Source: Bacteroidota bacterium (lineage in GTDB: Bacteria; Bacteroidota; Bacteroidia; UKL13-3). Taken from it: a DNA stretch of 47,078 bases. A program made the translations under genes and the position numbers. Location: contig JAUYMZ010000454.1 of assembly GCA_030699355.1 (NCBI GenBank), forward strand, positions 1 through 47,078. The letters run 5' to 3'. This document shows, one piece after another, positions 1-47,078 of the stretch. Each line of letters opens with the position of its first letter. Position 1 is the stretch's first letter. The notes beneath the pieces were generated by a model. That model did not search any database and was not told the DNA's origin. It saw only the letters and a list, made by a program, of their open reading frames with translations.

Positions 1-1
1 C

Positions 2-1027
2 TTTGTTTGTCCACTCCCTTATTAATTGGTAGTACTTGCCAGATTTGTACTCATCACAAGCTACAGAGCCTTCTTTGCCATACAGGCCATCCGATTGGCT
101 TGCCCAGCCTGTTTCGCCAATATGAACGGGTTTATCTATGCCCAAAGATTGCATGTACTTAACTACGCTTAAGTATTGATTTTTGGCATAATAAAGTGAA
201 CGCAGCATCAGTGAGTCAATCATGACTTCTTTTGTGAATGTTGTTTCATTGGGTTTCACGCCCCAAAATACAGGATTGTAATGGGTATCATGCATTGGGT
301 AGGTATGTATAGAAACATAATCTACGGCTTGGTATAGTTTCTTTAAATCATCCACATGATACAAGGAATCGCCACCACCCCACGAGGCAAAATTATCTGA
401 AGAGCTAATCCAAAGCTCTTTAGGCAAAGCTCCTGTTGCTTTTAAATCTTGTAAATGCTTCACCCATTTTAAAATAATCTTAGGTTCAACATAATAACTT
501 GTTGCCCATTTTACCATGGCTTCATTGCCAACGGATATAATTTTTACAATATCCGCGTATTCGTTTGCTAGTTGAACCGCTCTTGCTATCTCAGTGGTAT
601 TTGCTTCTAAGTTTTCTTGCGTATGATTAGGTTCAGCCAGAGACCAAGCGTTTGCGCAATCTATCCAAGCCCCTAGCATTACATACATTTCAAAGCTTTG
701 CTGTTCTTTTTTTAAGCTTGTTATGGCTTTTAATAGGGTATCTATTTCAGTAAGTTTTGTGTTGTAGGTGCGGAGTATTTTAATACCCATTGCATGCATT
801 AGTTTTAAGTCGTCTTTAACTTGAGCTAGGCTTGGAACGATATCGCGTGTGTTGGTTCTATAACCACCGTAACAAATGGCCAAATAGTTTGAATCGCCTA
901 AAATTTGAGCCGCAGTTTTGGTATTGGCCGCTTGTGTTGCTTGCGTATTTTCGTTTCGAAAACTACATGAGTTTAGAATAATTGCTATTAATCCTACTAA
1001 AAAGTATTTTAAACCCAGCTTCAACAT
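2..1027 (-). CDS. GH17-like beta-1,3-glucanase/transglycosylase lipoprotein; the 3' end runs off the left edge of the window
   Basis: Not in the ORF track because no stop lies in the window. My translation from the ATG at 1025-1027 (minus) gives MLKLGLKYFLVGLIAIILNSCSF..., a lipoprotein box. It continues through ...ISVGNEAMVKW... (acid/base NE) and ...KPVHIGETGWASQSDG..., a near match to the GH17 E-[ST]-G-W-[PA]-[STN] nucleophile signature. Its start is 4 nt from the stop of the upstream gene. Confidence 0.7.
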   Translation of the reverse strand, partial: MLKLGLKYFLVGLIAIILNSCSFRNENTQATQAANTKTAAQILGDSNYLAICYGGYRTNTRDIVPSLAQVKDDLKLMHAMGIKILRTYNTKLTEIDTLLKAITSLKKEQQSFEMYVMLGAWIDCANAWSLAEPNHTQENLEANTTEIARAVQLANEYADIVKIISVGNEAMVKWATSYYVEPKIILKWVKHLQDLKATGALPKELWISSSDNFASWGGGDSLYHVDDLKKLYQAVDYVSIHTYPMHDTHYNPVFWGVKPNETTFTKEVMIDSLMLRSLYYAKNQYLSVVKYMQSLGIDKPVHIGETGWASQSDGLYGKEGSVACDEYKSGKYYQLIREWTNK

Positions 1028-1031
1028 GCCT

Positions 1032-4000
1032 TTATTTTAAGATAGACTTATTAATATGTACGGTAATTTTTGCTACTTCGCCTGTTCTGCAAAATATATC
1101 GGTACTTGTTGCCTTATCTAAAGAAAGGGATGGTTGTTGAATGATGGTGCCATCTTTCTTTTCAATTTCAAGGGAGTTTTCTTCAGATAAATTATAAACA
1201 ACCGGAATCTGACAATACGTAAAACATATGGAGCCTATTGGTGGCGCAAAGGTTTTATGTTCTTTATGGATAGTTACATAATGAAAGGTGCGTTCTTGTG
1301 TTGTAAACTCATCTTTGCGCAATAAGCAAGGATTAAAATACAAGCAACCTTCTGCCACAAAAACACCCAACTCGCCAAATCTGCTAAGTATATCTTCCTT
1401 TACCTGACCCGTCATGCCGGGTTGCTGCGCACCTTTGTTTGCAGGTGTGTGCGAGTATGGGTCGGTTGGGAAGGCACCATACAACGAGGGCGATTTATGT
1501 ACACCCACCCCAGCATTTATTTCGTAATAATGTTCCAATAATTTACCTGTTACTTCGGCAGATTCGTTTGCTGTTATCGCTTGTAAACATACTTCTTGAA
1601 CCGCCAATTGCAATTTAGAAACCATGTGCCAATAGATAGAACCAAGGCCTTCGTATCCATAAAATGTACCCGAACGTCCGGTAAATGATTTATGGTCGAA
1701 CACGGTTTCAAATAGGTCTAAAAACGACTGTTTTTCTTCCTGTATTAAGTCGCCATACTTTTGAGTATCTAAATTGGCAATGGCCTCACTTAAATCAGCC
1801 GCATTTTTAAAGATACCATTAAAATGATACACTCCTGTAATATCAAGCTCTACCAAAGTTTTGTCGCCCTTATCAAGCATCATTTTTATAAGCTTCGATT
1901 GTGCTATAGCAGATGCAGGTATCTTATTTTTCTCTAAAAATTTAGGTAGTTTTTTATTTGGGTACAACAAATAGCTATACTGGTCGGGACGAAACAACGC
2001 GCTTTGCTTCATGCTGTCTAGCAAATGTAAGGCATCTTTAGGAGATAAGTAACCAGAGCTTAGCACGGCTACTTGTCCTTCAAGCATTTCACTGAGGTAA
2101 GAAATCGCTACTTCATTTGAGTTTTGAAAGCTCATTAAGTTGTAAGAGTGATACATATTATCAGGGCGCTTATTGGCGGCAATTGTGTGCTCTGTAAACG
2201 CTATGCTTAGCTTCACAAATGCTTTTAATCGGCGGTACGAAATCGTTCTTTTCTCTCCCCAAAAAGAGAGTTTGTAAATGTGTTTTCTGTATTCGCTTCC
2301 TGCTTCACCTAAACTATCTAGTATTACTTTTCTTTGTTCATTGCTAATTTCGCCCTGCAATAAGTGCGCATTTTCTTCTAAAGTAGCATGAATCTTTTTA
2401 AAGAATATAATCAATTCGTTTGATAACTCTACGCGCTCGTCCTTGGTTTGTTCAATTAAGGTATCAAAAAACACCAAGAATCTTCTTAAATAGCAAAGGG
2501 TAACTACCGAAACGCCATTCCCAACCAAGGCATTGTTTGCATCGTTCCATTCTGGCCTTTGCGTATTCATCCAAATACCTGCGCCCGGAATAAAATTGGA
2601 GAGTTTAGCCAAAACGCTGGCGAGTATTTTTTCTATGAAGTTTACGGTATAAATCTTTTCGTTTTGAGCCAATAAAAGCGTTGCGTCTGAACCTATTGCT
2701 TCTCTGTTTTTCCTAATATGAGCATCCAATTCCTCATCAAACTCAATGGTATCTTTGGCGTTTTTAACAATCTCTTGGTAAGGCTTTATTTTGTAAGGTA
2801 CATTGGCATACACAAATTGTTCTAACTTAAATTGGCTACTCAACTGACCAGGAAAGTATTTCTCATTAATTTCTAATAATTTAAGCAAGTAAATAATCTG
2901 ATGATCGCCCCAATAACCAATATACGACCAAGGATTGTCTGGTTCAACCGTTTCCCAATCAAATCCGCCTTTTGTTAAGCGATAAGGATTGTATCCTTCA
3001 AAAGTAGTAGCATTTAAAAACTTATGAATCATGCTGCGGGTAAAGCCAGGAAAAGAAATAGATAAGGCTTCCCAATTTTGAAAAATATCTCTCCAATTTC
3101 CTTCGTAATCCAAGATTTTCGAATGGTCTACCGCACTGCGGGTATTAATAGAAAATTTATTCCAAGGCCTGCTCGGGTCGCCATGCCTTCTGCTAAACTT
3201 TAAAGGCAAGTATTCTGTGCAAAGCCTTTTAAAATCATTGTCGTTGGTTTGGGCATATAAGGCTTCTAGTTCAAAAACAGTAAATGTTTCTCCTAAGCTT
3301 TCTAATAATTGCTTGTGGTTTTCGTATACTGTTTTGTTGGCATTGGCTATAGATTTTATTAGGTCCCATTTTTCAATTTGGTAATTAAAATCAAAAATCC
3401 CGCCACGCATAATATTGAAGAGTGTATTGGCAAAATGCCTGGTATCTCTGTAAACATCCTTCGACAATTGAATGCCATCTGCTGAGGCATTTAATTCCAT
3501 TAAGCGGTCTGAACCAAGCGCTATATCATCTGTTACCTGCTTATTGAGGTTTTTGTTGTTTTTTATTTCATGTATAAGTTTTACAACATTGGCCTGACTT
3601 TGATTTACATCTGCCACAATCATCCATTGTTGTTGGCTACCTGCTGCCAAGGAGATTTTTTTATTAACGAAGTAAGCACCACGTTCTGCTTTTACATCTA
3701 ACTCTTGCACAATCGGAAGTCCTTTTCTAAAGGCATCGAGCTGCATGGAAGAAATTAAGTGTAAGGGATTATCCAATCCAAGAGACCAAGCTATATTGGC
3801 CATCAAGGCTTCACTTGGTTCAGCCTTATCTACAATAATGGCACTTAGGGCAAAAATACCCAAGCCAGAATCTAGGTCTAGTTCATTGCGTTTGTATGCA
3901 TCAACTAAATTGCTTGTGGCGTTTTGCAAATCACTGCTTACCCCATCGGGCATAATGTTTTGGATGCCATCTAAAATGTTTATAGTAAGCTCTCGGCCAC

Positions 4001-4484
4001 TATTGTTTAGCAACCACGATTTGCGCACAAAACCATATAGGTTACTCGAGTTCCATTCGTACCTAAATGTAAGTTCAAATTGGTGGTTTATTTCCTCGAA
4101 AATAATTTTGTTTCCAATGGCATTTTTATAAATATTCCGGGTAATGCGCTGTTGGGTAGCGTTGCGTTCAGAAAATGGTTCCCAGATATGGGTTTGCTCA
4201 TTTTGAATAACCTGAAAAATACTTTTAGAGCCAGTAGTATCGTATGCCTCTGTAATTTTATCTGCCGTGTAATAAGGAAACAAGGCGTATTCTGCGCTTT
4301 TGCGCCCCGCCGAAACGCCTCCATTGCTGGCAATGAACATCCAATGGTGAGAGTCGCTCACAATGCTCATAAAAAACGGACGAATTTGATCGTGATTGGA
4401 AATACAAAAGAAATTTTCGCCTTCTATTTTTAATCTTTTTATGGCAACTAAAGATGCTTCTTCAACTTGTTTTTGACCTGACAT
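1032..4484 (-). CDS. Large cytoplasmic (alpha/alpha)6-type glycoside phosphorylase-like protein; candidate GH94-clan (GH149/GH161-like) beta-1,3-glucan/oligosaccharide phosphorylase
   Basis: 1150-aa ORF with no signal peptide. It contains TQRPEWNDANNALVGNG (Asp648 codon at 2541-2543), resembling the catalytic W-N-D segment of GH94-type phosphorylases. Size and the GH16/GH17 neighbours fit what is reported for bacterial GH149 genes. The ORF is secure; the function is inferred. Confidence 0.55.
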   Translation of the reverse strand: MSGQKQVEEASLVAIKRLKIEGENFFCISNHDQIRPFFMSIVSDSHHWMFIASNGGVSAGRKSAEYALFPYYTADKITEAYDTTGSKSIFQVIQNEQTHIWEPFSERNATQQRITRNIYKNAIGNKIIFEEINHQFELTFRYEWNSSNLYGFVRKSWLLNNSGRELTINILDGIQNIMPDGVSSDLQNATSNLVDAYKRNELDLDSGLGIFALSAIIVDKAEPSEALMANIAWSLGLDNPLHLISSMQLDAFRKGLPIVQELDVKAERGAYFVNKKISLAAGSQQQWMIVADVNQSQANVVKLIHEIKNNKNLNKQVTDDIALGSDRLMELNASADGIQLSKDVYRDTRHFANTLFNIMRGGIFDFNYQIEKWDLIKSIANANKTVYENHKQLLESLGETFTVFELEALYAQTNDNDFKRLCTEYLPLKFSRRHGDPSRPWNKFSINTRSAVDHSKILDYEGNWRDIFQNWEALSISFPGFTRSMIHKFLNATTFEGYNPYRLTKGGFDWETVEPDNPWSYIGYWGDHQIIYLLKLLEINEKYFPGQLSSQFKLEQFVYANVPYKIKPYQEIVKNAKDTIEFDEELDAHIRKNREAIGSDATLLLAQNEKIYTVNFIEKILASVLAKLSNFIPGAGIWMNTQRPEWNDANNALVGNGVSVVTLCYLRRFLVFFDTLIEQTKDERVELSNELIIFFKKIHATLEENAHLLQGEISNEQRKVILDSLGEAGSEYRKHIYKLSFWGEKRTISYRRLKAFVKLSIAFTEHTIAANKRPDNMYHSYNLMSFQNSNEVAISYLSEMLEGQVAVLSSGYLSPKDALHLLDSMKQSALFRPDQYSYLLYPNKKLPKFLEKNKIPASAIAQSKLIKMMLDKGDKTLVELDITGVYHFNGIFKNAADLSEAIANLDTQKYGDLIQEEKQSFLDLFETVFDHKSFTGRSGTFYGYEGLGSIYWHMVSKLQLAVQEVCLQAITANESAEVTGKLLEHYYEINAGVGVHKSPSLYGAFPTDPYSHTPANKGAQQPGMTGQVKEDILSRFGELGVFVAEGCLYFNPCLLRKDEFTTQERTFHYVTIHKEHKTFAPPIGSICFTYCQIPVVYNLSEENSLEIEKKDGTIIQQPSLSLDKATSTDIFCRTGEVAKITVHINKSILK

Positions 4485-4540
4485 TATACTTATCTATTCC
4501 TAATTATTTTATAAACTAAATTATTCCCAAGGGTTATTGT

Positions 4541-5365
4541 TTATTTTTCCTTGTAAGCCCTTACATAATCAATTGTCATAGCACCCGGAAAAGGGGTAAA
4601 TTGGTTAGGTGGGCCAACAAAACTTCCGCCTACTGCTATGTTCATGATAATAAAAAATGGCTGATTAAATACCCACTCTCCGGGTACTTCCAAAGGTGTA
4701 ATTCTTCTATACAAATAACCGTCTACAAAGAAGTCTATTTTGCTTTCATTCCATTCAACAGCATATACATGAAAATCATTGTCGAACCTATCATTCTGAA
4801 GCGTGAATGGGGTGGTAATAGCTTGCCCTCCAGAATAACCCGGACCATGAATTGAGCCATAGGTAATATTTGAGAATTTACCCTTTTGTTCCATGATGTC
4901 AATTTCTCCGCATTGTGGCCAACTTACTGTTGGAATATTATTTCCCAACATCCAAAATGCCGGCCAAATACCAGAACCCGTCGGCGTTTTAATGCGCGCT
5001 TCTACCTTTCCAAACTGATGGGTAAATAAGCCCTGCGTTTTTACACGCGCCGAAGTGTAACTTCCATTATTGCTTTTTAATGCTGTGATAACCAAATTTC
5101 CCTTACCATCTAAAGAAACATTCGCTGGATTTTTGGTGTAGGTTTGCAATTCGTTGTTTCCCCAACCGTTCTGACCAGTGCCTAAATCATAAGTCCATTT
5201 TTCGGCATTGGGTAAGGTGGCAGAATCACCATCAAATTCATCACTCCAAACCAATTCAAAATTTCTTTCTGGTAACTTCTGTATGGGTTCAACCTTACAA
5301 CTTGCCATAACCGCTGCTATGGCGGCAATTAATATAACTGTATTCGAATTTTTCATTGACTTCAT
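4541..5365 (-). CDS. GH16 endo-beta-1,3-glucanase (laminarinase) lipoprotein
   Basis: Signal peptide plus lipobox (AAVMASC). GH16 catalytic motif E-I-D-I-M-E at aa 154-159 (nt 4889-4906), with WPAFWMLG just upstream. Confidence 0.9.
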   Translation of the reverse strand: MKSMKNSNTVILIAAIAAVMASCKVEPIQKLPERNFELVWSDEFDGDSATLPNAEKWTYDLGTGQNGWGNNELQTYTKNPANVSLDGKGNLVITALKSNNGSYTSARVKTQGLFTHQFGKVEARIKTPTGSGIWPAFWMLGNNIPTVSWPQCGEIDIMEQKGKFSNITYGSIHGPGYSGGQAITTPFTLQNDRFDNDFHVYAVEWNESKIDFFVDGYLYRRITPLEVPGEWVFNQPFFIIMNIAVGGSFVGPPNQFTPFPGAMTIDYVRAYKEK

Positions 5366-5388
5366 TTTAAAAAATTTAATGCTAATTA

Positions 5389-6810
5389 CTATTTATAAAA
5401 ATAAATATTATCTAAGATAAAATTGGGTCCGCCTGTAATAATAATGGCGCCAATATTGCCTTTTTGATTTAAAATACCTCCATTTAATGGAATATCAAAA
5501 GATTTCCAAACGCCACTTTGAAAGCCCGTTAAATTGGTTCTTACATCTCTATCATCTCCCATCGGATTGCCTGTATTTACATCTGTTTCTATGGTTTTGT
5601 TTGAACCTATATCTCTTATTTGAATACCAATGCTTGTGTTCGCATTTTCTACATAGGCATCTATGTGTATAAATCCAAGCGTAGAAGCATCTATAGGGTT
5701 TTCAGTGAACATAATACCTGTATAATTATTGTTGCTGTATTGTGCCACCTTGCCGGTGCTTGTATTTAAAATTTCTGTTATGGTTGTTGAGCCTCCAAAA
5801 TTGGGGGTAAAATTGCTAACAGTGGCATCGGTATAAGCATCGCTAAAAACAGATTTTACATCGGCTGCTGGTCTTGTTGGTACAGGCGAACCAACCAAGT
5901 CTCCTTTACATTCTACTGTTAATTTTCCTTTAGCAGCAACACCATTTACAGTGGCTGTAATATCAGCGGTACCCACAGCCAATGAGGTTACTACACCCGT
6001 TTCATTCACAGAGGCTACCGTTGGGTTAGAGCTGATAAAGTTATAATAAGCAGGGGTAGAAATTACGCTCACATCTTGCCCGGTTACCAAGTTATATACA
6101 TGGGTTAAACCTGTTATATTGATGGTTGAACCAATAAATGATTTAACAATACTTGTTTGTCCGTTTAAAATATTAGTGCTTGGTTTTCCTACTGTGCCAA
6201 GTTTTTCGAATTTAATTTCATCAAACCAAAGGGTATATCCTAAACCATTGGTTGCTTGTGTGCCTGCCGCAAACCAAAATACGCCTCTTTCATTTACTAA
6301 TTTTGATGGGTCTGGTATGGGAACAATAACTTTAGACCAACCTGTTCCCACATTGGTATTTTGAACCGTAACTTGGTATTTGTCGCCCAGGTAATCTATA
6401 CCAAAACCTACATCACCTAATATGGTTCCGGTAGAACCTTTAACGTAGAATGTAAGTGCGTCAAATCCGCTTAAGTTTCTGCCTGCACCATCTATTCTAA
6501 AAATAGCACCGGCGTAAGTGCCTGTTGGGTCTGTATTGTTGGGCACATCAATTCTAATAGAAGCATCACTTTTATAGCCTTCTTTCATATCCACTGAAAA
6601 CACATCTGGTTTTGCATCGGCAAATGGGAAATAAAAGTTTGAACCTAAACCAATAAAGTTATCGGTAAAAATTTCGCCTGTGCTTGAAAATTTAGGTAAA
6701 ACAGCGTCGTCAGATAATTTTCTTTCGCACCCTAATTCAAAAATAAGAATGAAAGCTAACAAACTTAAATGGAAGGGTTTTTTATTTAAAATATTCATCG
6801 TTTTCTTCAT
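5389..6810 (-). CDS. Surface glycan-binding lipoprotein: CBM-like beta-sandwich, Big_2 Ig-like domain, second CBM-like domain
   Basis: Lipobox (FELGCE). The N-terminal module ends ...GYTLWFDEIKFEKLG. The Big_2-like segment is ISSNPTVASVNETGVVTSLAVGTADITATVNGVAAKGKLTV. The C-terminal module begins SVFSDAYTDATVSNFTPNFGG, typical of glycan-binding modules in flavobacterial glucan loci. No catalytic motif seen. Confidence 0.6.
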   Translation of the reverse strand: MKKTMNILNKKPFHLSLLAFILIFELGCERKLSDDAVLPKFSSTGEIFTDNFIGLGSNFYFPFADAKPDVFSVDMKEGYKSDASIRIDVPNNTDPTGTYAGAIFRIDGAGRNLSGFDALTFYVKGSTGTILGDVGFGIDYLGDKYQVTVQNTNVGTGWSKVIVPIPDPSKLVNERGVFWFAAGTQATNGLGYTLWFDEIKFEKLGTVGKPSTNILNGQTSIVKSFIGSTINITGLTHVYNLVTGQDVSVISTPAYYNFISSNPTVASVNETGVVTSLAVGTADITATVNGVAAKGKLTVECKGDLVGSPVPTRPAADVKSVFSDAYTDATVSNFTPNFGGSTTITEILNTSTGKVAQYSNNNYTGIMFTENPIDASTLGFIHIDAYVENANTSIGIQIRDIGSNKTIETDVNTGNPMGDDRDVRTNLTGFQSGVWKSFDIPLNGGILNQKGNIGAIIITGGPNFILDNIYFYK

Positions 6811-6828
6811 TAAAAAGTAAGCATGTTA

Positions 6829-9800
6829 TTAATTATTGATATTTATTTGGGTATACACTCTAAATTCCCATTCGTTTCCATTCGGGAATCCAATCACATT
6901 TGGATCAGGAACCATTATGCCACTAGAGTTTAACATAAAAGCTGGAGCATATCTATTAGAGTATCTATCCAATGTGCGGAAAGTTCCTCTAAATCCTAGC
7001 TTAGTTCCTGGCATCAAGAACCAATCTGGTTTGCCAATTTCTATAGACCAATCTCCAATAAGTTGAAGTGGGAAGGTTTGGTTAAAATCTCGGTGATAGT
7101 CAAACGGACCCCAATCGTCAATTCTTACAATGGTCATCAGTTTCATTTTTTTGTAAATGGTTCTAACGTCAACGCCATATCTATTAATGGTTCTGGCATC
7201 ACTTCCGTTTGCTTGTCCGTTACCAAAATAAATGTTTCCAATAACACCAAATTCTGGGCTAATTTTTGAAACCAATCTGGTGTTAACTTCCCATAAATCT
7301 TGCGCTGGAGCTGAACCTGGGAATACAAAGGTGGTTCTACCATTTCCTAAAATACCAATGGCTGCGTCTTGCACGGTAGGTAAGTGGCGATACACAAAAC
7401 CTGCACTCATGGCAAACTTGGCATCTTCCATTCTATCATTGTCCCATTCGTACATCCAAGTAGCAGGTGTTGGGTCAAACGTAAGTAATAATTCTCCACC
7501 AACTGTTTCTCTATTTCCTCTTACAGAAAAGGGATCATCCAAAATGTTTCTTGGCCTAGCAGGTGCTGCAAAATTTGGGCCTATGGGTCCTACCAATGGT
7601 CTTTGATATAGAAAATTTGGTGCTATCTGAAATTTGCCAATGTTATAGGTAACTCCTGTTAAGGCATTGTACATGTTTCCGCTTCCTACATCTTTTAATA
7701 CCCAACCTGTAAAAGTTTTTGTTTGATCCACTCCTCCGTTGGCTACCAAACCCATATAAGAGGCTAGTCCGTACCAACGTATTGAACCAATAGAATAGGT
7801 AAGTTTTACTTTTCCGCCAAGGTTATCGGTAGTTTGTATTTTATCTTCATATACGGTGTTGTTTTCAACCATTTGAAAGGCTCTTCCAACAAGGGGTTGC
7901 CCGCCCCAAATGCCACCTACATCAAAGGTAAGTTTTTCCAACTTTTTGGCTACCACAAAGGTTAATCTCCTTGTTTTAGGCACGGGTACAGCAAACGAAC
8001 TTTGTAAATTGGTTCGTTGTACAATATCTTCATGGAAGATACCGGTTAGGTCTAAACCAGCTACTTTTTTACTGTACTTTACCAATACTGCTGGGTTTGC
8101 TCCCCACCATAATTCTGGGCCAAATGCTACTTTTAAACCTTTGAGTTTTCTTTTGGCTTCCATTTCAAAACCAAAGGGTGCATTACCGTTATAAATATCT
8201 ATGTTCGGACCATAATTTGCTTCTGGATATAGGCCAAAAAAATCGCCTTCATATCCCCAATGGTAATGGCCTGTTCTGTAAAAGCCGGTTAATTTAAATT
8301 CTTTTGCATCCCAACTGTAACTGGCTCTATATAATTGTAACCTGTTGTTATCTGAAATTTGTACCGGTCCATTGGGTGTGGCCACAGTAATTGGGCGACC
8401 TCTATTTTCGTAGAATATTTCGTCTATTGGATTGGTGGCTACATTACCTAAAAGGTTAAACTGAACGTTTGCCCGCATGTTTGGAGCCGGATTAGCGGTA
8501 ACGCCAATATTAAATGACTGCATGTGGTCAAAACCTTGCGCGTTGGGAAAGCCTGCGGCATTGGCAGGGTTGGAAGCTACAGGCGTGGAGGTTAAACTTC
8601 CACCCGTTTGGTAGGTGGTGAAATTAGCTTGTAGGTTGCTTAAATATAATTTGCCTTTATCTTTTGATTCTAATACTGCCTTATCACCCCTTGCCTTTAA
8701 TGCAAAATCGGCATTAGAAATACCATTAAAAAAGGTATTCATGGCTGCCATGTTTCCAGTGTATGGGTTATACCTATGTACATATTGCAAGGCATAATAA
8801 GCAGCTCTAGGATATAACTCGTAATTTCCTCTTTCGTTGGTTTGTCCTTTGGCGCATATTCCAAACCACTCTTCGTTCATGTTGTTTTCGCCGTTCACAA
8901 AATCGTTTTTGTAACCCCCGTTCGACCACGATGCGGTTGCGTCGTGAATATCTAGGTTTACCGTTTGGCCCGTTTTCCACCAGCCATCGCTAAATTGAAA
9001 GGTAAAACCGCCTAAACTATTGTCGTTATTGCCCATTCCGGCAGCGTTTTCGTAAATTCCTTTCCAATTGCTTACCAATACTTTTGCTTGATATTCTTGG
9101 TCTTCTTGGTTGGCAACCGTGTTATAGGCATCTGCTCCAAATTCGGTTAATAAAACCGGCATGTTTAAGTCCTTCTTTACTTTATCAAATAAATCGGTAA
9201 AGGTAGCACCACGGTATACGTTAATACCCAAAATATCTACGTCTTTACATTCTTTGGCAATGATATTTGAAAACAGTAAGTCGCCATTACATATGGCAAT
9301 AGGGTGATTGTTGCTTATTTGCTTTAATTCTTTAGCAGCATCATTAAAAAGCTTGTACAAATGCATAGCATCTTTGGTAGAGTTACGGTCGGCAAAGGGA
9401 ATATTTTCTGTTTCGGCACCTCTCCAAAATAGTCCGTAATTGTTCTCATTACCCAATAAAAAAAGCAAGATGCCGGGGGTTTCTTTGTATTGGGCTACCA
9501 TCTCTTTGGTTTCATTCAATAATAATTCACGTACTAGCGGACTAGAATAATCTGTAATAGCTTCCCACTTGCCTTTTACGGTTAATCCATATCTACCAAA
9601 AGAGTGGTTGAGCATGGTGTAAATACCGTAATTTTCGTATATATATTTAACCCATTTTGCTGGCACACCTGTATATTGGCGGATGGCATTCACCCCCATG
9701 TTTTTGAGCAGCGACATTTCATTATCAAGGGCAGCCATAATTACATCATCAGATTGATTCCATAAACTGTAATTGTAATTGGTTCCAACCGGAAAATAAT

Positions 9801-9948
9801 CCCAGTTCATTCCGTAAATGAAAGTTTCTTTTCCGTTTACCAAAAGTTTAAACCCGCTACCAGCTTTGGAAACTAGCACTTTATCGCCCTGAGCGAGCGT
9901 AAGTAATGGTGCAAGAAGTAAAAGACATTGAAGTAGAATTTTTCTCAT
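6829..9948 (-). CDS. Secreted clan GH-A (GH2/GH5/GH158-like) TIM-barrel glycosidase domain fused to a roughly 600-aa C-terminal beta-barrel-like domain
   Basis: Signal peptide (LLAPLLTLAQG). Acid/base LLGNENNY (E168 codon at 9445-9447) and nucleophile VLLTEFGAD (E269 codon at 9142-9144), about 100 aa apart as in clan GH-A. From about aa 430 to the end there are many amphipathic, aromatic-rich strand-like segments, such as RRLTFVVAKKLEKLTFDVGGIWGG, GGKVKLTYSIGSIRWYGLASY, NRYGVDVRTIYKKMKLMTIVRIDDWG and NEWEFRVYTQININ. Confidence 0.6.
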   Translation of the reverse strand: MRKILLQCLLLLAPLLTLAQGDKVLVSKAGSGFKLLVNGKETFIYGMNWDYFPVGTNYNYSLWNQSDDVIMAALDNEMSLLKNMGVNAIRQYTGVPAKWVKYIYENYGIYTMLNHSFGRYGLTVKGKWEAITDYSSPLVRELLLNETKEMVAQYKETPGILLFLLGNENNYGLFWRGAETENIPFADRNSTKDAMHLYKLFNDAAKELKQISNNHPIAICNGDLLFSNIIAKECKDVDILGINVYRGATFTDLFDKVKKDLNMPVLLTEFGADAYNTVANQEDQEYQAKVLVSNWKGIYENAAGMGNNDNSLGGFTFQFSDGWWKTGQTVNLDIHDATASWSNGGYKNDFVNGENNMNEEWFGICAKGQTNERGNYELYPRAAYYALQYVHRYNPYTGNMAAMNTFFNGISNADFALKARGDKAVLESKDKGKLYLSNLQANFTTYQTGGSLTSTPVASNPANAAGFPNAQGFDHMQSFNIGVTANPAPNMRANVQFNLLGNVATNPIDEIFYENRGRPITVATPNGPVQISDNNRLQLYRASYSWDAKEFKLTGFYRTGHYHWGYEGDFFGLYPEANYGPNIDIYNGNAPFGFEMEAKRKLKGLKVAFGPELWWGANPAVLVKYSKKVAGLDLTGIFHEDIVQRTNLQSSFAVPVPKTRRLTFVVAKKLEKLTFDVGGIWGGQPLVGRAFQMVENNTVYEDKIQTTDNLGGKVKLTYSIGSIRWYGLASYMGLVANGGVDQTKTFTGWVLKDVGSGNMYNALTGVTYNIGKFQIAPNFLYQRPLVGPIGPNFAAPARPRNILDDPFSVRGNRETVGGELLLTFDPTPATWMYEWDNDRMEDAKFAMSAGFVYRHLPTVQDAAIGILGNGRTTFVFPGSAPAQDLWEVNTRLVSKISPEFGVIGNIYFGNGQANGSDARTINRYGVDVRTIYKKMKLMTIVRIDDWGPFDYHRDFNQTFPLQLIGDWSIEIGKPDWFLMPGTKLGFRGTFRTLDRYSNRYAPAFMLNSSGIMVPDPNVIGFPNGNEWEFRVYTQININN

Positions 9949-10097
9949 TTTGTATTAATTATTTTGTTTATAAACTTAATTTTTTTCGAAACGTTATGCT
10001 TGGTTTTGGGGCTTGGATTTTTCTGTTTTTTGGCTAATTTTTTTAATTATGGTAAAATTTACAATAACCAAATTAAAGAATAAAATTAGTAACAATC

Positions 10098-10105
10098 CAA
10101 ATTTA
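10098..10105 (-). promoter_or_regulatory. Candidate Bacteroidota -7 box (TAnnTTTG) for the glucan operon
   Basis: Plus-strand caaattta is TAAATTTG on the minus strand. It is the only exact TAnnTTTG match I found on that strand in the 444-bp gap upstream of the start at 9948. No clear -33 TTTG partner. Confidence 0.2.
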
Positions 10106-10392
10106 TTTTTTGATTAAGAAAAAATATTGCCGAGAAAAGCTGTTTTGGGTGACCTAGATAAAGGCAAAAGAATGAGCTACAAAAACCCATATCAAATATT
10201 TGAGGCCAAATCTGGACTTGTGTAATTTATACCTGAGCCAATGTAACAACAGAACAAAAGTGCAACAATCAGATATGCTTCTTAATTTCACATTTCTGTA
10301 TATAAAAAGTATCCAATAATACATATACTTTATCCTATTTTTTACTTACTACCTGCAAGGATTAAAGGTTTGGTTCAAGCCGAACCAACTTT

Positions 10393-11409
10393 TTAGTTAA
10401 TGTTTGCTATGCGCTTATCTATCATTTTAAACCACAAAGGCGGTATGGCAGCTACAAAGAACATGCCCGCGTAGCCGCTGGGCAATTGCCTGCCTTGCTC
10501 ATAACTTTGAAGGGTGTGGTAGGGTTTAGCCGCATGGTAATGGTGGTCGGCATGACGACTCAAATCTATTAATACAAATCTACTTACGGGCACATCGCTT
10601 TGCCAGCTATGCCATTCTGTAACCCGCTCATTTTCTTTTCGGGTTAGTCCGTAATGTTCTATGTAATTAACATATTCTAGCAGAAAATTGGCCGCTACGC
10701 AATGTAATACAAAACCCAAAAGAGCTATTGGTCCGAACCAAATGATAATAAAGGTATCGAATAAGAGGTGCAGAATTACTTGCCTCAGCACATAATGTTG
10801 CAGGGTCCAAATGGATTTATTTGCTTTTTTCAGGCGTTCAGATTCTAATTTCCAAGCGCCCTTAATCTGACCCAAACCACTTCTTAAAAAGAAAGCATAC
10901 AAGTTTTCTCCTTTTTTAGCGGTGGAAGTATCTTTGTTGGTTCCTACCCATTTGTGATGCACTTGCAGGTGCTCTATATAAAAATAAAAATTGCCTGCGC
11001 TAAAGAGTAGCCATTTTCCTAAGAAGCGCTTTAACTGCGATTTACGGTGTATCAATTCATGCGCCACCACAATAGCAGCAGAGCCAGAATTTACACCCAT
11101 GCTTATGGCTGCTATGGCTATCCATATTCCGTTTAGCAGGTGTGTGTGTACAGCGTAAAAATAACTTATGATACAGAGTAGTTGGGCGGGTATGTGTAAG
11201 TATAAAATCAGGTTGGGCAGTTTATCTGTGGTTGCACTGGTGGTGTTATTCCTGATGGGTTTTAAAAGCCATTCTGCTGCCGCTAAAATACCCAATGAAT
11301 AGATGGCGTTTAAAGCAGACCATATTTCTCCTTGCATATTGCCATATATTACGGCAATACTTGGCGTTAAACTTAAAAGATAGGCTAGATTTCTGTAACT
11401 TGCTTTCAT
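10393..11409 (-). CDS. alkB: AlkB-type integral-membrane di-iron alkane 1-monooxygenase / fatty-acid-desaturase superfamily protein
   Basis: Four AlkB hallmark boxes are present: HELIHR, EHLQVHH, NYIEHYGL (AlkB-specific) and LSRHADHHYH. Multiple hydrophobic TM segments. Confidence 0.75.
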   Translation of the reverse strand: MKASYRNLAYLLSLTPSIAVIYGNMQGEIWSALNAIYSLGILAAAEWLLKPIRNNTTSATTDKLPNLILYLHIPAQLLCIISYFYAVHTHLLNGIWIAIAAISMGVNSGSAAIVVAHELIHRKSQLKRFLGKWLLFSAGNFYFYIEHLQVHHKWVGTNKDTSTAKKGENLYAFFLRSGLGQIKGAWKLESERLKKANKSIWTLQHYVLRQVILHLLFDTFIIIWFGPIALLGFVLHCVAANFLLEYVNYIEHYGLTRKENERVTEWHSWQSDVPVSRFVLIDLSRHADHHYHAAKPYHTLQSYEQGRQLPSGYAGMFFVAAIPPLWFKMIDKRIANIN

Positions 11410-11642
11410 AATTATATATCAAAGCTATGTTTTATTTTTATCTTATTCAATAGTTCTGTATTGTGCTTATTTTTTTGTTTTTACATTGGTTTATTCTTGT
11501 TTGTTTATTATTGTGAGAGTGCCCATCAAGGCAAAAGCAAAATATTTGCATGTTTTGGAGGGTGACTTATAAGAATAATCTAGCAATAGTTTAGAAGTAG
11601 CGCTTCAATTATTGCTTCATTTTTTTAACTAGGATATGGAAA

Positions 11643-12200
11643 CTACTTACCTCCTCTTATGGCACTCGCTCTAAGCGGTTTTATATTAAAAAGTGTAGCT
11701 AAACACCATTCTAAAATTTGAAAAAACCGAATAAATTCAAGTACCGGGTTAAGGTAATTGGTAATGATACAATAATTCATACTGTAGGGCGATTGATGGT
11801 GTTGGCCGTGGTGTTTTCTTGATTGAAGAAGTCCTATACTTTGTAAATAACAAATTAACCTGCCATTTTCTTTGTCGGATTGATGCGCTTTCCTGTGTAT
11901 TTCATTTGATTGAGAAGCCAATGCAATACAGGCTGCATAAAAGAAACTGAACCAACCAAAAAGAAGTGGTATGGCAATTAAAATAATACCTGTTATAATG
12001 CTCGTGTTATTTCTTTGCCAATAGTTTCCTTTTAAGAATGCCCTTGGCTCATGGTGATGAAGTAAATTGGGTTGAACAATATGTTTACCCAAAACTGGCC
12101 AATTGGGATTGCCATAGGTGTCTTCCCACCAATGAAATAATCCTGATAGGAAGTCGGCACATAATAAAATTGCCAAAAATTGAAATGGTAGTAATAACAT
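11643..12200 (-). CDS. CarF/TMEM189 (PEDS1)-type lipid desaturase domain protein
   Basis: 185-aa membrane protein with His clusters FHWWEDTYG, LLHHHEP, EIHRKAHQ and RKHHGQHHQSPY. This matches the histidine-rich pattern of the CarF/TMEM189 lipid desaturase domain. Confidence 0.6.
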   Translation of the reverse strand: MLLLPFQFLAILLCADFLSGLFHWWEDTYGNPNWPVLGKHIVQPNLLHHHEPRAFLKGNYWQRNNTSIITGIILIAIPLLFGWFSFFYAACIALASQSNEIHRKAHQSDKENGRLICYLQSIGLLQSRKHHGQHHQSPYSMNYCIITNYLNPVLEFIRFFQILEWCLATLFNIKPLRASAIRGGK

Positions 12201-12459
12201 ATTGTGAATATTTAATCTTTACAAATCACTCAATGTTCCTTCCTAAATGTAAATTGTTTTGTCCTATTTTGGGAAATAAGCTTGTAAAATTTGCAAACTT
12301 TTTGGCAGGTTTTTGGGCTATTCAATAAATGTTTCTTGTTTTCTTACAATTAATTACCATCAAATTACCCACCCGCTCAAAATGGATTCTCTTTTAATTT
12401 GAAAAAAATAAATTTTTAACGCGTTTTCATTTTACTTTGCCAAAAATTATCTAGAAACT

Positions 12460-14391
12460 GTGTTGAAATACCTTAAAAGTCTACTCCTGTTTGCCCTGTT
12501 ACTAGCATTCCAAGCTAAGGGAAATACTGGTTATTATCCGGGAACCGTATTATTACACCTAGATAGTATCGATAATAAATTATTTAAAGAGCAATGCTCT
12601 GAGGAAAGATTTTACGCGATTGTTTACGATTTTAACTACACCCTTATTAGGTCTTTAATACCGCTTGAAGATGCTAGGGCATACCTCAAGTTTTTAAGAA
12701 CATGTATTGTGCTTAGACCTGAATTTGGTAAATACACTTATTTAGTAGATTTGGCCGAATCTTCGCTCTTACACCTCTGTAAAGACGTTCAAAAATTTAA
12801 TAAGCATCATCAGTCTGTAAAAGAAAAATGGCTGAACCAAGCTACCTTAGGTTATTTTTTAGAATATGAATTGGGATTGGGAAATTTCTTGGTCTTTAAT
12901 GGTGATAGGGAGTTAGCCCTTAAATCTTACCGAAATGTGGAGGGTATTATAGAAAATAATGGCTTTAAAAACTTAGAAAACAATTCAAAAATACTTGCCA
13001 TTGTAAACGCTAATGCATTGGCAGTATGTTTTAGAGAGCTATACTTGTTAGATTCGGCAGAATTCTATTTTAAGCTGGGATTACAAAGAGCTAATTTACT
13101 GAACCGAGCAGATTGGCAAGGCATTATTTCTGGTAATTTAGCTGAATTTCAAATACGAAATGGCCACACAGAATTCGCAGAGGAATTATTAATTACAGAC
13201 TATAAGCAATCGCTTAAAACCAATCAAATTGGTAGTGCCATTAACGCCCTTTTAACCTTAATAGATTTATATATCCTGAACCAAAACTTTGCTAAGGCCA
13301 ATCAAACTTACGATACCGCCTCTCAGTTAATTAGTAGGGTTGAACCCACTTTTAATGATGGCTTACCGGAGTTTAAAAACGGACTTCTACTTCGTGCCAT
13401 TAAGCTGGGTTTGGTAAAAGGTACAAGCACCGAGGCATTGCGTTACCTCGATAGTTTATACCAAATAGTAAGAAAAGAAAAAAACAAAGAAACGCATTCA
13501 GATAGATACGTTATTGAAGATAATCTGAGCAAACTGGTGTCTTTAAGAGAAGAGCGTAAAAGAATTAGCTATATTATTATTGCTTTTTCTCTTCTTATGA
13601 TTTTAGCCATTATAATGGCTTTTTTGCAAAGGCGATACAACCAAATCTTGACCCAGAAAAACGACGAAATTAAGCAGCAAAGCAAAAACCTAGAGCGCCT
13701 CAATCAACAAAAAAGCAAACTATTCTCGGTGGTTGCGCACGATATTAGAGGTCCTATTGGTAGCTTACAAGGTCTTTTAGAATTGTATGCCGAAAAACAA
13801 ATCTCAGAATTAGAACTGATGGAATACAGCCAAGGCATTGGCGATAATTTAAACAGCTTAAACACCATGTTAGATAATCTCTTAAACTGGGCCAGAACCG
13901 GCATGGAGAATGGCATAGTGCCCAGTTTTTCTGAGATAGATTTGGGAGAATGCTGCCAAGAAATTATCACCCATGTTAGCCCTCAACTGGCCAAGAAAAA
14001 TCTGCTTCTCCACTTTCAGAGCACAGAAAAAATATGGGTTCAGACCGACCCTGCCTTATTAACGGTAATTATTAGAAACCTCTTGCACAATGCCATTAAA
14101 TTTTCTGAACCCAATACGCCCATACATTTGGTTTTATCAGCCAACCAAGAGGCCAAAAGGGTGGATATTTCTATTGCAGATAAGGGCCAAGGAATGAGTC
14201 AAGAAAGCCTAAACCAAATACTGCACGCCAACACCGGGGTAATAAGCAAGCCGGGCACCCAAGGAGAACGAGGCACAGGCTTGGGCCTTATGTTATGCAA
14301 AGAATTTACCTTAGCATTAAAGGGAACCTTTTCTGGCAAAAGCACCCCAGGTATAGGAACAACATTTACTGTTTCTTTGCCTTTGGGTTGA
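12460..14391 (+). CDS. Sensor histidine kinase with N-terminal TPR-like extracytoplasmic region; no adjacent response regulator
   Basis: GTG start followed by a signal peptide. A long helical-repeat region, then one TM segment (ISYIIIAFSLLMILAIIMAF). HisKA H-box FSVVAHDIRGP and HATPase_c N/G boxes (LLHNAIKFS, DKGQGM, GTGLGL). Confidence 0.85.
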   Translation: MLKYLKSLLLFALLLAFQAKGNTGYYPGTVLLHLDSIDNKLFKEQCSEERFYAIVYDFNYTLIRSLIPLEDARAYLKFLRTCIVLRPEFGKYTYLVDLAESSLLHLCKDVQKFNKHHQSVKEKWLNQATLGYFLEYELGLGNFLVFNGDRELALKSYRNVEGIIENNGFKNLENNSKILAIVNANALAVCFRELYLLDSAEFYFKLGLQRANLLNRADWQGIISGNLAEFQIRNGHTEFAEELLITDYKQSLKTNQIGSAINALLTLIDLYILNQNFAKANQTYDTASQLISRVEPTFNDGLPEFKNGLLLRAIKLGLVKGTSTEALRYLDSLYQIVRKEKNKETHSDRYVIEDNLSKLVSLREERKRISYIIIAFSLLMILAIIMAFLQRRYNQILTQKNDEIKQQSKNLERLNQQKSKLFSVVAHDIRGPIGSLQGLLELYAEKQISELELMEYSQGIGDNLNSLNTMLDNLLNWARTGMENGIVPSFSEIDLGECCQEIITHVSPQLAKKNLLLHFQSTEKIWVQTDPALLTVIIRNLLHNAIKFSEPNTPIHLVLSANQEAKRVDISIADKGQGMSQESLNQILHANTGVISKPGTQGERGTGLGLMLCKEFTLALKGTFSGKSTPGIGTTFTVSLPLG

Positions 14392-14530
14392 TGGCTGTGG
14401 CCATTACAAAAAGCAAGTTATTATGAGCTATTGGTTCTTTTCGCCTTACCTTGCTGCCCTTTGTCAGTATTAAGTTCTTAGTGTCATTGTTTTGTTAGCA
14501 TTGTAATACGTTTAGCTCATGATTGACTAT

Positions 14531-17500
14531 TTACTTTATCATTTCGTGTTTGGTTCTATTAAATAGCCAAAATATAATTGGGAAAACTAAAAGTGTCAAA
14601 ATGGTTGCCGTAATCAGTCCTCCGATAATTACAATGGCTAAGGGTTTTTGAGATTCTGAACCAATACCTGTACTCAAAGCGGCTGGTAAAAGTCCTATTG
14701 AAGCCATAAGTGCCGTCATCACCACCGGTCTTGTTCTTACTTTTACGGCTTCCATTATTGCTCCATTCAAACCTAAATTTTCTTTTAGGTTTTTATGAAA
14801 TTCGGAAATAAGGATTACGCCATTTTGAATGCAAATTCCAAACAAGGCTATAAAACCTACACCGCCCGAAATTCCAAAGTTGGTACCGGTAATATGCAAT
14901 GCCATAATACCGCCAATGATTGCAAATGGTACATTTGTAAGTACTAAAAGCGAATCTTTTATATTGCCAAACAGAATAAATAACAATATAAAAATACCTG
15001 CCAAGCTAATAGGCACCATTTGTCCCAATGTGCCTGTGGCTCTAACTTGATTTTCAAACTCGCCTGTCCAACCAATACTATACCCTTGAGGAAGTTCTAT
15101 TTTGTTTTCTACATTTTTTTGAGCCTCGGCTATCGTACTTCCTAAATCCCTATCACGTACAGAAAACTTTACCCCAATAAATCGCTTCGTATTATCTCGG
15201 TAAATAAAGGCTGGTCCAGTTACTTTTTTAATGGAGGCTATTTCTTTTAAAGGAATTTTGTGCCCTTGAATGGTCGGCACTTTTAGGTTGCTAATATCTC
15301 GCTCGTTTTTGCGATAGTCTTTATTATACCGCACTCGAACATCAAATTTCTTTTCGCCCTCAAATTTTTGAGTGGCCGTTTTACCTCCAAATGCCATTTC
15401 TAATACCGCTTGTGCATCGGCTACTTTAACCCCATAAGCAGCCATACGTTCTCTATCTAATATTACACTCACTTCGGGCTGACCTACATTTCTCAATATG
15501 CCTACATCTTTTATTCCTTCTACATTTTCTATTTGTTTGATTACTTTATTGGCTATTTCATCTAATTTCTCTAAGTCATCGCCATAAATTTTCACAGCAT
15601 TAGAGGCATTAATACCTGCCACACTTTCAGCCACGTTATCAATAATAGGTTGTGAATAATTATAACCAATTCCTTGATATTTAGTCAAAGAATCGTCCAT
15701 TTCTCGAACCAAATCGTCCATTGTTATTTTTCGTTTCCATTCGTCTTTGTGTTTCAGGTTTACCTGCATTTGCACATAATAAAAACCACTTGGATCGGTG
15801 CCGTCATTACTTCTACCTACTTGACTAAGCACCCCATTTACTTCTGGAAATTTCTGTAATTCTTTTCTTAAAATAGCTGTTTTTTCGACCGTTTCAGGAA
15901 GACTTTGACTCATCGGGAATTTGGCTTCTACCCACAAAGCACCTTCATTAAGCTGAGGTAAAAACTCAGTGCCTAAAAATTTGGCAGAAAAGAATGTTAT
16001 TACAATGATTGAGATTGTTACGATTAAACTTTTTCTTTTATTTCTAAATGTCCAAGCAAATCCATTTTCTACTATTCTATTCCAAAAGTTTACGAACGGA
16101 TTGTGCTTTTCTTTGACATTTTTATTGAGTAAAATATGGCTCAAAACGGGGACTAATGTTAAGGTAAAAATTAATGCCCCTAATAAGGCAAAACCTAAAG
16201 TGTATGCCAATGGCGAAAACATTTTTCCTTCCACTTTTTGAAAGGCAAAAATGGGTAGTAAGGCAGTAATTATAATCAATTTTGAAAAGAAAATGGCTTT
16301 CCCCATCTCAACACCTGTTTTTTTGATAATCTGTCCTTTGGCTAATTTATTATAGGCTGCCATTCCTTTTTTGTGAGCTAAATGGTCGAGGGTTACAAAA
16401 ATCCCTTCCACCATCACCACCGCACCATCTATAATAATTCCAAAATCTACCGCTCCGAGTGACAATAAATTGGCACTCATTCCTTTTAGTTTCAAGCATA
16501 AAAAAGCGAAAAGAAGCGAAAGAGGAATGATAATAGAAACTATAAATGTGGTACGCCAATCGGCCATAAACAAAAACACAATAACCGTTACAAACAAAAT
16601 CCCTTCCAACATATTGTGCATTACGGTAGTGGTGGTATAGTTCATCAGATTGTCGCGGTCGTAGAAAGTTTCCATTTTTACATCTTTGGGCAAAATGCGT
16701 TCGTTGAGTTCGGCAATTTTTTCTTTAATTCTACCCAAAACTTCTTTAGGATTTTCGCCTTTTCGCATTACCACAATTCCTTCTACCACATCATCATTTT
16801 CATTAAGCCCCACTTGGCCTACTCTTGGCATAGCACTTTCAAATACATCGGCTACATTTTTTACTAAAATAGGGTTTCCACCGGCTTCGTCAATAATGAT
16901 ATTTTCTATATCCGAAATGCTTCCTAATAAACCAACACCACGCACTACATAAGCTTGTCCGTTTTTTTCAATTATATCGCCACCCACATTGATATTACTT
17001 TGATTAACGGCATCATAAACTTGTAAGGGTGTGATATTGTATTTTGATAATCGGTTGGGGTCAACACTTACTTCATAAGTTTTTTCTTGTCCGCCAAACG
17101 CCACCAAATCAGCTACACCAGGCACCGAACGCAACTGGCGGTCAATAGTCCAGTTTTGAATGGTAAGCAATTCTCTTGAATCTCTGTTAGGGCTTTTGAG
17201 CGTGTAGCGAAATACTTCTCCTGTTGGGCCATAGGGAGGCTGTACATCTGGCGTTACATCATCTGGAAGAGATACATTACGCAACAAATTGTTGACTTGT
17301 TGCCTTGCGAAAAAATCTTCCACCCCATCTTCAAAAATGATTTTGATTACAGAAAGTCCAAACATCGTAATGCTACGTACACTCGTTTTTTTCTGTACCG
17401 AATTCATAGCTATTTCCACTGGTGTGGTTACAAATCGCTCAATTTCTTCTGCACTTCTGCCATTCCATTCCGTTACAATGATTATTTGTGTATTGGTAAC

Positions 17501-17632
17501 ATCTGGAAATGCTTCAATGGGCATATTTCTAAATGCCACAATACCTGCAATCACCAAAACGCCTACCCAAAAGAAAGTAAAGGCTCTATTTTTTAGTGAA
17601 AATGCGATTATGTTCTTTATAAATTTGTTCAC
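14531..17632 (-). CDS. czcA: CusA/CzcA-family heavy-metal efflux RND inner-membrane pump
   Basis: 1033 aa with a 12-TM RND layout. The N-terminus (IIAFSLKNRAFTFFWVGVLVIAGIVAFRNMPIEAFPDVTNTQIIIVT) is typical of the HME-RND family. GTG start. It is the last gene of the TolC, adaptor and pump series. Confidence 0.9.
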   Translation of the reverse strand: MNKFIKNIIAFSLKNRAFTFFWVGVLVIAGIVAFRNMPIEAFPDVTNTQIIIVTEWNGRSAEEIERFVTTPVEIAMNSVQKKTSVRSITMFGLSVIKIIFEDGVEDFFARQQVNNLLRNVSLPDDVTPDVQPPYGPTGEVFRYTLKSPNRDSRELLTIQNWTIDRQLRSVPGVADLVAFGGQEKTYEVSVDPNRLSKYNITPLQVYDAVNQSNINVGGDIIEKNGQAYVVRGVGLLGSISDIENIIIDEAGGNPILVKNVADVFESAMPRVGQVGLNENDDVVEGIVVMRKGENPKEVLGRIKEKIAELNERILPKDVKMETFYDRDNLMNYTTTTVMHNMLEGILFVTVIVFLFMADWRTTFIVSIIIPLSLLFAFLCLKLKGMSANLLSLGAVDFGIIIDGAVVMVEGIFVTLDHLAHKKGMAAYNKLAKGQIIKKTGVEMGKAIFFSKLIIITALLPIFAFQKVEGKMFSPLAYTLGFALLGALIFTLTLVPVLSHILLNKNVKEKHNPFVNFWNRIVENGFAWTFRNKRKSLIVTISIIVITFFSAKFLGTEFLPQLNEGALWVEAKFPMSQSLPETVEKTAILRKELQKFPEVNGVLSQVGRSNDGTDPSGFYYVQMQVNLKHKDEWKRKITMDDLVREMDDSLTKYQGIGYNYSQPIIDNVAESVAGINASNAVKIYGDDLEKLDEIANKVIKQIENVEGIKDVGILRNVGQPEVSVILDRERMAAYGVKVADAQAVLEMAFGGKTATQKFEGEKKFDVRVRYNKDYRKNERDISNLKVPTIQGHKIPLKEIASIKKVTGPAFIYRDNTKRFIGVKFSVRDRDLGSTIAEAQKNVENKIELPQGYSIGWTGEFENQVRATGTLGQMVPISLAGIFILLFILFGNIKDSLLVLTNVPFAIIGGIMALHITGTNFGISGGVGFIALFGICIQNGVILISEFHKNLKENLGLNGAIMEAVKVRTRPVVMTALMASIGLLPAALSTGIGSESQKPLAIVIIGGLITATILTLLVFPIIFWLFNRTKHEMIK

Positions 17633-17745
17633 TTTTATTTAATTGAGAGTTGAGAATTAAAAATTGATAATTATTTTTTTGAGGATTTAATGATTGACAC
17701 CAATAGTTTTATTAATTCTTGAATGTCTGTATTGATGGAGTCAAA

Positions 17746-18018
17746 TTAACTTTGTGTCAAATAATCTGTATCTTTCAATAAACAAATCCAATAATCTGTT
17801 TCATTAGCTTCTTTGAGAGCTATGCTTAATTTATGAATAAAATCCGCTTTACTTTCCCCGTGTTCTGCTTCTCGAATCAAGGCTCCAATGGCAGTACCGC
17901 TTCGAAGAAATTGTTTTGATAAAACAAACTCTTTTTTAGTATCAATCAAATACTTGTACAACTTTACAACCCTAATCGCAAAAGCATAACTTTTATCTTT
18001 AACAATATTTTCTTTCAT
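17746..18018 (-). CDS. Four-helix-bundle protein (PF05635, 23S rRNA intervening-sequence protein family), ended early by an in-frame TAA
   Basis: Family-typical ...SKQFLRSGTAIGALIREAEHGESKADFIHKLSIALKEANETDYWICLL.... After the TAA at 17746-17748 the same frame continues FDSINTDIQELIKLLVSIIKSSKK to a second TAA at 17671-17673. That restores the usual length of about 115 aa, so this may be a pseudogene. Confidence 0.75.
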   Translation of the reverse strand: MKENIVKDKSYAFAIRVVKLYKYLIDTKKEFVLSKQFLRSGTAIGALIREAEHGESKADFIHKLSIALKEANETDYWICLLKDTDYLTQS

Positions 18019-18063
18019 ATCTAATTAATTTTCAATTAATCATTCTCCATTACCCACTCATCC

Positions 18064-19416
18064 CTAAATTCTTGCGTGAAGTCTTACAGAAAATATATTA
18101 ACTGGTCCTTGTCTGTCAAGGTTGTACCCAGGGTTTACTAAAAACTGATAAGCTCCTGTTAAGTAAATTTGATTTTTTACTAATTCTGCTGAGTAGTATA
18201 GTTCAGTTAAATGTTCTAGGGAATAATTAAGATTTCCGTCACCAAGCATAAAACCTTTTCCGCCTGCTTTTAAATAGTCTCTATGCGGTTTGGAAATTCC
18301 AGAGGAAACATAAGCAATTCCAACGTTGTCATTCTCTCTTTTCCAGCGTTCTCCGGTCAATGATAGTCCGGCACTTATACTATGGTCTATTTCTGTAAAT
18401 GCCCAAGTTTCATTTTTTCCGTCATTCCAACTTGCTCTAAAAAAGCAACCTAATTCTTTAGTAATATTTTGTTCTGCATTAATGCCAAATCCAAACTTAG
18501 TATTACCGTACTTTCTTGTGTCTTCAATGATTGGATTTACAGGATTTAAAGCAATACTTTGTCTGTAATTGCCCATATTGGCGGTTGTATAGAAACCTAA
18601 TAATCTAATGGCTCCTTTTTGATTTTTCATTTTGTGCCGGTGGGTATATTCAATGGTTTGTGAGCTAGCTTTTGAAAAATCCCAGTTCATTTCGCTACCG
18701 TTTGCAGATAACGGCACTAGAGAAAAGCCGTATCGAAGTTCATGTTTAGGCGAAACATATTCTAAAACAATACTAGGAGTATAGCCGCGAGTGTTAGCTG
18801 GATAGTCCCACGCTCCATTGTCCATTAATGCCCAACTCATAAATTGAGTTCTTGGGTCGTGGTTGAATTTATTATCATCAAAATAATCTGCGGCACCAAT
18901 TTTACCAACTGTAATTGAGAAATATTTAACAGGTTCAATATTTGCGATTTGATTGAAGTCACTGTGGTTGTGAAAGAATTGAGTTTCTCTTGGTTTTGTT
19001 TTGTCGGTTAATGCAAATACTTGTTTGTAAAAAAGCCTCGCCAAATAAATTTGAGGAGCAGGGTCCCCGATTCTGAAAGTTTCTCCATTGGTTGCTGCGG
19101 CTATACCTAAGGCTTCACTAAGACCTGAACCACCAGCAATTTCTGGATTTATAAATACACTTGCTCCTTTCCACAGCCTTGCACCCATAAAAAATGTTGA
19201 AGTAATAGAGGTTTTGCTTTCTTGCCCAGGAATCAGACTGTTAGCACCTGTATAATTGGCTTTAAATGACGGCTTAAACTGATTAATAATCGTAGTCTGT
19301 GCGTGGATAGAAAATCTATCATTCGTAATACTATCTAACTTACTTTGACCGATACAAAGTTTATTTGCCAAAAAAAGATTCCACATTAGTACATATTTAA
19401 CTGTCTTTATCTCCAT
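18064..19416 (-). CDS. Outer-membrane porin, OprB (carbohydrate-selective porin)-like
   Basis: 450 aa. N-terminal region ...HAQTTIINQFKPSFKANYTGANSLIPGQESKTSITSTFFMGARLWKGASVFINPEIAGGSGLS... and beta-strand-rich remainder ending ...NIFSVRLHARI resemble OprB-type porins. Called from memory of the family pattern only. Confidence 0.5.
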   Translation of the reverse strand: MEIKTVKYVLMWNLFLANKLCIGQSKLDSITNDRFSIHAQTTIINQFKPSFKANYTGANSLIPGQESKTSITSTFFMGARLWKGASVFINPEIAGGSGLSEALGIAAATNGETFRIGDPAPQIYLARLFYKQVFALTDKTKPRETQFFHNHSDFNQIANIEPVKYFSITVGKIGAADYFDDNKFNHDPRTQFMSWALMDNGAWDYPANTRGYTPSIVLEYVSPKHELRYGFSLVPLSANGSEMNWDFSKASSQTIEYTHRHKMKNQKGAIRLLGFYTTANMGNYRQSIALNPVNPIIEDTRKYGNTKFGFGINAEQNITKELGCFFRASWNDGKNETWAFTEIDHSISAGLSLTGERWKRENDNVGIAYVSSGISKPHRDYLKAGGKGFMLGDGNLNYSLEHLTELYYSAELVKNQIYLTGAYQFLVNPGYNLDRQGPVNIFSVRLHARI

Positions 19417-19506
19417 TTTTATAATTATTATTTTATAAAATCAATATTCCAATGCCACTCATCATTCTCAATTCCCAATTATTCATTATCAATTCTCTCT
19501 TCTCAA

Positions 19507-20586
19507 TTAGTCATTCAATGCATCATAAATCAATAGCTGATTATTAGTAATCACTTTTTCGCCATCTTGAAGTCCTGATATTACAAAGGTTTTATCGCCG
19601 ACTTGTCTGAATACTTCCACTTGTCGAGTTTCTATGTTGTTTCGGTCTTTAAAAATCATCACATAACTTTTGCTCTTGTCAAAAATTACAGCTTCGGAAG
19701 GAATGGCTGTCATTTGCCTGCTCTCGTTGTAAGAAAGTTTTATAGTGGCTCTCATTTCGGGTTTTAGTAAAAATCCTTCATTGTTTAATTTAATCCTCAC
19801 TTTCATTGCCTTGGTTTCAGGGTCGATAATGTTGAAGATTTTATCTACTTTTCCATAAAACTTTTTGTCAGGATAGCTCAGTGTTGTTACCGCTGCATCT
19901 ATACCTAATTTTACTTGATTGATATCACTTTCATTAACATTGGCTATTGCCCATACATCGTCTATTTGTGCGATATCAAATATGTTGTCAGATTTATCGC
20001 TTCTGAGTAACATATCTTGGTTGATATTTTTTTGAATGACAAAACCACTCAAAGGTGAACGAACTTCAAATGTAGCACCTCCATTAATGTTATATATCTT
20101 ATAGGTTTCTTGTATTCGGTGCAGTTGCGATTGTGCTTTATCTAATTGGCTTTTGGCTTCTATTACATCCCTTTCGGCACTTAACTTGCCTTCAAATAAT
20201 TCCTGTGCTACTTTTACATTATTCCTTGCCACAATTACATCGTTTTTGGCATCATCCAATTCTTTTTCAAAACTCGCTACTTCTGTACTTCTTATGGTAG
20301 CCAATAATTGTCCTTTGGTTACATAGTCACCCAGTTCTACATATACTTTGGTAACGTTCCCACCTACAATAGGAAACACTTCTATCATTTTGTTGTTGTC
20401 GGCTGTTATTTTACCGTAAAAATTTAACTCATTTAGTAAACCTACCGTTGTTGTAGTAGAAGTTTTTGTGGTAGAAAGCATTTTGTCGCTCAACACAAAT
20501 GTTTGTTTGAGCTCTTCCTTTTTATTTTCGTTTTTGCAAGACGCTAAAAATGCTACTGAAAATATAATTGCGATTGCCGTTCTCAT
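19507..20586 (-). CDS. czcB: Efflux RND periplasmic adaptor (CzcB/HlyD family) lipoprotein
   Basis: Lipobox (FLASCK). Biotinyl-lipoyl-like segment VGGNVTKVYVELGDYVTKGQLLATI, a coiled-coil hairpin, then beta-barrel segments. It starts 3 nt after the TolC-like gene. Confidence 0.85.
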   Translation of the reverse strand: MRTAIAIIFSVAFLASCKNENKKEELKQTFVLSDKMLSTTKTSTTTTVGLLNELNFYGKITADNNKMIEVFPIVGGNVTKVYVELGDYVTKGQLLATIRSTEVASFEKELDDAKNDVIVARNNVKVAQELFEGKLSAERDVIEAKSQLDKAQSQLHRIQETYKIYNINGGATFEVRSPLSGFVIQKNINQDMLLRSDKSDNIFDIAQIDDVWAIANVNESDINQVKLGIDAAVTTLSYPDKKFYGKVDKIFNIIDPETKAMKVRIKLNNEGFLLKPEMRATIKLSYNESRQMTAIPSEAVIFDKSKSYVMIFKDRNNIETRQVEVFRQVGDKTFVISGLQDGEKVITNNQLLIYDALND

Positions 20587-20589
20587 TTT

Positions 20590-21843
20590 TTAGAAAATTT
20601 CTTTATTGGTAATAAAATTTAAATTGATACCCGATAGGATTAATGTTTTTTTAATTTCATTAATTTGGATTGAGGATTGGTTGTAGCTTTCCATAAAATC
20701 TGTAAACTCCAACATTGTTATATTTCTTTTTTGAAAATTCAATAGCATTCCTGTGTACACTTCTTCCAAATTGCTTGTTGTAGATTTATCAATATTTTGA
20801 AATTGATTTACCTGTTGTTGCCACAATTGCCAATAGGTTTCTACTTTGGTTTGTAATTCCAATTTTTTATAGTCTTTATTTAAATTGGTTTGTTGTAATT
20901 GAGCTTCGGCTATTTTAATATTTCCCTTGTTCCTATTCCATAATGGCAAGGGTATACCTACCGTAATATTGACTTGATTTTGAAATGCTCCTCCTCGTTG
21001 GTCATAAGAAAGACCTGTTGTAATATCGGGCGTAGCTAACGATTTTTGCCATTTTAAAAACTGTGCTTGACTTTCTGCTACTTTAATAGTAGTTAAGTAG
21101 TCAAGATTACTTTCCAATGCAGTGGTTAAAATAGTTTCTTTTGAAATAAGCTTTGCTTGAAAACTTTGAATTAAATCAGGTTCATTTACTATAGGTGCAA
21201 TGGTTTCAGTAATCCCTGTAAGCAGTGATAAGTTTTGTTGCGACTCTATAATATCTTTTAGTAGATTGTTTTTTTCGTTTTTTAAATTCAAAACCAAGGA
21301 TTGTAAACGCACAACTTCTCTTAGTGGAATATTACCTTTATTGGCTTGAATACTATAATTATTGACCAAAGTATCTAAAATAGAAATTTGAGCAACAAGA
21401 GATTTTACTTTTTGCTGGTCAAAATATACACTGTAAAATGTTTGATTTAATTGGTATTTCAAATTTCGGAGCAATTGCTCAAACTCCAACTCGGCAATAG
21501 CCACATTGCTTTTTGCAAAGTCGATTTCGTTTTTCTTTTTACCACCTAAATAGATAAGTTGTTGTATGGCAAGTCCTTTTTGACCTCTTCCACCTATATC
21601 AAAAACTCGATTGTCTTGTGGATTTATAGCATTGAATTCACCTGATAAATAGGGCTGTTCCCATATTTTAGCTTGAATGACGGCTGCCTGCGAAGCTGAA
21701 ATATTATACTGCTCGGCAACCAATTGAAGATTGTTTTTTTGAAGTTGCTCTTCTGCTTCTTTTAAAGTTAATAGCTTTTGGCTAAAACAATTAAGCGAAA
21801 ACAAAGACAAGAAAAGGAATATGATATGTCGCATCTTTAACAC
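20590..21843 (-). CDS. czcC: TolC-family outer-membrane efflux protein (CzcC-like)
   Basis: 417 aa with a signal peptide and a duplicated TolC/OEP repeat pattern (LTLKEAEEQLQKNNLQL..., ...AEAQLQQTNLNKDY...). First structural gene of the efflux operon. Confidence 0.85.
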   Translation of the reverse strand: MLKMRHIIFLFLSLFSLNCFSQKLLTLKEAEEQLQKNNLQLVAEQYNISASQAAVIQAKIWEQPYLSGEFNAINPQDNRVFDIGGRGQKGLAIQQLIYLGGKKKNEIDFAKSNVAIAELEFEQLLRNLKYQLNQTFYSVYFDQQKVKSLVAQISILDTLVNNYSIQANKGNIPLREVVRLQSLVLNLKNEKNNLLKDIIESQQNLSLLTGITETIAPIVNEPDLIQSFQAKLISKETILTTALESNLDYLTTIKVAESQAQFLKWQKSLATPDITTGLSYDQRGGAFQNQVNITVGIPLPLWNRNKGNIKIAEAQLQQTNLNKDYKKLELQTKVETYWQLWQQQVNQFQNIDKSTTSNLEEVYTGMLLNFQKRNITMLEFTDFMESYNQSSIQINEIKKTLILSGINLNFITNKEIF

Positions 21844-21923
21844 TATTCATTATTTGAAAGTGTAATATTGAGAAGTTTACCTTTAGGCAACCTTAATATT
21901 TGGCTTAAAAATACCTTAAAGGA

Positions 21924-23273
21924 TTATTTTTTAGGAAATTTTAAAATAAATGTATTGGCAGGGTTAGCAAAATATTGAATACTTGCTTTTTGTTGACTTA
22001 AAATTCGTTTTACTATACGCAAGCCTAAACCTAAACCTGATTTACCTATTGCATTTGCACCTCTCATAAATGGTTCAAAAATGTTTTTTTGTTCATCACT
22101 GGTTAGGTTTTGTCCATTATTTGAAATAGAAACAAGCAGATAGCCAATTGAATCCTTTATTTCAACTTTGGCAATCTTGTTGTCAGAATACAAATAACAG
22201 TTTTTAAATAAATTCTCAAATGCAATGTTTAGGAGTTCATTGTGACCAATAATTTCCATATTATCTACTGTTTCATCAATCTCAAAATCCATTTGAAAAT
22301 CTGCAAAAAGTTTATTGGTTTTTTTAGCGGCATCAAATACTATTTCATCTAAATGGCATTGCTCAGTTGAAAAGGTAGAACTGTTGTCTAATTTAGAAAG
22401 CAAGAGCAGGGAGTTAGTCAAATCGGCAAGTTGTACAGCATCATTTAATAGTAATTTGTGAAATGAATAATCAATTTTTTGTTTTTTATCTTCAATAATT
22501 TTGTTTTCGATTTGAGCAATGAGTCGTGAAATAGGTGTACGCAATTCGTGGGAGGCGTTGTCTGCAAATTCCTTCTGTTTGGAATACGATTGGTTAATTC
22601 GCTCCAACATTTGGTTAAATTCAACAGCCAGTAGGTCTATTTCATTTTTCTTTTCATTAACATAAATGCGAATGTCTAAATTCTTTTCAGTAATTTCCTT
22701 TATTTTACTGTGAAATTCATCTAATGGTCGCAATAATCTCCTAACAAACCGATAGGTAAAAATCCAAGTCAATACTATAAATATCAAATAGGTAAAAATT
22801 AATATATTCATTAAATAAATCAACTTCCTTTTACCATAATTGTCGTGGGCAGAAACAAGAGCAAAATAACCTTTTTGCTTGGTATTATAATAAAAACCAT
22901 ACACTTCATTATTATTTTCTTTTCTAAAAAAGGTTTGATTTGCTTTTAGTTCATTTAAATCTTCAATGCTCCAATTGATTTTGGTATCATCCAAACTACT
23001 ATAAATTAAATTATAGTTAATATCAAAAATGAGTGTTTTTTCATTGTACAATTTATTTAGGCTATTTTGGTCAATTATTTTAAGCAATTGCCTATCTACT
23101 TGTTCTACTTCTACCAATAATTTAATAGAAGAAATGGCTTTTTCTTTCAATCGGCTTTCAAATTCATCTTTTCTAAAATCGGCAAAAAGAAAATATATAA
23201 TAGCTGCCGAAATACCAAAAACCGCAGTAAAAAGTAGAGATATATTGAATGCTATTTTGTTTTTTAAATTCAT
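21924..23273 (-). CDS. Sensor histidine kinase (two TM segments, HAMP, HisKA, HATPase_c)
   Basis: H-box ADNASHELRTPISRL and G-boxes GLGLGLRIVKRI. Its start overlaps the response-regulator stop by 4 nt (23270-23273). Confidence 0.9.
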   Translation of the reverse strand: MNLKNKIAFNISLLFTAVFGISAAIIYFLFADFRKDEFESRLKEKAISSIKLLVEVEQVDRQLLKIIDQNSLNKLYNEKTLIFDINYNLIYSSLDDTKINWSIEDLNELKANQTFFRKENNNEVYGFYYNTKQKGYFALVSAHDNYGKRKLIYLMNILIFTYLIFIVLTWIFTYRFVRRLLRPLDEFHSKIKEITEKNLDIRIYVNEKKNEIDLLAVEFNQMLERINQSYSKQKEFADNASHELRTPISRLIAQIENKIIEDKKQKIDYSFHKLLLNDAVQLADLTNSLLLLSKLDNSSTFSTEQCHLDEIVFDAAKKTNKLFADFQMDFEIDETVDNMEIIGHNELLNIAFENLFKNCYLYSDNKIAKVEIKDSIGYLLVSISNNGQNLTSDEQKNIFEPFMRGANAIGKSGLGLGLRIVKRILSQQKASIQYFANPANTFILKFPKK

Positions 23274-23956
23274 AGCGTTTCATCTTTTAAGTAATACCCG
23301 TAACCTACTTTTGTATGTATGAGCTTATTTACAACATCTTTGTCAATTTTATTTCTCAAAAAATTAATATAAACCTCAATCGTGTTTTGATTAGTTTCAA
23401 TATGATAATCCCAGAGTTCATCGGCAATTTGATTTTTAGACAAAACACGCCCATTGGCCCTAGCCAAAAGTGCGAGCAATTTAAATTCTTTAGGGCTAAG
23501 TTTTATTTCACCACCACCTCGTATCACTTCTTTATTGTCAAAGTTGATTATTAAATCGGCAACTTGATAAACATTTTCAACGTGTTGTGGCTTTTCCTTT
23601 CGTCTTAATAAGGCTTTAATTCTCAACAAAAACTCCTCAAAAAAAAAGGGTTTTACCAAATAATCGTCTGCCCCGTTCTTAAATGCAGTTATCTTATTTT
23701 CTATTTCGCCATAAGCCGTGAGCATCAATATAGGAGTGTTTTTATTGTCATTTCTAATCTGTTTACAAACCTCAATTCCATTCATTCCAGGCACATTAAT
23801 GTCGAGTATCACGCAATCATAATGTTTCAATTTCAGTTGACTTTTTACAAGTCCTCCATCGTAAACACAATCACAAACAAAATGATTGCCCATCAAAAAA
23901 TTTACAATTTCTTTTGAGAGTATTGGGTCGTCTTCAAGTAAAAGAATGGTATTCAT
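23270..23956 (-). CDS. OmpR/PhoB-family response regulator (receiver plus winged-helix DNA-binding domain)
   Basis: LLLEDDP..., phospho-acceptor context VILDINVPGMNG, and K in YLVKPF. C-terminal Trans_reg_C segment (LSPKEFKLLALLARANGRVLSKNQI...VGYGYYL). Confidence 0.9.
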   Translation of the reverse strand: MNTILLLEDDPILSKEIVNFLMGNHFVCDCVYDGGLVKSQLKLKHYDCVILDINVPGMNGIEVCKQIRNDNKNTPILMLTAYGEIENKITAFKNGADDYLVKPFFFEEFLLRIKALLRRKEKPQHVENVYQVADLIINFDNKEVIRGGGEIKLSPKEFKLLALLARANGRVLSKNQIADELWDYHIETNQNTIEVYINFLRNKIDKDVVNKLIHTKVGYGYYLKDETL

Positions 23957-24310
23957 TGTATTAGTCTCAGGGTTTGTTTATGGTTGTGGGGCTTGCAGTT
24001 CGGTAACTCATGCAGATTATTCCGTCTTTGTCCCTCAAGAATCATACTTCCAAGTTTTCTCGCATAAAACTCAAGCAATCTAAAGTCTAAGTAAATAGAT
24101 CAGCAAAATACGAAAAAAATTATGAATAATAATGTTTAGATATCTTTCGATTTTCAAAATAATTGTTCTAACTTGGGTTAAAAGGGTTTAATGGTATAGT
24201 TACTTACTTTGGAAAATCCGAGTTTTAAGGCTTTCAATACATCACCAACACTTTTGGTGCTATTGATACTGGAAATAGGTAAGAGCAGATTTTGGCAGAT
24301 GCCCCCGCTC

Positions 24311-24958
24311 TCAATAACAATAACCACATGCTTTTTTATTCATGGTTGCGGCAGTTTCTATGCTTACTTGTTTAATGCCTTGGGTGCAGCGAGATAATCC
24401 GCTACACATTTTTTTGTGGTAGGTTTTAGAGCCAGTACTATTGCAAACATATACGTGGCCAGCCATTAGCCCTACTAAGGGTACCAAACTGCCTCTTTTT
24501 CTATAAACCCAAGGTGCCATTGGATTGGGTAAACTCCAAATATGTATGCGTTTGGCCCTAGCTTCTAGCTCTAATTTTGCGAGGCTTTTATCTGTGCTGT
24601 ATTTGGTATAATGCCAAGCCAAACCTTGGGCAACCAAGGTATAATTTAAGTTGGCACCATTTACACTTACATTGGCAATGTTTCTGCCATATTTATCTTT
24701 GTTTAGTAGGGTGGCTTCTACTGTTTGTGTGCCGCAAAAGCTTTGGGTAAATTCTTTGGCTTTCTTGCCAAAATCTTGCCCCTTTTCTGGACAATCAATG
24801 CCATTTAACCTAATTTTATATTGGGTTTTATTTTGGCTCATGAGCGTAAAGGAATCGCCATCGTCTATATGAATTAAAATACCCCGTATAAGCTCGTTCT
24901 GACTCTTTGCCATAAAAGGTGAAAACAAGCATAGTAAGACACAGATAGGTTTTAACAT
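24311..24958 (-). CDS. Secreted staphylococcal-nuclease (thermonuclease/SNase)-like nuclease with a Cys/His-rich C-terminal tail
   Basis: SNase motifs GDSFTL..., KIRLNGIDCPEKGQDFGKKAKEF, DKYGRNIANV and LVAQGLAWHY. I prefer the start at M21 of the track ORF (ATG ending at 24958), which gives the signal peptide MLKPICVLLCLFSPFMAKSQ. The track ORF extends to 25018. Tail: VYVCNSTGSKTYHKKMCSGLSRC...KKACGYCY. Confidence 0.8.
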   Translation of the reverse strand: MLKPICVLLCLFSPFMAKSQNELIRGILIHIDDGDSFTLMSQNKTQYKIRLNGIDCPEKGQDFGKKAKEFTQSFCGTQTVEATLLNKDKYGRNIANVSVNGANLNYTLVAQGLAWHYTKYSTDKSLAKLELEARAKRIHIWSLPNPMAPWVYRKRGSLVPLVGLMAGHVYVCNSTGSKTYHKKMCSGLSRCTQGIKQVSIETAATMNKKACGYCY

Positions 24959-25017
24959 ATTATGGACTTTGCTCCAATGCCCCTTGCCCAAGTAAATAAT
25001 GGATACTGCTTTCTGCA

Positions 25018-25677
25018 CTATCCCTCCATGGCTTTATAAATAAACTGAGTAAGCGGCGCCATGGTATTAAAATGGCGGCTTATGTTTGCCAAGAATTGTG
25101 GATGAACCAAATCTTTATCACTCAGTTTGTGTTCAACAATAAAACTTTTGTGTTTAAGGTAATCTATCATAGGATTGCTTGCTTCATACCCTTTGGGAGG
25201 CCTTTGCAGGCTTTCGCCGCTTAATTTGCCAAAGGTGTTTTGAAACGTTTTGTGTTCAACAATGGCTAAAAATTCGGCTGCATTATAATCTATTTCTTGC
25301 CTAATGGCTGCTAATTTGGGAGGCATGGGCATATACGAACCGCCAGCCACAAAGCTTGCCCCTGGCTGCACATGGAGGTAATAGCCACAAAAGTCGTCTT
25401 TTTTTCCGCCCTTACTTAGGCTCAAACCGAAATTAGTTTTGTAAGGGTCTTTGTTTTTGCTGAACCTAATGTCGCGATTAATTCTAAAGATGCATTGTTT
25501 GGGTTCAAGCAAGGCTATTTCTTTGTCAAATTTACCCACTTCTGCTATGGCTAAGGCTGCAAATTGAATCCACTCTTTGCGCAAACTTTCATAGGTTTTT
25601 CGGTTGTCATCAAACCATTCTTTGCTATTGTTTTCTGATAATTCTTGAAGAAAAGAAAGTAATAATTTAAAGTTCAT
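25018..25677 (-). CDS. DUF2461 (TIGR02453) family protein
   Basis: Family-typical FLQELSENNSKEWFDDNRKTYE... and ...FRINRDIRFSKNKDPYKTNF.... Confidence 0.75.
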   Translation of the reverse strand: MNFKLLLSFLQELSENNSKEWFDDNRKTYESLRKEWIQFAALAIAEVGKFDKEIALLEPKQCIFRINRDIRFSKNKDPYKTNFGLSLSKGGKKDDFCGYYLHVQPGASFVAGGSYMPMPPKLAAIRQEIDYNAAEFLAIVEHKTFQNTFGKLSGESLQRPPKGYEASNPMIDYLKHKSFIVEHKLSDKDLVHPQFLANISRHFNTMAPLTQFIYKAMEG

Positions 25678-25688
25678 AGTACGTATTT

Positions 25689-27614
25689 TTAAACAGCGCC
25701 TTTAATGATATCATCTACTACAGCGGGGTCTAATAAAGTAGAAGTATCGCCAATATTTGCCGTTTCGCCTTCGGCAATTTTACGCAAAATTCTGCGCATA
25801 ATTTTGCCACTTCTGGTTTTGGGCAAACCTGTTACAAATTGTATTTTATCTGGTTTGGCAATGGCGCCAATAATGCGCGATACGGTTTGTAAAATATCTT
25901 GTTTGGTTAAACTTTCCTCGTGGTGCGAACCTTCAAAAATTACATAAGCGTATATTCCCTGTCCTTTTATATCGTGCGGGTAGCCAACCACCGCACTTTC
26001 TACCACACCACTGTGCATATTAATGGCATTTTCTACTTCAGCCGTTCCAATTCTGTGTCCGCTTACGTTTAATACATCATCTACCCTGCCCGTAATGCGG
26101 TAATTTCCCTCTTCATCTCTAAGGCAACCATCGCCGGTAAAGTACATGTTTGGATAGGCTGTAAAATAATTGGTTCTACAACGCTCATGGTCGCCATAAG
26201 TGGTTCTAATTACACTTGGCCAAGCTTGTTTAATGCATAGGTTTCCGCTCACGCCATTGCCTACTAGTTCTTTGCCATTTTCATCTACCAACACAGGCAA
26301 AACACCTGGCAAGGGTAGGGTAGCATGGGCAGGTTTTTGCGGGGTAACACCTGCTAAATTTGAAATCATAATACCACCCGTTTCTGTTTGCCACCAAGTA
26401 TCTACAATGGGGCATTTACCTTTTCCAATATTCTGGCTGAACCAATGCCACGCTTCTTCATTAATTGGTTCACCCACGGAACCCAAAACTTTGAGTGAAC
26501 TAAGGTCTTTATTTTTTACATAGTCTAATCCAAAACCCATTAAGCTTCTGATAGCAGTTGGCGCCGTATATAAAATGTTTACCTGGTGTTTGTCTACAAT
26601 TTCCCAGAACCTGCCAGCATCTGGCCAAGTAGGAATTCCTTCGAACATAAGGGAAGTAGCACCTGCGCTAAGTGGGCCGTATAAGATGTAACTATGACCA
26701 GTAATCCAGCCAATATCTGCGGTACAAAAGTGCACCATGCCTTTTTGGTATTGAAATACATTTAAAAAAGTATAATTTGCCCAAAGCATATAGCCTGCAA
26801 TGCTATGCACAACCCCTTTGGGTTTACCGGTAGAGCCAGATGTATAGAGGATAAATAGCGGGTCTTCTGCGTTCATAGGTTCAGCCGGAAAAGAAACCAC
26901 TCCATTTTTCTCTACTTGATGTTCGGCATGTTCCATTTCGTCTTCCCACCAAACATCTCTCCCTTTAAGCATAGAAACTGGGGTTCTGGTGCGGGTATAC
27001 ACCACTACCTTTTTTACTAATTTGTTTCCAATAAGGGCATCATCAATAAGGCTTTTTAGCGGAATATTTTTATTGCCTCTTTCGGCGCCATCGCAGGTAA
27101 TTATAAATGCTGCTTGGGCATCTTCTAATCTATCTGCAATGCTTTGGGCAGAGAATCCGCCAAAAACAACCGAGTGTATGGCGCCAATTCTGGCACAACC
27201 TAAAACGGCATAGGCAAGTTCTGGCACCATGCCCATATAAATACAAACCCTATCGCCTTTTTTTACACCTAAATTGGTGAGCATTTGGGCTACTTGGCAA
27301 ACCCTTTTATGCAGCCTATTATAGGTTACAATGCGGGTACGTTCTTCGGGGTTATTGGGTTCCCAAATAATAGCAGCTTCCTCGCCACGGGTGGCTAAAT
27401 GCCTATCAATACAGTTTTCTGTAATGTTTAATTGTGCGCCTGCAAACCATTCTATTTTGGGTTCAGTAAAATTCCAATTTAAAACACTGTCCCACTTTTT
27501 TTTCCAAACAAAGTTTTCGGCAATCTCTGCCCAAAAAGCTTCCGGATTTTCAATGCTTTTTTGATATACCTCGTGGTATTGTGCTAAGGTTTTAATTTGG
27601 TATGGGTACGTCAT
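25689..27614 (-). CDS. acs: Acetyl-CoA synthetase (acetate--CoA ligase, AMP-forming)
   Basis: 641 aa. AMP-binding signature YTSGSTGKPKG, WWQTETGG, YFTGDG...RDEEGNYRITGRVDDVLNVSGHRIGTAEVE, and the C-terminal PKTRSGKIMRRILRKIA acetylation-site motif. Confidence 0.95.
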   Translation of the reverse strand: MTYPYQIKTLAQYHEVYQKSIENPEAFWAEIAENFVWKKKWDSVLNWNFTEPKIEWFAGAQLNITENCIDRHLATRGEEAAIIWEPNNPEERTRIVTYNRLHKRVCQVAQMLTNLGVKKGDRVCIYMGMVPELAYAVLGCARIGAIHSVVFGGFSAQSIADRLEDAQAAFIITCDGAERGNKNIPLKSLIDDALIGNKLVKKVVVYTRTRTPVSMLKGRDVWWEDEMEHAEHQVEKNGVVSFPAEPMNAEDPLFILYTSGSTGKPKGVVHSIAGYMLWANYTFLNVFQYQKGMVHFCTADIGWITGHSYILYGPLSAGATSLMFEGIPTWPDAGRFWEIVDKHQVNILYTAPTAIRSLMGFGLDYVKNKDLSSLKVLGSVGEPINEEAWHWFSQNIGKGKCPIVDTWWQTETGGIMISNLAGVTPQKPAHATLPLPGVLPVLVDENGKELVGNGVSGNLCIKQAWPSVIRTTYGDHERCRTNYFTAYPNMYFTGDGCLRDEEGNYRITGRVDDVLNVSGHRIGTAEVENAINMHSGVVESAVVGYPHDIKGQGIYAYVIFEGSHHEESLTKQDILQTVSRIIGAIAKPDKIQFVTGLPKTRSGKIMRRILRKIAEGETANIGDTSTLLDPAVVDDIIKGAV

Positions 27615-28052
27615 ACATAAATAGTTAAAAAAATGAATTACGAATGTAATAAATTCATTTAAATAAGGAGGCTGGAAATTCTAAACTCATTAAACTGAAA
27701 TTAATATAAGTAGCATTTTGTTGAATAGAATAAAGCTGTTAAGTTTTTGAAGGGTAGGCATAAAAGCTGTATTTTCTTGAATTTTACTTTAAAAAAATGG
27801 CATTATTTTCGTTTTAAAATATTGAAAATTAATTTATTATGTGTTTTTAATTCAATTAATATTTTTTATAAATCGAATAAAAACAATCCATTATCAATTC
27901 ATAAAAATTATCACAATAATTGACAGGCAGTTTTTTTCTAGTCACGTAATTTATTATATGAAATTAAAAATTGGAACAAAAGAGTGTAGTTAAACAAACT
28001 TATATAATTAAATAATACTGAACCAAAATAAATAAAAAAAAACCCAATAATT

Positions 28053-31000
28053 ATGCAAAAAAATCTACTAAAAATTCCCCTTTTAATGATGTTATTGTTT
28101 GCCATAACAAGCATTCATTTTAAGGCGCTAGGGCAAGCTAATATTGCTCCTACGGCAACGGTAAGTGCTTTTGGTAACAACCAAGCACCCTTTCAATGGA
28201 ATCAAATTAATGATCTTAATTTTGGAACCTGTGGTACGCAACAAGCCTTTGTTTGGACACCCGGGCCGCCTAATGGCACAGAGTTTATGCTTTGGGAATG
28301 GACTTCCCCAAAACGTATTGATAGAATTATCATTCATCATGCCGACATGACCAGCCGCTTTTTAACAGGTGGTACTGTTCAAATTTGGAATGGGTCTAGT
28401 TTTGTGAATGTACATACTTTTTCAGGGTTAAGTCAGGCATTATGTGTAAACACCATTGTTTTACCTTCTCCAGTAACCACACTTCAGTTAAGGATTACCA
28501 ATTTTGTGATGGGAACTGGGCAAAACAGTAATCCAAATTTTAGAGAAATTGAAATTATTGAAGCGCCTTCATCTTTTAACGATGCGGGTGTTGTAGCTAT
28601 AGATTCACCAGCTGTTTGGATTACAGGTAACACCAATGTTGTTGCTCGTATTCGTAATTTTGGTTTGAACCAAATTACTTCTGCAAATGTTAATTGGGAA
28701 CTAAATGGTGCTCCGCAAACCAGTATTCCATTTACTGGTCTTTTAGATACAAGTGGTGGAGCTGGTTCTACTACTGCCTTAGTTAATTTGGGTAGTGTTA
28801 ATTTTACAAATAATCAATTATATAGAATAAAAGCATGGACAAGCTCTCCTAACTTTCTGCCAGATACCTTAAACTTAAATGATACTACCACTAGGTTACT
28901 AAGATCACCATTGAGTGGAAGTTATACTATTGGCAGTAATAACTGTGATTTTATAAGCATCACAGAGGCAAATTCAATTTTAGCAGCTGCAGGAGTATCT
29001 GGGCCAGTTGTTTTTAATTTATGCGACACCTTGTACGCAGCCTCAACGGGAGAAACTTTTCCAGTAATTTTATCTTCTGCAAGCGGAATGAATGCTGTAA
29101 ACACAGTTACTTTTAAACCTTTATTTGGTAATGTGCCGCTTATTTCGCTAAACCAAGGTTCTCCAGCCTTTATTTTAAATAACGCTAAGTACTTTATAAT
29201 AGATGGCCGTGATACCTTTAGTTCAACAACGCGCAGTTTAATCATAGAAAATACGGGTATTACTGCCGGTGCAGCTATTATTAATTTGCAAAACGATGCA
29301 ATTGCCAATACCATTAGAAATGTTGTAATAAGATTTAATAATACTTCTACTATTGCGGGTGCAATCAATATTTTGGGTAGTACTTTATTTTTAGGTAATG
29401 ATAGCAATCAAATTGTTAATAATTATTTTGTAAGAAGTTCGGCAGGTCCGTATACCATTGGTGTATTCTCTCAAGGTCAATCTAATGTTATTCAAAACAA
29501 TAATAATGTTATCAGTAACAATGAGTTTAATGGATTTACGTTTAATGGTATTCAAATTAGTGCAGGTAATAATGGTAATGGCTCATTTTGGCGTATAACA
29601 GATAATAGTTTTTTTGATTCTTCTTCGGTTACCAATCAACTTTCGACTTGGTCGGCTATTAACTTTATACCGGGAACCATAAGTGGCTCGGTGGGCAACC
29701 GCATTACTGGAAATTTTATTGGTGGTACTGAAGCTATGGCATCAGGCAATCCGCTTACTAATAATTCAGTAGTTTTACGTGTGGGTATTCAATTTACCGC
29801 AAGTTTGGGTACGGCTAATATTATTTCTGGCAACCATATCAAGAATTTCTTTTTACCAAATACCACGGCTACTAGTGGTTTTACTGGTATCCAATTATCG
29901 GGTGGTGTGGGCGTTATCGATAGTAATTTTATTAGTAATATTCTCACTTTTAACAATGCCTTAACTGTTGGTATTAACGCTACTGCGGCAGCAAATTATG
30001 ATATTACCCGCAATCAAATTCATACGATAAGATTAAACAATATTGGAACCACAGGTGCGATTAGAGGTATTGTTACCAGTTCGGGTCAAACAGTAAATAT
30101 TTTAAACAACGTTGTTAAAGGATTTAGAACAGATTCAAGAAATACAGGAACTTCAACTGCTTCCTCAGTAATTGGTATCAATTCTCAAGCTTCAAGTAAC
30201 AATGTTACCATTGCCAATAATTTTATTGGAACTTTGGACGAACCTTTAGTAAACGCCCACAACTTCACTTCCAATATTTCTGTACAAGGTATTGTTGTTT
30301 CGAGTGGTACCAACATTATTGAGAACAACGTGATTGATGGTTTAATTTTGGACTCTACAGCGCAAACAACGTTTAGTTCTTCTACTGGTGCGGCAATGAA
30401 TGGAATTCTTTGTTTTGCATTTAGCGGTGGGCAAATCATTAGAAACAATACGGTTAAGCATCTATTCCAAAGGTCTGCTGCGGCTGCACAAACAAGCCAA
30501 ATAAACGGTATCTGTTATGCAAGTTCTGGTTTTACTACCATTGAAAACAATATAATTCACAGCTTATTTAGTCGTTCAACCAATACCAGTACCTCTACAT
30601 CTGCGGCATTAAATGGTATTAATTTTGCTTCTTCGGGTAGGGCAATTATTCATAATAATTACATAGATTCTATTGTTTTATTACCGGCAACCATTGCTAC
30701 TAATCAGGTTAATGGTATCTTAGTTTTTGGAACAAATGGAAACAGGGTAACTAATAATGTTATAAAAACTATTTTTAACTCTTTTACAAGTACTAATCCG
30801 GGAATTTGTGGTATTCAATATGTTACATCATTAACCAATCAAGTTTGTGAAGGAAATACCATTTTTGGTTTAGTAAATAGACATACTGCATCAACGGGTT
30901 CAGTTGTAGGTATTAGGTTATTTACTTCTACACAATTAACCGATAATATCAATGTTATTAATAGAAACTTTATTCATAGTTTCTCAATGCTTGTTAATGC

Positions 31001-34000
31001 CTCGGTTGGAACATTAACTGGTATCGATGTGCTTTCTGGTACACAAACGTTATCTAATAATATTATTCGTTTAGGGATAGATACTGCAGGAAACGCATAT
31101 ACCAACGCAAGCAATATTAATGGAATTTTAGATAATACATTCAGTACTACAACTGTAAACAGATACTACCATAATACAGTTTATATTGGAGGTAGCCCTG
31201 TTTCTGGAACCGCTCAAACGGCTGCTTTTAGAGCCGCAAGTTCTGGTTCTCAGTGGCAAGATATTCGCAATAATATTTTTGTAAATTTAGTTAACAACAA
31301 TGGCGCTTTGGGAACCAATGCAGCAATCGCATTAGCTTCAGCCCCATTTGCCCAAAGTATTATCAACTACAATATTTTATGGGCGGGTTCTGGTCTAACC
31401 AATAACTTCATCGGAACTGGACCAGGTAATGCTACTACCATGACTGGCATAGCTGGTTGGAGAAGATTAAGTGGAAGGGAAGTGAATGGTATTCATGGCA
31501 ATCCTGGTTTGTTAAACCCAGCTGCTGCTAACTTGTTACCCTCTAATATGCAATTGGGAGCTGCTAATATTGCTGAATCTGCTGGAGACATGGATGTTGC
31601 GGTTTTGGTACCAAACGATTTTAATGATGCTAACCGTTCTTCAAATACACCTACTGATATAGGTGCTTGGTCATCGGCTACGCATACCTTAACCTCCGAT
31701 TTAATTCCTCCTGTAATTACGTATACGCCATTAACCAATACTTCATTATTAAACAGCAGAACCTTTACAGCAAACATTTTGGATGTACATTCTGGTGTTC
31801 AGTTTGGTGCATTGGAGCCACGCCTTTATTTTAACAAAAATAATGGCACCTACTTCTCAACACCAGGTGTTTTATTAAGTGGTAATAGTAGAAGCGGTGT
31901 TTGGGCATTCACCATCGACAGTGCTTTATTGGGTGGTTTTACGGTGAGTGATGTGATTCGTTATTATGTTATTGCTCAAGATAGCGTAAATAATTATGCT
32001 ACTTTCCCTACCTATGCCATTGCCACCAGCCCATCAGCGGTAACTACGCCTCCGGCAACTCCGTTTCAATATCAAATATCTGAACCTTTACCTTTAATTA
32101 TTACAGTTGGACCAACAGGAAATTTCCCTAATTTAACAGGAACAACGGGCTTATTTAATGCAATAAACACACGTTTTTTACAAGGAAATACCACCGTTTT
32201 ATTGGAAGCAGGTACGATTGCAGAAACGGGCACATTTGGTTTGAACCAATGGCTAGAAGTAAGTGGAAATACGATAGGTAACTTTAATTATACCCTAACC
32301 ATTCGTCCGATATCTTCAACACAAGTAATACTTACAGGTAATGCAACAATGGCTGATGGATTAATTAGGCTAAATGGTGCTGATCGTGTTCATATTTTGG
32401 GTTACGACTCGCTTGGATTACCAAGCGATACCAATTTAATTATTAGAAATATTGCTACGAGTCAGCCAGCTTTAACTTTATTAAACGACGCTGTAGATAA
32501 TAGATTCGTACAAGTAATTTTTGAATCTAGAAATACAGGTACTGCCACTGTAAATGGTGGTGTGGCAAGAATTAGTCCAACTTCTATTGCAACAGGTAAT
32601 GATAATATTGTTTTTTCGGCATGTCATTTCAGACGAGATTACACCAATACAACTTTCCCTGGAACACCAGGTATTTTGTTTGCTGCTTCGGGAACTACAG
32701 GTGTTAATAGAGAAAACGATAATTTAACCATTGAAAATAGCTTTTTCTATAACTTTAATTTTAATGCCATTCAAATTGGAACAGGTACAGGAAACAATCA
32801 GATTATTAGAAATAATCAGTTTTTCCAAAATGAGGGAATATTCCATACCACCTCTCCAACTGTAATCAACTTTATACCAGGAGCTGTTTCTAACAATGAT
32901 TCTATTGTAAATAATACTATTGGAGGAAATGCCGCAAACTTAACTGGTAATTGGATTCCAGTGGCTACTGCAACAGGTTTAACATATACGGGTATTTTAG
33001 CTAGTTCAGGTGTTGGAACAGGAACAGTTATCCATGGAAATAGAATTGCAAATATTTTACACAATCAAACTGTAGCTTCTACATTTACGGGTATACAAGT
33101 AAATAATGGTGGAGGAGCAGTAAGAATAGAAAGTAATTATATTGGTGATACTTTGAAAGCAGATAATATTCTACATTCTGGAAATAATATCATGTTAGCT
33201 ATTAGTTGCCAAACTGGTTCGAATTCTTTTATCAACAATAACCTCATTGCTAATTTAACCAACAACAATCCTTTGGGTATAAGTGTTGCTGTAAATGGTA
33301 TTAGGGCATGGAATCAAACTGCCATCTTAGAAATAAAAGGCAATAAAATTCTTAATTTAAAAGATTCTAGTAACAATACAGGAAGTACTACAGGTGCTGC
33401 CATGGTGGGTATCAACGTTTCATCTTCTACCAACTCTATTTTGATTGAGAATAACTTAATTTCTGGATTGCAAAACAACTCCGTAACGGTTGCTTCTTCT
33501 AGTCAAGTAATTGGAATTTTGAATACAAGTGGCTTACCATTTATATTAAACAACACGGTTGAAAATTTAACAGGTAGATCATTGAGTACAGGATCAAATA
33601 CCATTGCTACTATACTTGGTATTTCTTCTTCTTCTTTCACGCCAAATCAGCAAATAAGGAACAATATTGTTAGAAACTTATTATACAATAACCCATCGCC
33701 AGCATCCACTCAAATGATTGGTATTCTTCAGGCAAGTGGTAGTGGTCATGTTATTACCAATAACTTGGTACATAACTTAAGAACCAATAGTAGTAGTATC
33801 AATACAGCTACTACTTCTGCTGTTATAGGTATTTCTCATATAGGTTCGGGAAGTCAGTTAACGATTGCTCAAAATACAGTGCACACCATTGAATCGTTTG
33901 GTTCAGCCAGTAATTCTTTGGTTGGTATTTTATACCAAGGTACTACAACTTTAGCAAGTAATAATATTGCAAGAAACAATATACATAGCTTTAGATTAGG

Positions 34001-37000
34001 AGGTTTGTCTGGTGGAAGAATGATTGGAATTCAACAAAATAGTGGGTCATTCACGAGATATGCGAATAACATGATTCGTTTAGGTGTCGATTCTGCTGGA
34101 ACTCCTTATACCGGTCCGTTCGAAGTAAATGGTATCTTAACTGATATTGCTGGTAATTTTGAATATTACCATAATAGCATTTATTTGGGTGGTTCGCCTT
34201 CAAATGGGTTTGCAGTAACCTCTGCCATTAGGTTAAATGGTACACCAATTGGAACCCAGGTTTACGATGTGCGCAACAATATTTTGGTAAATGCAGTAAG
34301 CAATACAGGTACTGCATCTGGTAAGAATTTTGCGTTAAGAATTACTGCATTACCAGTAAATGCTAGTAGCTTGGTTTCTAATTATAATTTAATGCATACA
34401 CCAGGAACTGGTGGTTTGGTTGCGGGTACAAATATAGTAGACTATGCTCTTTTAAACGGTTTAGCTGGATGGAAGAGAGCTTCTGGATATGATTTGCAAA
34501 GTGCCATTGATTCTCCTTCATTTATCAATGCATTGGGTAGTGCTTTCGATGTTAATTTAAGATTAGCTCCAGTAAATCCAGTGGAAGGTAGTGGAGACCC
34601 TTCAATTTCCAACCTTGTTACCGAGGATTTTGATGGAGCTTGCAGAAGTTGCTCAACCGCAACTGATATTGGAGCACATGCTGGTAACTTTACACTTTCT
34701 GCGGATGTAATTGCACCAACTATTTCTTATACTCCAATTAGCAATCAAGGAAATGCTACTGGTCCGTATACGTTTTCTGGTGTAGTTATTAGGGATAACG
34801 TAGGTGTTCCTTATCTTAATTCACTTGTAGCGCCAAAACTCTATTATAAAAAGGGAGTAAATGGAACATTTACCTCTGTGGCTCCAATAGCTCAAACTGG
34901 AACTCCTGCGAATAAGGTATTAAGCTTCGAAATTTCTTATACACCTTTTGGTGGCGTGCTACCTGGTGATACCATTTTCTATTTTGTTATGGCACAAGAT
35001 AGTTTGGGTGCAAACCTTTCTTCTCACCGCCCTTTTGCCATTGCAACAGATGTAAACACTTTGGTTAATGAACCACAAACGTTGGATTCTTATTTAATTC
35101 TTCCTGTTATTCCTGCTAATTCTAAGTTTTACGTAGGTAGTGGCCAAACTTACCCAACCTTAACAGGTGCTGGTGGTTTGTTTGAATACTTAAATAGCAA
35201 TACCATTGGAGGTAATGTAACCGCAGTAATCACGTCTAATCTTGTTGAGCCTGGAACTTTTGCCATTAACCAAATTGGTACGGGAGGTTTAGCCGGTGGA
35301 AACTTTAGCATAACCATTAGACCTGATTCTAGTGCACTCACAACACCACGTATTGTTTCAGGGTCTGTTGCATCTGGCTTAATTCGCTTAAATAGCTCAG
35401 ATAGAGTTAAAATTACTGGTATACCTGATTTAAGTAGCAACGCATCTTTAAGAAACTTAACGTTGCGCAATAGTGCAAATGGTCCGGTTGTTTTATTTTT
35501 TAATGGTGCTCAAGAAAATGCCTTGATTAATTTAACCATTGAAGGCTCAAATTCAACTGCATTTAATGCTGTAAATAGTGGCTTGGTATCTTTTGCTGGA
35601 AGCAACACAGGGGTAGGAAATAATTTTGATACGGTATCAAATTGTATTGTTAGAAATGATTTATCAGTTGCTTTCCCTTCAGGGGTTCCAGCTACTTTGG
35701 TAAACAGTGTGCATACCGGACTAACATTAAACAGTAATAATGTTATTATCAATAATCAGTTCTCAAATGCTTCTACGGCTTATGTGAATATTGATGCAGG
35801 TTCTGGTGATTCTTGGACTGTTTCGGGGAATAGTTTCTTCAACAATTTGCCAATATTAACAACCAATGCTTTATCTATCAGACTTAATGGAGGTTTCTTA
35901 TCGAACGGACATTCTATTCAGAATAATATTATTGGAGGTACTTCTGCCAATGCTGGGGGTTTACCATGGACGAGCAATGTGTTTGCTGCTTGGAACCAAA
36001 TACAGTTAGCGGTAGGCAATAGTTCTGCTACTTTGGTAAACGGTAATATCATTAGAAACATGCGCTTTGCACAAATTTCCAGTGGTACTCAATGGAATGG
36101 TATTATTGCTACTTCTGGAATGTTGAATATAACCAATAACCAAATTGGAGACTCTACTGTAGCTGGAGGTATTGAATTAAATCCGCCAACAACACATAAT
36201 GGTATTGCTATCAATGCCACTGTAACAGCACCATTAATATTAAGTGGAAATAGAATTACTGGAATTGCCTTAAATAATCCAGGTGCATTTTTAAGCTTTA
36301 ATGGTATATTGGTAGCTGGTGGTATTGCAGATATCAATAATAACACCATTGGGTCTACTACCATTCCAAACAGTATTGTTCACAATGCTAATAGTTCTGT
36401 TCGCGGTATATTAATCTCAACTGCTGCTAATGTGGATCCAGCAACAAAAGTTAATTATAATACAATAGCTAATATTACTTGTTTAGGAAATCAAATTAGT
36501 GTGAGTTTAGGTGGTATTTTTGTTCAAGGTACTACGGCTGCTCAAATCACAGGTAATACCATATTTAACTTGCGTTCTCTCTCTTCAAATGTAACTGTAA
36601 CACCAACTTCTTTCTCATCGTTTGGTATTGCCATTGCGGCAGCAACCTTACCAGGAGCAAGCATTACGAGCAATACAATTTATAATATAGATGCAGCTAA
36701 TGCGGGTAATTTAACAACTAATGCTGCAGGTATTATTATACAGTCTGCTAATAGAGCTAATATAATTGGTAACCGTATATACGATATTAGAAATGCTAGT
36801 ACCTCAACTGCGGTTAACCCAATGGCTACAGCAAATGGTATCTTTATTACTTCTGCTATTAATACGATTGATGTTGTTAATAACCAAATAACTTTAGGTC
36901 TGAACCAAAATAATAATGTTCAATTTAATGGTATTTGGCAGAGTAACGCTGGGTTTGATGGTTTCTATTATAATAACTCAGTTGTTATTGCTGGTAATTC

Positions 37001-38501
37001 AAATGGAGCCATTCCTACCTACGCTTTCCATAGAGGTACCAACGCTACTTTTGAAACTACTTCTGGTGTAACTGCTATTAATAATATTTTTATTAATAAT
37101 AGAACAGGTACCTCAAGCAAACATTATGCTATTGCCAATGAAGTGGCAGGTTTTGTATCTGGTTCTGGTTGGAGTTCTCTTAACTATAATTTCTTGTCAT
37201 CGGCTCAAGCCAGTACTGTTGGTTTGTGGGGAGGTTTAGATAGAAATATTTCTGAATGGAGAACAAGCACCAATGCTGATAGAAATTCTTGGAGTGAATT
37301 ATCGTCTATCGTTAATCCAACAAGTGTATTTACCAGTTTGGCTTCTGGAAATTTGAACGTAAATACTACTTCTCCATTAAGTTGGTACTTTAATGGTAAA
37401 GGTATTGCTGGTGCAAGCGTTGCTAATTTAAATATGGATATTGATGGAAACCCTAGAGGTACCAGCTTAGGATTTGGAATTGATATAGGTTCAAACGAAT
37501 TTAATACCACAACCACTCCACCACAGGTTAGTGTATCTGCGGCGCCAATGGCAAATGGTACAAGTATTTTAAGTTTTGCTTCTCGTGAAATAGCCACGGT
37601 ATTGTGGGGTGCATCAGGTACTGTTCCAAGTGCTATAACAGGTGCATACTACAGTGGAACTAATCCTCCTGCAACATTCTCGCCAGCTAGGTTCTTTAAT
37701 GCCTACCTAGATTTAGGTGCTACAGGTGGATCTGCTTATTCGTATAGAGTAACTTTAAATTACGACCTTGCTTTATTAGGGTCAGTAAGTTCAGAAAGCA
37801 GTATCCGTATTGCATCAAGAATTGCAAATACTTGGGCAGTAGATTCGAATACAGTTCTAAATGTAAGTAATAGAACAGCCGCAAATACTGTTTCAAATAC
37901 AGCCATGGGTGTATTTACCGGAACAGATATTACAGCGCCGCTTCCAGTTCAAATGAGCTTCTTTACAGCAATGGCCTCAAATGAAGATGTTATATTATCT
38001 TGGGCTACGGCTTCTGAGTTAAACAACAAAGGCTTTGAGTTGGAGCGTTCTTATGATGGAATCAATTTTGAAAACTTTGGTTTTGTTAAAGGAGCTGGCA
38101 ATTCGGTTCGAACCCAACGTTATAGCGCAACTGATATCAATGCATTTACCAACAGTAATACCTTATACTATCGTTTAAAACAAATTGATTTTGATGGTAT
38201 GTATACATATTCTTCGATTGCTGTAGTTAATAAAAATGCGCTCGAGGGTTTTGTAAGCAATGTTTTCCCTAATCCATTTGTGTCTGATTTTATTGTTCAA
38301 ATAAATACACCACAAAGCGGAAAGGCAGAGCTTACCTTAATTGATATTACAGGTAAAATTGTAGCAAGCAGAACAGATGATTTGGTTATAGGTGGTAATC
38401 TGATAGATTTCACTGAAACAGCCGCGAATTCAGGTGTTTATTTCTTAACTATTAAGCAAGGAGATTTCTACACAGTGCAGAAAATTGTAAGTGTAAAATA
38501 A
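28053..38501 (+). CDS. Giant (3482 aa) T9SS-secreted surface protein: signal peptide, discoidin-like and CARDB-like domains, three roughly 1000-aa parallel beta-helix super-repeats, type-A C-terminal sorting domain
   Basis: A single uninterrupted ORF. Signal peptide MQKNLLKIPLLMMLLFAITSIHFKALGQA. Pervasive N/I/G/T/S-rich PbH1-like turns (NNxI.N, GI....). C-terminal FPNPF...LTLIDITGKIV...GVYFLTIKQGDFYTVQKIVSVK. A strong terminator follows. Confidence 0.9.
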   Translation: MQKNLLKIPLLMMLLFAITSIHFKALGQANIAPTATVSAFGNNQAPFQWNQINDLNFGTCGTQQAFVWTPGPPNGTEFMLWEWTSPKRIDRIIIHHADMTSRFLTGGTVQIWNGSSFVNVHTFSGLSQALCVNTIVLPSPVTTLQLRITNFVMGTGQNSNPNFREIEIIEAPSSFNDAGVVAIDSPAVWITGNTNVVARIRNFGLNQITSANVNWELNGAPQTSIPFTGLLDTSGGAGSTTALVNLGSVNFTNNQLYRIKAWTSSPNFLPDTLNLNDTTTRLLRSPLSGSYTIGSNNCDFISITEANSILAAAGVSGPVVFNLCDTLYAASTGETFPVILSSASGMNAVNTVTFKPLFGNVPLISLNQGSPAFILNNAKYFIIDGRDTFSSTTRSLIIENTGITAGAAIINLQNDAIANTIRNVVIRFNNTSTIAGAINILGSTLFLGNDSNQIVNNYFVRSSAGPYTIGVFSQGQSNVIQNNNNVISNNEFNGFTFNGIQISAGNNGNGSFWRITDNSFFDSSSVTNQLSTWSAINFIPGTISGSVGNRITGNFIGGTEAMASGNPLTNNSVVLRVGIQFTASLGTANIISGNHIKNFFLPNTTATSGFTGIQLSGGVGVIDSNFISNILTFNNALTVGINATAAANYDITRNQIHTIRLNNIGTTGAIRGIVTSSGQTVNILNNVVKGFRTDSRNTGTSTASSVIGINSQASSNNVTIANNFIGTLDEPLVNAHNFTSNISVQGIVVSSGTNIIENNVIDGLILDSTAQTTFSSSTGAAMNGILCFAFSGGQIIRNNTVKHLFQRSAAAAQTSQINGICYASSGFTTIENNIIHSLFSRSTNTSTSTSAALNGINFASSGRAIIHNNYIDSIVLLPATIATNQVNGILVFGTNGNRVTNNVIKTIFNSFTSTNPGICGIQYVTSLTNQVCEGNTIFGLVNRHTASTGSVVGIRLFTSTQLTDNINVINRNFIHSFSMLVNASVGTLTGIDVLSGTQTLSNNIIRLGIDTAGNAYTNASNINGILDNTFSTTTVNRYYHNTVYIGGSPVSGTAQTAAFRAASSGSQWQDIRNNIFVNLVNNNGALGTNAAIALASAPFAQSIINYNILWAGSGLTNNFIGTGPGNATTMTGIAGWRRLSGREVNGIHGNPGLLNPAAANLLPSNMQLGAANIAESAGDMDVAVLVPNDFNDANRSSNTPTDIGAWSSATHTLTSDLIPPVITYTPLTNTSLLNSRTFTANILDVHSGVQFGALEPRLYFNKNNGTYFSTPGVLLSGNSRSGVWAFTIDSALLGGFTVSDVIRYYVIAQDSVNNYATFPTYAIATSPSAVTTPPATPFQYQISEPLPLIITVGPTGNFPNLTGTTGLFNAINTRFLQGNTTVLLEAGTIAETGTFGLNQWLEVSGNTIGNFNYTLTIRPISSTQVILTGNATMADGLIRLNGADRVHILGYDSLGLPSDTNLIIRNIATSQPALTLLNDAVDNRFVQVIFESRNTGTATVNGGVARISPTSIATGNDNIVFSACHFRRDYTNTTFPGTPGILFAASGTTGVNRENDNLTIENSFFYNFNFNAIQIGTGTGNNQIIRNNQFFQNEGIFHTTSPTVINFIPGAVSNNDSIVNNTIGGNAANLTGNWIPVATATGLTYTGILASSGVGTGTVIHGNRIANILHNQTVASTFTGIQVNNGGGAVRIESNYIGDTLKADNILHSGNNIMLAISCQTGSNSFINNNLIANLTNNNPLGISVAVNGIRAWNQTAILEIKGNKILNLKDSSNNTGSTTGAAMVGINVSSSTNSILIENNLISGLQNNSVTVASSSQVIGILNTSGLPFILNNTVENLTGRSLSTGSNTIATILGISSSSFTPNQQIRNNIVRNLLYNNPSPASTQMIGILQASGSGHVITNNLVHNLRTNSSSINTATTSAVIGISHIGSGSQLTIAQNTVHTIESFGSASNSLVGILYQGTTTLASNNIARNNIHSFRLGGLSGGRMIGIQQNSGSFTRYANNMIRLGVDSAGTPYTGPFEVNGILTDIAGNFEYYHNSIYLGGSPSNGFAVTSAIRLNGTPIGTQVYDVRNNILVNAVSNTGTASGKNFALRITALPVNASSLVSNYNLMHTPGTGGLVAGTNIVDYALLNGLAGWKRASGYDLQSAIDSPSFINALGSAFDVNLRLAPVNPVEGSGDPSISNLVTEDFDGACRSCSTATDIGAHAGNFTLSADVIAPTISYTPISNQGNATGPYTFSGVVIRDNVGVPYLNSLVAPKLYYKKGVNGTFTSVAPIAQTGTPANKVLSFEISYTPFGGVLPGDTIFYFVMAQDSLGANLSSHRPFAIATDVNTLVNEPQTLDSYLILPVIPANSKFYVGSGQTYPTLTGAGGLFEYLNSNTIGGNVTAVITSNLVEPGTFAINQIGTGGLAGGNFSITIRPDSSALTTPRIVSGSVASGLIRLNSSDRVKITGIPDLSSNASLRNLTLRNSANGPVVLFFNGAQENALINLTIEGSNSTAFNAVNSGLVSFAGSNTGVGNNFDTVSNCIVRNDLSVAFPSGVPATLVNSVHTGLTLNSNNVIINNQFSNASTAYVNIDAGSGDSWTVSGNSFFNNLPILTTNALSIRLNGGFLSNGHSIQNNIIGGTSANAGGLPWTSNVFAAWNQIQLAVGNSSATLVNGNIIRNMRFAQISSGTQWNGIIATSGMLNITNNQIGDSTVAGGIELNPPTTHNGIAINATVTAPLILSGNRITGIALNNPGAFLSFNGILVAGGIADINNNTIGSTTIPNSIVHNANSSVRGILISTAANVDPATKVNYNTIANITCLGNQISVSLGGIFVQGTTAAQITGNTIFNLRSLSSNVTVTPTSFSSFGIAIAAATLPGASITSNTIYNIDAANAGNLTTNAAGIIIQSANRANIIGNRIYDIRNASTSTAVNPMATANGIFITSAINTIDVVNNQITLGLNQNNNVQFNGIWQSNAGFDGFYYNNSVVIAGNSNGAIPTYAFHRGTNATFETTSGVTAINNIFINNRTGTSSKHYAIANEVAGFVSGSGWSSLNYNFLSSAQASTVGLWGGLDRNISEWRTSTNADRNSWSELSSIVNPTSVFTSLASGNLNVNTTSPLSWYFNGKGIAGASVANLNMDIDGNPRGTSLGFGIDIGSNEFNTTTTPPQVSVSAAPMANGTSILSFASREIATVLWGASGTVPSAITGAYYSGTNPPATFSPARFFNAYLDLGATGGSAYSYRVTLNYDLALLGSVSSESSIRIASRIANTWAVDSNTVLNVSNRTAANTVSNTAMGVFTGTDITAPLPVQMSFFTAMASNEDVILSWATASELNNKGFELERSYDGINFENFGFVKGAGNSVRTQRYSATDINAFTNSNTLYYRLKQIDFDGMYTYSSIAVVNKNALEGFVSNVFPNPFVSDFIVQINTPQSGKAELTLIDITGKIVASRTDDLVIGGNLIDFTETAANSGVYFLTIKQGDFYTVQKIVSVK
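28914..31670 (+). repeat. Protein-level super-repeat module 1 of the giant gene (about aa 288-1206)
   Basis: Opens SGSYTIGSNNCDFISITEANSILAAAGVSGPVVFNL...TVTFKP...IIDGRD. Closes ...YYHNTVYIGGSP...IRNNIFVNL...INYNILW...GIAGWRRLSGREVNGIHGNPGLLN...DFNDANRSSNTPTDIGAW. Boundaries are approximate. Confidence 0.6.
32100..34680 (+). repeat. Protein-level super-repeat module 2 (about aa 1350-2209), preceded by an Ig-like linker at 31671-32099
   Basis: Opens ITVGPTGNFPNLTGTTGLFNAINTRFLQGNTTVLLEAG...YTLTIRP...LIRLNGADRVHILGYD. Closes ...YYHNSIYLGGSP...VRNNILVNA...SNYNLMH...GLAGWKRASGYDLQSAIDSPSFIN...DFDGACRSCSTATDIGAH. The DIGA anchors of modules 1 and 2 are 1003 aa apart (D1202, D2205). Confidence 0.6.
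35124..37500 (+). repeat. Protein-level super-repeat module 3 (about aa 2358-3150), preceded by an Ig-like linker at 34681-35123
   Basis: Opens KFYVGSGQTYPTLTGAGGLFEYLNSNTIGGNVTAVITSN...FSITIRP...LIRLNSSDRVKITGI. Closes ...FYYNNSVVIAGNS...AINNIFINN...LNYNFLS...ISEWRTSTNADRNSWSELSSIVNP...DIDGNPRGTSLGFGIDIGSNEF (D3144). More diverged than modules 1 and 2. Confidence 0.5.
38253..38498 (+). other. Type-A T9SS C-terminal sorting domain (Por_Secre_tail-like) of the giant protein
   Basis: aa 3401-3482: VSNVFPNPFVSDFIVQINTPQSGKAELTLIDITGKIVASRTDDLVIGGNLIDFTETAANSGVYFLTIKQGDFYTVQKIVSVK. This has the canonical (F/Y)PNP..., D..G+.V and GVY.. spacing. Confidence 0.8.
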
Positions 38502-38520
38502 TCCAATAAGCTTTATCTTA

Positions 38521-38563
38521 AAAGGAGGCTGTCTTAAAAAGGCAGCCTCCTTTTTTATTTTTT
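38521..38563 (+). terminator. Rho-independent terminator of the giant gene
   Basis: Arm aaaggaggctgtc (38521-38533) pairs with ggcagcctccttt (38541-38553). That gives 11 perfect bp plus one G-U and one G-C pair, with a 7-nt loop ttaaaaa. It is followed by ttttttatttttt. Confidence 0.75.
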
Positions 38564-38585
38564 AGGCAAGTAAAACAGAAAACAA

Positions 38586-38593
38586 TATTTTTG
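38586..38593 (+). promoter_or_regulatory. Candidate Bacteroidota -7 box (TATTTTTG fits TAnnTTTG) for the thioredoxin-like gene
   Basis: Exact TAnnTTTG match 20 nt upstream of the ATG at 38613 and just downstream of the preceding terminator. No clear -33 TTTG. Confidence 0.3.
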
Positions 38594-38612
38594 CGCCCTA
38601 AAAATTGAAAGC

Positions 38613-39233
38613 ATGAGCACAACATTAAGCAAATTTGATTACAAGGAATACGTAGACCAGGCAGTAGATTTTGATACTTATTTACATACAATGGAGGCAG
38701 AAGCAGCCCTCAAAGCAACAGAAGGGTTATTGGCTTACGTTCCAATGAATTTACAACGTGTAAGCAGGATTTTAAAAACATACCAAGCATCAAGTGAATT
38801 ATTGAGTTGCCTAAAAGACATAAAGCATCCCTTAATTTGGCTGGTTATTTCTGAAAATTGGTGTGGAGATGCGGCACAGATTGTGCCAGTGATGCAAAAG
38901 ATTGCCTTGTTATCTGAGGGTAAAATTTCCCTTAAGTTGATATATAGAGATGCGCATCTTCCATTAATAGATGCTCATTTAACAGGCGGTAGCCGTTCTA
39001 TTCCTAAATTAATACAGCTAGATTCTCATTTTAATTTAAATGCCGTTTGGGGCCCACGCCCCAATGAAGCACAAGAACTGGTATTAACACTTAAGAAAAA
39101 CCCGGCCACCGCTGCTACTTATTCTGAAGAACTGCATAAATGGTATGCACAAAACAAACAAAATTTTATAGAACGTGATTTAATTAAAGCCATACAAAAA
39201 TCTGCTGCTTTTTGTCCTGATTGCTTTATTTAA
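38613..39233 (+). CDS. Thioredoxin-fold family protein (monothiol WCGD site; C-terminal CPDC)
   Basis: LVISENWCGDAAQIVP sits where a thioredoxin-fold CxxC normally lies, followed by a cis-Pro-like context (SIPKLIQL). The extreme C-terminus is ...AAFCPDCFI. Confidence 0.55.
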   Translation: MSTTLSKFDYKEYVDQAVDFDTYLHTMEAEAALKATEGLLAYVPMNLQRVSRILKTYQASSELLSCLKDIKHPLIWLVISENWCGDAAQIVPVMQKIALLSEGKISLKLIYRDAHLPLIDAHLTGGSRSIPKLIQLDSHFNLNAVWGPRPNEAQELVLTLKKNPATAATYSEELHKWYAQNKQNFIERDLIKAIQKSAAFCPDCFI

Positions 39234-39239
39234 CTCAGA

Positions 39240-40124
39240 TTATTTTCCGTCGCTTGGCAAACCAATAAGCGGAGTTTTACCGTCGGTAATAATAGTTTTA
39301 GTATTTGGCGAAGTAGATAAGCTTTTAAAAGCATCTATTTGCTTAAATTTAAGGATGGTAGGTGTTAAGCTTTTGTCTAACATATCGTTTGCTTTAGCGT
39401 TTGCTTCTGCTTCAATTTTGATTGCGTTGGCCCTACCTTGGGCTTCTAATTCCAATATTTGTTTTACCCCTTCAGCAGCAATAATTTTTGAGTTTTTGTC
39501 GCCTTCTGCTTGCAATACTTTTCTTTCTGCTTCTTTGCGCTCCCTATCTTTTAAAAATTCCATTCTTTGTGCTTCTTGTTCTGATTGCAACTTTTCTTCT
39601 ATTGACCTTGATAAACCTTGAGGCAATACAATCGACTTTAAAAGCACTGCTTCGATAATAAATCCTTTATTTTCTAGTACTTCCATCATTCTCTCCCTTA
39701 TTCTAATTTCTATGGTAGCACGTTTGGCGCTATGCATGTCTTTGGCATCAAACTGCGAGCATACGTCGGCAGAGGCCGATCTAAAAACAGGAAGAATAAG
39801 GACACTCTGATAATCTAATCCGGTATATCTTAAAATATTGTGAACTTCGCTCGTTTTTATCTTGTATAAAATGGAAATGTCTGATTGTACGGTTAATCCT
39901 TCTTTGGATGGTAAGCCAACATTTATTTCTAAGTTGATAGTATTTATAGGAACTCTAATCATAGTAGAAATAAATGGATTAAACACCCTAAAACCTGCGT
40001 GGTAAACATCTTTGTTTAACTTGCCTAGTGTACGTTTCACCGCTACTTCGTCCTGAATAATTGTGGTGCAGGAACTTAAAAGAAAAACAGCGACAACAGC
40101 GCTCATTTTTAATATTGTTTTCAT
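39240..40124 (-). CDS. SPFH/Band 7 (prohibitin/HflC-like) domain lipoprotein
   Basis: SPFH core (VPINTINLEINVGLPSKEGLTVQSDISILYKI...) and a C-terminal Glu/Ala/Lys-rich coiled coil (EQEAQRMEFLKDRERKEAERKVLQAEGD...). I prefer the start at M21 of the track ORF (ATG ending at 40124), giving MKTILKMSAVVAVFLLSSC. The track ORF extends to 40184. Confidence 0.8.
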   Translation of the reverse strand: MKTILKMSAVVAVFLLSSCTTIIQDEVAVKRTLGKLNKDVYHAGFRVFNPFISTMIRVPINTINLEINVGLPSKEGLTVQSDISILYKIKTSEVHNILRYTGLDYQSVLILPVFRSASADVCSQFDAKDMHSAKRATIEIRIRERMMEVLENKGFIIEAVLLKSIVLPQGLSRSIEEKLQSEQEAQRMEFLKDRERKEAERKVLQAEGDKNSKIIAAEGVKQILELEAQGRANAIKIEAEANAKANDMLDKSLTPTILKFKQIDAFKSLSTSPNTKTIITDGKTPLIGLPSDGK

Positions 40125-40274
40125 AATTTGTTGGTTAAAACATCTAAACATTTTTAATGCCTTATTTGTTTTAAATTTGTACATTTTATTTGATATTTTT
40201 CAATCCTAAATAAACTACAAATCAGACAATTATCTGACAAACAATTTTAGGTTGAGGCTTGTACAAATGGTTTT

Positions 40275-40282
40275 TATTTTTG
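40275..40282 (+). promoter_or_regulatory. Candidate -7 box (TATTTTTG) for the fasciclin gene
   Basis: Exact TAnnTTTG match about 105 nt upstream of the start at 40387. A TTG lies about 20 nt further upstream (40252-40254). Confidence 0.3.
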
Positions 40283-40386
40283 TTTTTATCTTAGTTTTTA
40301 TGTTTCATTATCAGGGTAAAAAAAATATTTAGAAAATATTAATAAACCATTGTTGACCCAACTTGTAATAATCAGTCACAACATAT

Positions 40387-41331
40387 ATGAACTACATGAA
40401 AAAAATTAATTTTTTAGCCATTGCTGTAGTAGCTACCGCGATGATTTTTACAGCTTGTAAAAAGGAAGACACCAAAACAGAAACGCCAGCACCTTCTGCT
40501 CCAGTTCAGAAAACCATTGCTGGCATTGCTAGCGGCGATACCACTTTCTCCATTTTAGTGGCAGCTTTAAACAAAGCTGGTTTAGTAGCTACTTTAAACG
40601 GAACAGGAAATTTTACTGTTTTTGCTCCAACCAATGCCGCATTTAGAAAATATGAAATAGATGAAAAGGTAATTAGTGAAATTACTGATGCCGAGGATAT
40701 CGAGGAGTTAAAAAGCGTTCTCTTATACCATGTTCTAGGAAGCGAAGTTAAAGCTGCTCAACTTACCAATGCGTATGTTCCAACATTGTTTACCGTTAAT
40801 GGCAATGGTGTTTCATTAAAAATTGGTATTGCTCCTGTTAAATTAAATGCCGAGGTAAATGTAACTACAGCAGATGTAGATGCAAGCAATGGTGTTATTC
40901 ACATTATTGATGATTTGCTTTTCCCTCCAACCATTGTAGATATTGCTTCAAACGACCCATTGTTTAGTACATTGGTTGCAGCGGTAGGTAAGGCAGGTTT
41001 AGTTGAAACGCTTGATGAAACAGAAAATTTAACTGTTTTTGCTCCAATCAACCAAGCTTTTACAGATATTAATTTTGATCTAGAGGCTACAAGTAAAGAA
41101 GCTTTAACACCCATTTTAACAGCTCATGTTTTGGGTAGCCAAGTAAGATCTACTCAAATAATGAACGGACAAAAAGTTACTGCTTTAAATCCAGCTGTAG
41201 AGCTTACCTTTAACACTACGTCGGGTGTAAAATTAAGCGGTGGAAAAACAATTGATGCCTCTGTATTAGCTGCGGATGTGCAGGCTACTAATGGTGTTAT
41301 TCACGTAATTAATAAAGTAATTTTGCCATAA
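40387..41331 (+). CDS. Fasciclin (FAS1) domain lipoprotein with two FAS1 repeats
   Basis: Lipobox (IFTACK). Two copies of the FAS1 signature: FTVFAPTNAAF ... NGVIHIIDDLL, and LTVFAPINQAF ... NGVIHVINKVI. An alternative start is M4 at 40396. Confidence 0.9.
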   Translation: MNYMKKINFLAIAVVATAMIFTACKKEDTKTETPAPSAPVQKTIAGIASGDTTFSILVAALNKAGLVATLNGTGNFTVFAPTNAAFRKYEIDEKVISEITDAEDIEELKSVLLYHVLGSEVKAAQLTNAYVPTLFTVNGNGVSLKIGIAPVKLNAEVNVTTADVDASNGVIHIIDDLLFPPTIVDIASNDPLFSTLVAAVGKAGLVETLDETENLTVFAPINQAFTDINFDLEATSKEALTPILTAHVLGSQVRSTQIMNGQKVTALNPAVELTFNTTSGVKLSGGKTIDASVLAADVQATNGVIHVINKVILP

Positions 41332-41359
41332 TACGTTTTAGGTTTTAATTTTAGAAAGG

Positions 41360-41393
41360 AGAGAGCATGCCACGTTGTATGCTCTCTTTTTTT
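41360..41393 (+). terminator. Rho-independent terminator of the fasciclin gene; overlaps the stop codon of the convergent gene
   Basis: Arm agagagcat (41360-41368) pairs with atgctctct (41379-41387), with a 10-nt loop, followed by tttttt. On the minus strand the same hairpin has no U-tract. Confidence 0.55.
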
Positions 41394-41898
41394 ATTTAAC
41401 CCTATTAAAACTAAGTAATCCATTGCAACAATATGAATATAAAAAAATGCTATCATTAGTCACAATATGGGCTATTTCGCCTCTATGTGAAAGTTTTGGA
41501 ATAACAATAAATTCTCCATCGTTAGAATAAAAGGTTTCTTTGGTAAATGAGCAGTGTAGTTTTTTGCCAGTTATGCTTTGGCTTTTACCGGGTATTAAAT
41601 TATACGAAGCGGTTGAGTCTTTTTCGCTTAAATTATAGATGCCGTAGCTGGTAAATTTATTTCCACTTGTTTGAAATTGACTAACAGAATCGCCATAAAA
41701 TTTCATATAAAACAAGTTGGTAGGGCTTGTACTCAAATTTCCTTGTGTATTAACGGAGTAGCTATTTACACGCCATGTTCCTTGAAGTGAAAATACTTCT
41801 GGTGACGCTTCAGTTTCTTTTTTACAGGCAGAAATGGTAAATAAAAATAGGGCTATTGCAGATAATATAGTTAATTTCATATGATTATTTTTATGCAA
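41392..41898 (-). CDS. Hypothetical lipoprotein
   Basis: 168-aa ORF with a signal peptide and lipobox (LFLFTISACKK). No family motif recognised. The real start may be M7 (MKLTIL...). Confidence 0.5.
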   Translation of the reverse strand: MHKNNHMKLTILSAIALFLFTISACKKETEASPEVFSLQGTWRVNSYSVNTQGNLSTSPTNLFYMKFYGDSVSQFQTSGNKFTSYGIYNLSEKDSTASYNLIPGKSQSITGKKLHCSFTKETFYSNDGEFIVIPKLSHRGEIAHIVTNDSIFLYSYCCNGLLSFNRVK

Positions 41899-41967
41899 AG
41901 TAGTTGTATGATAATCTTTAAAAAAAGAGGCATATCAACTTTAGTAAACTATTAAGAAATTTTTGGT

Positions 41968-43725
41968 TCAAACCGAATAAGTATTTGGGAGTTTACATAT
42001 AAAAGTGGCACCTTGCATGGGTATGCTTTTTACCTCAATGGTTCCGCCATGTTTTTCTAAAAGTTCTTTGCAAATAGGCAAACCCAAGCCTGTTCCTTTT
42101 TCTTGTTCTGTGCCAAGCGTGCTGGTTTTTTCTGAAATATCAAAAAGTAACGGAATTTTTTCATTTGGTATACCAACTCCATTATCTTGAACGGTGAAAC
42201 TTACGCCACCTTCTATATTCAATATATGGAGCCAAATTTGGCCACCTCTATGGGTAAATTTTATAGCATTGCTTAGTAAGTTTCGCAATACGGTACTCAT
42301 TATGTTTTTATCTAACATTAACGGCATGTTTACTTGGTTTTGAACCGAAACTTTTAGCTCTTTTTTCTCCAAATTTACCCGCACCAAATCTATTACCTCA
42401 TCCACTAAAATTTGAGGGTCAATTAGGCTCGGGTTAAATGCAAGCGTTCCAATTTTTAACCTCGACCATTCGAGTAAATTTTGAAGCAAATCGCTGGCTC
42501 TTTTTGAGGATATTTCTATAGCATGGGCATGTTTTGCTAAATCACTGTATTCTCCTGCTTCTATTTGTTCTTTTAAAATTTGAGATAAGGCCACAACATT
42601 GCCAAACGGACTTTTTAAATCGTGTGCAATAATGGAAAACAACTTGTCTTTGGCGCGGTTGCTTTCTTCTAGTTCACTTGCTGTTTCCTGTAATTTATTA
42701 ATTAGTTTTTTCTCCTCGGTAGTATCTTCAACTGTAGTTAAAACCAAGGTTTCAGAATCTGTTTTTATAATGGCAGCATGTAAAAGTCCTTCGAAAACAC
42801 TTTGGTCTTTTCGTTTAAACCATGCTTTTTTATTGTGTAATTCTCCTTTTTCTATGAGTTCTGAAACAAGCTTATTGCGCACCTCCAAATCTACCCAAAG
42901 GTTTAATTCTTGAGATTCTTTGCCAATTACTTCTGCTAAGTTATAGCCAGTTATTTTTGTAAAGCTGTCGTTTACTTTAAAGATAGTATTGGTGGCAGCA
43001 TAGGATAATATTATGGCATTGGGTGCATGCCGAAATGCCATATAAAATTTTTCATCTTGTAATTTTATCTCTTCTATAAGCCTTCTGTTTACTGCAATTA
43101 CAATGGAAAAGCTAAGCAATACGCTTAAAATGCTATATGCTATAATAACGAATGCCTCAAATAATCCGCTATCAAAATAGCTTGTTAAGTTTTGATGGGT
43201 GCCTACTATTTTAGATATCCGAATGATATTAATGAGAATATAAAGCCAAATAAGGACTTGAATATCTCGTGTTAAGCTTTTGTAATAGGCATTAATATCT
43301 CTAGATAAAAACCAAATACTTTGCAAACTAATCCCTATAAAAAACAAGGAAAAGCTTATCATTCTTAAATTTACCTGAGGGCTAATGTATGTATGGTAAT
43401 ATAGGAAGATGCTATAAATAGCTATCAACAATAGGCTTTGTAATTTTCGAGGTTTTTGTCCGATAAAGGTGGATAGTCCGAAATACAACAAAACCATTCC
43501 CCCAAGGCTTAGTAAATTTGAAATAATTATGGAGAAGAAATCGGGAATTTGTCCCCTTAAAATCACAAGTACTAAGGCTATGGCTTGCCAAAAAAAACTC
43601 AGAAAAAACAGGTGTAATCCTTCATATTTATTCTTATGTGTACGCCACAAACTTGCAAGCACAAGCGAACCAGATAAAACAATGAAAATATAAAATAAAA
43701 AAGCAGTTCTTATTTCTAAATGCAT
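41968..43725 (-). CDS. Sensor histidine kinase: polytopic N-terminal membrane sensor, PAS, HisKA, HATPase_c; no adjacent response regulator
   Basis: About six or seven hydrophobic segments in the first 210 aa or so. PAS-like region (FRHAPNAIILS...ITGYNLAEVIGKES). H-box FSIIAHDLKSPF. N/G boxes LLSNAIKFT, DNGVGI, GTGLGLPICKELL. Confidence 0.85.
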   Translation of the reverse strand: MHLEIRTAFLFYIFIVLSGSLVLASLWRTHKNKYEGLHLFFLSFFWQAIALVLVILRGQIPDFFSIIISNLLSLGGMVLLYFGLSTFIGQKPRKLQSLLLIAIYSIFLYYHTYISPQVNLRMISFSLFFIGISLQSIWFLSRDINAYYKSLTRDIQVLIWLYILINIIRISKIVGTHQNLTSYFDSGLFEAFVIIAYSILSVLLSFSIVIAVNRRLIEEIKLQDEKFYMAFRHAPNAIILSYAATNTIFKVNDSFTKITGYNLAEVIGKESQELNLWVDLEVRNKLVSELIEKGELHNKKAWFKRKDQSVFEGLLHAAIIKTDSETLVLTTVEDTTEEKKLINKLQETASELEESNRAKDKLFSIIAHDLKSPFGNVVALSQILKEQIEAGEYSDLAKHAHAIEISSKRASDLLQNLLEWSRLKIGTLAFNPSLIDPQILVDEVIDLVRVNLEKKELKVSVQNQVNMPLMLDKNIMSTVLRNLLSNAIKFTHRGGQIWLHILNIEGGVSFTVQDNGVGIPNEKIPLLFDISEKTSTLGTEQEKGTGLGLPICKELLEKHGGTIEVKSIPMQGATFICKLPNTYSV

Positions 43726-43818
43726 GGGGCAATATAGTTTTACTTTTTTATTTGCAACTATGATATTAATCAGGGATTTATATATCTTTTAGTAGGCAAC
43801 TTATAAGCTCTGTTACTA

Positions 43819-44607
43819 TTATGGTTTGGGCTGTAGTTTGTAATTTTCATAGGCTACCACACGTCTTCTCGATTTGTTAAAAGCAAGCATCCCACCAGCG
43901 GCAGCTGCTACCGGACTAATTGGATAAACGAATATTCCTGCTATCATACCTAGGGCTGTACCTCCCAATGTTGGCCAAAATTCTCCCTTTATGTTTTCTG
44001 TGTTTCCTAGTTGATGAACCACTGCTGCATTACTAAAGACCGAAACTCCAATGGCTCCAATTAATGCACCAACCAATGCACCATCATAAGAATAAGAAGA
44101 AACAACTGCATCGCCAATAACTGCCCCAGCTATGCCGCCTACCAATGCCCCTAAATACCCAGCTCCTGCTCCTGCAATGATTTGTGCAGTCATGCGCTGA
44201 TTTTTGGGTAAAGGGCCCTCGTAATTTTGCGCAAACTCTTCCTTTGGTAAATAGTTTTCTGTAATATCTTGCCTTTTACTTTGTTCTGTATTGTTTTCAG
44301 GCATAGGTTCAGGCGCGGGCTCACTGGCAATTAAAACTACGCGAGATAATAAAATTATTTCGGCCACTTGTTTTAATTTTAATGTTTTAATATCATTTAA
44401 ACTAGCTTGAAAACTATATTTAATAAGCGAATCGTTCTGTCCGGCATAATACCCATAATAAAATAGGCCCAAGGTACTTTGAATGCGCACCGAGTCTCCA
44501 ACTATAAGCTCAGCCAATCGCATGTTTTGTTGTGCTTGTAAGTTATAACTGCATCCCAATGTGATGATAAGAAACAGCTTAAATAAATTAAATTTAACTC
44601 TTTTCAT
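43819..44607 (-). CDS. Hypothetical secreted/membrane protein with a C-terminal glycine-zipper region
   Basis: Signal peptide (LFLIITLGCSYNLQAQ). A Pro/Glu-rich linker (EPAPEPMPEN). A Gly/Ala-rich hydrophobic region: AGAGAGYLGALVGGIAGAVIGDA...GALVGALIGAIGV...GGTALGMIAGIF. Confidence 0.45.
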   Translation of the reverse strand: MKRVKFNLFKLFLIITLGCSYNLQAQQNMRLAELIVGDSVRIQSTLGLFYYGYYAGQNDSLIKYSFQASLNDIKTLKLKQVAEIILLSRVVLIASEPAPEPMPENNTEQSKRQDITENYLPKEEFAQNYEGPLPKNQRMTAQIIAGAGAGYLGALVGGIAGAVIGDAVVSSYSYDGALVGALIGAIGVSVFSNAAVVHQLGNTENIKGEFWPTLGGTALGMIAGIFVYPISPVAAAAGGMLAFNKSRRRVVAYENYKLQPKP

Positions 44608-44715
44608 ATTTTAACCTAAAAAACAAATATATTCATTTTCAATTATTTTTAGAAAACATTAACATAATCTAATTTTAAGATTATTTATATTCGTTTTAAC
44701 TGTATACTCACAATT

Positions 44716-47078
44716 ATGTCAATTTTAAATAATCAAACTTTGAAATTTAGTTTGTTACTCTACTTTCTTATTAGCCTCAATTTTTGCTTGCAAGCTAGCC
44801 GTCCAAACTACCAAATGCAACAAGGTTTTATGGCAAATAAGGGTCAGGTAAAAAATCAATTTGGCCAGGCTAATAATGATGTTTTTTATGTTTTTCAAAG
44901 CAAAGGCGTAAAGGTAATTCTGAAAGCAGGAGAGCTAAGTTATGAGATAGTAAAAGAGCAAAAAATACAGCGTATAGATTTAAGTTTTATTGGGGCCAAT
45001 AGGGTTGAACCAAAAGGAAAAAAGGTTTTAGCAGGAGAAATTAATTTTCATAACCCCAATAATATTCAAGAGTTTTTAACCAGTCAACAATACGAAGTAG
45101 TAATTTACGAAAATTTATATGCAGGCATAGATTTAGAATGTGTTGCTACGGTAGATGGTTCTTATAAATACAATTTTATAGTTCATCCTGGGTCAGACGC
45201 CAATCAAATTAAAATGCAGGTTTTGGGCACTCAAAAAGCTTGGGTAGATAAACATGGAAATTTATGTATGAAAACCATTAGTGGCGAATTAAAAGACGAA
45301 TTACCTTTAAGTTATGAAACCAACGCCAGTGCTGAAATATTACATAAAGTGGAGGCCAAATTTGTACCATTACATAAAAATATTTTTGGCATACAAACCT
45401 CAGCTTATAACAAACAAAATACCCTTGTAATAGACCCCATCGTTTGGGCTACTTATTTTGGTGGTTTTAACTATGATATAGGGCAAGCAATGCAATTAGA
45501 TAGTTCGGGTAATATTGTGCTGGTAGGACAAACTTATTCATCTGTTGCTATTGCTACTGTGGGTGCTTATCAAACTTCTTTGGGAATTTCTAATGATGCC
45601 TTTATTGCCAAATTTTCTCCCTCGGGTGTGCTCCTTTGGGCCACCTATTTTGGTGGAGTAGGCAGTGATTTAGCCAATGCTGTTGCCATTAACCATGCGC
45701 AAGAAATAATATTGGTAGGAATTGCAAATTCCCCTACTGGCATTGCTACTGCTGGTGCTTACCAAAGTTTATTAGGAGGAAATAACGATGGTTTTGTGGC
45801 TAAATTCTCTCCCAACGGTGCTTTACAATGGGCAACGTATTTGGGATGGGATGGAGTAGAGAGTTTAACAGGAGTTTGTGTTAATCCAAACGGAGATATT
45901 CATGTATTGGGTAATACAAATTCTGGTTCTGTTGGTAATTTCCCCGATGTTCATTCCGATACTTCGAGTGGCTTTTATGATATTTTTTTAGCTAAATTTT
46001 CTTCTGCTGGGAGCTTAAAATGGATTACCATGTTTGGAGGAGATGGAAACGATTTCTCAAATACACTCAATCTCCATACCAATGGAAATCTTTATTTCTC
46101 AGGTCATACCTATTCAAACCATGGTCTAGCAACGCCAGGTGCTTATCGTGAAACACGAAATACAGTTAACCCAGATGGTTTTGTGGCCATATTCGATTCA
46201 ACCGGAAACTTGTTTAAAGCCACTTTGTATGGTGGTGCCAAATATGATGTGTTTACAGAATGTACTATAGATTCTGTGGGCAATTTATATGCGGTAGGTT
46301 ATACAAACTCCCAAGATAGTATTGCAACAGCTGGTGCTTTTCAATCTAGTTTTTATGGTCAGGTTAATGCTTATCACATGGCCTTAGTAAAGTTTGATGC
46401 TAATCTTAATCCGCTTTGGGGAACCTACATTGGCGGAAGTAGAAATGATTACTTGCAATCTGTAACGATTAGCAAAAACGGTTATATTGTTTGTGGTGGA
46501 TATACCAACAGCGATAGCCTTGCTACCCTGGATGCAGACCAAGTTTATCTTACTACATTAAATTATCAAGCGGCCTATATTGCTGTTTTTAAGCCAGATG
46601 GAAATAGGCATTATGCTAGTTATTATGCTGGTAACACCTCTACTTATATTCAATCTGTAGTTACTGATAAAAACAACCAAATATATTTTTCGGGCTCAAC
46701 CAACTCAAGTTTATTTATTACCACAACAGGCGCACACCAAACTAATTATGGTGGGTCTACCGATGCTTACCTGGTTAAATTGCAAATAAATTATCCTGAG
46801 ACTAATTTGCCTCTAAGCAATAACTTACTATCTACCTCGCAACAAACTTGTGGAGCCTCCCAGCCAAGTATTATAAATGGCTCTTTACCCAGCGGTGGCA
46901 ATGGTTCTTTTACTTATTTATGGCTGCAATCTACCACAGGTGCAACTGGATTATTTACGGTTGCTGCCGGTACAAATAATGCTCAAAATTACCAACCTGG
47001 AACTATCTATCCGCAAACTTGGTACAAACGTCGGGTTTACTCGGGTGCAGATAGCCTTGAATCAAATATTGTTTTAAT
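44716..47078 (+). CDS. SBBP (beta-propeller repeat, PF06739-like) surface protein; 5' part only, the ORF runs off the right edge
   Basis: Not in the ORF track because there is no stop in the window. My translation from the ATG at 44716 gives MSILNNQTLKFSLLLYFLISLNFCLQA.... At least six repeats follow of the form W.TY.GG...D.A..V..D..GN.Y..G.T.S....T.GA.Q....G..D.F..KF...G, for example LWATYFGGVGSDLANAV...GNNDGFVAKFSPNGALQWATYLG. A later segment SLPSGGNGSFTYLWLQST...YQP...WYKRRVYSG is typical of large Cytophaga/Flavobacteria surface proteins. Confidence 0.75.
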   Translation, partial: MSILNNQTLKFSLLLYFLISLNFCLQASRPNYQMQQGFMANKGQVKNQFGQANNDVFYVFQSKGVKVILKAGELSYEIVKEQKIQRIDLSFIGANRVEPKGKKVLAGEINFHNPNNIQEFLTSQQYEVVIYENLYAGIDLECVATVDGSYKYNFIVHPGSDANQIKMQVLGTQKAWVDKHGNLCMKTISGELKDELPLSYETNASAEILHKVEAKFVPLHKNIFGIQTSAYNKQNTLVIDPIVWATYFGGFNYDIGQAMQLDSSGNIVLVGQTYSSVAIATVGAYQTSLGISNDAFIAKFSPSGVLLWATYFGGVGSDLANAVAINHAQEIILVGIANSPTGIATAGAYQSLLGGNNDGFVAKFSPNGALQWATYLGWDGVESLTGVCVNPNGDIHVLGNTNSGSVGNFPDVHSDTSSGFYDIFLAKFSSAGSLKWITMFGGDGNDFSNTLNLHTNGNLYFSGHTYSNHGLATPGAYRETRNTVNPDGFVAIFDSTGNLFKATLYGGAKYDVFTECTIDSVGNLYAVGYTNSQDSIATAGAFQSSFYGQVNAYHMALVKFDANLNPLWGTYIGGSRNDYLQSVTISKNGYIVCGGYTNSDSLATLDADQVYLTTLNYQAAYIAVFKPDGNRHYASYYAGNTSTYIQSVVTDKNNQIYFSGSTNSSLFITTTGAHQTNYGGSTDAYLVKLQINYPETNLPLSNNLLSTSQQTCGASQPSIINGSLPSGGNGSFTYLWLQSTTGATGLFTVAAGTNNAQNYQPGTIYPQTWYKRRVYSGADSLESNIVL

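What the first reader, a model, noticed from the sequence alone, without database searches (positions are those of the whole stretch)
1..9948. Five-gene beta-1,3-glucan (laminarin) operon with no SusC/SusD pair in view
Five same-strand genes are separated by only 18, 23, 56 and 4 nt. In order they encode a GH-A::barrel fusion, a CBM/Big_2 lipoprotein, a GH16 laminarinase lipoprotein, a cytoplasmic GH94-clan phosphorylase-like protein and a GH17 lipoprotein. The established Bacteroidota model for glycan use is a PUL built around a SusC TonB-dependent transporter and a SusD lipoprotein. Neither appears in these 10 kb, and upstream of the first gene there is only 444 bp of non-coding DNA followed by an unrelated alkB-like gene. 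The locus therefore looks like a Sus-independent design: surface endo-glucanases, a possible dedicated barrel, then cytoplasmic phosphorolysis. No regulator (HTCS, SusR, LacI or AraC type) is visible either. Caveat: the locus is cut by the left window edge, so a susC/susD pair, a transporter or GH3/GH30 genes could lie downstream of GH17.
Basis: partly seen in the sequence, partly recalled or inferred. Interest (0 to 1): 0.65.

Follow-up and report, generated by a model that had tools for sequence, protein, structure and literature searches.

The report
Laminarin operon with enzyme-barrel fusion
This is a real beta-1,3-glucan (laminarin-type) breakdown operon that lacks the usual SusC/SusD uptake pair; its first gene fuses a glucanase to a large outer-membrane barrel, which may provide a different way to take the sugar in.

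Summary
Five minus-strand genes lie at 1-9948 with gaps of 18, 23, 56 and 4 nt, preceded by 444 nt of non-coding DNA. [quoted passage not shown]

The 47 kb window contains no SusC, SusD or regulator. In relatives the operon continues with GH30 and an MFS::GH17 fusion, not SusC/SusD. Of the 63 closest species-level loci with at least 7 kb of upstream sequence, 62 have no TonB-dependent transporter and none has a SusD.

The locus type is already published: Formosa "PUL 2", Muricauda, and "CAZyme clusters lacking susCD". There the first gene is labelled GH2 or hypothetical. I found no description of it as an enzyme-barrel fusion.

Full-length G1 is followed directly by g2 in 128 of 129 loci. Barrel-less versions of the enzyme occur only in loci that also carry SusC/SusD or a full-length G1. 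The family also occurs in Myxococcota and Gemmatimonadota. In Formosa the inferred homologue is induced about 200-fold by laminarin and is enriched in the membrane fraction.

Best reading: a TonB-independent outer-membrane entry and processing module. This is inferred from comparison, not demonstrated.

The parts
10372..10386 (.). GC-rich hairpin (GGTTCAAGCCGAACC) just after the stop of the upstream alkB-like gene. It is the probable terminator that separates that gene from the operon.
   Evidence: Inference from position only.
10044..10069 (-). Conserved palindromic block GGTTATTGTAAATTTTACCATAATTA, centred 108 nt upstream of the G1 start codon. Candidate operator for the operon.
   Evidence: The block matches at 20-26 of 26 positions, at -91 to -132, in nine related loci. 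Control coding regions reach at most 16 of 26. It occurs only in relatives that lack an adjacent BguR-type regulator.
6829..9948 (-). G1, 1039 aa. Signal peptide (residues 1-20, no lipobox), GH158-like (beta/alpha)8 domain (residues about 24-395, DNA 8764-9879), two linker helices (396-433), and a roughly 24-strand outer-membrane beta-barrel (residues 434-1039, DNA 6832-8649).
   Evidence: Pfam gives only a weak GH2_C hit. A profile of the family hits GH158 structures 6PAL and 9ORO at 1e-10. AlphaFold gives pLDDT 85.4 and pTM 0.72. Foldseek ranks GH158 and GH157 first for the N-terminal domain and only outer-membrane barrels for the C-terminal domain. The catalytic motifs GNE(168)NNYG and TE(269)FG are present.
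5389..6810 (-). g2, 473 aa lipoprotein (lipobox LGC, then an acidic stretch C-E-R-K-L-S-D-D). It has a Big_2 domain between two CBM-like beta-sandwich domains and is a probable surface glycan-binding partner of G1.
   Evidence: It lies directly downstream of full-length G1 in 128 of 129 loci.
4541..5365 (-). GH16 endo-beta-1,3-glucanase (laminarinase), a lipoprotein with the catalytic motif EIDIME.
   Evidence: Pfam GH16 at 3.8e-25. PDB laminarinases 3ATG and 2HYK at 4e-77 and 2e-75.
1032..4484 (-). GH149 beta-1,3-glucan/oligosaccharide phosphorylase, with no signal peptide (cytoplasmic).
   Evidence: NCBIfam NF058639 at 1746.6 bits against a cut-off of 1150. PDB 6HQ6 (Pro_7066) at 1622 bits over residues 14-1148.
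1..1027 (-). GH17 endo-beta-1,3-glucanase lipoprotein. Only the first 342 of about 423 residues are present; the gene is cut by the window edge.
   Evidence: PDB 6FCG (Formosa FbGH17A) at 2e-129. 68.5% identical to the 423-aa GH17 of L002.

Best explanation
The locus is the promoter-proximal part of a beta-1,3-glucan (laminarin or chrysolaminarin) catabolic operon. It is of the published 'variant 1/B' type, in the subtype that has no SusC/SusD pair.

Proposed route, with the basis for each step:
1. The surface lipoproteins g2 (CBM-bearing) and GH16 (endo-laminarinase) bind and cut the glucan. Enzyme identities are shown; surface location is inferred.
2. The fragments cross the outer membrane through the roughly 24-strand barrel of G1 without TonB energy. 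G1's own GH158-like endo-glucanase domain, probably on the periplasmic face, cuts them and so keeps the inward gradient. This step is inferred.
3. Periplasmic GH17, and GH30 encoded just beyond the window edge, trim and debranch the fragments. This rests on homology to characterised Formosa enzymes.
4. An MFS::GH17 fusion imports the oligosaccharides. It is seen only in relatives.
5. Cytoplasmic GH149 converts them to glucose-1-phosphate and glucose. Enzyme identity is shown.

On this reading the G1-g2 pair fills the role that SusC-SusD fills in ordinary PULs.
For: **Enzyme identities:**

**Operon layout:** gaps of 4-56 nt, no terminator-like hairpin in any intergenic gap, and a hairpin after the upstream gene.

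**G1 fold:** AlphaFold pLDDT 85.4. GH158 and GH157 beta-1,3-glucanases are the best structural matches for the N-terminal domain. The barrel-only model matches only outer-membrane barrels in the top 50 (TonB-dependent transporters, MOMP, chitoporin, LptD, ushers, maltoporin). Both catalytic Glu residues are present.

**G1 is not a SusC and g2 is not a SusD:** no Plug, TonB_dep_Rec or SusD domains.

**Conservation:** the barrel is almost as conserved as the enzyme domain, 60% against 66% identity to the Formosa-type homologue.

**Gene context:**
- G1-g2-GH16 is essentially invariant. g2 follows full-length G1 in 76 of 77 and 52 of 52 loci.
- 62 of the 63 closest species-level loci with at least 7 kb of upstream sequence have no TonB-dependent transporter, and none has a SusD.
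- The enzyme domain without a barrel occurs with SusC/SusD in 7 of 8 informative loci. The eighth has a full-length G1, so no locus lacks both kinds of barrel.
- In the two non-Bacteroidota-type loci examined (one high-GC, L085), G1 sits with GH16, a GH149-like phosphorylase and an ABC importer, with no TonB-dependent transporter. Source names place full-length homologues in Myxococcota and Gemmatimonadota.

**Experimental data on the inferred Formosa B homologue FORMB_24670** (same gene order and genus; its sequence was not aligned here): it is 196- and 264-fold higher on laminarin in the membrane proteome. At 1.19 %riBAQ it exceeds both laminarin-PUL TonB-dependent receptors (0.46 and 0.45). 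Its membrane-to-extracellular ratio resembles theirs (Unfried 2018, Table S3, PMC6246565).
Against: - Nothing shows directly that the barrel forms a channel or passes sugar.
- I could not read model coordinates, so the side of the membrane on which the GH domain sits is unresolved. The pattern of short turns fits a periplasmic N-terminus, but a linker threaded through the lumen cannot be excluded.
- Ten marine loci carry SusC-SusD-SGBP directly upstream of full-length G1-g2, so the two systems are not mutually exclusive.
- Formosa B has two SusC/SusD laminarin PULs elsewhere, and the same could be true of this genome, which I cannot see.
- GH30 and MFS::GH17 are inferred from relatives, not seen in the window.
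Confidence: 0.55

Rival explanations
1. Anchor only. The G1 barrel merely fixes or displays the GH158-like glucanase at the cell surface, like an autotransporter. Oligosaccharides enter through SusC/SusD pairs or general porins encoded elsewhere, so the locus is an accessory CAZyme cluster that depends on Sus in trans.
For: - Ten marine loci have SusC/SusD directly upstream of G1-g2.
- Formosa B expresses two SusC/SusD laminarin PULs together with its G1 locus.
- Kappelmann 2018 (PMC6298971) raised the idea that some laminarin PULs act as helper modules.
- The characterised GH158 enzyme BuGH158 is described in its paper's title as a cell-surface glycosidase.
- An OprB-family porin gene lies 8 kb away in the window.
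Against: - About 24 strands is far more than an anchor needs, and the same operon anchors GH16, g2 and GH17 with simple lipid anchors.
- The barrel, including its long loops, is conserved about as strongly as the catalytic domain.
- Barrel-less copies appear only where a SusC or a full-length G1 is in the locus.
- 62 of 63 close loci have no transporter in cis.
- The two non-Bacteroidota-type loci examined pair G1 with an ABC importer and show no other outer-membrane component.
Confidence: 0.3
2. Truncated ordinary PUL. A susC/susD pair belonging to this operon lies just beyond the left edge of the window.
For: The window, and an independent 6 kb contig that encodes the identical GH149 protein (L001), both end inside the GH17 gene, so nothing downstream can be seen directly.
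Against: - In the closest relatives (L002 at 89% G1 identity; L003, L005-L010) the next genes are GH30 and MFS::GH17.
- None of about 160 related loci has a SusC or SusD hit downstream of G1.
- Where SusC/SusD is present, it lies upstream of G1.
Confidence: 0.04
3. Biosynthesis or export. The barrel with its periplasmic glycosidase exports or remodels a self-made beta-1,3-glucan, as in PgaA/PgaB or BcsC/BcsZ. GH149 would run in the synthetic direction and GH17 would act as a transglycosylase.
For: GH149 phosphorolysis is reversible (PMC5827456). MlGH17B from the Muricauda cluster is a transglycosylase (PMC13188888). That exopolysaccharide systems pair porins with periplasmic hydrolases is my own knowledge.
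Against: - The locus has no glycosyltransferase or synthase.
- It does have surface CBM and endo-laminarinase lipoproteins and an MFS importer.
- The Formosa locus is induced by external laminarin and not by glucose.
- BguR-type activators of laminarin use sit beside G1 in 42 loci (preprint 10.64898/2026.01.10.698779).
Confidence: 0.03

Closest known systems
Formosa sp. Hel1_33_131 laminarin 'PUL 2' (FORMB_24670-24750; Unfried et al. 2018, PMC6246565) and the Muricauda lutaonensis laminarin cluster (PMC13188888)
   Same: Same gene order: a 'GH2'/hypothetical protein (inferred to be G1), a hypothetical protein (inferred g2), GH16, GH149, GH17A, GH30 and MFS::GH17B, with no TonB-dependent receptor or SusD listed in that PUL. 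The Formosa-type G1 is 61% identical to the window protein. The GH17 matches FbGH17A at 2e-129. The Formosa locus is laminarin-induced.
   Different: The window's relatives come from pond, lake and wastewater MAGs rather than marine Flavobacteriaceae. The window has no PKD/CBM4_9 protein between GH16 and GH149 and no adjacent LuxR/BguR regulator. Neither paper describes the first gene as an outer-membrane barrel fusion.
Canonical SusC/SusD laminarin PULs (for example Formosa agariphila BguR-SusC-SusD-..., Christiangramia forsetii, and the Bacteroides uniformis beta-1,3-glucan locus with BuGH158)
   Same: Same substrate and the same downstream enzyme set (GH16_3, GH17, GH30_1, GH149, GH158-type). 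The same BguR-type regulator sits immediately upstream of the first outer-membrane gene. The first two genes are about 1000 aa and about 480 aa, a barrel protein and a glycan-binding lipoprotein.
   Different: G1 has no Plug, TonB-box region or CarboxypepD_reg domain, and g2 has no SusD fold domains. The barrel protein carries a glycosidase domain instead of a plug, which implies TonB-independent passage.
GH158 endo-beta-1,3-glucanases (BuGH158, PDB 6PAL; GH158(Pro), PDB 9ORO)
   Same: Best sequence-profile match (1e-10) and best Foldseek match (E 2e-15 to 1e-13). Clan GH-A TIM barrel with the NE acid/base and TEFG nucleophile motifs aligned.
   Different: Only 14-15% identity in the structural alignments. 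The sequence match covers about 190 residues. The solved GH158 chains are about 400-425 residues and match only G1's N-terminal domain; none has a barrel. Published annotations of this gene position vary (GH2, hypothetical), and the 'GH0' of Sidhu 2023 may be the barrel-less form.
Sugar-specific porins (maltoporin LamB, chitoporin ChiP, OprB)
   Same: The proposed way of working: TonB-independent, substrate-selective diffusion of oligosaccharides. Chitoporin and maltoporin are among the Foldseek hits of the barrel.
   Different: TM-scores are only 0.25-0.42. G1 has about 24 strands; these porins have 16-18 and are usually trimeric (my own knowledge). None carries a fused enzyme.
Enzyme-barrel fusions of type V secretion (for example the EstA esterase autotransporter and PlpD). 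This comparison rests on my own knowledge and was not tested here.
   Same: An N-terminal globular enzyme, a helical linker and a C-terminal outer-membrane barrel in one polypeptide.
   Different: Those barrels have 12-16 strands and serve to export or anchor the passenger domain. G1's barrel is about twice that size and no autotransporter domain is detected.
The MFS::GH17 transporter-CAZyme fusion of the same operon type (FbGH17B, Unfried 2018)
   Same: The same design idea, a membrane conduit fused to a beta-1,3-glucanase, at the inner membrane of the same pathway.
   Different: A different membrane, fold and enzyme family, and it lies beyond the window edge.

Membership tests
Canonical Bacteroidota PUL | A SusC-like TonB-dependent transporter gene (Plug + TonB_dep_Rec barrel, usually with CarboxypepD_reg) in the locus | tested here: not met
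   No such domains in any ORF of at least 120 aa in the 47 kb window. BLAST with marine SusC sequences finds one weak hit in 84 related loci (L081, a generic OMP_b-brl_3 protein).
Canonical Bacteroidota PUL | An adjacent SusD-like lipoprotein gene (PF07980, PF12741, PF12771 or PF14322) | tested here: not met
   g2 has only Big_2. No SusD hit in the window or in the 84 closest loci. The positive control worked: marine loci L091 and L094 gave clear SusC and SusD hits.
Variant 1/B laminarin utilisation locus (Kappelmann 2018; Unfried 2018; Sidhu 2023) | Co-located GH16 endo-laminarinase, GH17 and GH149 | tested here: met
Variant 1/B laminarin utilisation locus (Kappelmann 2018; Unfried 2018; Sidhu 2023) | GH30_1 debranching enzyme and an MFS::GH17 fusion downstream | not testable with these tools
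   These genes would lie beyond the left window edge. They are present directly after GH17 in L002, L003 and most relatives.
Variant 1/B laminarin utilisation locus (Kappelmann 2018; Unfried 2018; Sidhu 2023) | Induction by laminarin | not testable with these tools
   Shown only for the Formosa B locus (Table S3).
GH149 beta-1,3-glucan phosphorylase | Full-length match above the curated family threshold and to the characterised enzyme Pro_7066 | tested here: met
   NF058639 at 1746.6 bits against a cut-off of 1150, covering positions 5-1134 of the 1134-position profile. PDB 6HQ6 at 1622 bits.
GH158 (for the G1 N-terminal domain) | Clan GH-A (beta/alpha)8 fold with catalytic Glu residues after strands 4 and 7 | tested here: met
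   The AlphaFold model has alternating strand and helix elements over residues 24-395. The NE(168) and TE(269)FG motifs align with GH158.
GH158 (for the G1 N-terminal domain) | Sequence similarity at the level CAZy requires for family membership | tested here: inconclusive
   The profile E-value is 1e-10 but covers only about 190 residues, with 14-15% structural identity. dbCAN/CAZy models were not available. Published annotations of this gene position include GH2 and hypothetical.
TonB-dependent transporter (for the G1 barrel) | An N-terminal plug domain inside a 22-strand barrel, with a TonB box | tested here: not met
   No Plug or TonB_dep_Rec hit. The N-terminal domain is a 370-residue TIM barrel. 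The resemblance to TonB-dependent transporter barrels is generic (TM-score 0.32-0.36, rmsd about 14 A).
Outer-membrane beta-barrel protein (generic) | Sec signal peptide, long antiparallel amphipathic strands that close into a barrel, and a C-terminal strand with an alternating hydrophobic pattern | tested here: met
   Signal peptide MRKILLQCLLLLAPLLTLAQ. About 24 strands of 7-17 residues in two independent models. All top-50 Foldseek hits are outer-membrane barrels. The final strand reads EWEFRVYTQININN, and distant homologues end in F, W, Y, L or I.
Type V autotransporter | A 12-16-strand translocator barrel with an autotransporter or POTRA domain signature | tested here: not met
   No such Pfam domain, and the strand count is about 24.

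The most novel reading that the evidence does not exclude
G1-g2 is a previously unrecognised, TonB-independent, enzyme-coupled outer-membrane glycan entry system. A roughly 24-strand barrel is fused to a GH158-like endo-beta-1,3-glucanase and paired with a CBM lipoprotein. It does the job of SusC-SusD for laminarin, is interchangeable with or added to SusC/SusD in different lineages, and is shared by Bacteroidota, Myxococcota and Gemmatimonadota. If so, part of environmental laminarin turnover bypasses the SusC/SusD route that is now used as its marker.
Probability: 0.45. Interest if true: 0.8.

Novelty: new variant of a known kind. Interest (0 to 1): 0.6.

Why it matters
Laminarin is one of the largest fluxes of organic carbon in the ocean. 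Its use by Bacteroidota is the textbook case of SusC/SusD-based 'selfish' uptake, and SusC/SusD expression is used as a field proxy for glycan use.

A susCD-less version of the main laminarin locus has been recorded several times without an explanation of how the sugar crosses the outer membrane. Its most abundant laminarin-induced membrane protein in Formosa is labelled 'GH2' or 'hypothetical'.

Recognising that protein as an enzyme::outer-membrane-barrel fusion gives a concrete, testable answer. The supporting pattern is that it is strictly paired with a CBM lipoprotein, that it is found in at least 597 of the 600 matched stretches in the species-representative genome collection, and that barrel-less forms were found only in loci that also carry SusC/SusD or a full-length G1.

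It also means that surveys which count only SusC/SusD pairs would miss these loci.

Tried and rejected
**G1 as a misread SusC, g2 as a misread SusD.** Their sizes (1039 and 473 aa) and positions fit. Rejected: no Plug, TonB_dep_Rec or SusD domains and a TIM-barrel N-terminus.

**Extending the contig.**
- Exact-sequence look-ups of G1 and GH16 found nothing.
- The only contig that encodes the identical GH149 protein (L001) also ends inside GH17.
- The source contig therefore could not be extended.

**Relating the barrel to DUF5916.** A CBM9/DUF5916 protein neighbours a G1 homologue in L089. hhalign gave a probability of 0.4%, so there is no relationship. L089's 571-aa 'short' G1 looks like a frameshift artefact from a 4x-coverage contig.

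**Motif searches upstream of G1.**
- A k-mer count and a strict regular expression across all loci found only AT-rich noise.
- The palindrome appeared only after aligning the closest relatives.

**Other scans of the window.**
- The sigma-70 promoter scan gave 27 sites against 34.5 expected. It is uninformative, and Bacteroidota promoters differ from that consensus anyway.
- Rfam found nothing in the window.

**Structure prediction limits.**
- Model coordinates are not exposed, so barrel closure, pore size and the side on which the GH domain sits could not be measured.

**Literature.** Four full-text searches found no description of a glycosidase-barrel fusion in laminarin loci. The library holds open-access papers and preprints only, so this is not proof that none exists.

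Full report
**1. The observation**

The window carries five consecutive minus-strand genes: 6829-9948 (1039 aa), 5389-6810 (473 aa), 4541-5365 (274 aa), 1032-4484 (1150 aa), and one that starts at 1027 and runs off the left edge with 342 codons visible. The gaps are 18, 23, 56 and 4 nt, as reported. 444 nt of non-coding DNA separate the first gene from a FA_desaturase (alkB-like) gene at 10393-11409. A GC-rich hairpin at 10372-10386 sits directly after that gene's stop codon. No terminator-like hairpin falls in any of the four intergenic gaps. The five genes are therefore most simply a single transcription unit that begins at gene 1. This is inferred from layout, not measured.

**2. What the genes are**

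- **Gene 4** is a GH149 beta-1,3-glucan phosphorylase. It scores 1746.6 bits against the NCBIfam equivalog NF058639 (cut-off 1150) and 1622 bits, full length, against the crystallised enzyme Pro_7066 (PDB 6HQ6). It has no signal peptide.
- **Gene 3** is a GH16 laminarinase. Pfam gives 3.8e-25 and PDB beta-1,3-glucanases give 4e-77. It has a lipobox and the motif EIDIME.
- **Gene 5** is a GH17 lipoprotein, 2e-129 to Formosa FbGH17A (PDB 6FCG).
- **Gene 2 (g2)** is a lipoprotein with a central Big_2 domain and two flanking domains that weakly resemble CBM11 and CBM30. In homologues the lipid-anchor cysteine is followed by an acidic stretch (C-E-R-x-L-S-D-D and similar). From my own knowledge this resembles the Bacteroidota signal for export of lipoproteins to the cell surface.

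**3. Gene 1 (G1)**

Pfam sees only a borderline GH2 TIM-barrel hit over residues 71-278 and nothing over the C-terminal 600 residues. I built an alignment of 40 homologues with 25-89% identity to the query and ran AlphaFold2 on it. The model has pLDDT 85.4 and pTM 0.72. Its parts are:

- a signal peptide without a lipobox;
- a (beta/alpha)8 domain over residues 24-395;
- two linker helices, 400-429;
- about 24 long antiparallel strands from 434 to the C-terminus.

Foldseek against the PDB puts GH158 endo-beta-1,3-glucanases first (9P26, 9ORO and BuGH158 6PAL, E from 2e-15 to 1e-13). GH157 comes next, then GH2. A sequence profile of the family also hits 6PAL and 9ORO at 1e-10. The clan GH-A catalytic motifs are present, GNE(168)NNYG and TE(269)FG, and each Glu is kept in 35 of 40 diverse homologues.

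A separate model of residues 396-1039 has pLDDT 75.5 and pTM 0.73. Its top 50 PDB matches are all outer-membrane barrels: TonB-dependent transporters, MOMP, chitoporin, LptD, OccK porins, the FimD usher, MtrB and maltoporin. The TM-scores are only 0.2-0.4. The C-terminal domain is therefore an outer-membrane barrel with no close solved relative.

It is not a SusC, because it has no Plug, TonB_dep_Rec or CarboxypepD_reg domain.

**4. Is SusC/SusD really absent?**

None of the large ORFs in the 47 kb window has SusC, SusD or BguR-type domains. The rest of the window encodes an RND efflux system with an OprB-family porin, two-component systems, acetyl-CoA synthetase, a 3482-aa T9SS-secreted protein and others.

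The left-edge caveat can be addressed with relatives. The G1 family is very large:

- more than 5400 proteins in the first search, the best 120 of them 73-99% identical;
- 597 confirmed hits among the first 600 pattern matches in the species-representative genome collection, spread over Chitinophagales, Cytophagales, Flavobacteriales, Bacteroidales, Saprospirales and Kapaibacteria.

In the nearest long contigs (L002 at 89% identity, and L003) the operon reads G1-g2-GH16-GH149-GH17-GH30-MFS::GH17.

I clustered all ORFs of 84 related loci plus the window. g2 is present in 83 of 85, GH16 in 78, GH149 in 63 and GH30 in 51. A Reg_prop/Y_Y_Y/GerE regulator (the BguR type of preprint 10.64898/2026.01.10.698779) is present in 42. 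No conserved SusC- or SusD-sized family appears. The large unclustered neighbours of 850 aa or more that were not identifiable by eye were scanned against Pfam and none is a SusC. A BLAST with genuine marine SusC and SusD sequences found one weak hit, to a generic outer-membrane protein in L081.

Of the 63 loci with at least 7 kb of upstream sequence, 62 have no TonB-dependent transporter and none has a SusD. No locus has a SusC or SusD hit downstream of G1.

**5. Marine loci give a natural comparison**

A 440-aa stand-alone homologue of the G1 enzyme domain (56% identity) sits in front of GH149-GH17-GH30-MFS in a low-GC contig, L088. I used it to scan the metagenome collection. This returned 80 marine loci, which fall into three layouts (Pfam confirmation of SusC and SusD):

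| Layout | Gene order | Count |
|---|---|---|
| I | REG-SusC-SusD-SGBP-GH16-[enzyme domain alone, 433-440 aa]-GH149-... | 7 informative loci with SusC/SusD |
| II | REG-SusC-SusD-SGBP-[full-length G1]-g2-GH16-GH149-... | 10 loci |
| III | full-length G1-g2-GH16-..., no SusC/SusD, as in the window | 18 informative marine loci |

Four further loci have an anti-sigma factor plus an STN-type TonB-dependent transporter, but no SusD, upstream of G1.

Two patterns stand out.

- Full-length G1 is followed immediately by g2 in 76 of 77 and 52 of 52 loci. The stand-alone enzyme is followed by GH149 instead.
- The stand-alone enzyme has SusC/SusD upstream in 7 of 8 informative loci. The eighth (L095) also carries a full-length G1. 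No locus therefore lacks both kinds of barrel.

The barrel is nearly as conserved as the enzyme domain: 60% against 66% identity to the Formosa-type protein, and 89% against 91% to L002. From my own knowledge that is unusual for an outer-membrane barrel with long loops.

**6. Beyond Bacteroidota**

Full-length homologues at 35-47% identity occur in a 68% GC contig (L085) and in L087. There G1 sits with GH16, a GH149 or GH149-like phosphorylase, GH1, a g2-like protein and an ABC importer. No TonB-dependent transporter is visible. Close relatives of the L085 protein are named by their sources as Archangium, Polyangiaceae, Myxococcota, 'Deltaproteobacteria' and Gemmatimonadota. The fusion therefore travels with beta-1,3-glucan genes in phyla where, from my own knowledge, SusC/SusD pairs are not expected.

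**7. What is already published**

- Kuhaudomlarp et al. 2018 (PMC5827456) noted that Bacteroidetes GH149 genes lie in PULs and in 'CAZyme clusters lacking susCD-like pairs'.
- Unfried et al. 2018 (PMC6246565) described Formosa B 'PUL 2'. Their Table S3 lists it as FORMB_24670 (hypothetical, 'GH2 family' elsewhere), 24680 (hypothetical), GH16, a PKD protein, GH149, GH17A, GH30, an MFS transporter fused to GH17B (FORMB_24740), and a further GH17 (FORMB_24750). No TonB-dependent receptor or SusD is listed in that PUL.
- In the same table FORMB_24670 is 196-fold higher on laminarin than on glucose, and 264-fold higher than the control, in the membrane proteome. At 1.19 %riBAQ it is more abundant than either laminarin-PUL TonB-dependent receptor (0.46 and 0.45). 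Like them it is more abundant in the membrane fraction than in the extracellular fraction.
- That FORMB_24670 is a G1 orthologue is an inference. It rests on identical gene order, the 'GH2' label, and the fact that the marine G1 proteins of that layout cluster at 90% identity with 'glycosidase [Formosa sp.]'. I did not align the sequence itself.
- The 2026 Muricauda lutaonensis paper (PMC13188888) shows the same cluster with a 'GH2 beta-glycosidase' first gene and a LuxR regulator.
- Sidhu et al. 2023 (PMC10108472) list GH149-GH0-GH17-GH16_3-GH30_1 'variant 1' PULs and one NS4-clade PUL without susCD.
- None of these papers, and none of four full-text searches, describes the first gene as an outer-membrane barrel fusion or proposes how the susCD-less loci import glucan.

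**8. Most likely mechanism**

*Shown.* The enzyme identities, the barrel fold prediction, the strict G1-g2-GH16 linkage, the absence of SusC/SusD in cis, and the pattern that every locus has at least one of the two barrels.

*Inferred.*

- g2 and GH16 act at the surface.
- Fragments pass through the G1 barrel without TonB energy.
- G1's own endo-glucanase domain cuts them. It is probably periplasmic: the 2-6-residue turns fall between strand pairs 2/3, 4/5, 6/7 and so on, which puts the start of strand 1 at the periplasmic face as in other outer-membrane proteins.
- GH17 and GH30 then trim the fragments, MFS::GH17 imports them, and GH149 phosphorolyses them.

The operon would then hold two conduit-enzyme fusions, one in each membrane.

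I put this at about 0.55. The main rival, at about 0.3, is that the barrel only anchors or displays the enzyme and uptake uses SusC/SusD encoded elsewhere. Layout II and the two other Formosa B laminarin PULs make that plausible. Against it are the size and conservation of the barrel, the lipid anchors used by the neighbouring genes, and the loci in other phyla. A SusC/SusD pair hidden beyond the left edge (0.04) and a biosynthetic or export role (0.03) are unlikely.

**9. Regulation**

The window has no adjacent regulator. Nine loci (the window and L003-L010) all lack an adjacent BguR. All nine share a palindromic block TTATgGTAAAnnnnTACCATAAT about 90-130 nt upstream of G1; in the window it lies at 10044-10069. 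The close relatives that do have BguR next to G1 (L002, L014) lack the block. This suggests that the regulator was swapped in this clade, and that the regulator itself lies elsewhere or beyond the window edge.

**10. Verdict**

The locus is a new member of a published locus type, so the missing SusC/SusD pair is not new in itself. What appears to be unrecognised is that the first gene is a widespread, highly conserved glucanase::outer-membrane-barrel fusion tied to a CBM lipoprotein, and that it can stand in for, or sit alongside, SusC/SusD. That makes the question of how susCD-less laminarin loci import their substrate directly testable. Interest 0.6.

Noticed in passing
window 10044-10069 (minus strand); L003-L010 at -91 to -132 from the G1 start: Conserved palindromic block GGTTATnGTAAATTTTACCATAATTA upstream of G1. 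It occurs only in the nine loci that lack an adjacent BguR-type regulator, and the close relatives that have BguR (L002, L014) lack it. It looks like the operator of a different dimeric regulator, which points to a regulator swap within one operon type.
   Followed up: partly
L090-L169 (marine metagenome loci): The laminarin locus comes in three layouts: SusC/SusD plus the stand-alone enzyme domain (433-440 aa; possibly the 'GH0' of Sidhu 2023); SusC/SusD plus full-length G1-g2; and G1-g2 alone. The stand-alone form is followed by GH149 and never by g2.
   Followed up: yes
L141, L150, L155, L167 (about 4-10 kb in each locus): A 197-aa ORF on the opposite strand (seen in L141; not annotated), a roughly 390-aa protein taken from its position to be an anti-sigma factor, and an STN-domain TonB-dependent transporter lie directly upstream of G1-g2, with no SusD. 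This may be a trans-envelope signalling version of the same operon.
   Followed up: partly
window 18064-19416 (minus strand): An OprB-family 'carbohydrate-selective porin' gene sits inside an RND efflux cluster (OEP 20590-21843, HlyD/CusB-like 19507-20586, AcrB 14531-17632), next to an OmpR-type two-component system (21924-23956). This is an odd place for a sugar porin, and it is only 8 kb from the glucan operon.
   Followed up: no
window 10393-12200 (minus strand): Two membrane desaturase-type genes lie in tandem directly upstream of the operon: a FA_desaturase/alkB-like gene (338 aa) and a CarF-like Lipid_desat gene (185 aa; 88.5 bits against the plasmanylethanolamine desaturase model, far below its cut-off of 500).
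   Followed up: no
window 28053-38501 (plus strand): A 3482-aa ORF whose only recognisable domain is a T9SS C-terminal sorting signal. A second large ORF (from 44716 to the right edge, DUF7948 plus SBBP repeats) runs off the window.
   Followed up: no
window 42323-42412 (minus strand): ARAGORN calls a 90-nt tRNA-Arg(GCG) inside the histidine-kinase ORF at 41968-43725, and Rfam finds no tRNA there. It is probably a false positive.
   Followed up: no
L001, and the window's left edge: An independent 6 kb assembly contig (SRR13727540) that encodes the identical GH149 protein also ends after codon 342 of the GH17 gene, the same point as the window. This suggests a repeat or strain-variable breakpoint inside GH17.
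   Followed up: no
L085 (GC 0.68) and L087: In loci that do not look like Bacteroidota, G1 homologues sit with GH1, GH16, a GH149 or a 1035-aa GH149-like protein, ROK or LacI regulators and ABC importers. In L087 a CBM9 protein directly precedes G1 and a g2-like protein follows it.
   Followed up: partly

Follow-up and report, generated by a model that had tools for sequence, protein, structure and literature searches.

Glycan uptake by Bacteroidota is taught as a TonB-powered process that depends on SusC and SusD. The conserved operon described here has neither protein. One copy of the operon was analyzed on a contig of 47,078 nt (the window, taken at its full length). Its first gene (6829..9948, minus strand) starts with ATG and encodes 1039 amino acids plus a stop codon. 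The product, in which a clan GH-A putative glucanase domain is fused to a predicted outer-membrane barrel, is listed in GenBank as MDP3930523.1, 'MAG: glycosidase [Bacteroidota bacterium]', from a 47078-nt contig. Chance cannot account for the GH-barrel fusion: the protein has matches in more than 5400 protein clusters, its full-length relatives are 73-99% identical, and the operon occurs in at least 594 species-representative genomes. Among the cultured carriers are Flavobacterium franklandianum, F. degerlachei, F. terrisoli, Chryseobacterium aquaticum, Cloacibacterium rupense and Algoriphagus species. Family members appear in databases under 'glycosidase', 'GH2 TIM barrel-domain protein' or 'hypothetical'. 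No account of a GH-A/outer-membrane-barrel fusion was found in the searchable literature, and no proteomic data on outer-membrane localization of family members in the literature searched.

The N-terminal glycosidase domain

The first 19 residues (MRKILLQCLLLLAPLLTLA; 9892..9948, minus strand) form a signal peptide as read from the sequence. The N-terminus MRKILLQCLLLLAPLLTLA/QG looks by eye like a signal-peptidase-I signal without a lipobox, and the mature protein begins at Q20. Residues 20-411 (8716..9891, minus strand) make up a clan GH-A (beta/alpha)8 glycosidase domain resembling GH158 and GH157, as judged by Pfam, PDB sequence search and Foldseek. Strands and helices alternate across aa 24-400 of the full-length AF2 model. 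Pfam matched the domain to GH2_C (E 1.9e-4), and the PDB sequence search matched it to GH158(Pro) (9oro; E 8e-5 from the sequence alone, 7.8e-8 from a profile), the similarity being confined to aa 131-280. GH158 (E 1.5e-13) and then GH157 (E 1.8e-12) were the best Foldseek matches, those to GH158, GH157 and GH2 TIM barrels together spanning E 1e-13 to 1e-8.

The catalytic pair named together with the signal peptide in the initial annotation is present. GNENNY starts at aa 166 and LLTEFG at aa 266. E168 (codon 9445..9447, minus strand), the putative acid/base, and E269 (codon 9142..9144, minus strand), the putative nucleophile, align with the acid/base and nucleophile glutamates of GH158(Pro), and both are invariant in 57/57 fused homologues. 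The aligned glutamates lie 86 residues apart in the GH158(Pro) chain, in agreement with its catalytic residues Glu143 and Glu229 (PMC13195107). With this fold and with N-E acid/base and TEFG nucleophile motifs, which in clan GH-A follow strands 4 and 7, the domain is a retaining clan GH-A glycosidase. By sequence and by fold it comes closest to GH158 and GH157, two families of beta-1,3-glucanases. The earlier identification as a beta-glucanase thus agrees with both kinds of search. In one homologue (P0254) a CBM4_9 module precedes the GH domain.

The protein shares with GH158 enzymes (BuGH158, PDB 6PAL; GH158(Pro), PDB 9ORO) the clan GH-A fold and the NE and EFG catalytic glutamates, but it is only about 15% identical to them by Foldseek, has a signal-peptidase-I signal and no lipobox, and adds a predicted 600-aa membrane barrel. 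In GH158 an eight-stranded Ig-like C-terminal domain packs on the TIM barrel (PMC13195107). No such domain was seen in DSSP of aa 311-433, which gives only short strands and helices before the barrel begins. The GH157 laminarinase LaGH157 (PDB 9G4N), the second-best fold match, is likewise a beta-1,3-glucan enzyme, but it gave no significant sequence match and its accessory domains differ. Since the likeness to GH158 is weak, substrate specificity is judged mainly from gene context, which would fit a putative endo-beta-1,3-glucanase. GH158 enzymes also occur in beta-1,3-glucan loci with GH16, GH17 and GH149.

The C-terminal region

Residues 434-1039 (6832..8649, minus strand) belong to an unannotated family. 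The initial annotation had read this region as amphipathic strand-like segments, perhaps of a membrane barrel, with a soluble beta-sandwich or propeller as its fallback. AF2, Foldseek and the strand pattern all point to an outer-membrane beta-barrel of about 24 strands. The AF2 model of the barrel alone has pLDDT 80.7 and pTM 0.80; the full-length model has pLDDT 81.2 and pTM 0.71. The C-terminal domain is modeled as 24 long antiparallel DSSP strands of 10-18 residues each, in which 8/11 even-numbered connections have 2-3 residues and the odd-numbered ones 7-36. On these strands 76% of the residues on one face are hydrophobic or glycine and 43% on the other, which bears out the amphipathic pattern. 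All 50 of the 50 Foldseek matches listed from the PDB are closed outer-membrane barrels with probability 1.00, including BtuB and other TonB-dependent transporters, MOMP, LptD, FimD and MtrB. TM-scores to solved barrels are only 0.3-0.42, and the predicted barrel closure, strand count and domain orientation were read from DSSP strings, Foldseek matches and analogy. The C-terminal 600 or so residues are predicted to form a genuine outer-membrane beta-barrel, as the turn and loop alternation and the hydrophobic face also suggest.

Sequence searches did not place the barrel in a known family. The C-terminal 624 aa (aa 416-1039) gave no Pfam match even at E<=10, and searching the PDB by sequence with the same cutoff yielded a single match, to a LacI-type regulator, at chance level (E 0.4). 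NCBIfam had no match for the domain either, and no solved structure is closely related to the family. No Pfam family at all, LamB, OprB, OprD/ChiP, KdgM and AlgE included, was matched by any of 34 barrel sequences at E<=1, and AlgE and Wzi are absent among the 50 Foldseek matches listed. SusC-type domains (TonB_dep_Rec, CarboxypepD_reg, plug) were not matched in the protein or the barrel family by Pfam at E<=1 to 10; the same search picks up such domains in a true SusC-like protein (L076).

Two compositional points had been made from the sequence. Enrichment in Gly, Tyr, Trp and Phe held in part: Gly (10.5 vs 8.8%) and Phe (6.3 vs 5.0%) make up a modestly larger share of the C-terminal than of the N-terminal domain, but Tyr (4.5 vs 6.5%) and Trp (2.3 vs 2.5%) are not enriched. 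The protein does end in ...VYTQININN without a terminal aromatic residue, as had been noted. Bacteroidota relatives end in ...YIQININN or ...INIGK, and nearly all proteobacterial members in aromatic-x-Phe (...Y.F). The last strand (aa 1024-1037, GNEWEFRVYTQINI; 6838..6879, minus strand) aligns with the ...Y.TYSF C-terminal beta-signal of the proteobacterial homologues. Because these members end in aromatic-x-Phe, and because an OprB-family porin on the same contig ends in Ile, the missing aromatic is probably no objection to a barrel. A soluble sandwich or propeller array, to which that C-terminus and the absent porin Pfam match could be taken to point, is very improbable given that proteobacterial homologues keep the aromatic-x-Phe ending, that 10-18-residue strands alternate with 2-3-residue turns, and that none of the 50 matches listed is a sandwich or propeller.

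The operon and the stand-alone barrel

In 80 Bacteroidota species loci the gene order is GH-barrel, CBM/Ig lipoprotein, GH16, GH149 phosphorylase, GH17. In the window, a gene for a 473-aa lipoprotein (lipobox LGC; 5389..6810, minus strand) lies 18 nt downstream of the GH-barrel gene. Its Big_2 domain is flanked by beta-rich regions, and in nearly all loci that extend far enough a homologue directly follows the GH-barrel gene; the lipoprotein is a putative glycan-binding protein. Next come a laminarinase-type GH16 lipoprotein of 274 aa (4541..5365, minus strand; Pfam GH16 3.8e-25, and synteny) and a 1150-aa GH149 beta-1,3-oligoglucan phosphorylase without a signal peptide (1032..4484, minus strand; PDB 6hq6, 1622 bits; PMC5827456). 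A GH17-type lipoprotein gene (2..1027, minus strand), cut by the window start so that 342 aa are seen, is 68% identical to the Pfam-GH17 gene of locus L085. Upstream of the operon is an A+T-rich intergenic region of 444 nt (9949..10392, minus strand), presumed to hold the promoter. Locus L085 additionally has GH30 and an MFS-GH17 fusion, and locus L086 a GH149-like gene and Entner-Doudoroff enzymes. A BguR-type beta-glucan regulator (bioRxiv 10.64898/2026.01.10.698779) is encoded just upstream in about 40/80 loci.

The absence of SusC/SusD stated in the initial annotation extends beyond this operon: neither was found within the 47-kb window, and a SusC-like TonB-dependent transporter lies within 10 kb in only 1/80 loci. 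The GH-barrel protein resembles SusC with SusD in several ways. It too is a large predicted barrel with TonB-dependent transporters among the top Foldseek matches listed, it too is encoded first in a glycan locus with a lipoprotein gene directly next, and the BguR-type regulator that controls many GH-barrel loci is the same as in SusC-like loci. Unlike SusC, it lacks plug, TonB box, CarboxypepD_reg and TonB_dep_Rec, and its partner is a Big_2/CBM-like lipoprotein rather than SusD.

Gammaproteobacteria also have the barrel as a stand-alone protein of about 590 aa that starts directly at strand 1. These homologues carry, by eye, signal peptides with A-x-A/RGPD sites. They are encoded with a LacI regulator, GH16, GH1, glucokinase and an SBP_bac_5/Opp-type ABC importer, and no GH158-like gene was found within 10 kb of them. 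LamB and ChiP are likewise encoded with their own importers. Because the barrel occurs enzyme-free beside an ABC sugar importer, it is better read as a glycan channel than as the enzyme's own translocation pore, the role first proposed for it. This would be the role of LamB/ScrY, ChiP and OprB, substrate-selective TonB-independent channels in catabolic operons that feed a binding protein with an ABC importer or an MFS importer. The barrel has no sequence or Pfam relationship to these porins, is predicted to have about 24 strands where classical sugar-specific porins have 14-18, and is fused to an enzyme.

The strongest conservation in the barrel is in loops with many aromatic and acidic residues, which probably form a sugar-selective constriction. 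The most conserved motif (aa 556-595, FYRTGHYHWGYEGDFFGL...APFGFE; 8164..8283, minus strand), in the long loop after strand 5, has invariant F556, H563, W564, G568, D569, D584 and G593 and is a candidate sugar-binding constriction. The conservation and the strand map also pick out a near-invariant segment of 21 aa (DPTPATWMYEWDNDRMEDAKF, aa 825-845; 7414..7476, minus strand) on the turn side between strands 16 and 17. Without a plug, a barrel of 24 strands would leak; the loops, the 825-845 segment and the partner lipoprotein are candidates for closing it.

Side of the membrane and route of uptake

The initial annotation had proposed that the glucanase is at the cell surface. The linker (aa 412-433; 8650..8715, minus strand) contains a helix at aa 412-429, and its length (38 to 62 residues) and sequence vary between clades. 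The helix has pLDDT 79-91 in the full-length model and 38-56 in the barrel-only model. Because only the model that includes the GH domain shows the helix with confidence, it appears to pack on that domain and not in the lumen, which speaks against a lumen-spanning linker. Strand 1, where the enzyme joins, begins on the side of the barrel with the 2-3-residue turns. To our knowledge, this side is periplasmic in all solved outer-membrane proteins. Attachment of the enzyme to strand 1 on the short-turn side suggests that the glucanase lies in the periplasm, as does the finding that stand-alone barrels begin with strand 1 itself.

Display at the surface is an unlikely alternative, although the strongest of the rivals. 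The barrel would be an autotransporter-like anchor and translocator with the helix running through its lumen, the glucanase would attack polymeric laminarin outside, and the products would enter by the same pore or by the space round the linker. The order of enzyme, helix and barrel is that of type Va autotransporters, and the 18-residue helix, set 4 residues ahead of strand 1, looks as one would expect of an autotransporter-type lumen helix. CBM4_9-like modules, such as the N-terminal one in a single homologue, are commoner on surface or secreted enzymes. The distant relative BuGH158 is described as a cell-surface glycosidase (PMC7157763). However, type Va translocators are 12-stranded and of about 280 aa; the barrel described here, with about 600 aa and about 24 strands, is about twice as large, matches no autotransporter Pfam model (PF03797), and also exists, conserved, without a passenger. 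Among solved barrels with over 16 strands, we know of none that exports its own N-terminal domain. The unconserved linker and the dependence of its helix on the GH domain argue against passage through the lumen, and the GH16 lipoprotein is already a candidate surface endo-glucanase.

It is less probable still that the barrel serves only to anchor the glucanase, and possibly its partner lipoprotein too, while oligosaccharides enter by another route, for example through general porins or through a TonB-dependent transporter whose gene lies elsewhere. The pore is a prediction, the view of the genome is limited to 47 kb, and an OprB-family carbohydrate porin is encoded on the contig (18064-19416). 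Against this, stand-alone barrels with nothing to tether still adjoin ABC sugar importers and GH16 genes, conservation peaks in the aromatic and acidic loops rather than in an anchoring surface, and 600 aa are costly compared with a lipid tail. Export of a beta-glucan exopolysaccharide through a porin with a built-in periplasmic hydrolase, on the pattern of BcsC/BcsZ, PgaA/PgaB and AlgE/AlgL, can practically be discounted: BcsC, PgaA and PelB do join an N-terminal periplasmic module to a C-terminal barrel that passes a glycan chain in one polypeptide, but their context is export, their modules are TPR and not hydrolase, their barrels have 16-18 strands, and no sequence match or TPR, AlgE or BcsC Pfam match was found, while the loci examined are all catabolic (GH16, GH17, GH30, GH149, MFS/ABC importers, LacI, glucokinase, Entner-Doudoroff enzymes) and contain no glycosyltransferase or synthase gene.

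We therefore favor, as the probable reading, a single outer-membrane protein that combines a barrel glycan channel with a periplasmic GH158/GH157-like glucanase and replaces SusC/SusD. The GH16 and CBM/Ig lipoproteins, assumed to be at the surface, would capture and nick the polymer. The barrel would serve as the sugar-selective channel across the outer membrane, and the glucanase, attached through strand 1 to the periplasmic rim, would cleave the chains on their way out of the channel. The GH17 lipoprotein would trim the fragments further; in relatives, GH30 and the MFS-GH17 fusion would take on the trimming and import of small oligosaccharides. In the cytoplasm, GH149 would then phosphorolyse oligosaccharides to glucose-1-phosphate. 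The system would thus stand in for the TonB-dependent SusC/SusD importer of canonical Bacteroidota loci. The domain make-up, the conserved glutamates, the barrel prediction, the synteny and the lack of SusC/SusD are observations, whereas the substrate, the channel function, the periplasmic position of the enzyme and the roles of the loops are inferred. A laminarin-pathway transporter covalently joined to a glucanase is known from the MFS-GH17 fusion of Formosa (Unfried et al. 2018, PMC6246565). The same fusion is present in the GH-barrel operon of L085, but it is an inner-membrane alpha-helical transporter without an outer-membrane barrel.

A more speculative extension, which we hold only tentatively, is that import is ratcheted by the enzyme. 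The wide barrel would admit long beta-1,3-glucan chains, the tethered glucanase would engage and shorten them, and hydrolysis instead of TonB energy would give directionality. GH158(Pro) is endo-processive (PMC13195107). If the ratchet is real, it would be a second, SusCD-independent paradigm of polysaccharide uptake in Bacteroidota, and one common to Gammaproteobacteria and, judged from source names, to at least two further phyla.

The turnover of laminarin accounts for a major part of carbon cycling in aquatic systems. Should the proposed channel role prove right, the GH-barrel proteins would be a new family of outer-membrane proteins and would show transporter and enzyme joined in a new architecture. 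Surveys based on SusC/D pairs would then miss a whole class of organisms that use beta-glucan, of which many are known from metagenomes of ponds, lakes and reactors, and the family would offer a tractable system for TonB-free passage of long glycans across the outer membrane.

The GH-barrel protein and its enzyme domain

The open reading frame at 6829..9948 on the minus strand starts with ATG and encodes 1039 amino acids ending in ...VYTQININN. The product, deposited as GenBank MDP3930523.1 ('MAG: glycosidase [Bacteroidota bacterium]') from a contig of 47078 nt that is the entire window, has an N-terminal glycoside hydrolase (GH) domain (aa 20-411), a linker (aa 412-433) and a C-terminal domain (aa 434-1039), and is called the GH-barrel protein here. 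The initial annotation had placed catalytic glutamates at E168, within GNENNY, and E269, within LLTEFG. Inspection of the sequence confirms that the ORF is real and that both residues are at these positions. Read by eye, the N-terminal residues MRKILLQCLLLLAPLLTLA/QG look like a signal-peptidase-I signal, and no lipobox is present.

Pfam gave only a marginal match for the N-domain, to the GH2 TIM-barrel (E 1.9e-4). Its best PDB sequence match was GH158(Pro), 9oro, with E 8e-5 for the single sequence and 7.8e-8 for the family profile. BuGH158 (6pal) was second in the profile search (2e-7), followed by GH2 beta-galactosidases. The full-length protein was modelled with AlphaFold2 (pLDDT 81.2, pTM 0.71), and Foldseek with this model returned GH158 on top (E 1.5e-13), with GH157, a family of laminarinases, second (1.8e-12) and GH2 glucuronidases third. 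E168 and E269 align to positions 86 residues apart in the GH158(Pro) chain, a spacing that agrees with the published catalytic pair, Glu143/Glu229 (PMC13195107). Both glutamates and the motifs GNE(N/S)NY and EFG are invariant in 57/57 aligned fused homologues from Bacteroidota and Proteobacteria (~35% identity). These sequence and structural matches and the invariant glutamates indicate that the N-domain is a retaining clan GH-A enzyme that is probably active. Its nearest known relatives are enzymes that cut beta-1,3-glucan. The resemblance to GH158 is weak and covers only part of the domain, and the N-domain lacks the Ig-like domain seen in GH158 structures; it is therefore described as GH158-like and as a possible member of that family.

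A predicted outer-membrane barrel

Pfam and NCBIfam searches of the full protein and of the C-domain gave no barrel family, and aa 416-1039 had no Pfam match even at E<=10. When 34 barrel sequences were scanned singly against Pfam, no relevant family was found, only four single-member chance matches. One chance-level match was all that was recovered when the C-domain was compared with PDB sequences as a single sequence (E<=10) and as a profile.

AlphaFold2 modelled the C-domain alone as an all-beta structure (pLDDT 80.7, pTM 0.80) with 24 long strands. Even-numbered connections between strands are mostly 2-3 residues long (8/11) and odd-numbered ones 7-36 residues; such a pattern of short turns and long loops is characteristic of outer-membrane barrels. 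The two faces of the strands differ, with 76% hydrophobic/Gly residues on one and 43% on the other. Foldseek against PDB gave 50/50 outer-membrane barrels among the matches listed, each with probability 1.00, including BtuB, FepA/PfeA, ZnuD, ChuA, OprC, MOMP, LptD, FimD and MtrB. TM-scores to solved barrels were only 0.3-0.42, the highest to 26-strand MtrB, so the barrel has no close solved relative. The predicted model, the Foldseek matches, the turn/loop alternation and the hydrophobic face bear out the outer-membrane barrel first suggested from sequence; its closure and exact strand count are inferred. The all-beta model, the matches to outer-membrane barrels and the turn/loop alternation led us to reject a soluble beta-sandwich or propeller. 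The composition described earlier was correct in part: Gly and Phe are slightly higher in the C-domain than in the N-domain, but Tyr and Trp are not enriched.

The missing terminal aromatic residue had been held against a membrane barrel. Nearly all proteobacterial members of the family, with or without the enzyme domain, terminate in aromatic-x-Phe, the classical outer-membrane beta-signal, and Bacteroidota members terminate in ...YIQININN or ...INIGK. An OprB-family carbohydrate-selective porin on the same contig (18064-19416, minus strand; Pfam E 1.5e-32) ends in ...RLHARI, also with no terminal aromatic. Because of the proteobacterial ends and this Ile-ending porin, the objection loses weight. 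The porin gene lies beside genes for RND efflux AcrB (14531-17632), a membrane-fusion protein (19507-20586), OEP (20590-21843) and a histidine kinase/response regulator pair (21924-23956).

In some Gammaproteobacteria the barrel occurs as a stand-alone protein of ~575-600 aa (MDP6969521.1, for example), which has its own signal peptide and begins directly at strand 1. This form decides for the independence of the barrel. In an alignment of fused and stand-alone members, the Bacteroidota linker motif ALKARGDKA (aa 416-424; 8677-8703, minus strand) aligns with the stand-alone cleavage region A-x-ARGPDLP. This match may be a vestige of an earlier N-terminus or a coincidence.

Distribution and gene neighbourhoods

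The full protein matches more than 5400 clusters, the best 120 being full-length with 73-99% identity, and the barrel domain has 482 matching representatives at 50% clustering. Scanning a single genome for each species gave at least 594 loci, the best 80 of which were used for context counts. All of these best 80 are Bacteroidota-type (Flavobacterium, Chryseobacterium, Cloacibacterium, Algoriphagus, Chitinophagaceae, Saprospiraceae, Cytophagales and Bacteroidales). Flavobacterium franklandianum LB3P56 and Chryseobacterium aquaticum C-174 are among the cultured carriers. The fusion is also found in proteins source-named Chromatiales, Leucothrix, Desulfuromonadales and Oceanipulchritudo.

The GH-barrel gene opens a minus-strand operon whose genes are closely packed, lying 18, 23, 56 and 4 nt apart. 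It is followed by genes for a 473-aa lipoprotein with a Big_2 domain (5389-6810), a GH16 lipoprotein (4541-5365), a GH149 beta-1,3-oligoglucan phosphorylase (1032-4484; 1622 bits to 6hq6) and a GH17-type lipoprotein (2-1027) truncated by the window edge. This gene order was found again in essentially all of the best 80 species loci. With GH158 and GH157 nearest to the N-domain and GH16, GH149 and GH17 in the operon, the proposed link to beta-glucan is supported. In locus L085, from a close relative, the operon extends into GH30 and an MFS-GH17 fusion (21737-23135, plus strand; truncated after 782 aa where the locus stops), and a Chitinophagales locus has a similar layout.

As claimed earlier, the operon lacks SusC/SusD, the usual TonB-dependent glycan import pair of Bacteroidota: neither gene was found anywhere in the 47-kb window. 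Only 1/80 of the best loci encodes a SusC-like transporter no more than 10 kb away from the GH-barrel gene (L076, 7856-10903, plus strand; Plug, TonB_dep_Rec and CarbopepD_reg). In ~40/80 of the best loci, a ~940-aa one-component regulator with Reg_prop, Y_Y_Y and LuxR (GerE) domains is encoded just upstream (L038, 6890-9709; L047, 6768-9620; L011, 6807-9701; ~37 more), three of the proteins having been scanned against Pfam and the others recognised visually by their ORF length, location and common end motifs. This is the architecture of the beta-glucan regulator BguR (bioRxiv 10.64898/2026.01.10.698779). The window holds no BguR-type regulator gene.

A fused member of the proteobacterial clade, on a 1.58-Mb metagenome contig (locus L086), lies between a 4171-aa GH16 + CBM4_9 + CBM30 protein immediately upstream (1-9985, plus strand) and a GH149-like gene, after which Entner-Doudoroff enzyme genes follow. 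Stand-alone barrels neighbour LacI, GH16, GH1, glucokinase and an SBP_bac_5/Opp-type ABC importer. Maltoporin and chitoporin genes are placed in the same way, beside a binding-protein-dependent sugar importer. We also considered that enzyme and barrel might be split, with a separate GH158-like gene accompanying each stand-alone barrel, and rejected this as no such gene lies within 10 kb of stand-alone barrels.

Directly upstream of the glucan operon are adjacent membrane desaturases, FA_desaturase (338 aa) and Lipid_desat/CarF-like (185 aa), at 10393-12200 on the minus strand. The adjoining histidine kinase (12460-14391, plus strand) matches part of DUF6377, but weakly and below the cutoff. 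Elsewhere in the window, the sole Pfam match of a 3482-aa ORF (28053-38501, plus strand) is a type IX secretion C-terminal sorting domain (aa 3404-3479), the remainder being unannotated. ARAGORN called a 90-nt tRNA-Arg(gcg) at 42323-42412 on the minus strand, within a PAS-histidine-kinase ORF (41968-43725) between the HisKA and HATPase domains; the call is probably a false positive.

Enzyme location and a proposed role in glucan uptake

The glucanase had been proposed to lie on the cell surface. In the model, strand 1 starts at the short-turn side of the barrel, the side that faces the periplasm in outer-membrane proteins of solved structure. For the helix at aa 412-429, pLDDT drops from 79-91 when the full-length protein is modelled to 38-56 when the barrel is modelled alone; since confidence is high only when the GH domain is modelled, the helix seems to pack on that domain and not within the barrel. 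The linker is 38 to 62 residues long and poorly conserved. Based on the side of strand 1, the helix packing and the variable linker, a periplasmic enzyme is moderately favored. The same three observations speak against surface display, which we consider unlikely despite an autotransporter-like order of helix then strand 1 and an N-terminal CBM4_9 module in one homologue. Other identities were rejected: a SusC/TonB-dependent transporter by the lack of a plug, a type Va autotransporter by the barrel size and the existence of stand-alone forms, and an exopolysaccharide export porin by a gene context that is catabolic only. The protein falls outside the TonB-dependent transporters, the autotransporters and every Pfam porin family. 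The original observation is confirmed and its interpretation partly supported: it stands as regards the barrel, the connection with beta-glucan and the lack of SusCD, whereas the surface location of the enzyme is not supported.

In the best-supported reading, the barrel would let laminarin-derived oligosaccharides through the outer membrane in a beta-1,3-glucan pathway that operates without SusCD, and the fused, putatively periplasmic glucanase would process incoming chains. The most conserved residues sit outside the strands, in FYxxxxYHWGYEGDFFGL... (aa 556-595), WWGA (614-617), GLVA (733-736), DDPF.V..NRE (804-814) and a 21-residue near-invariant segment, DPTPATWMYEWDNDRMEDAKF (aa 825-845; 7414-7476, minus strand). 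The last, between strands 16 and 17, occupies the position of an expected short periplasmic turn and is kept in fused and stand-alone forms. Sugar-specific channels have such aromatic and acidic residues along their walls, and by analogy the conserved segments may line the sugar channel of the barrel. So wide a barrel might be closed by its long loops, by the 825-845 segment or by the conserved partner lipoprotein.

Neither the fusion nor the stand-alone barrel turned up in full-text searches of open-access papers and bioRxiv. Papers pairing 'GH158' with GH149 in marine loci may count such fusions without mention of a barrel. The layout, a periplasmic module plus a barrel, is like that of BcsC, PgaA and PelB, and the proposed working resembles that of a sugar-specific porin whose cargo is processed in the periplasm. 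In Formosa the laminarin pathway includes a transporter-enzyme fusion of the inner membrane, the same MFS-GH17 fusion as in L085, which the authors who described it called unprecedented (PMC6246565). The GH-barrel protein would be its outer-membrane counterpart, taking the place that SusC has in canonical loci, and is read here as a probable substrate channel of an unannotated barrel family covalently joined to a glycosidase.
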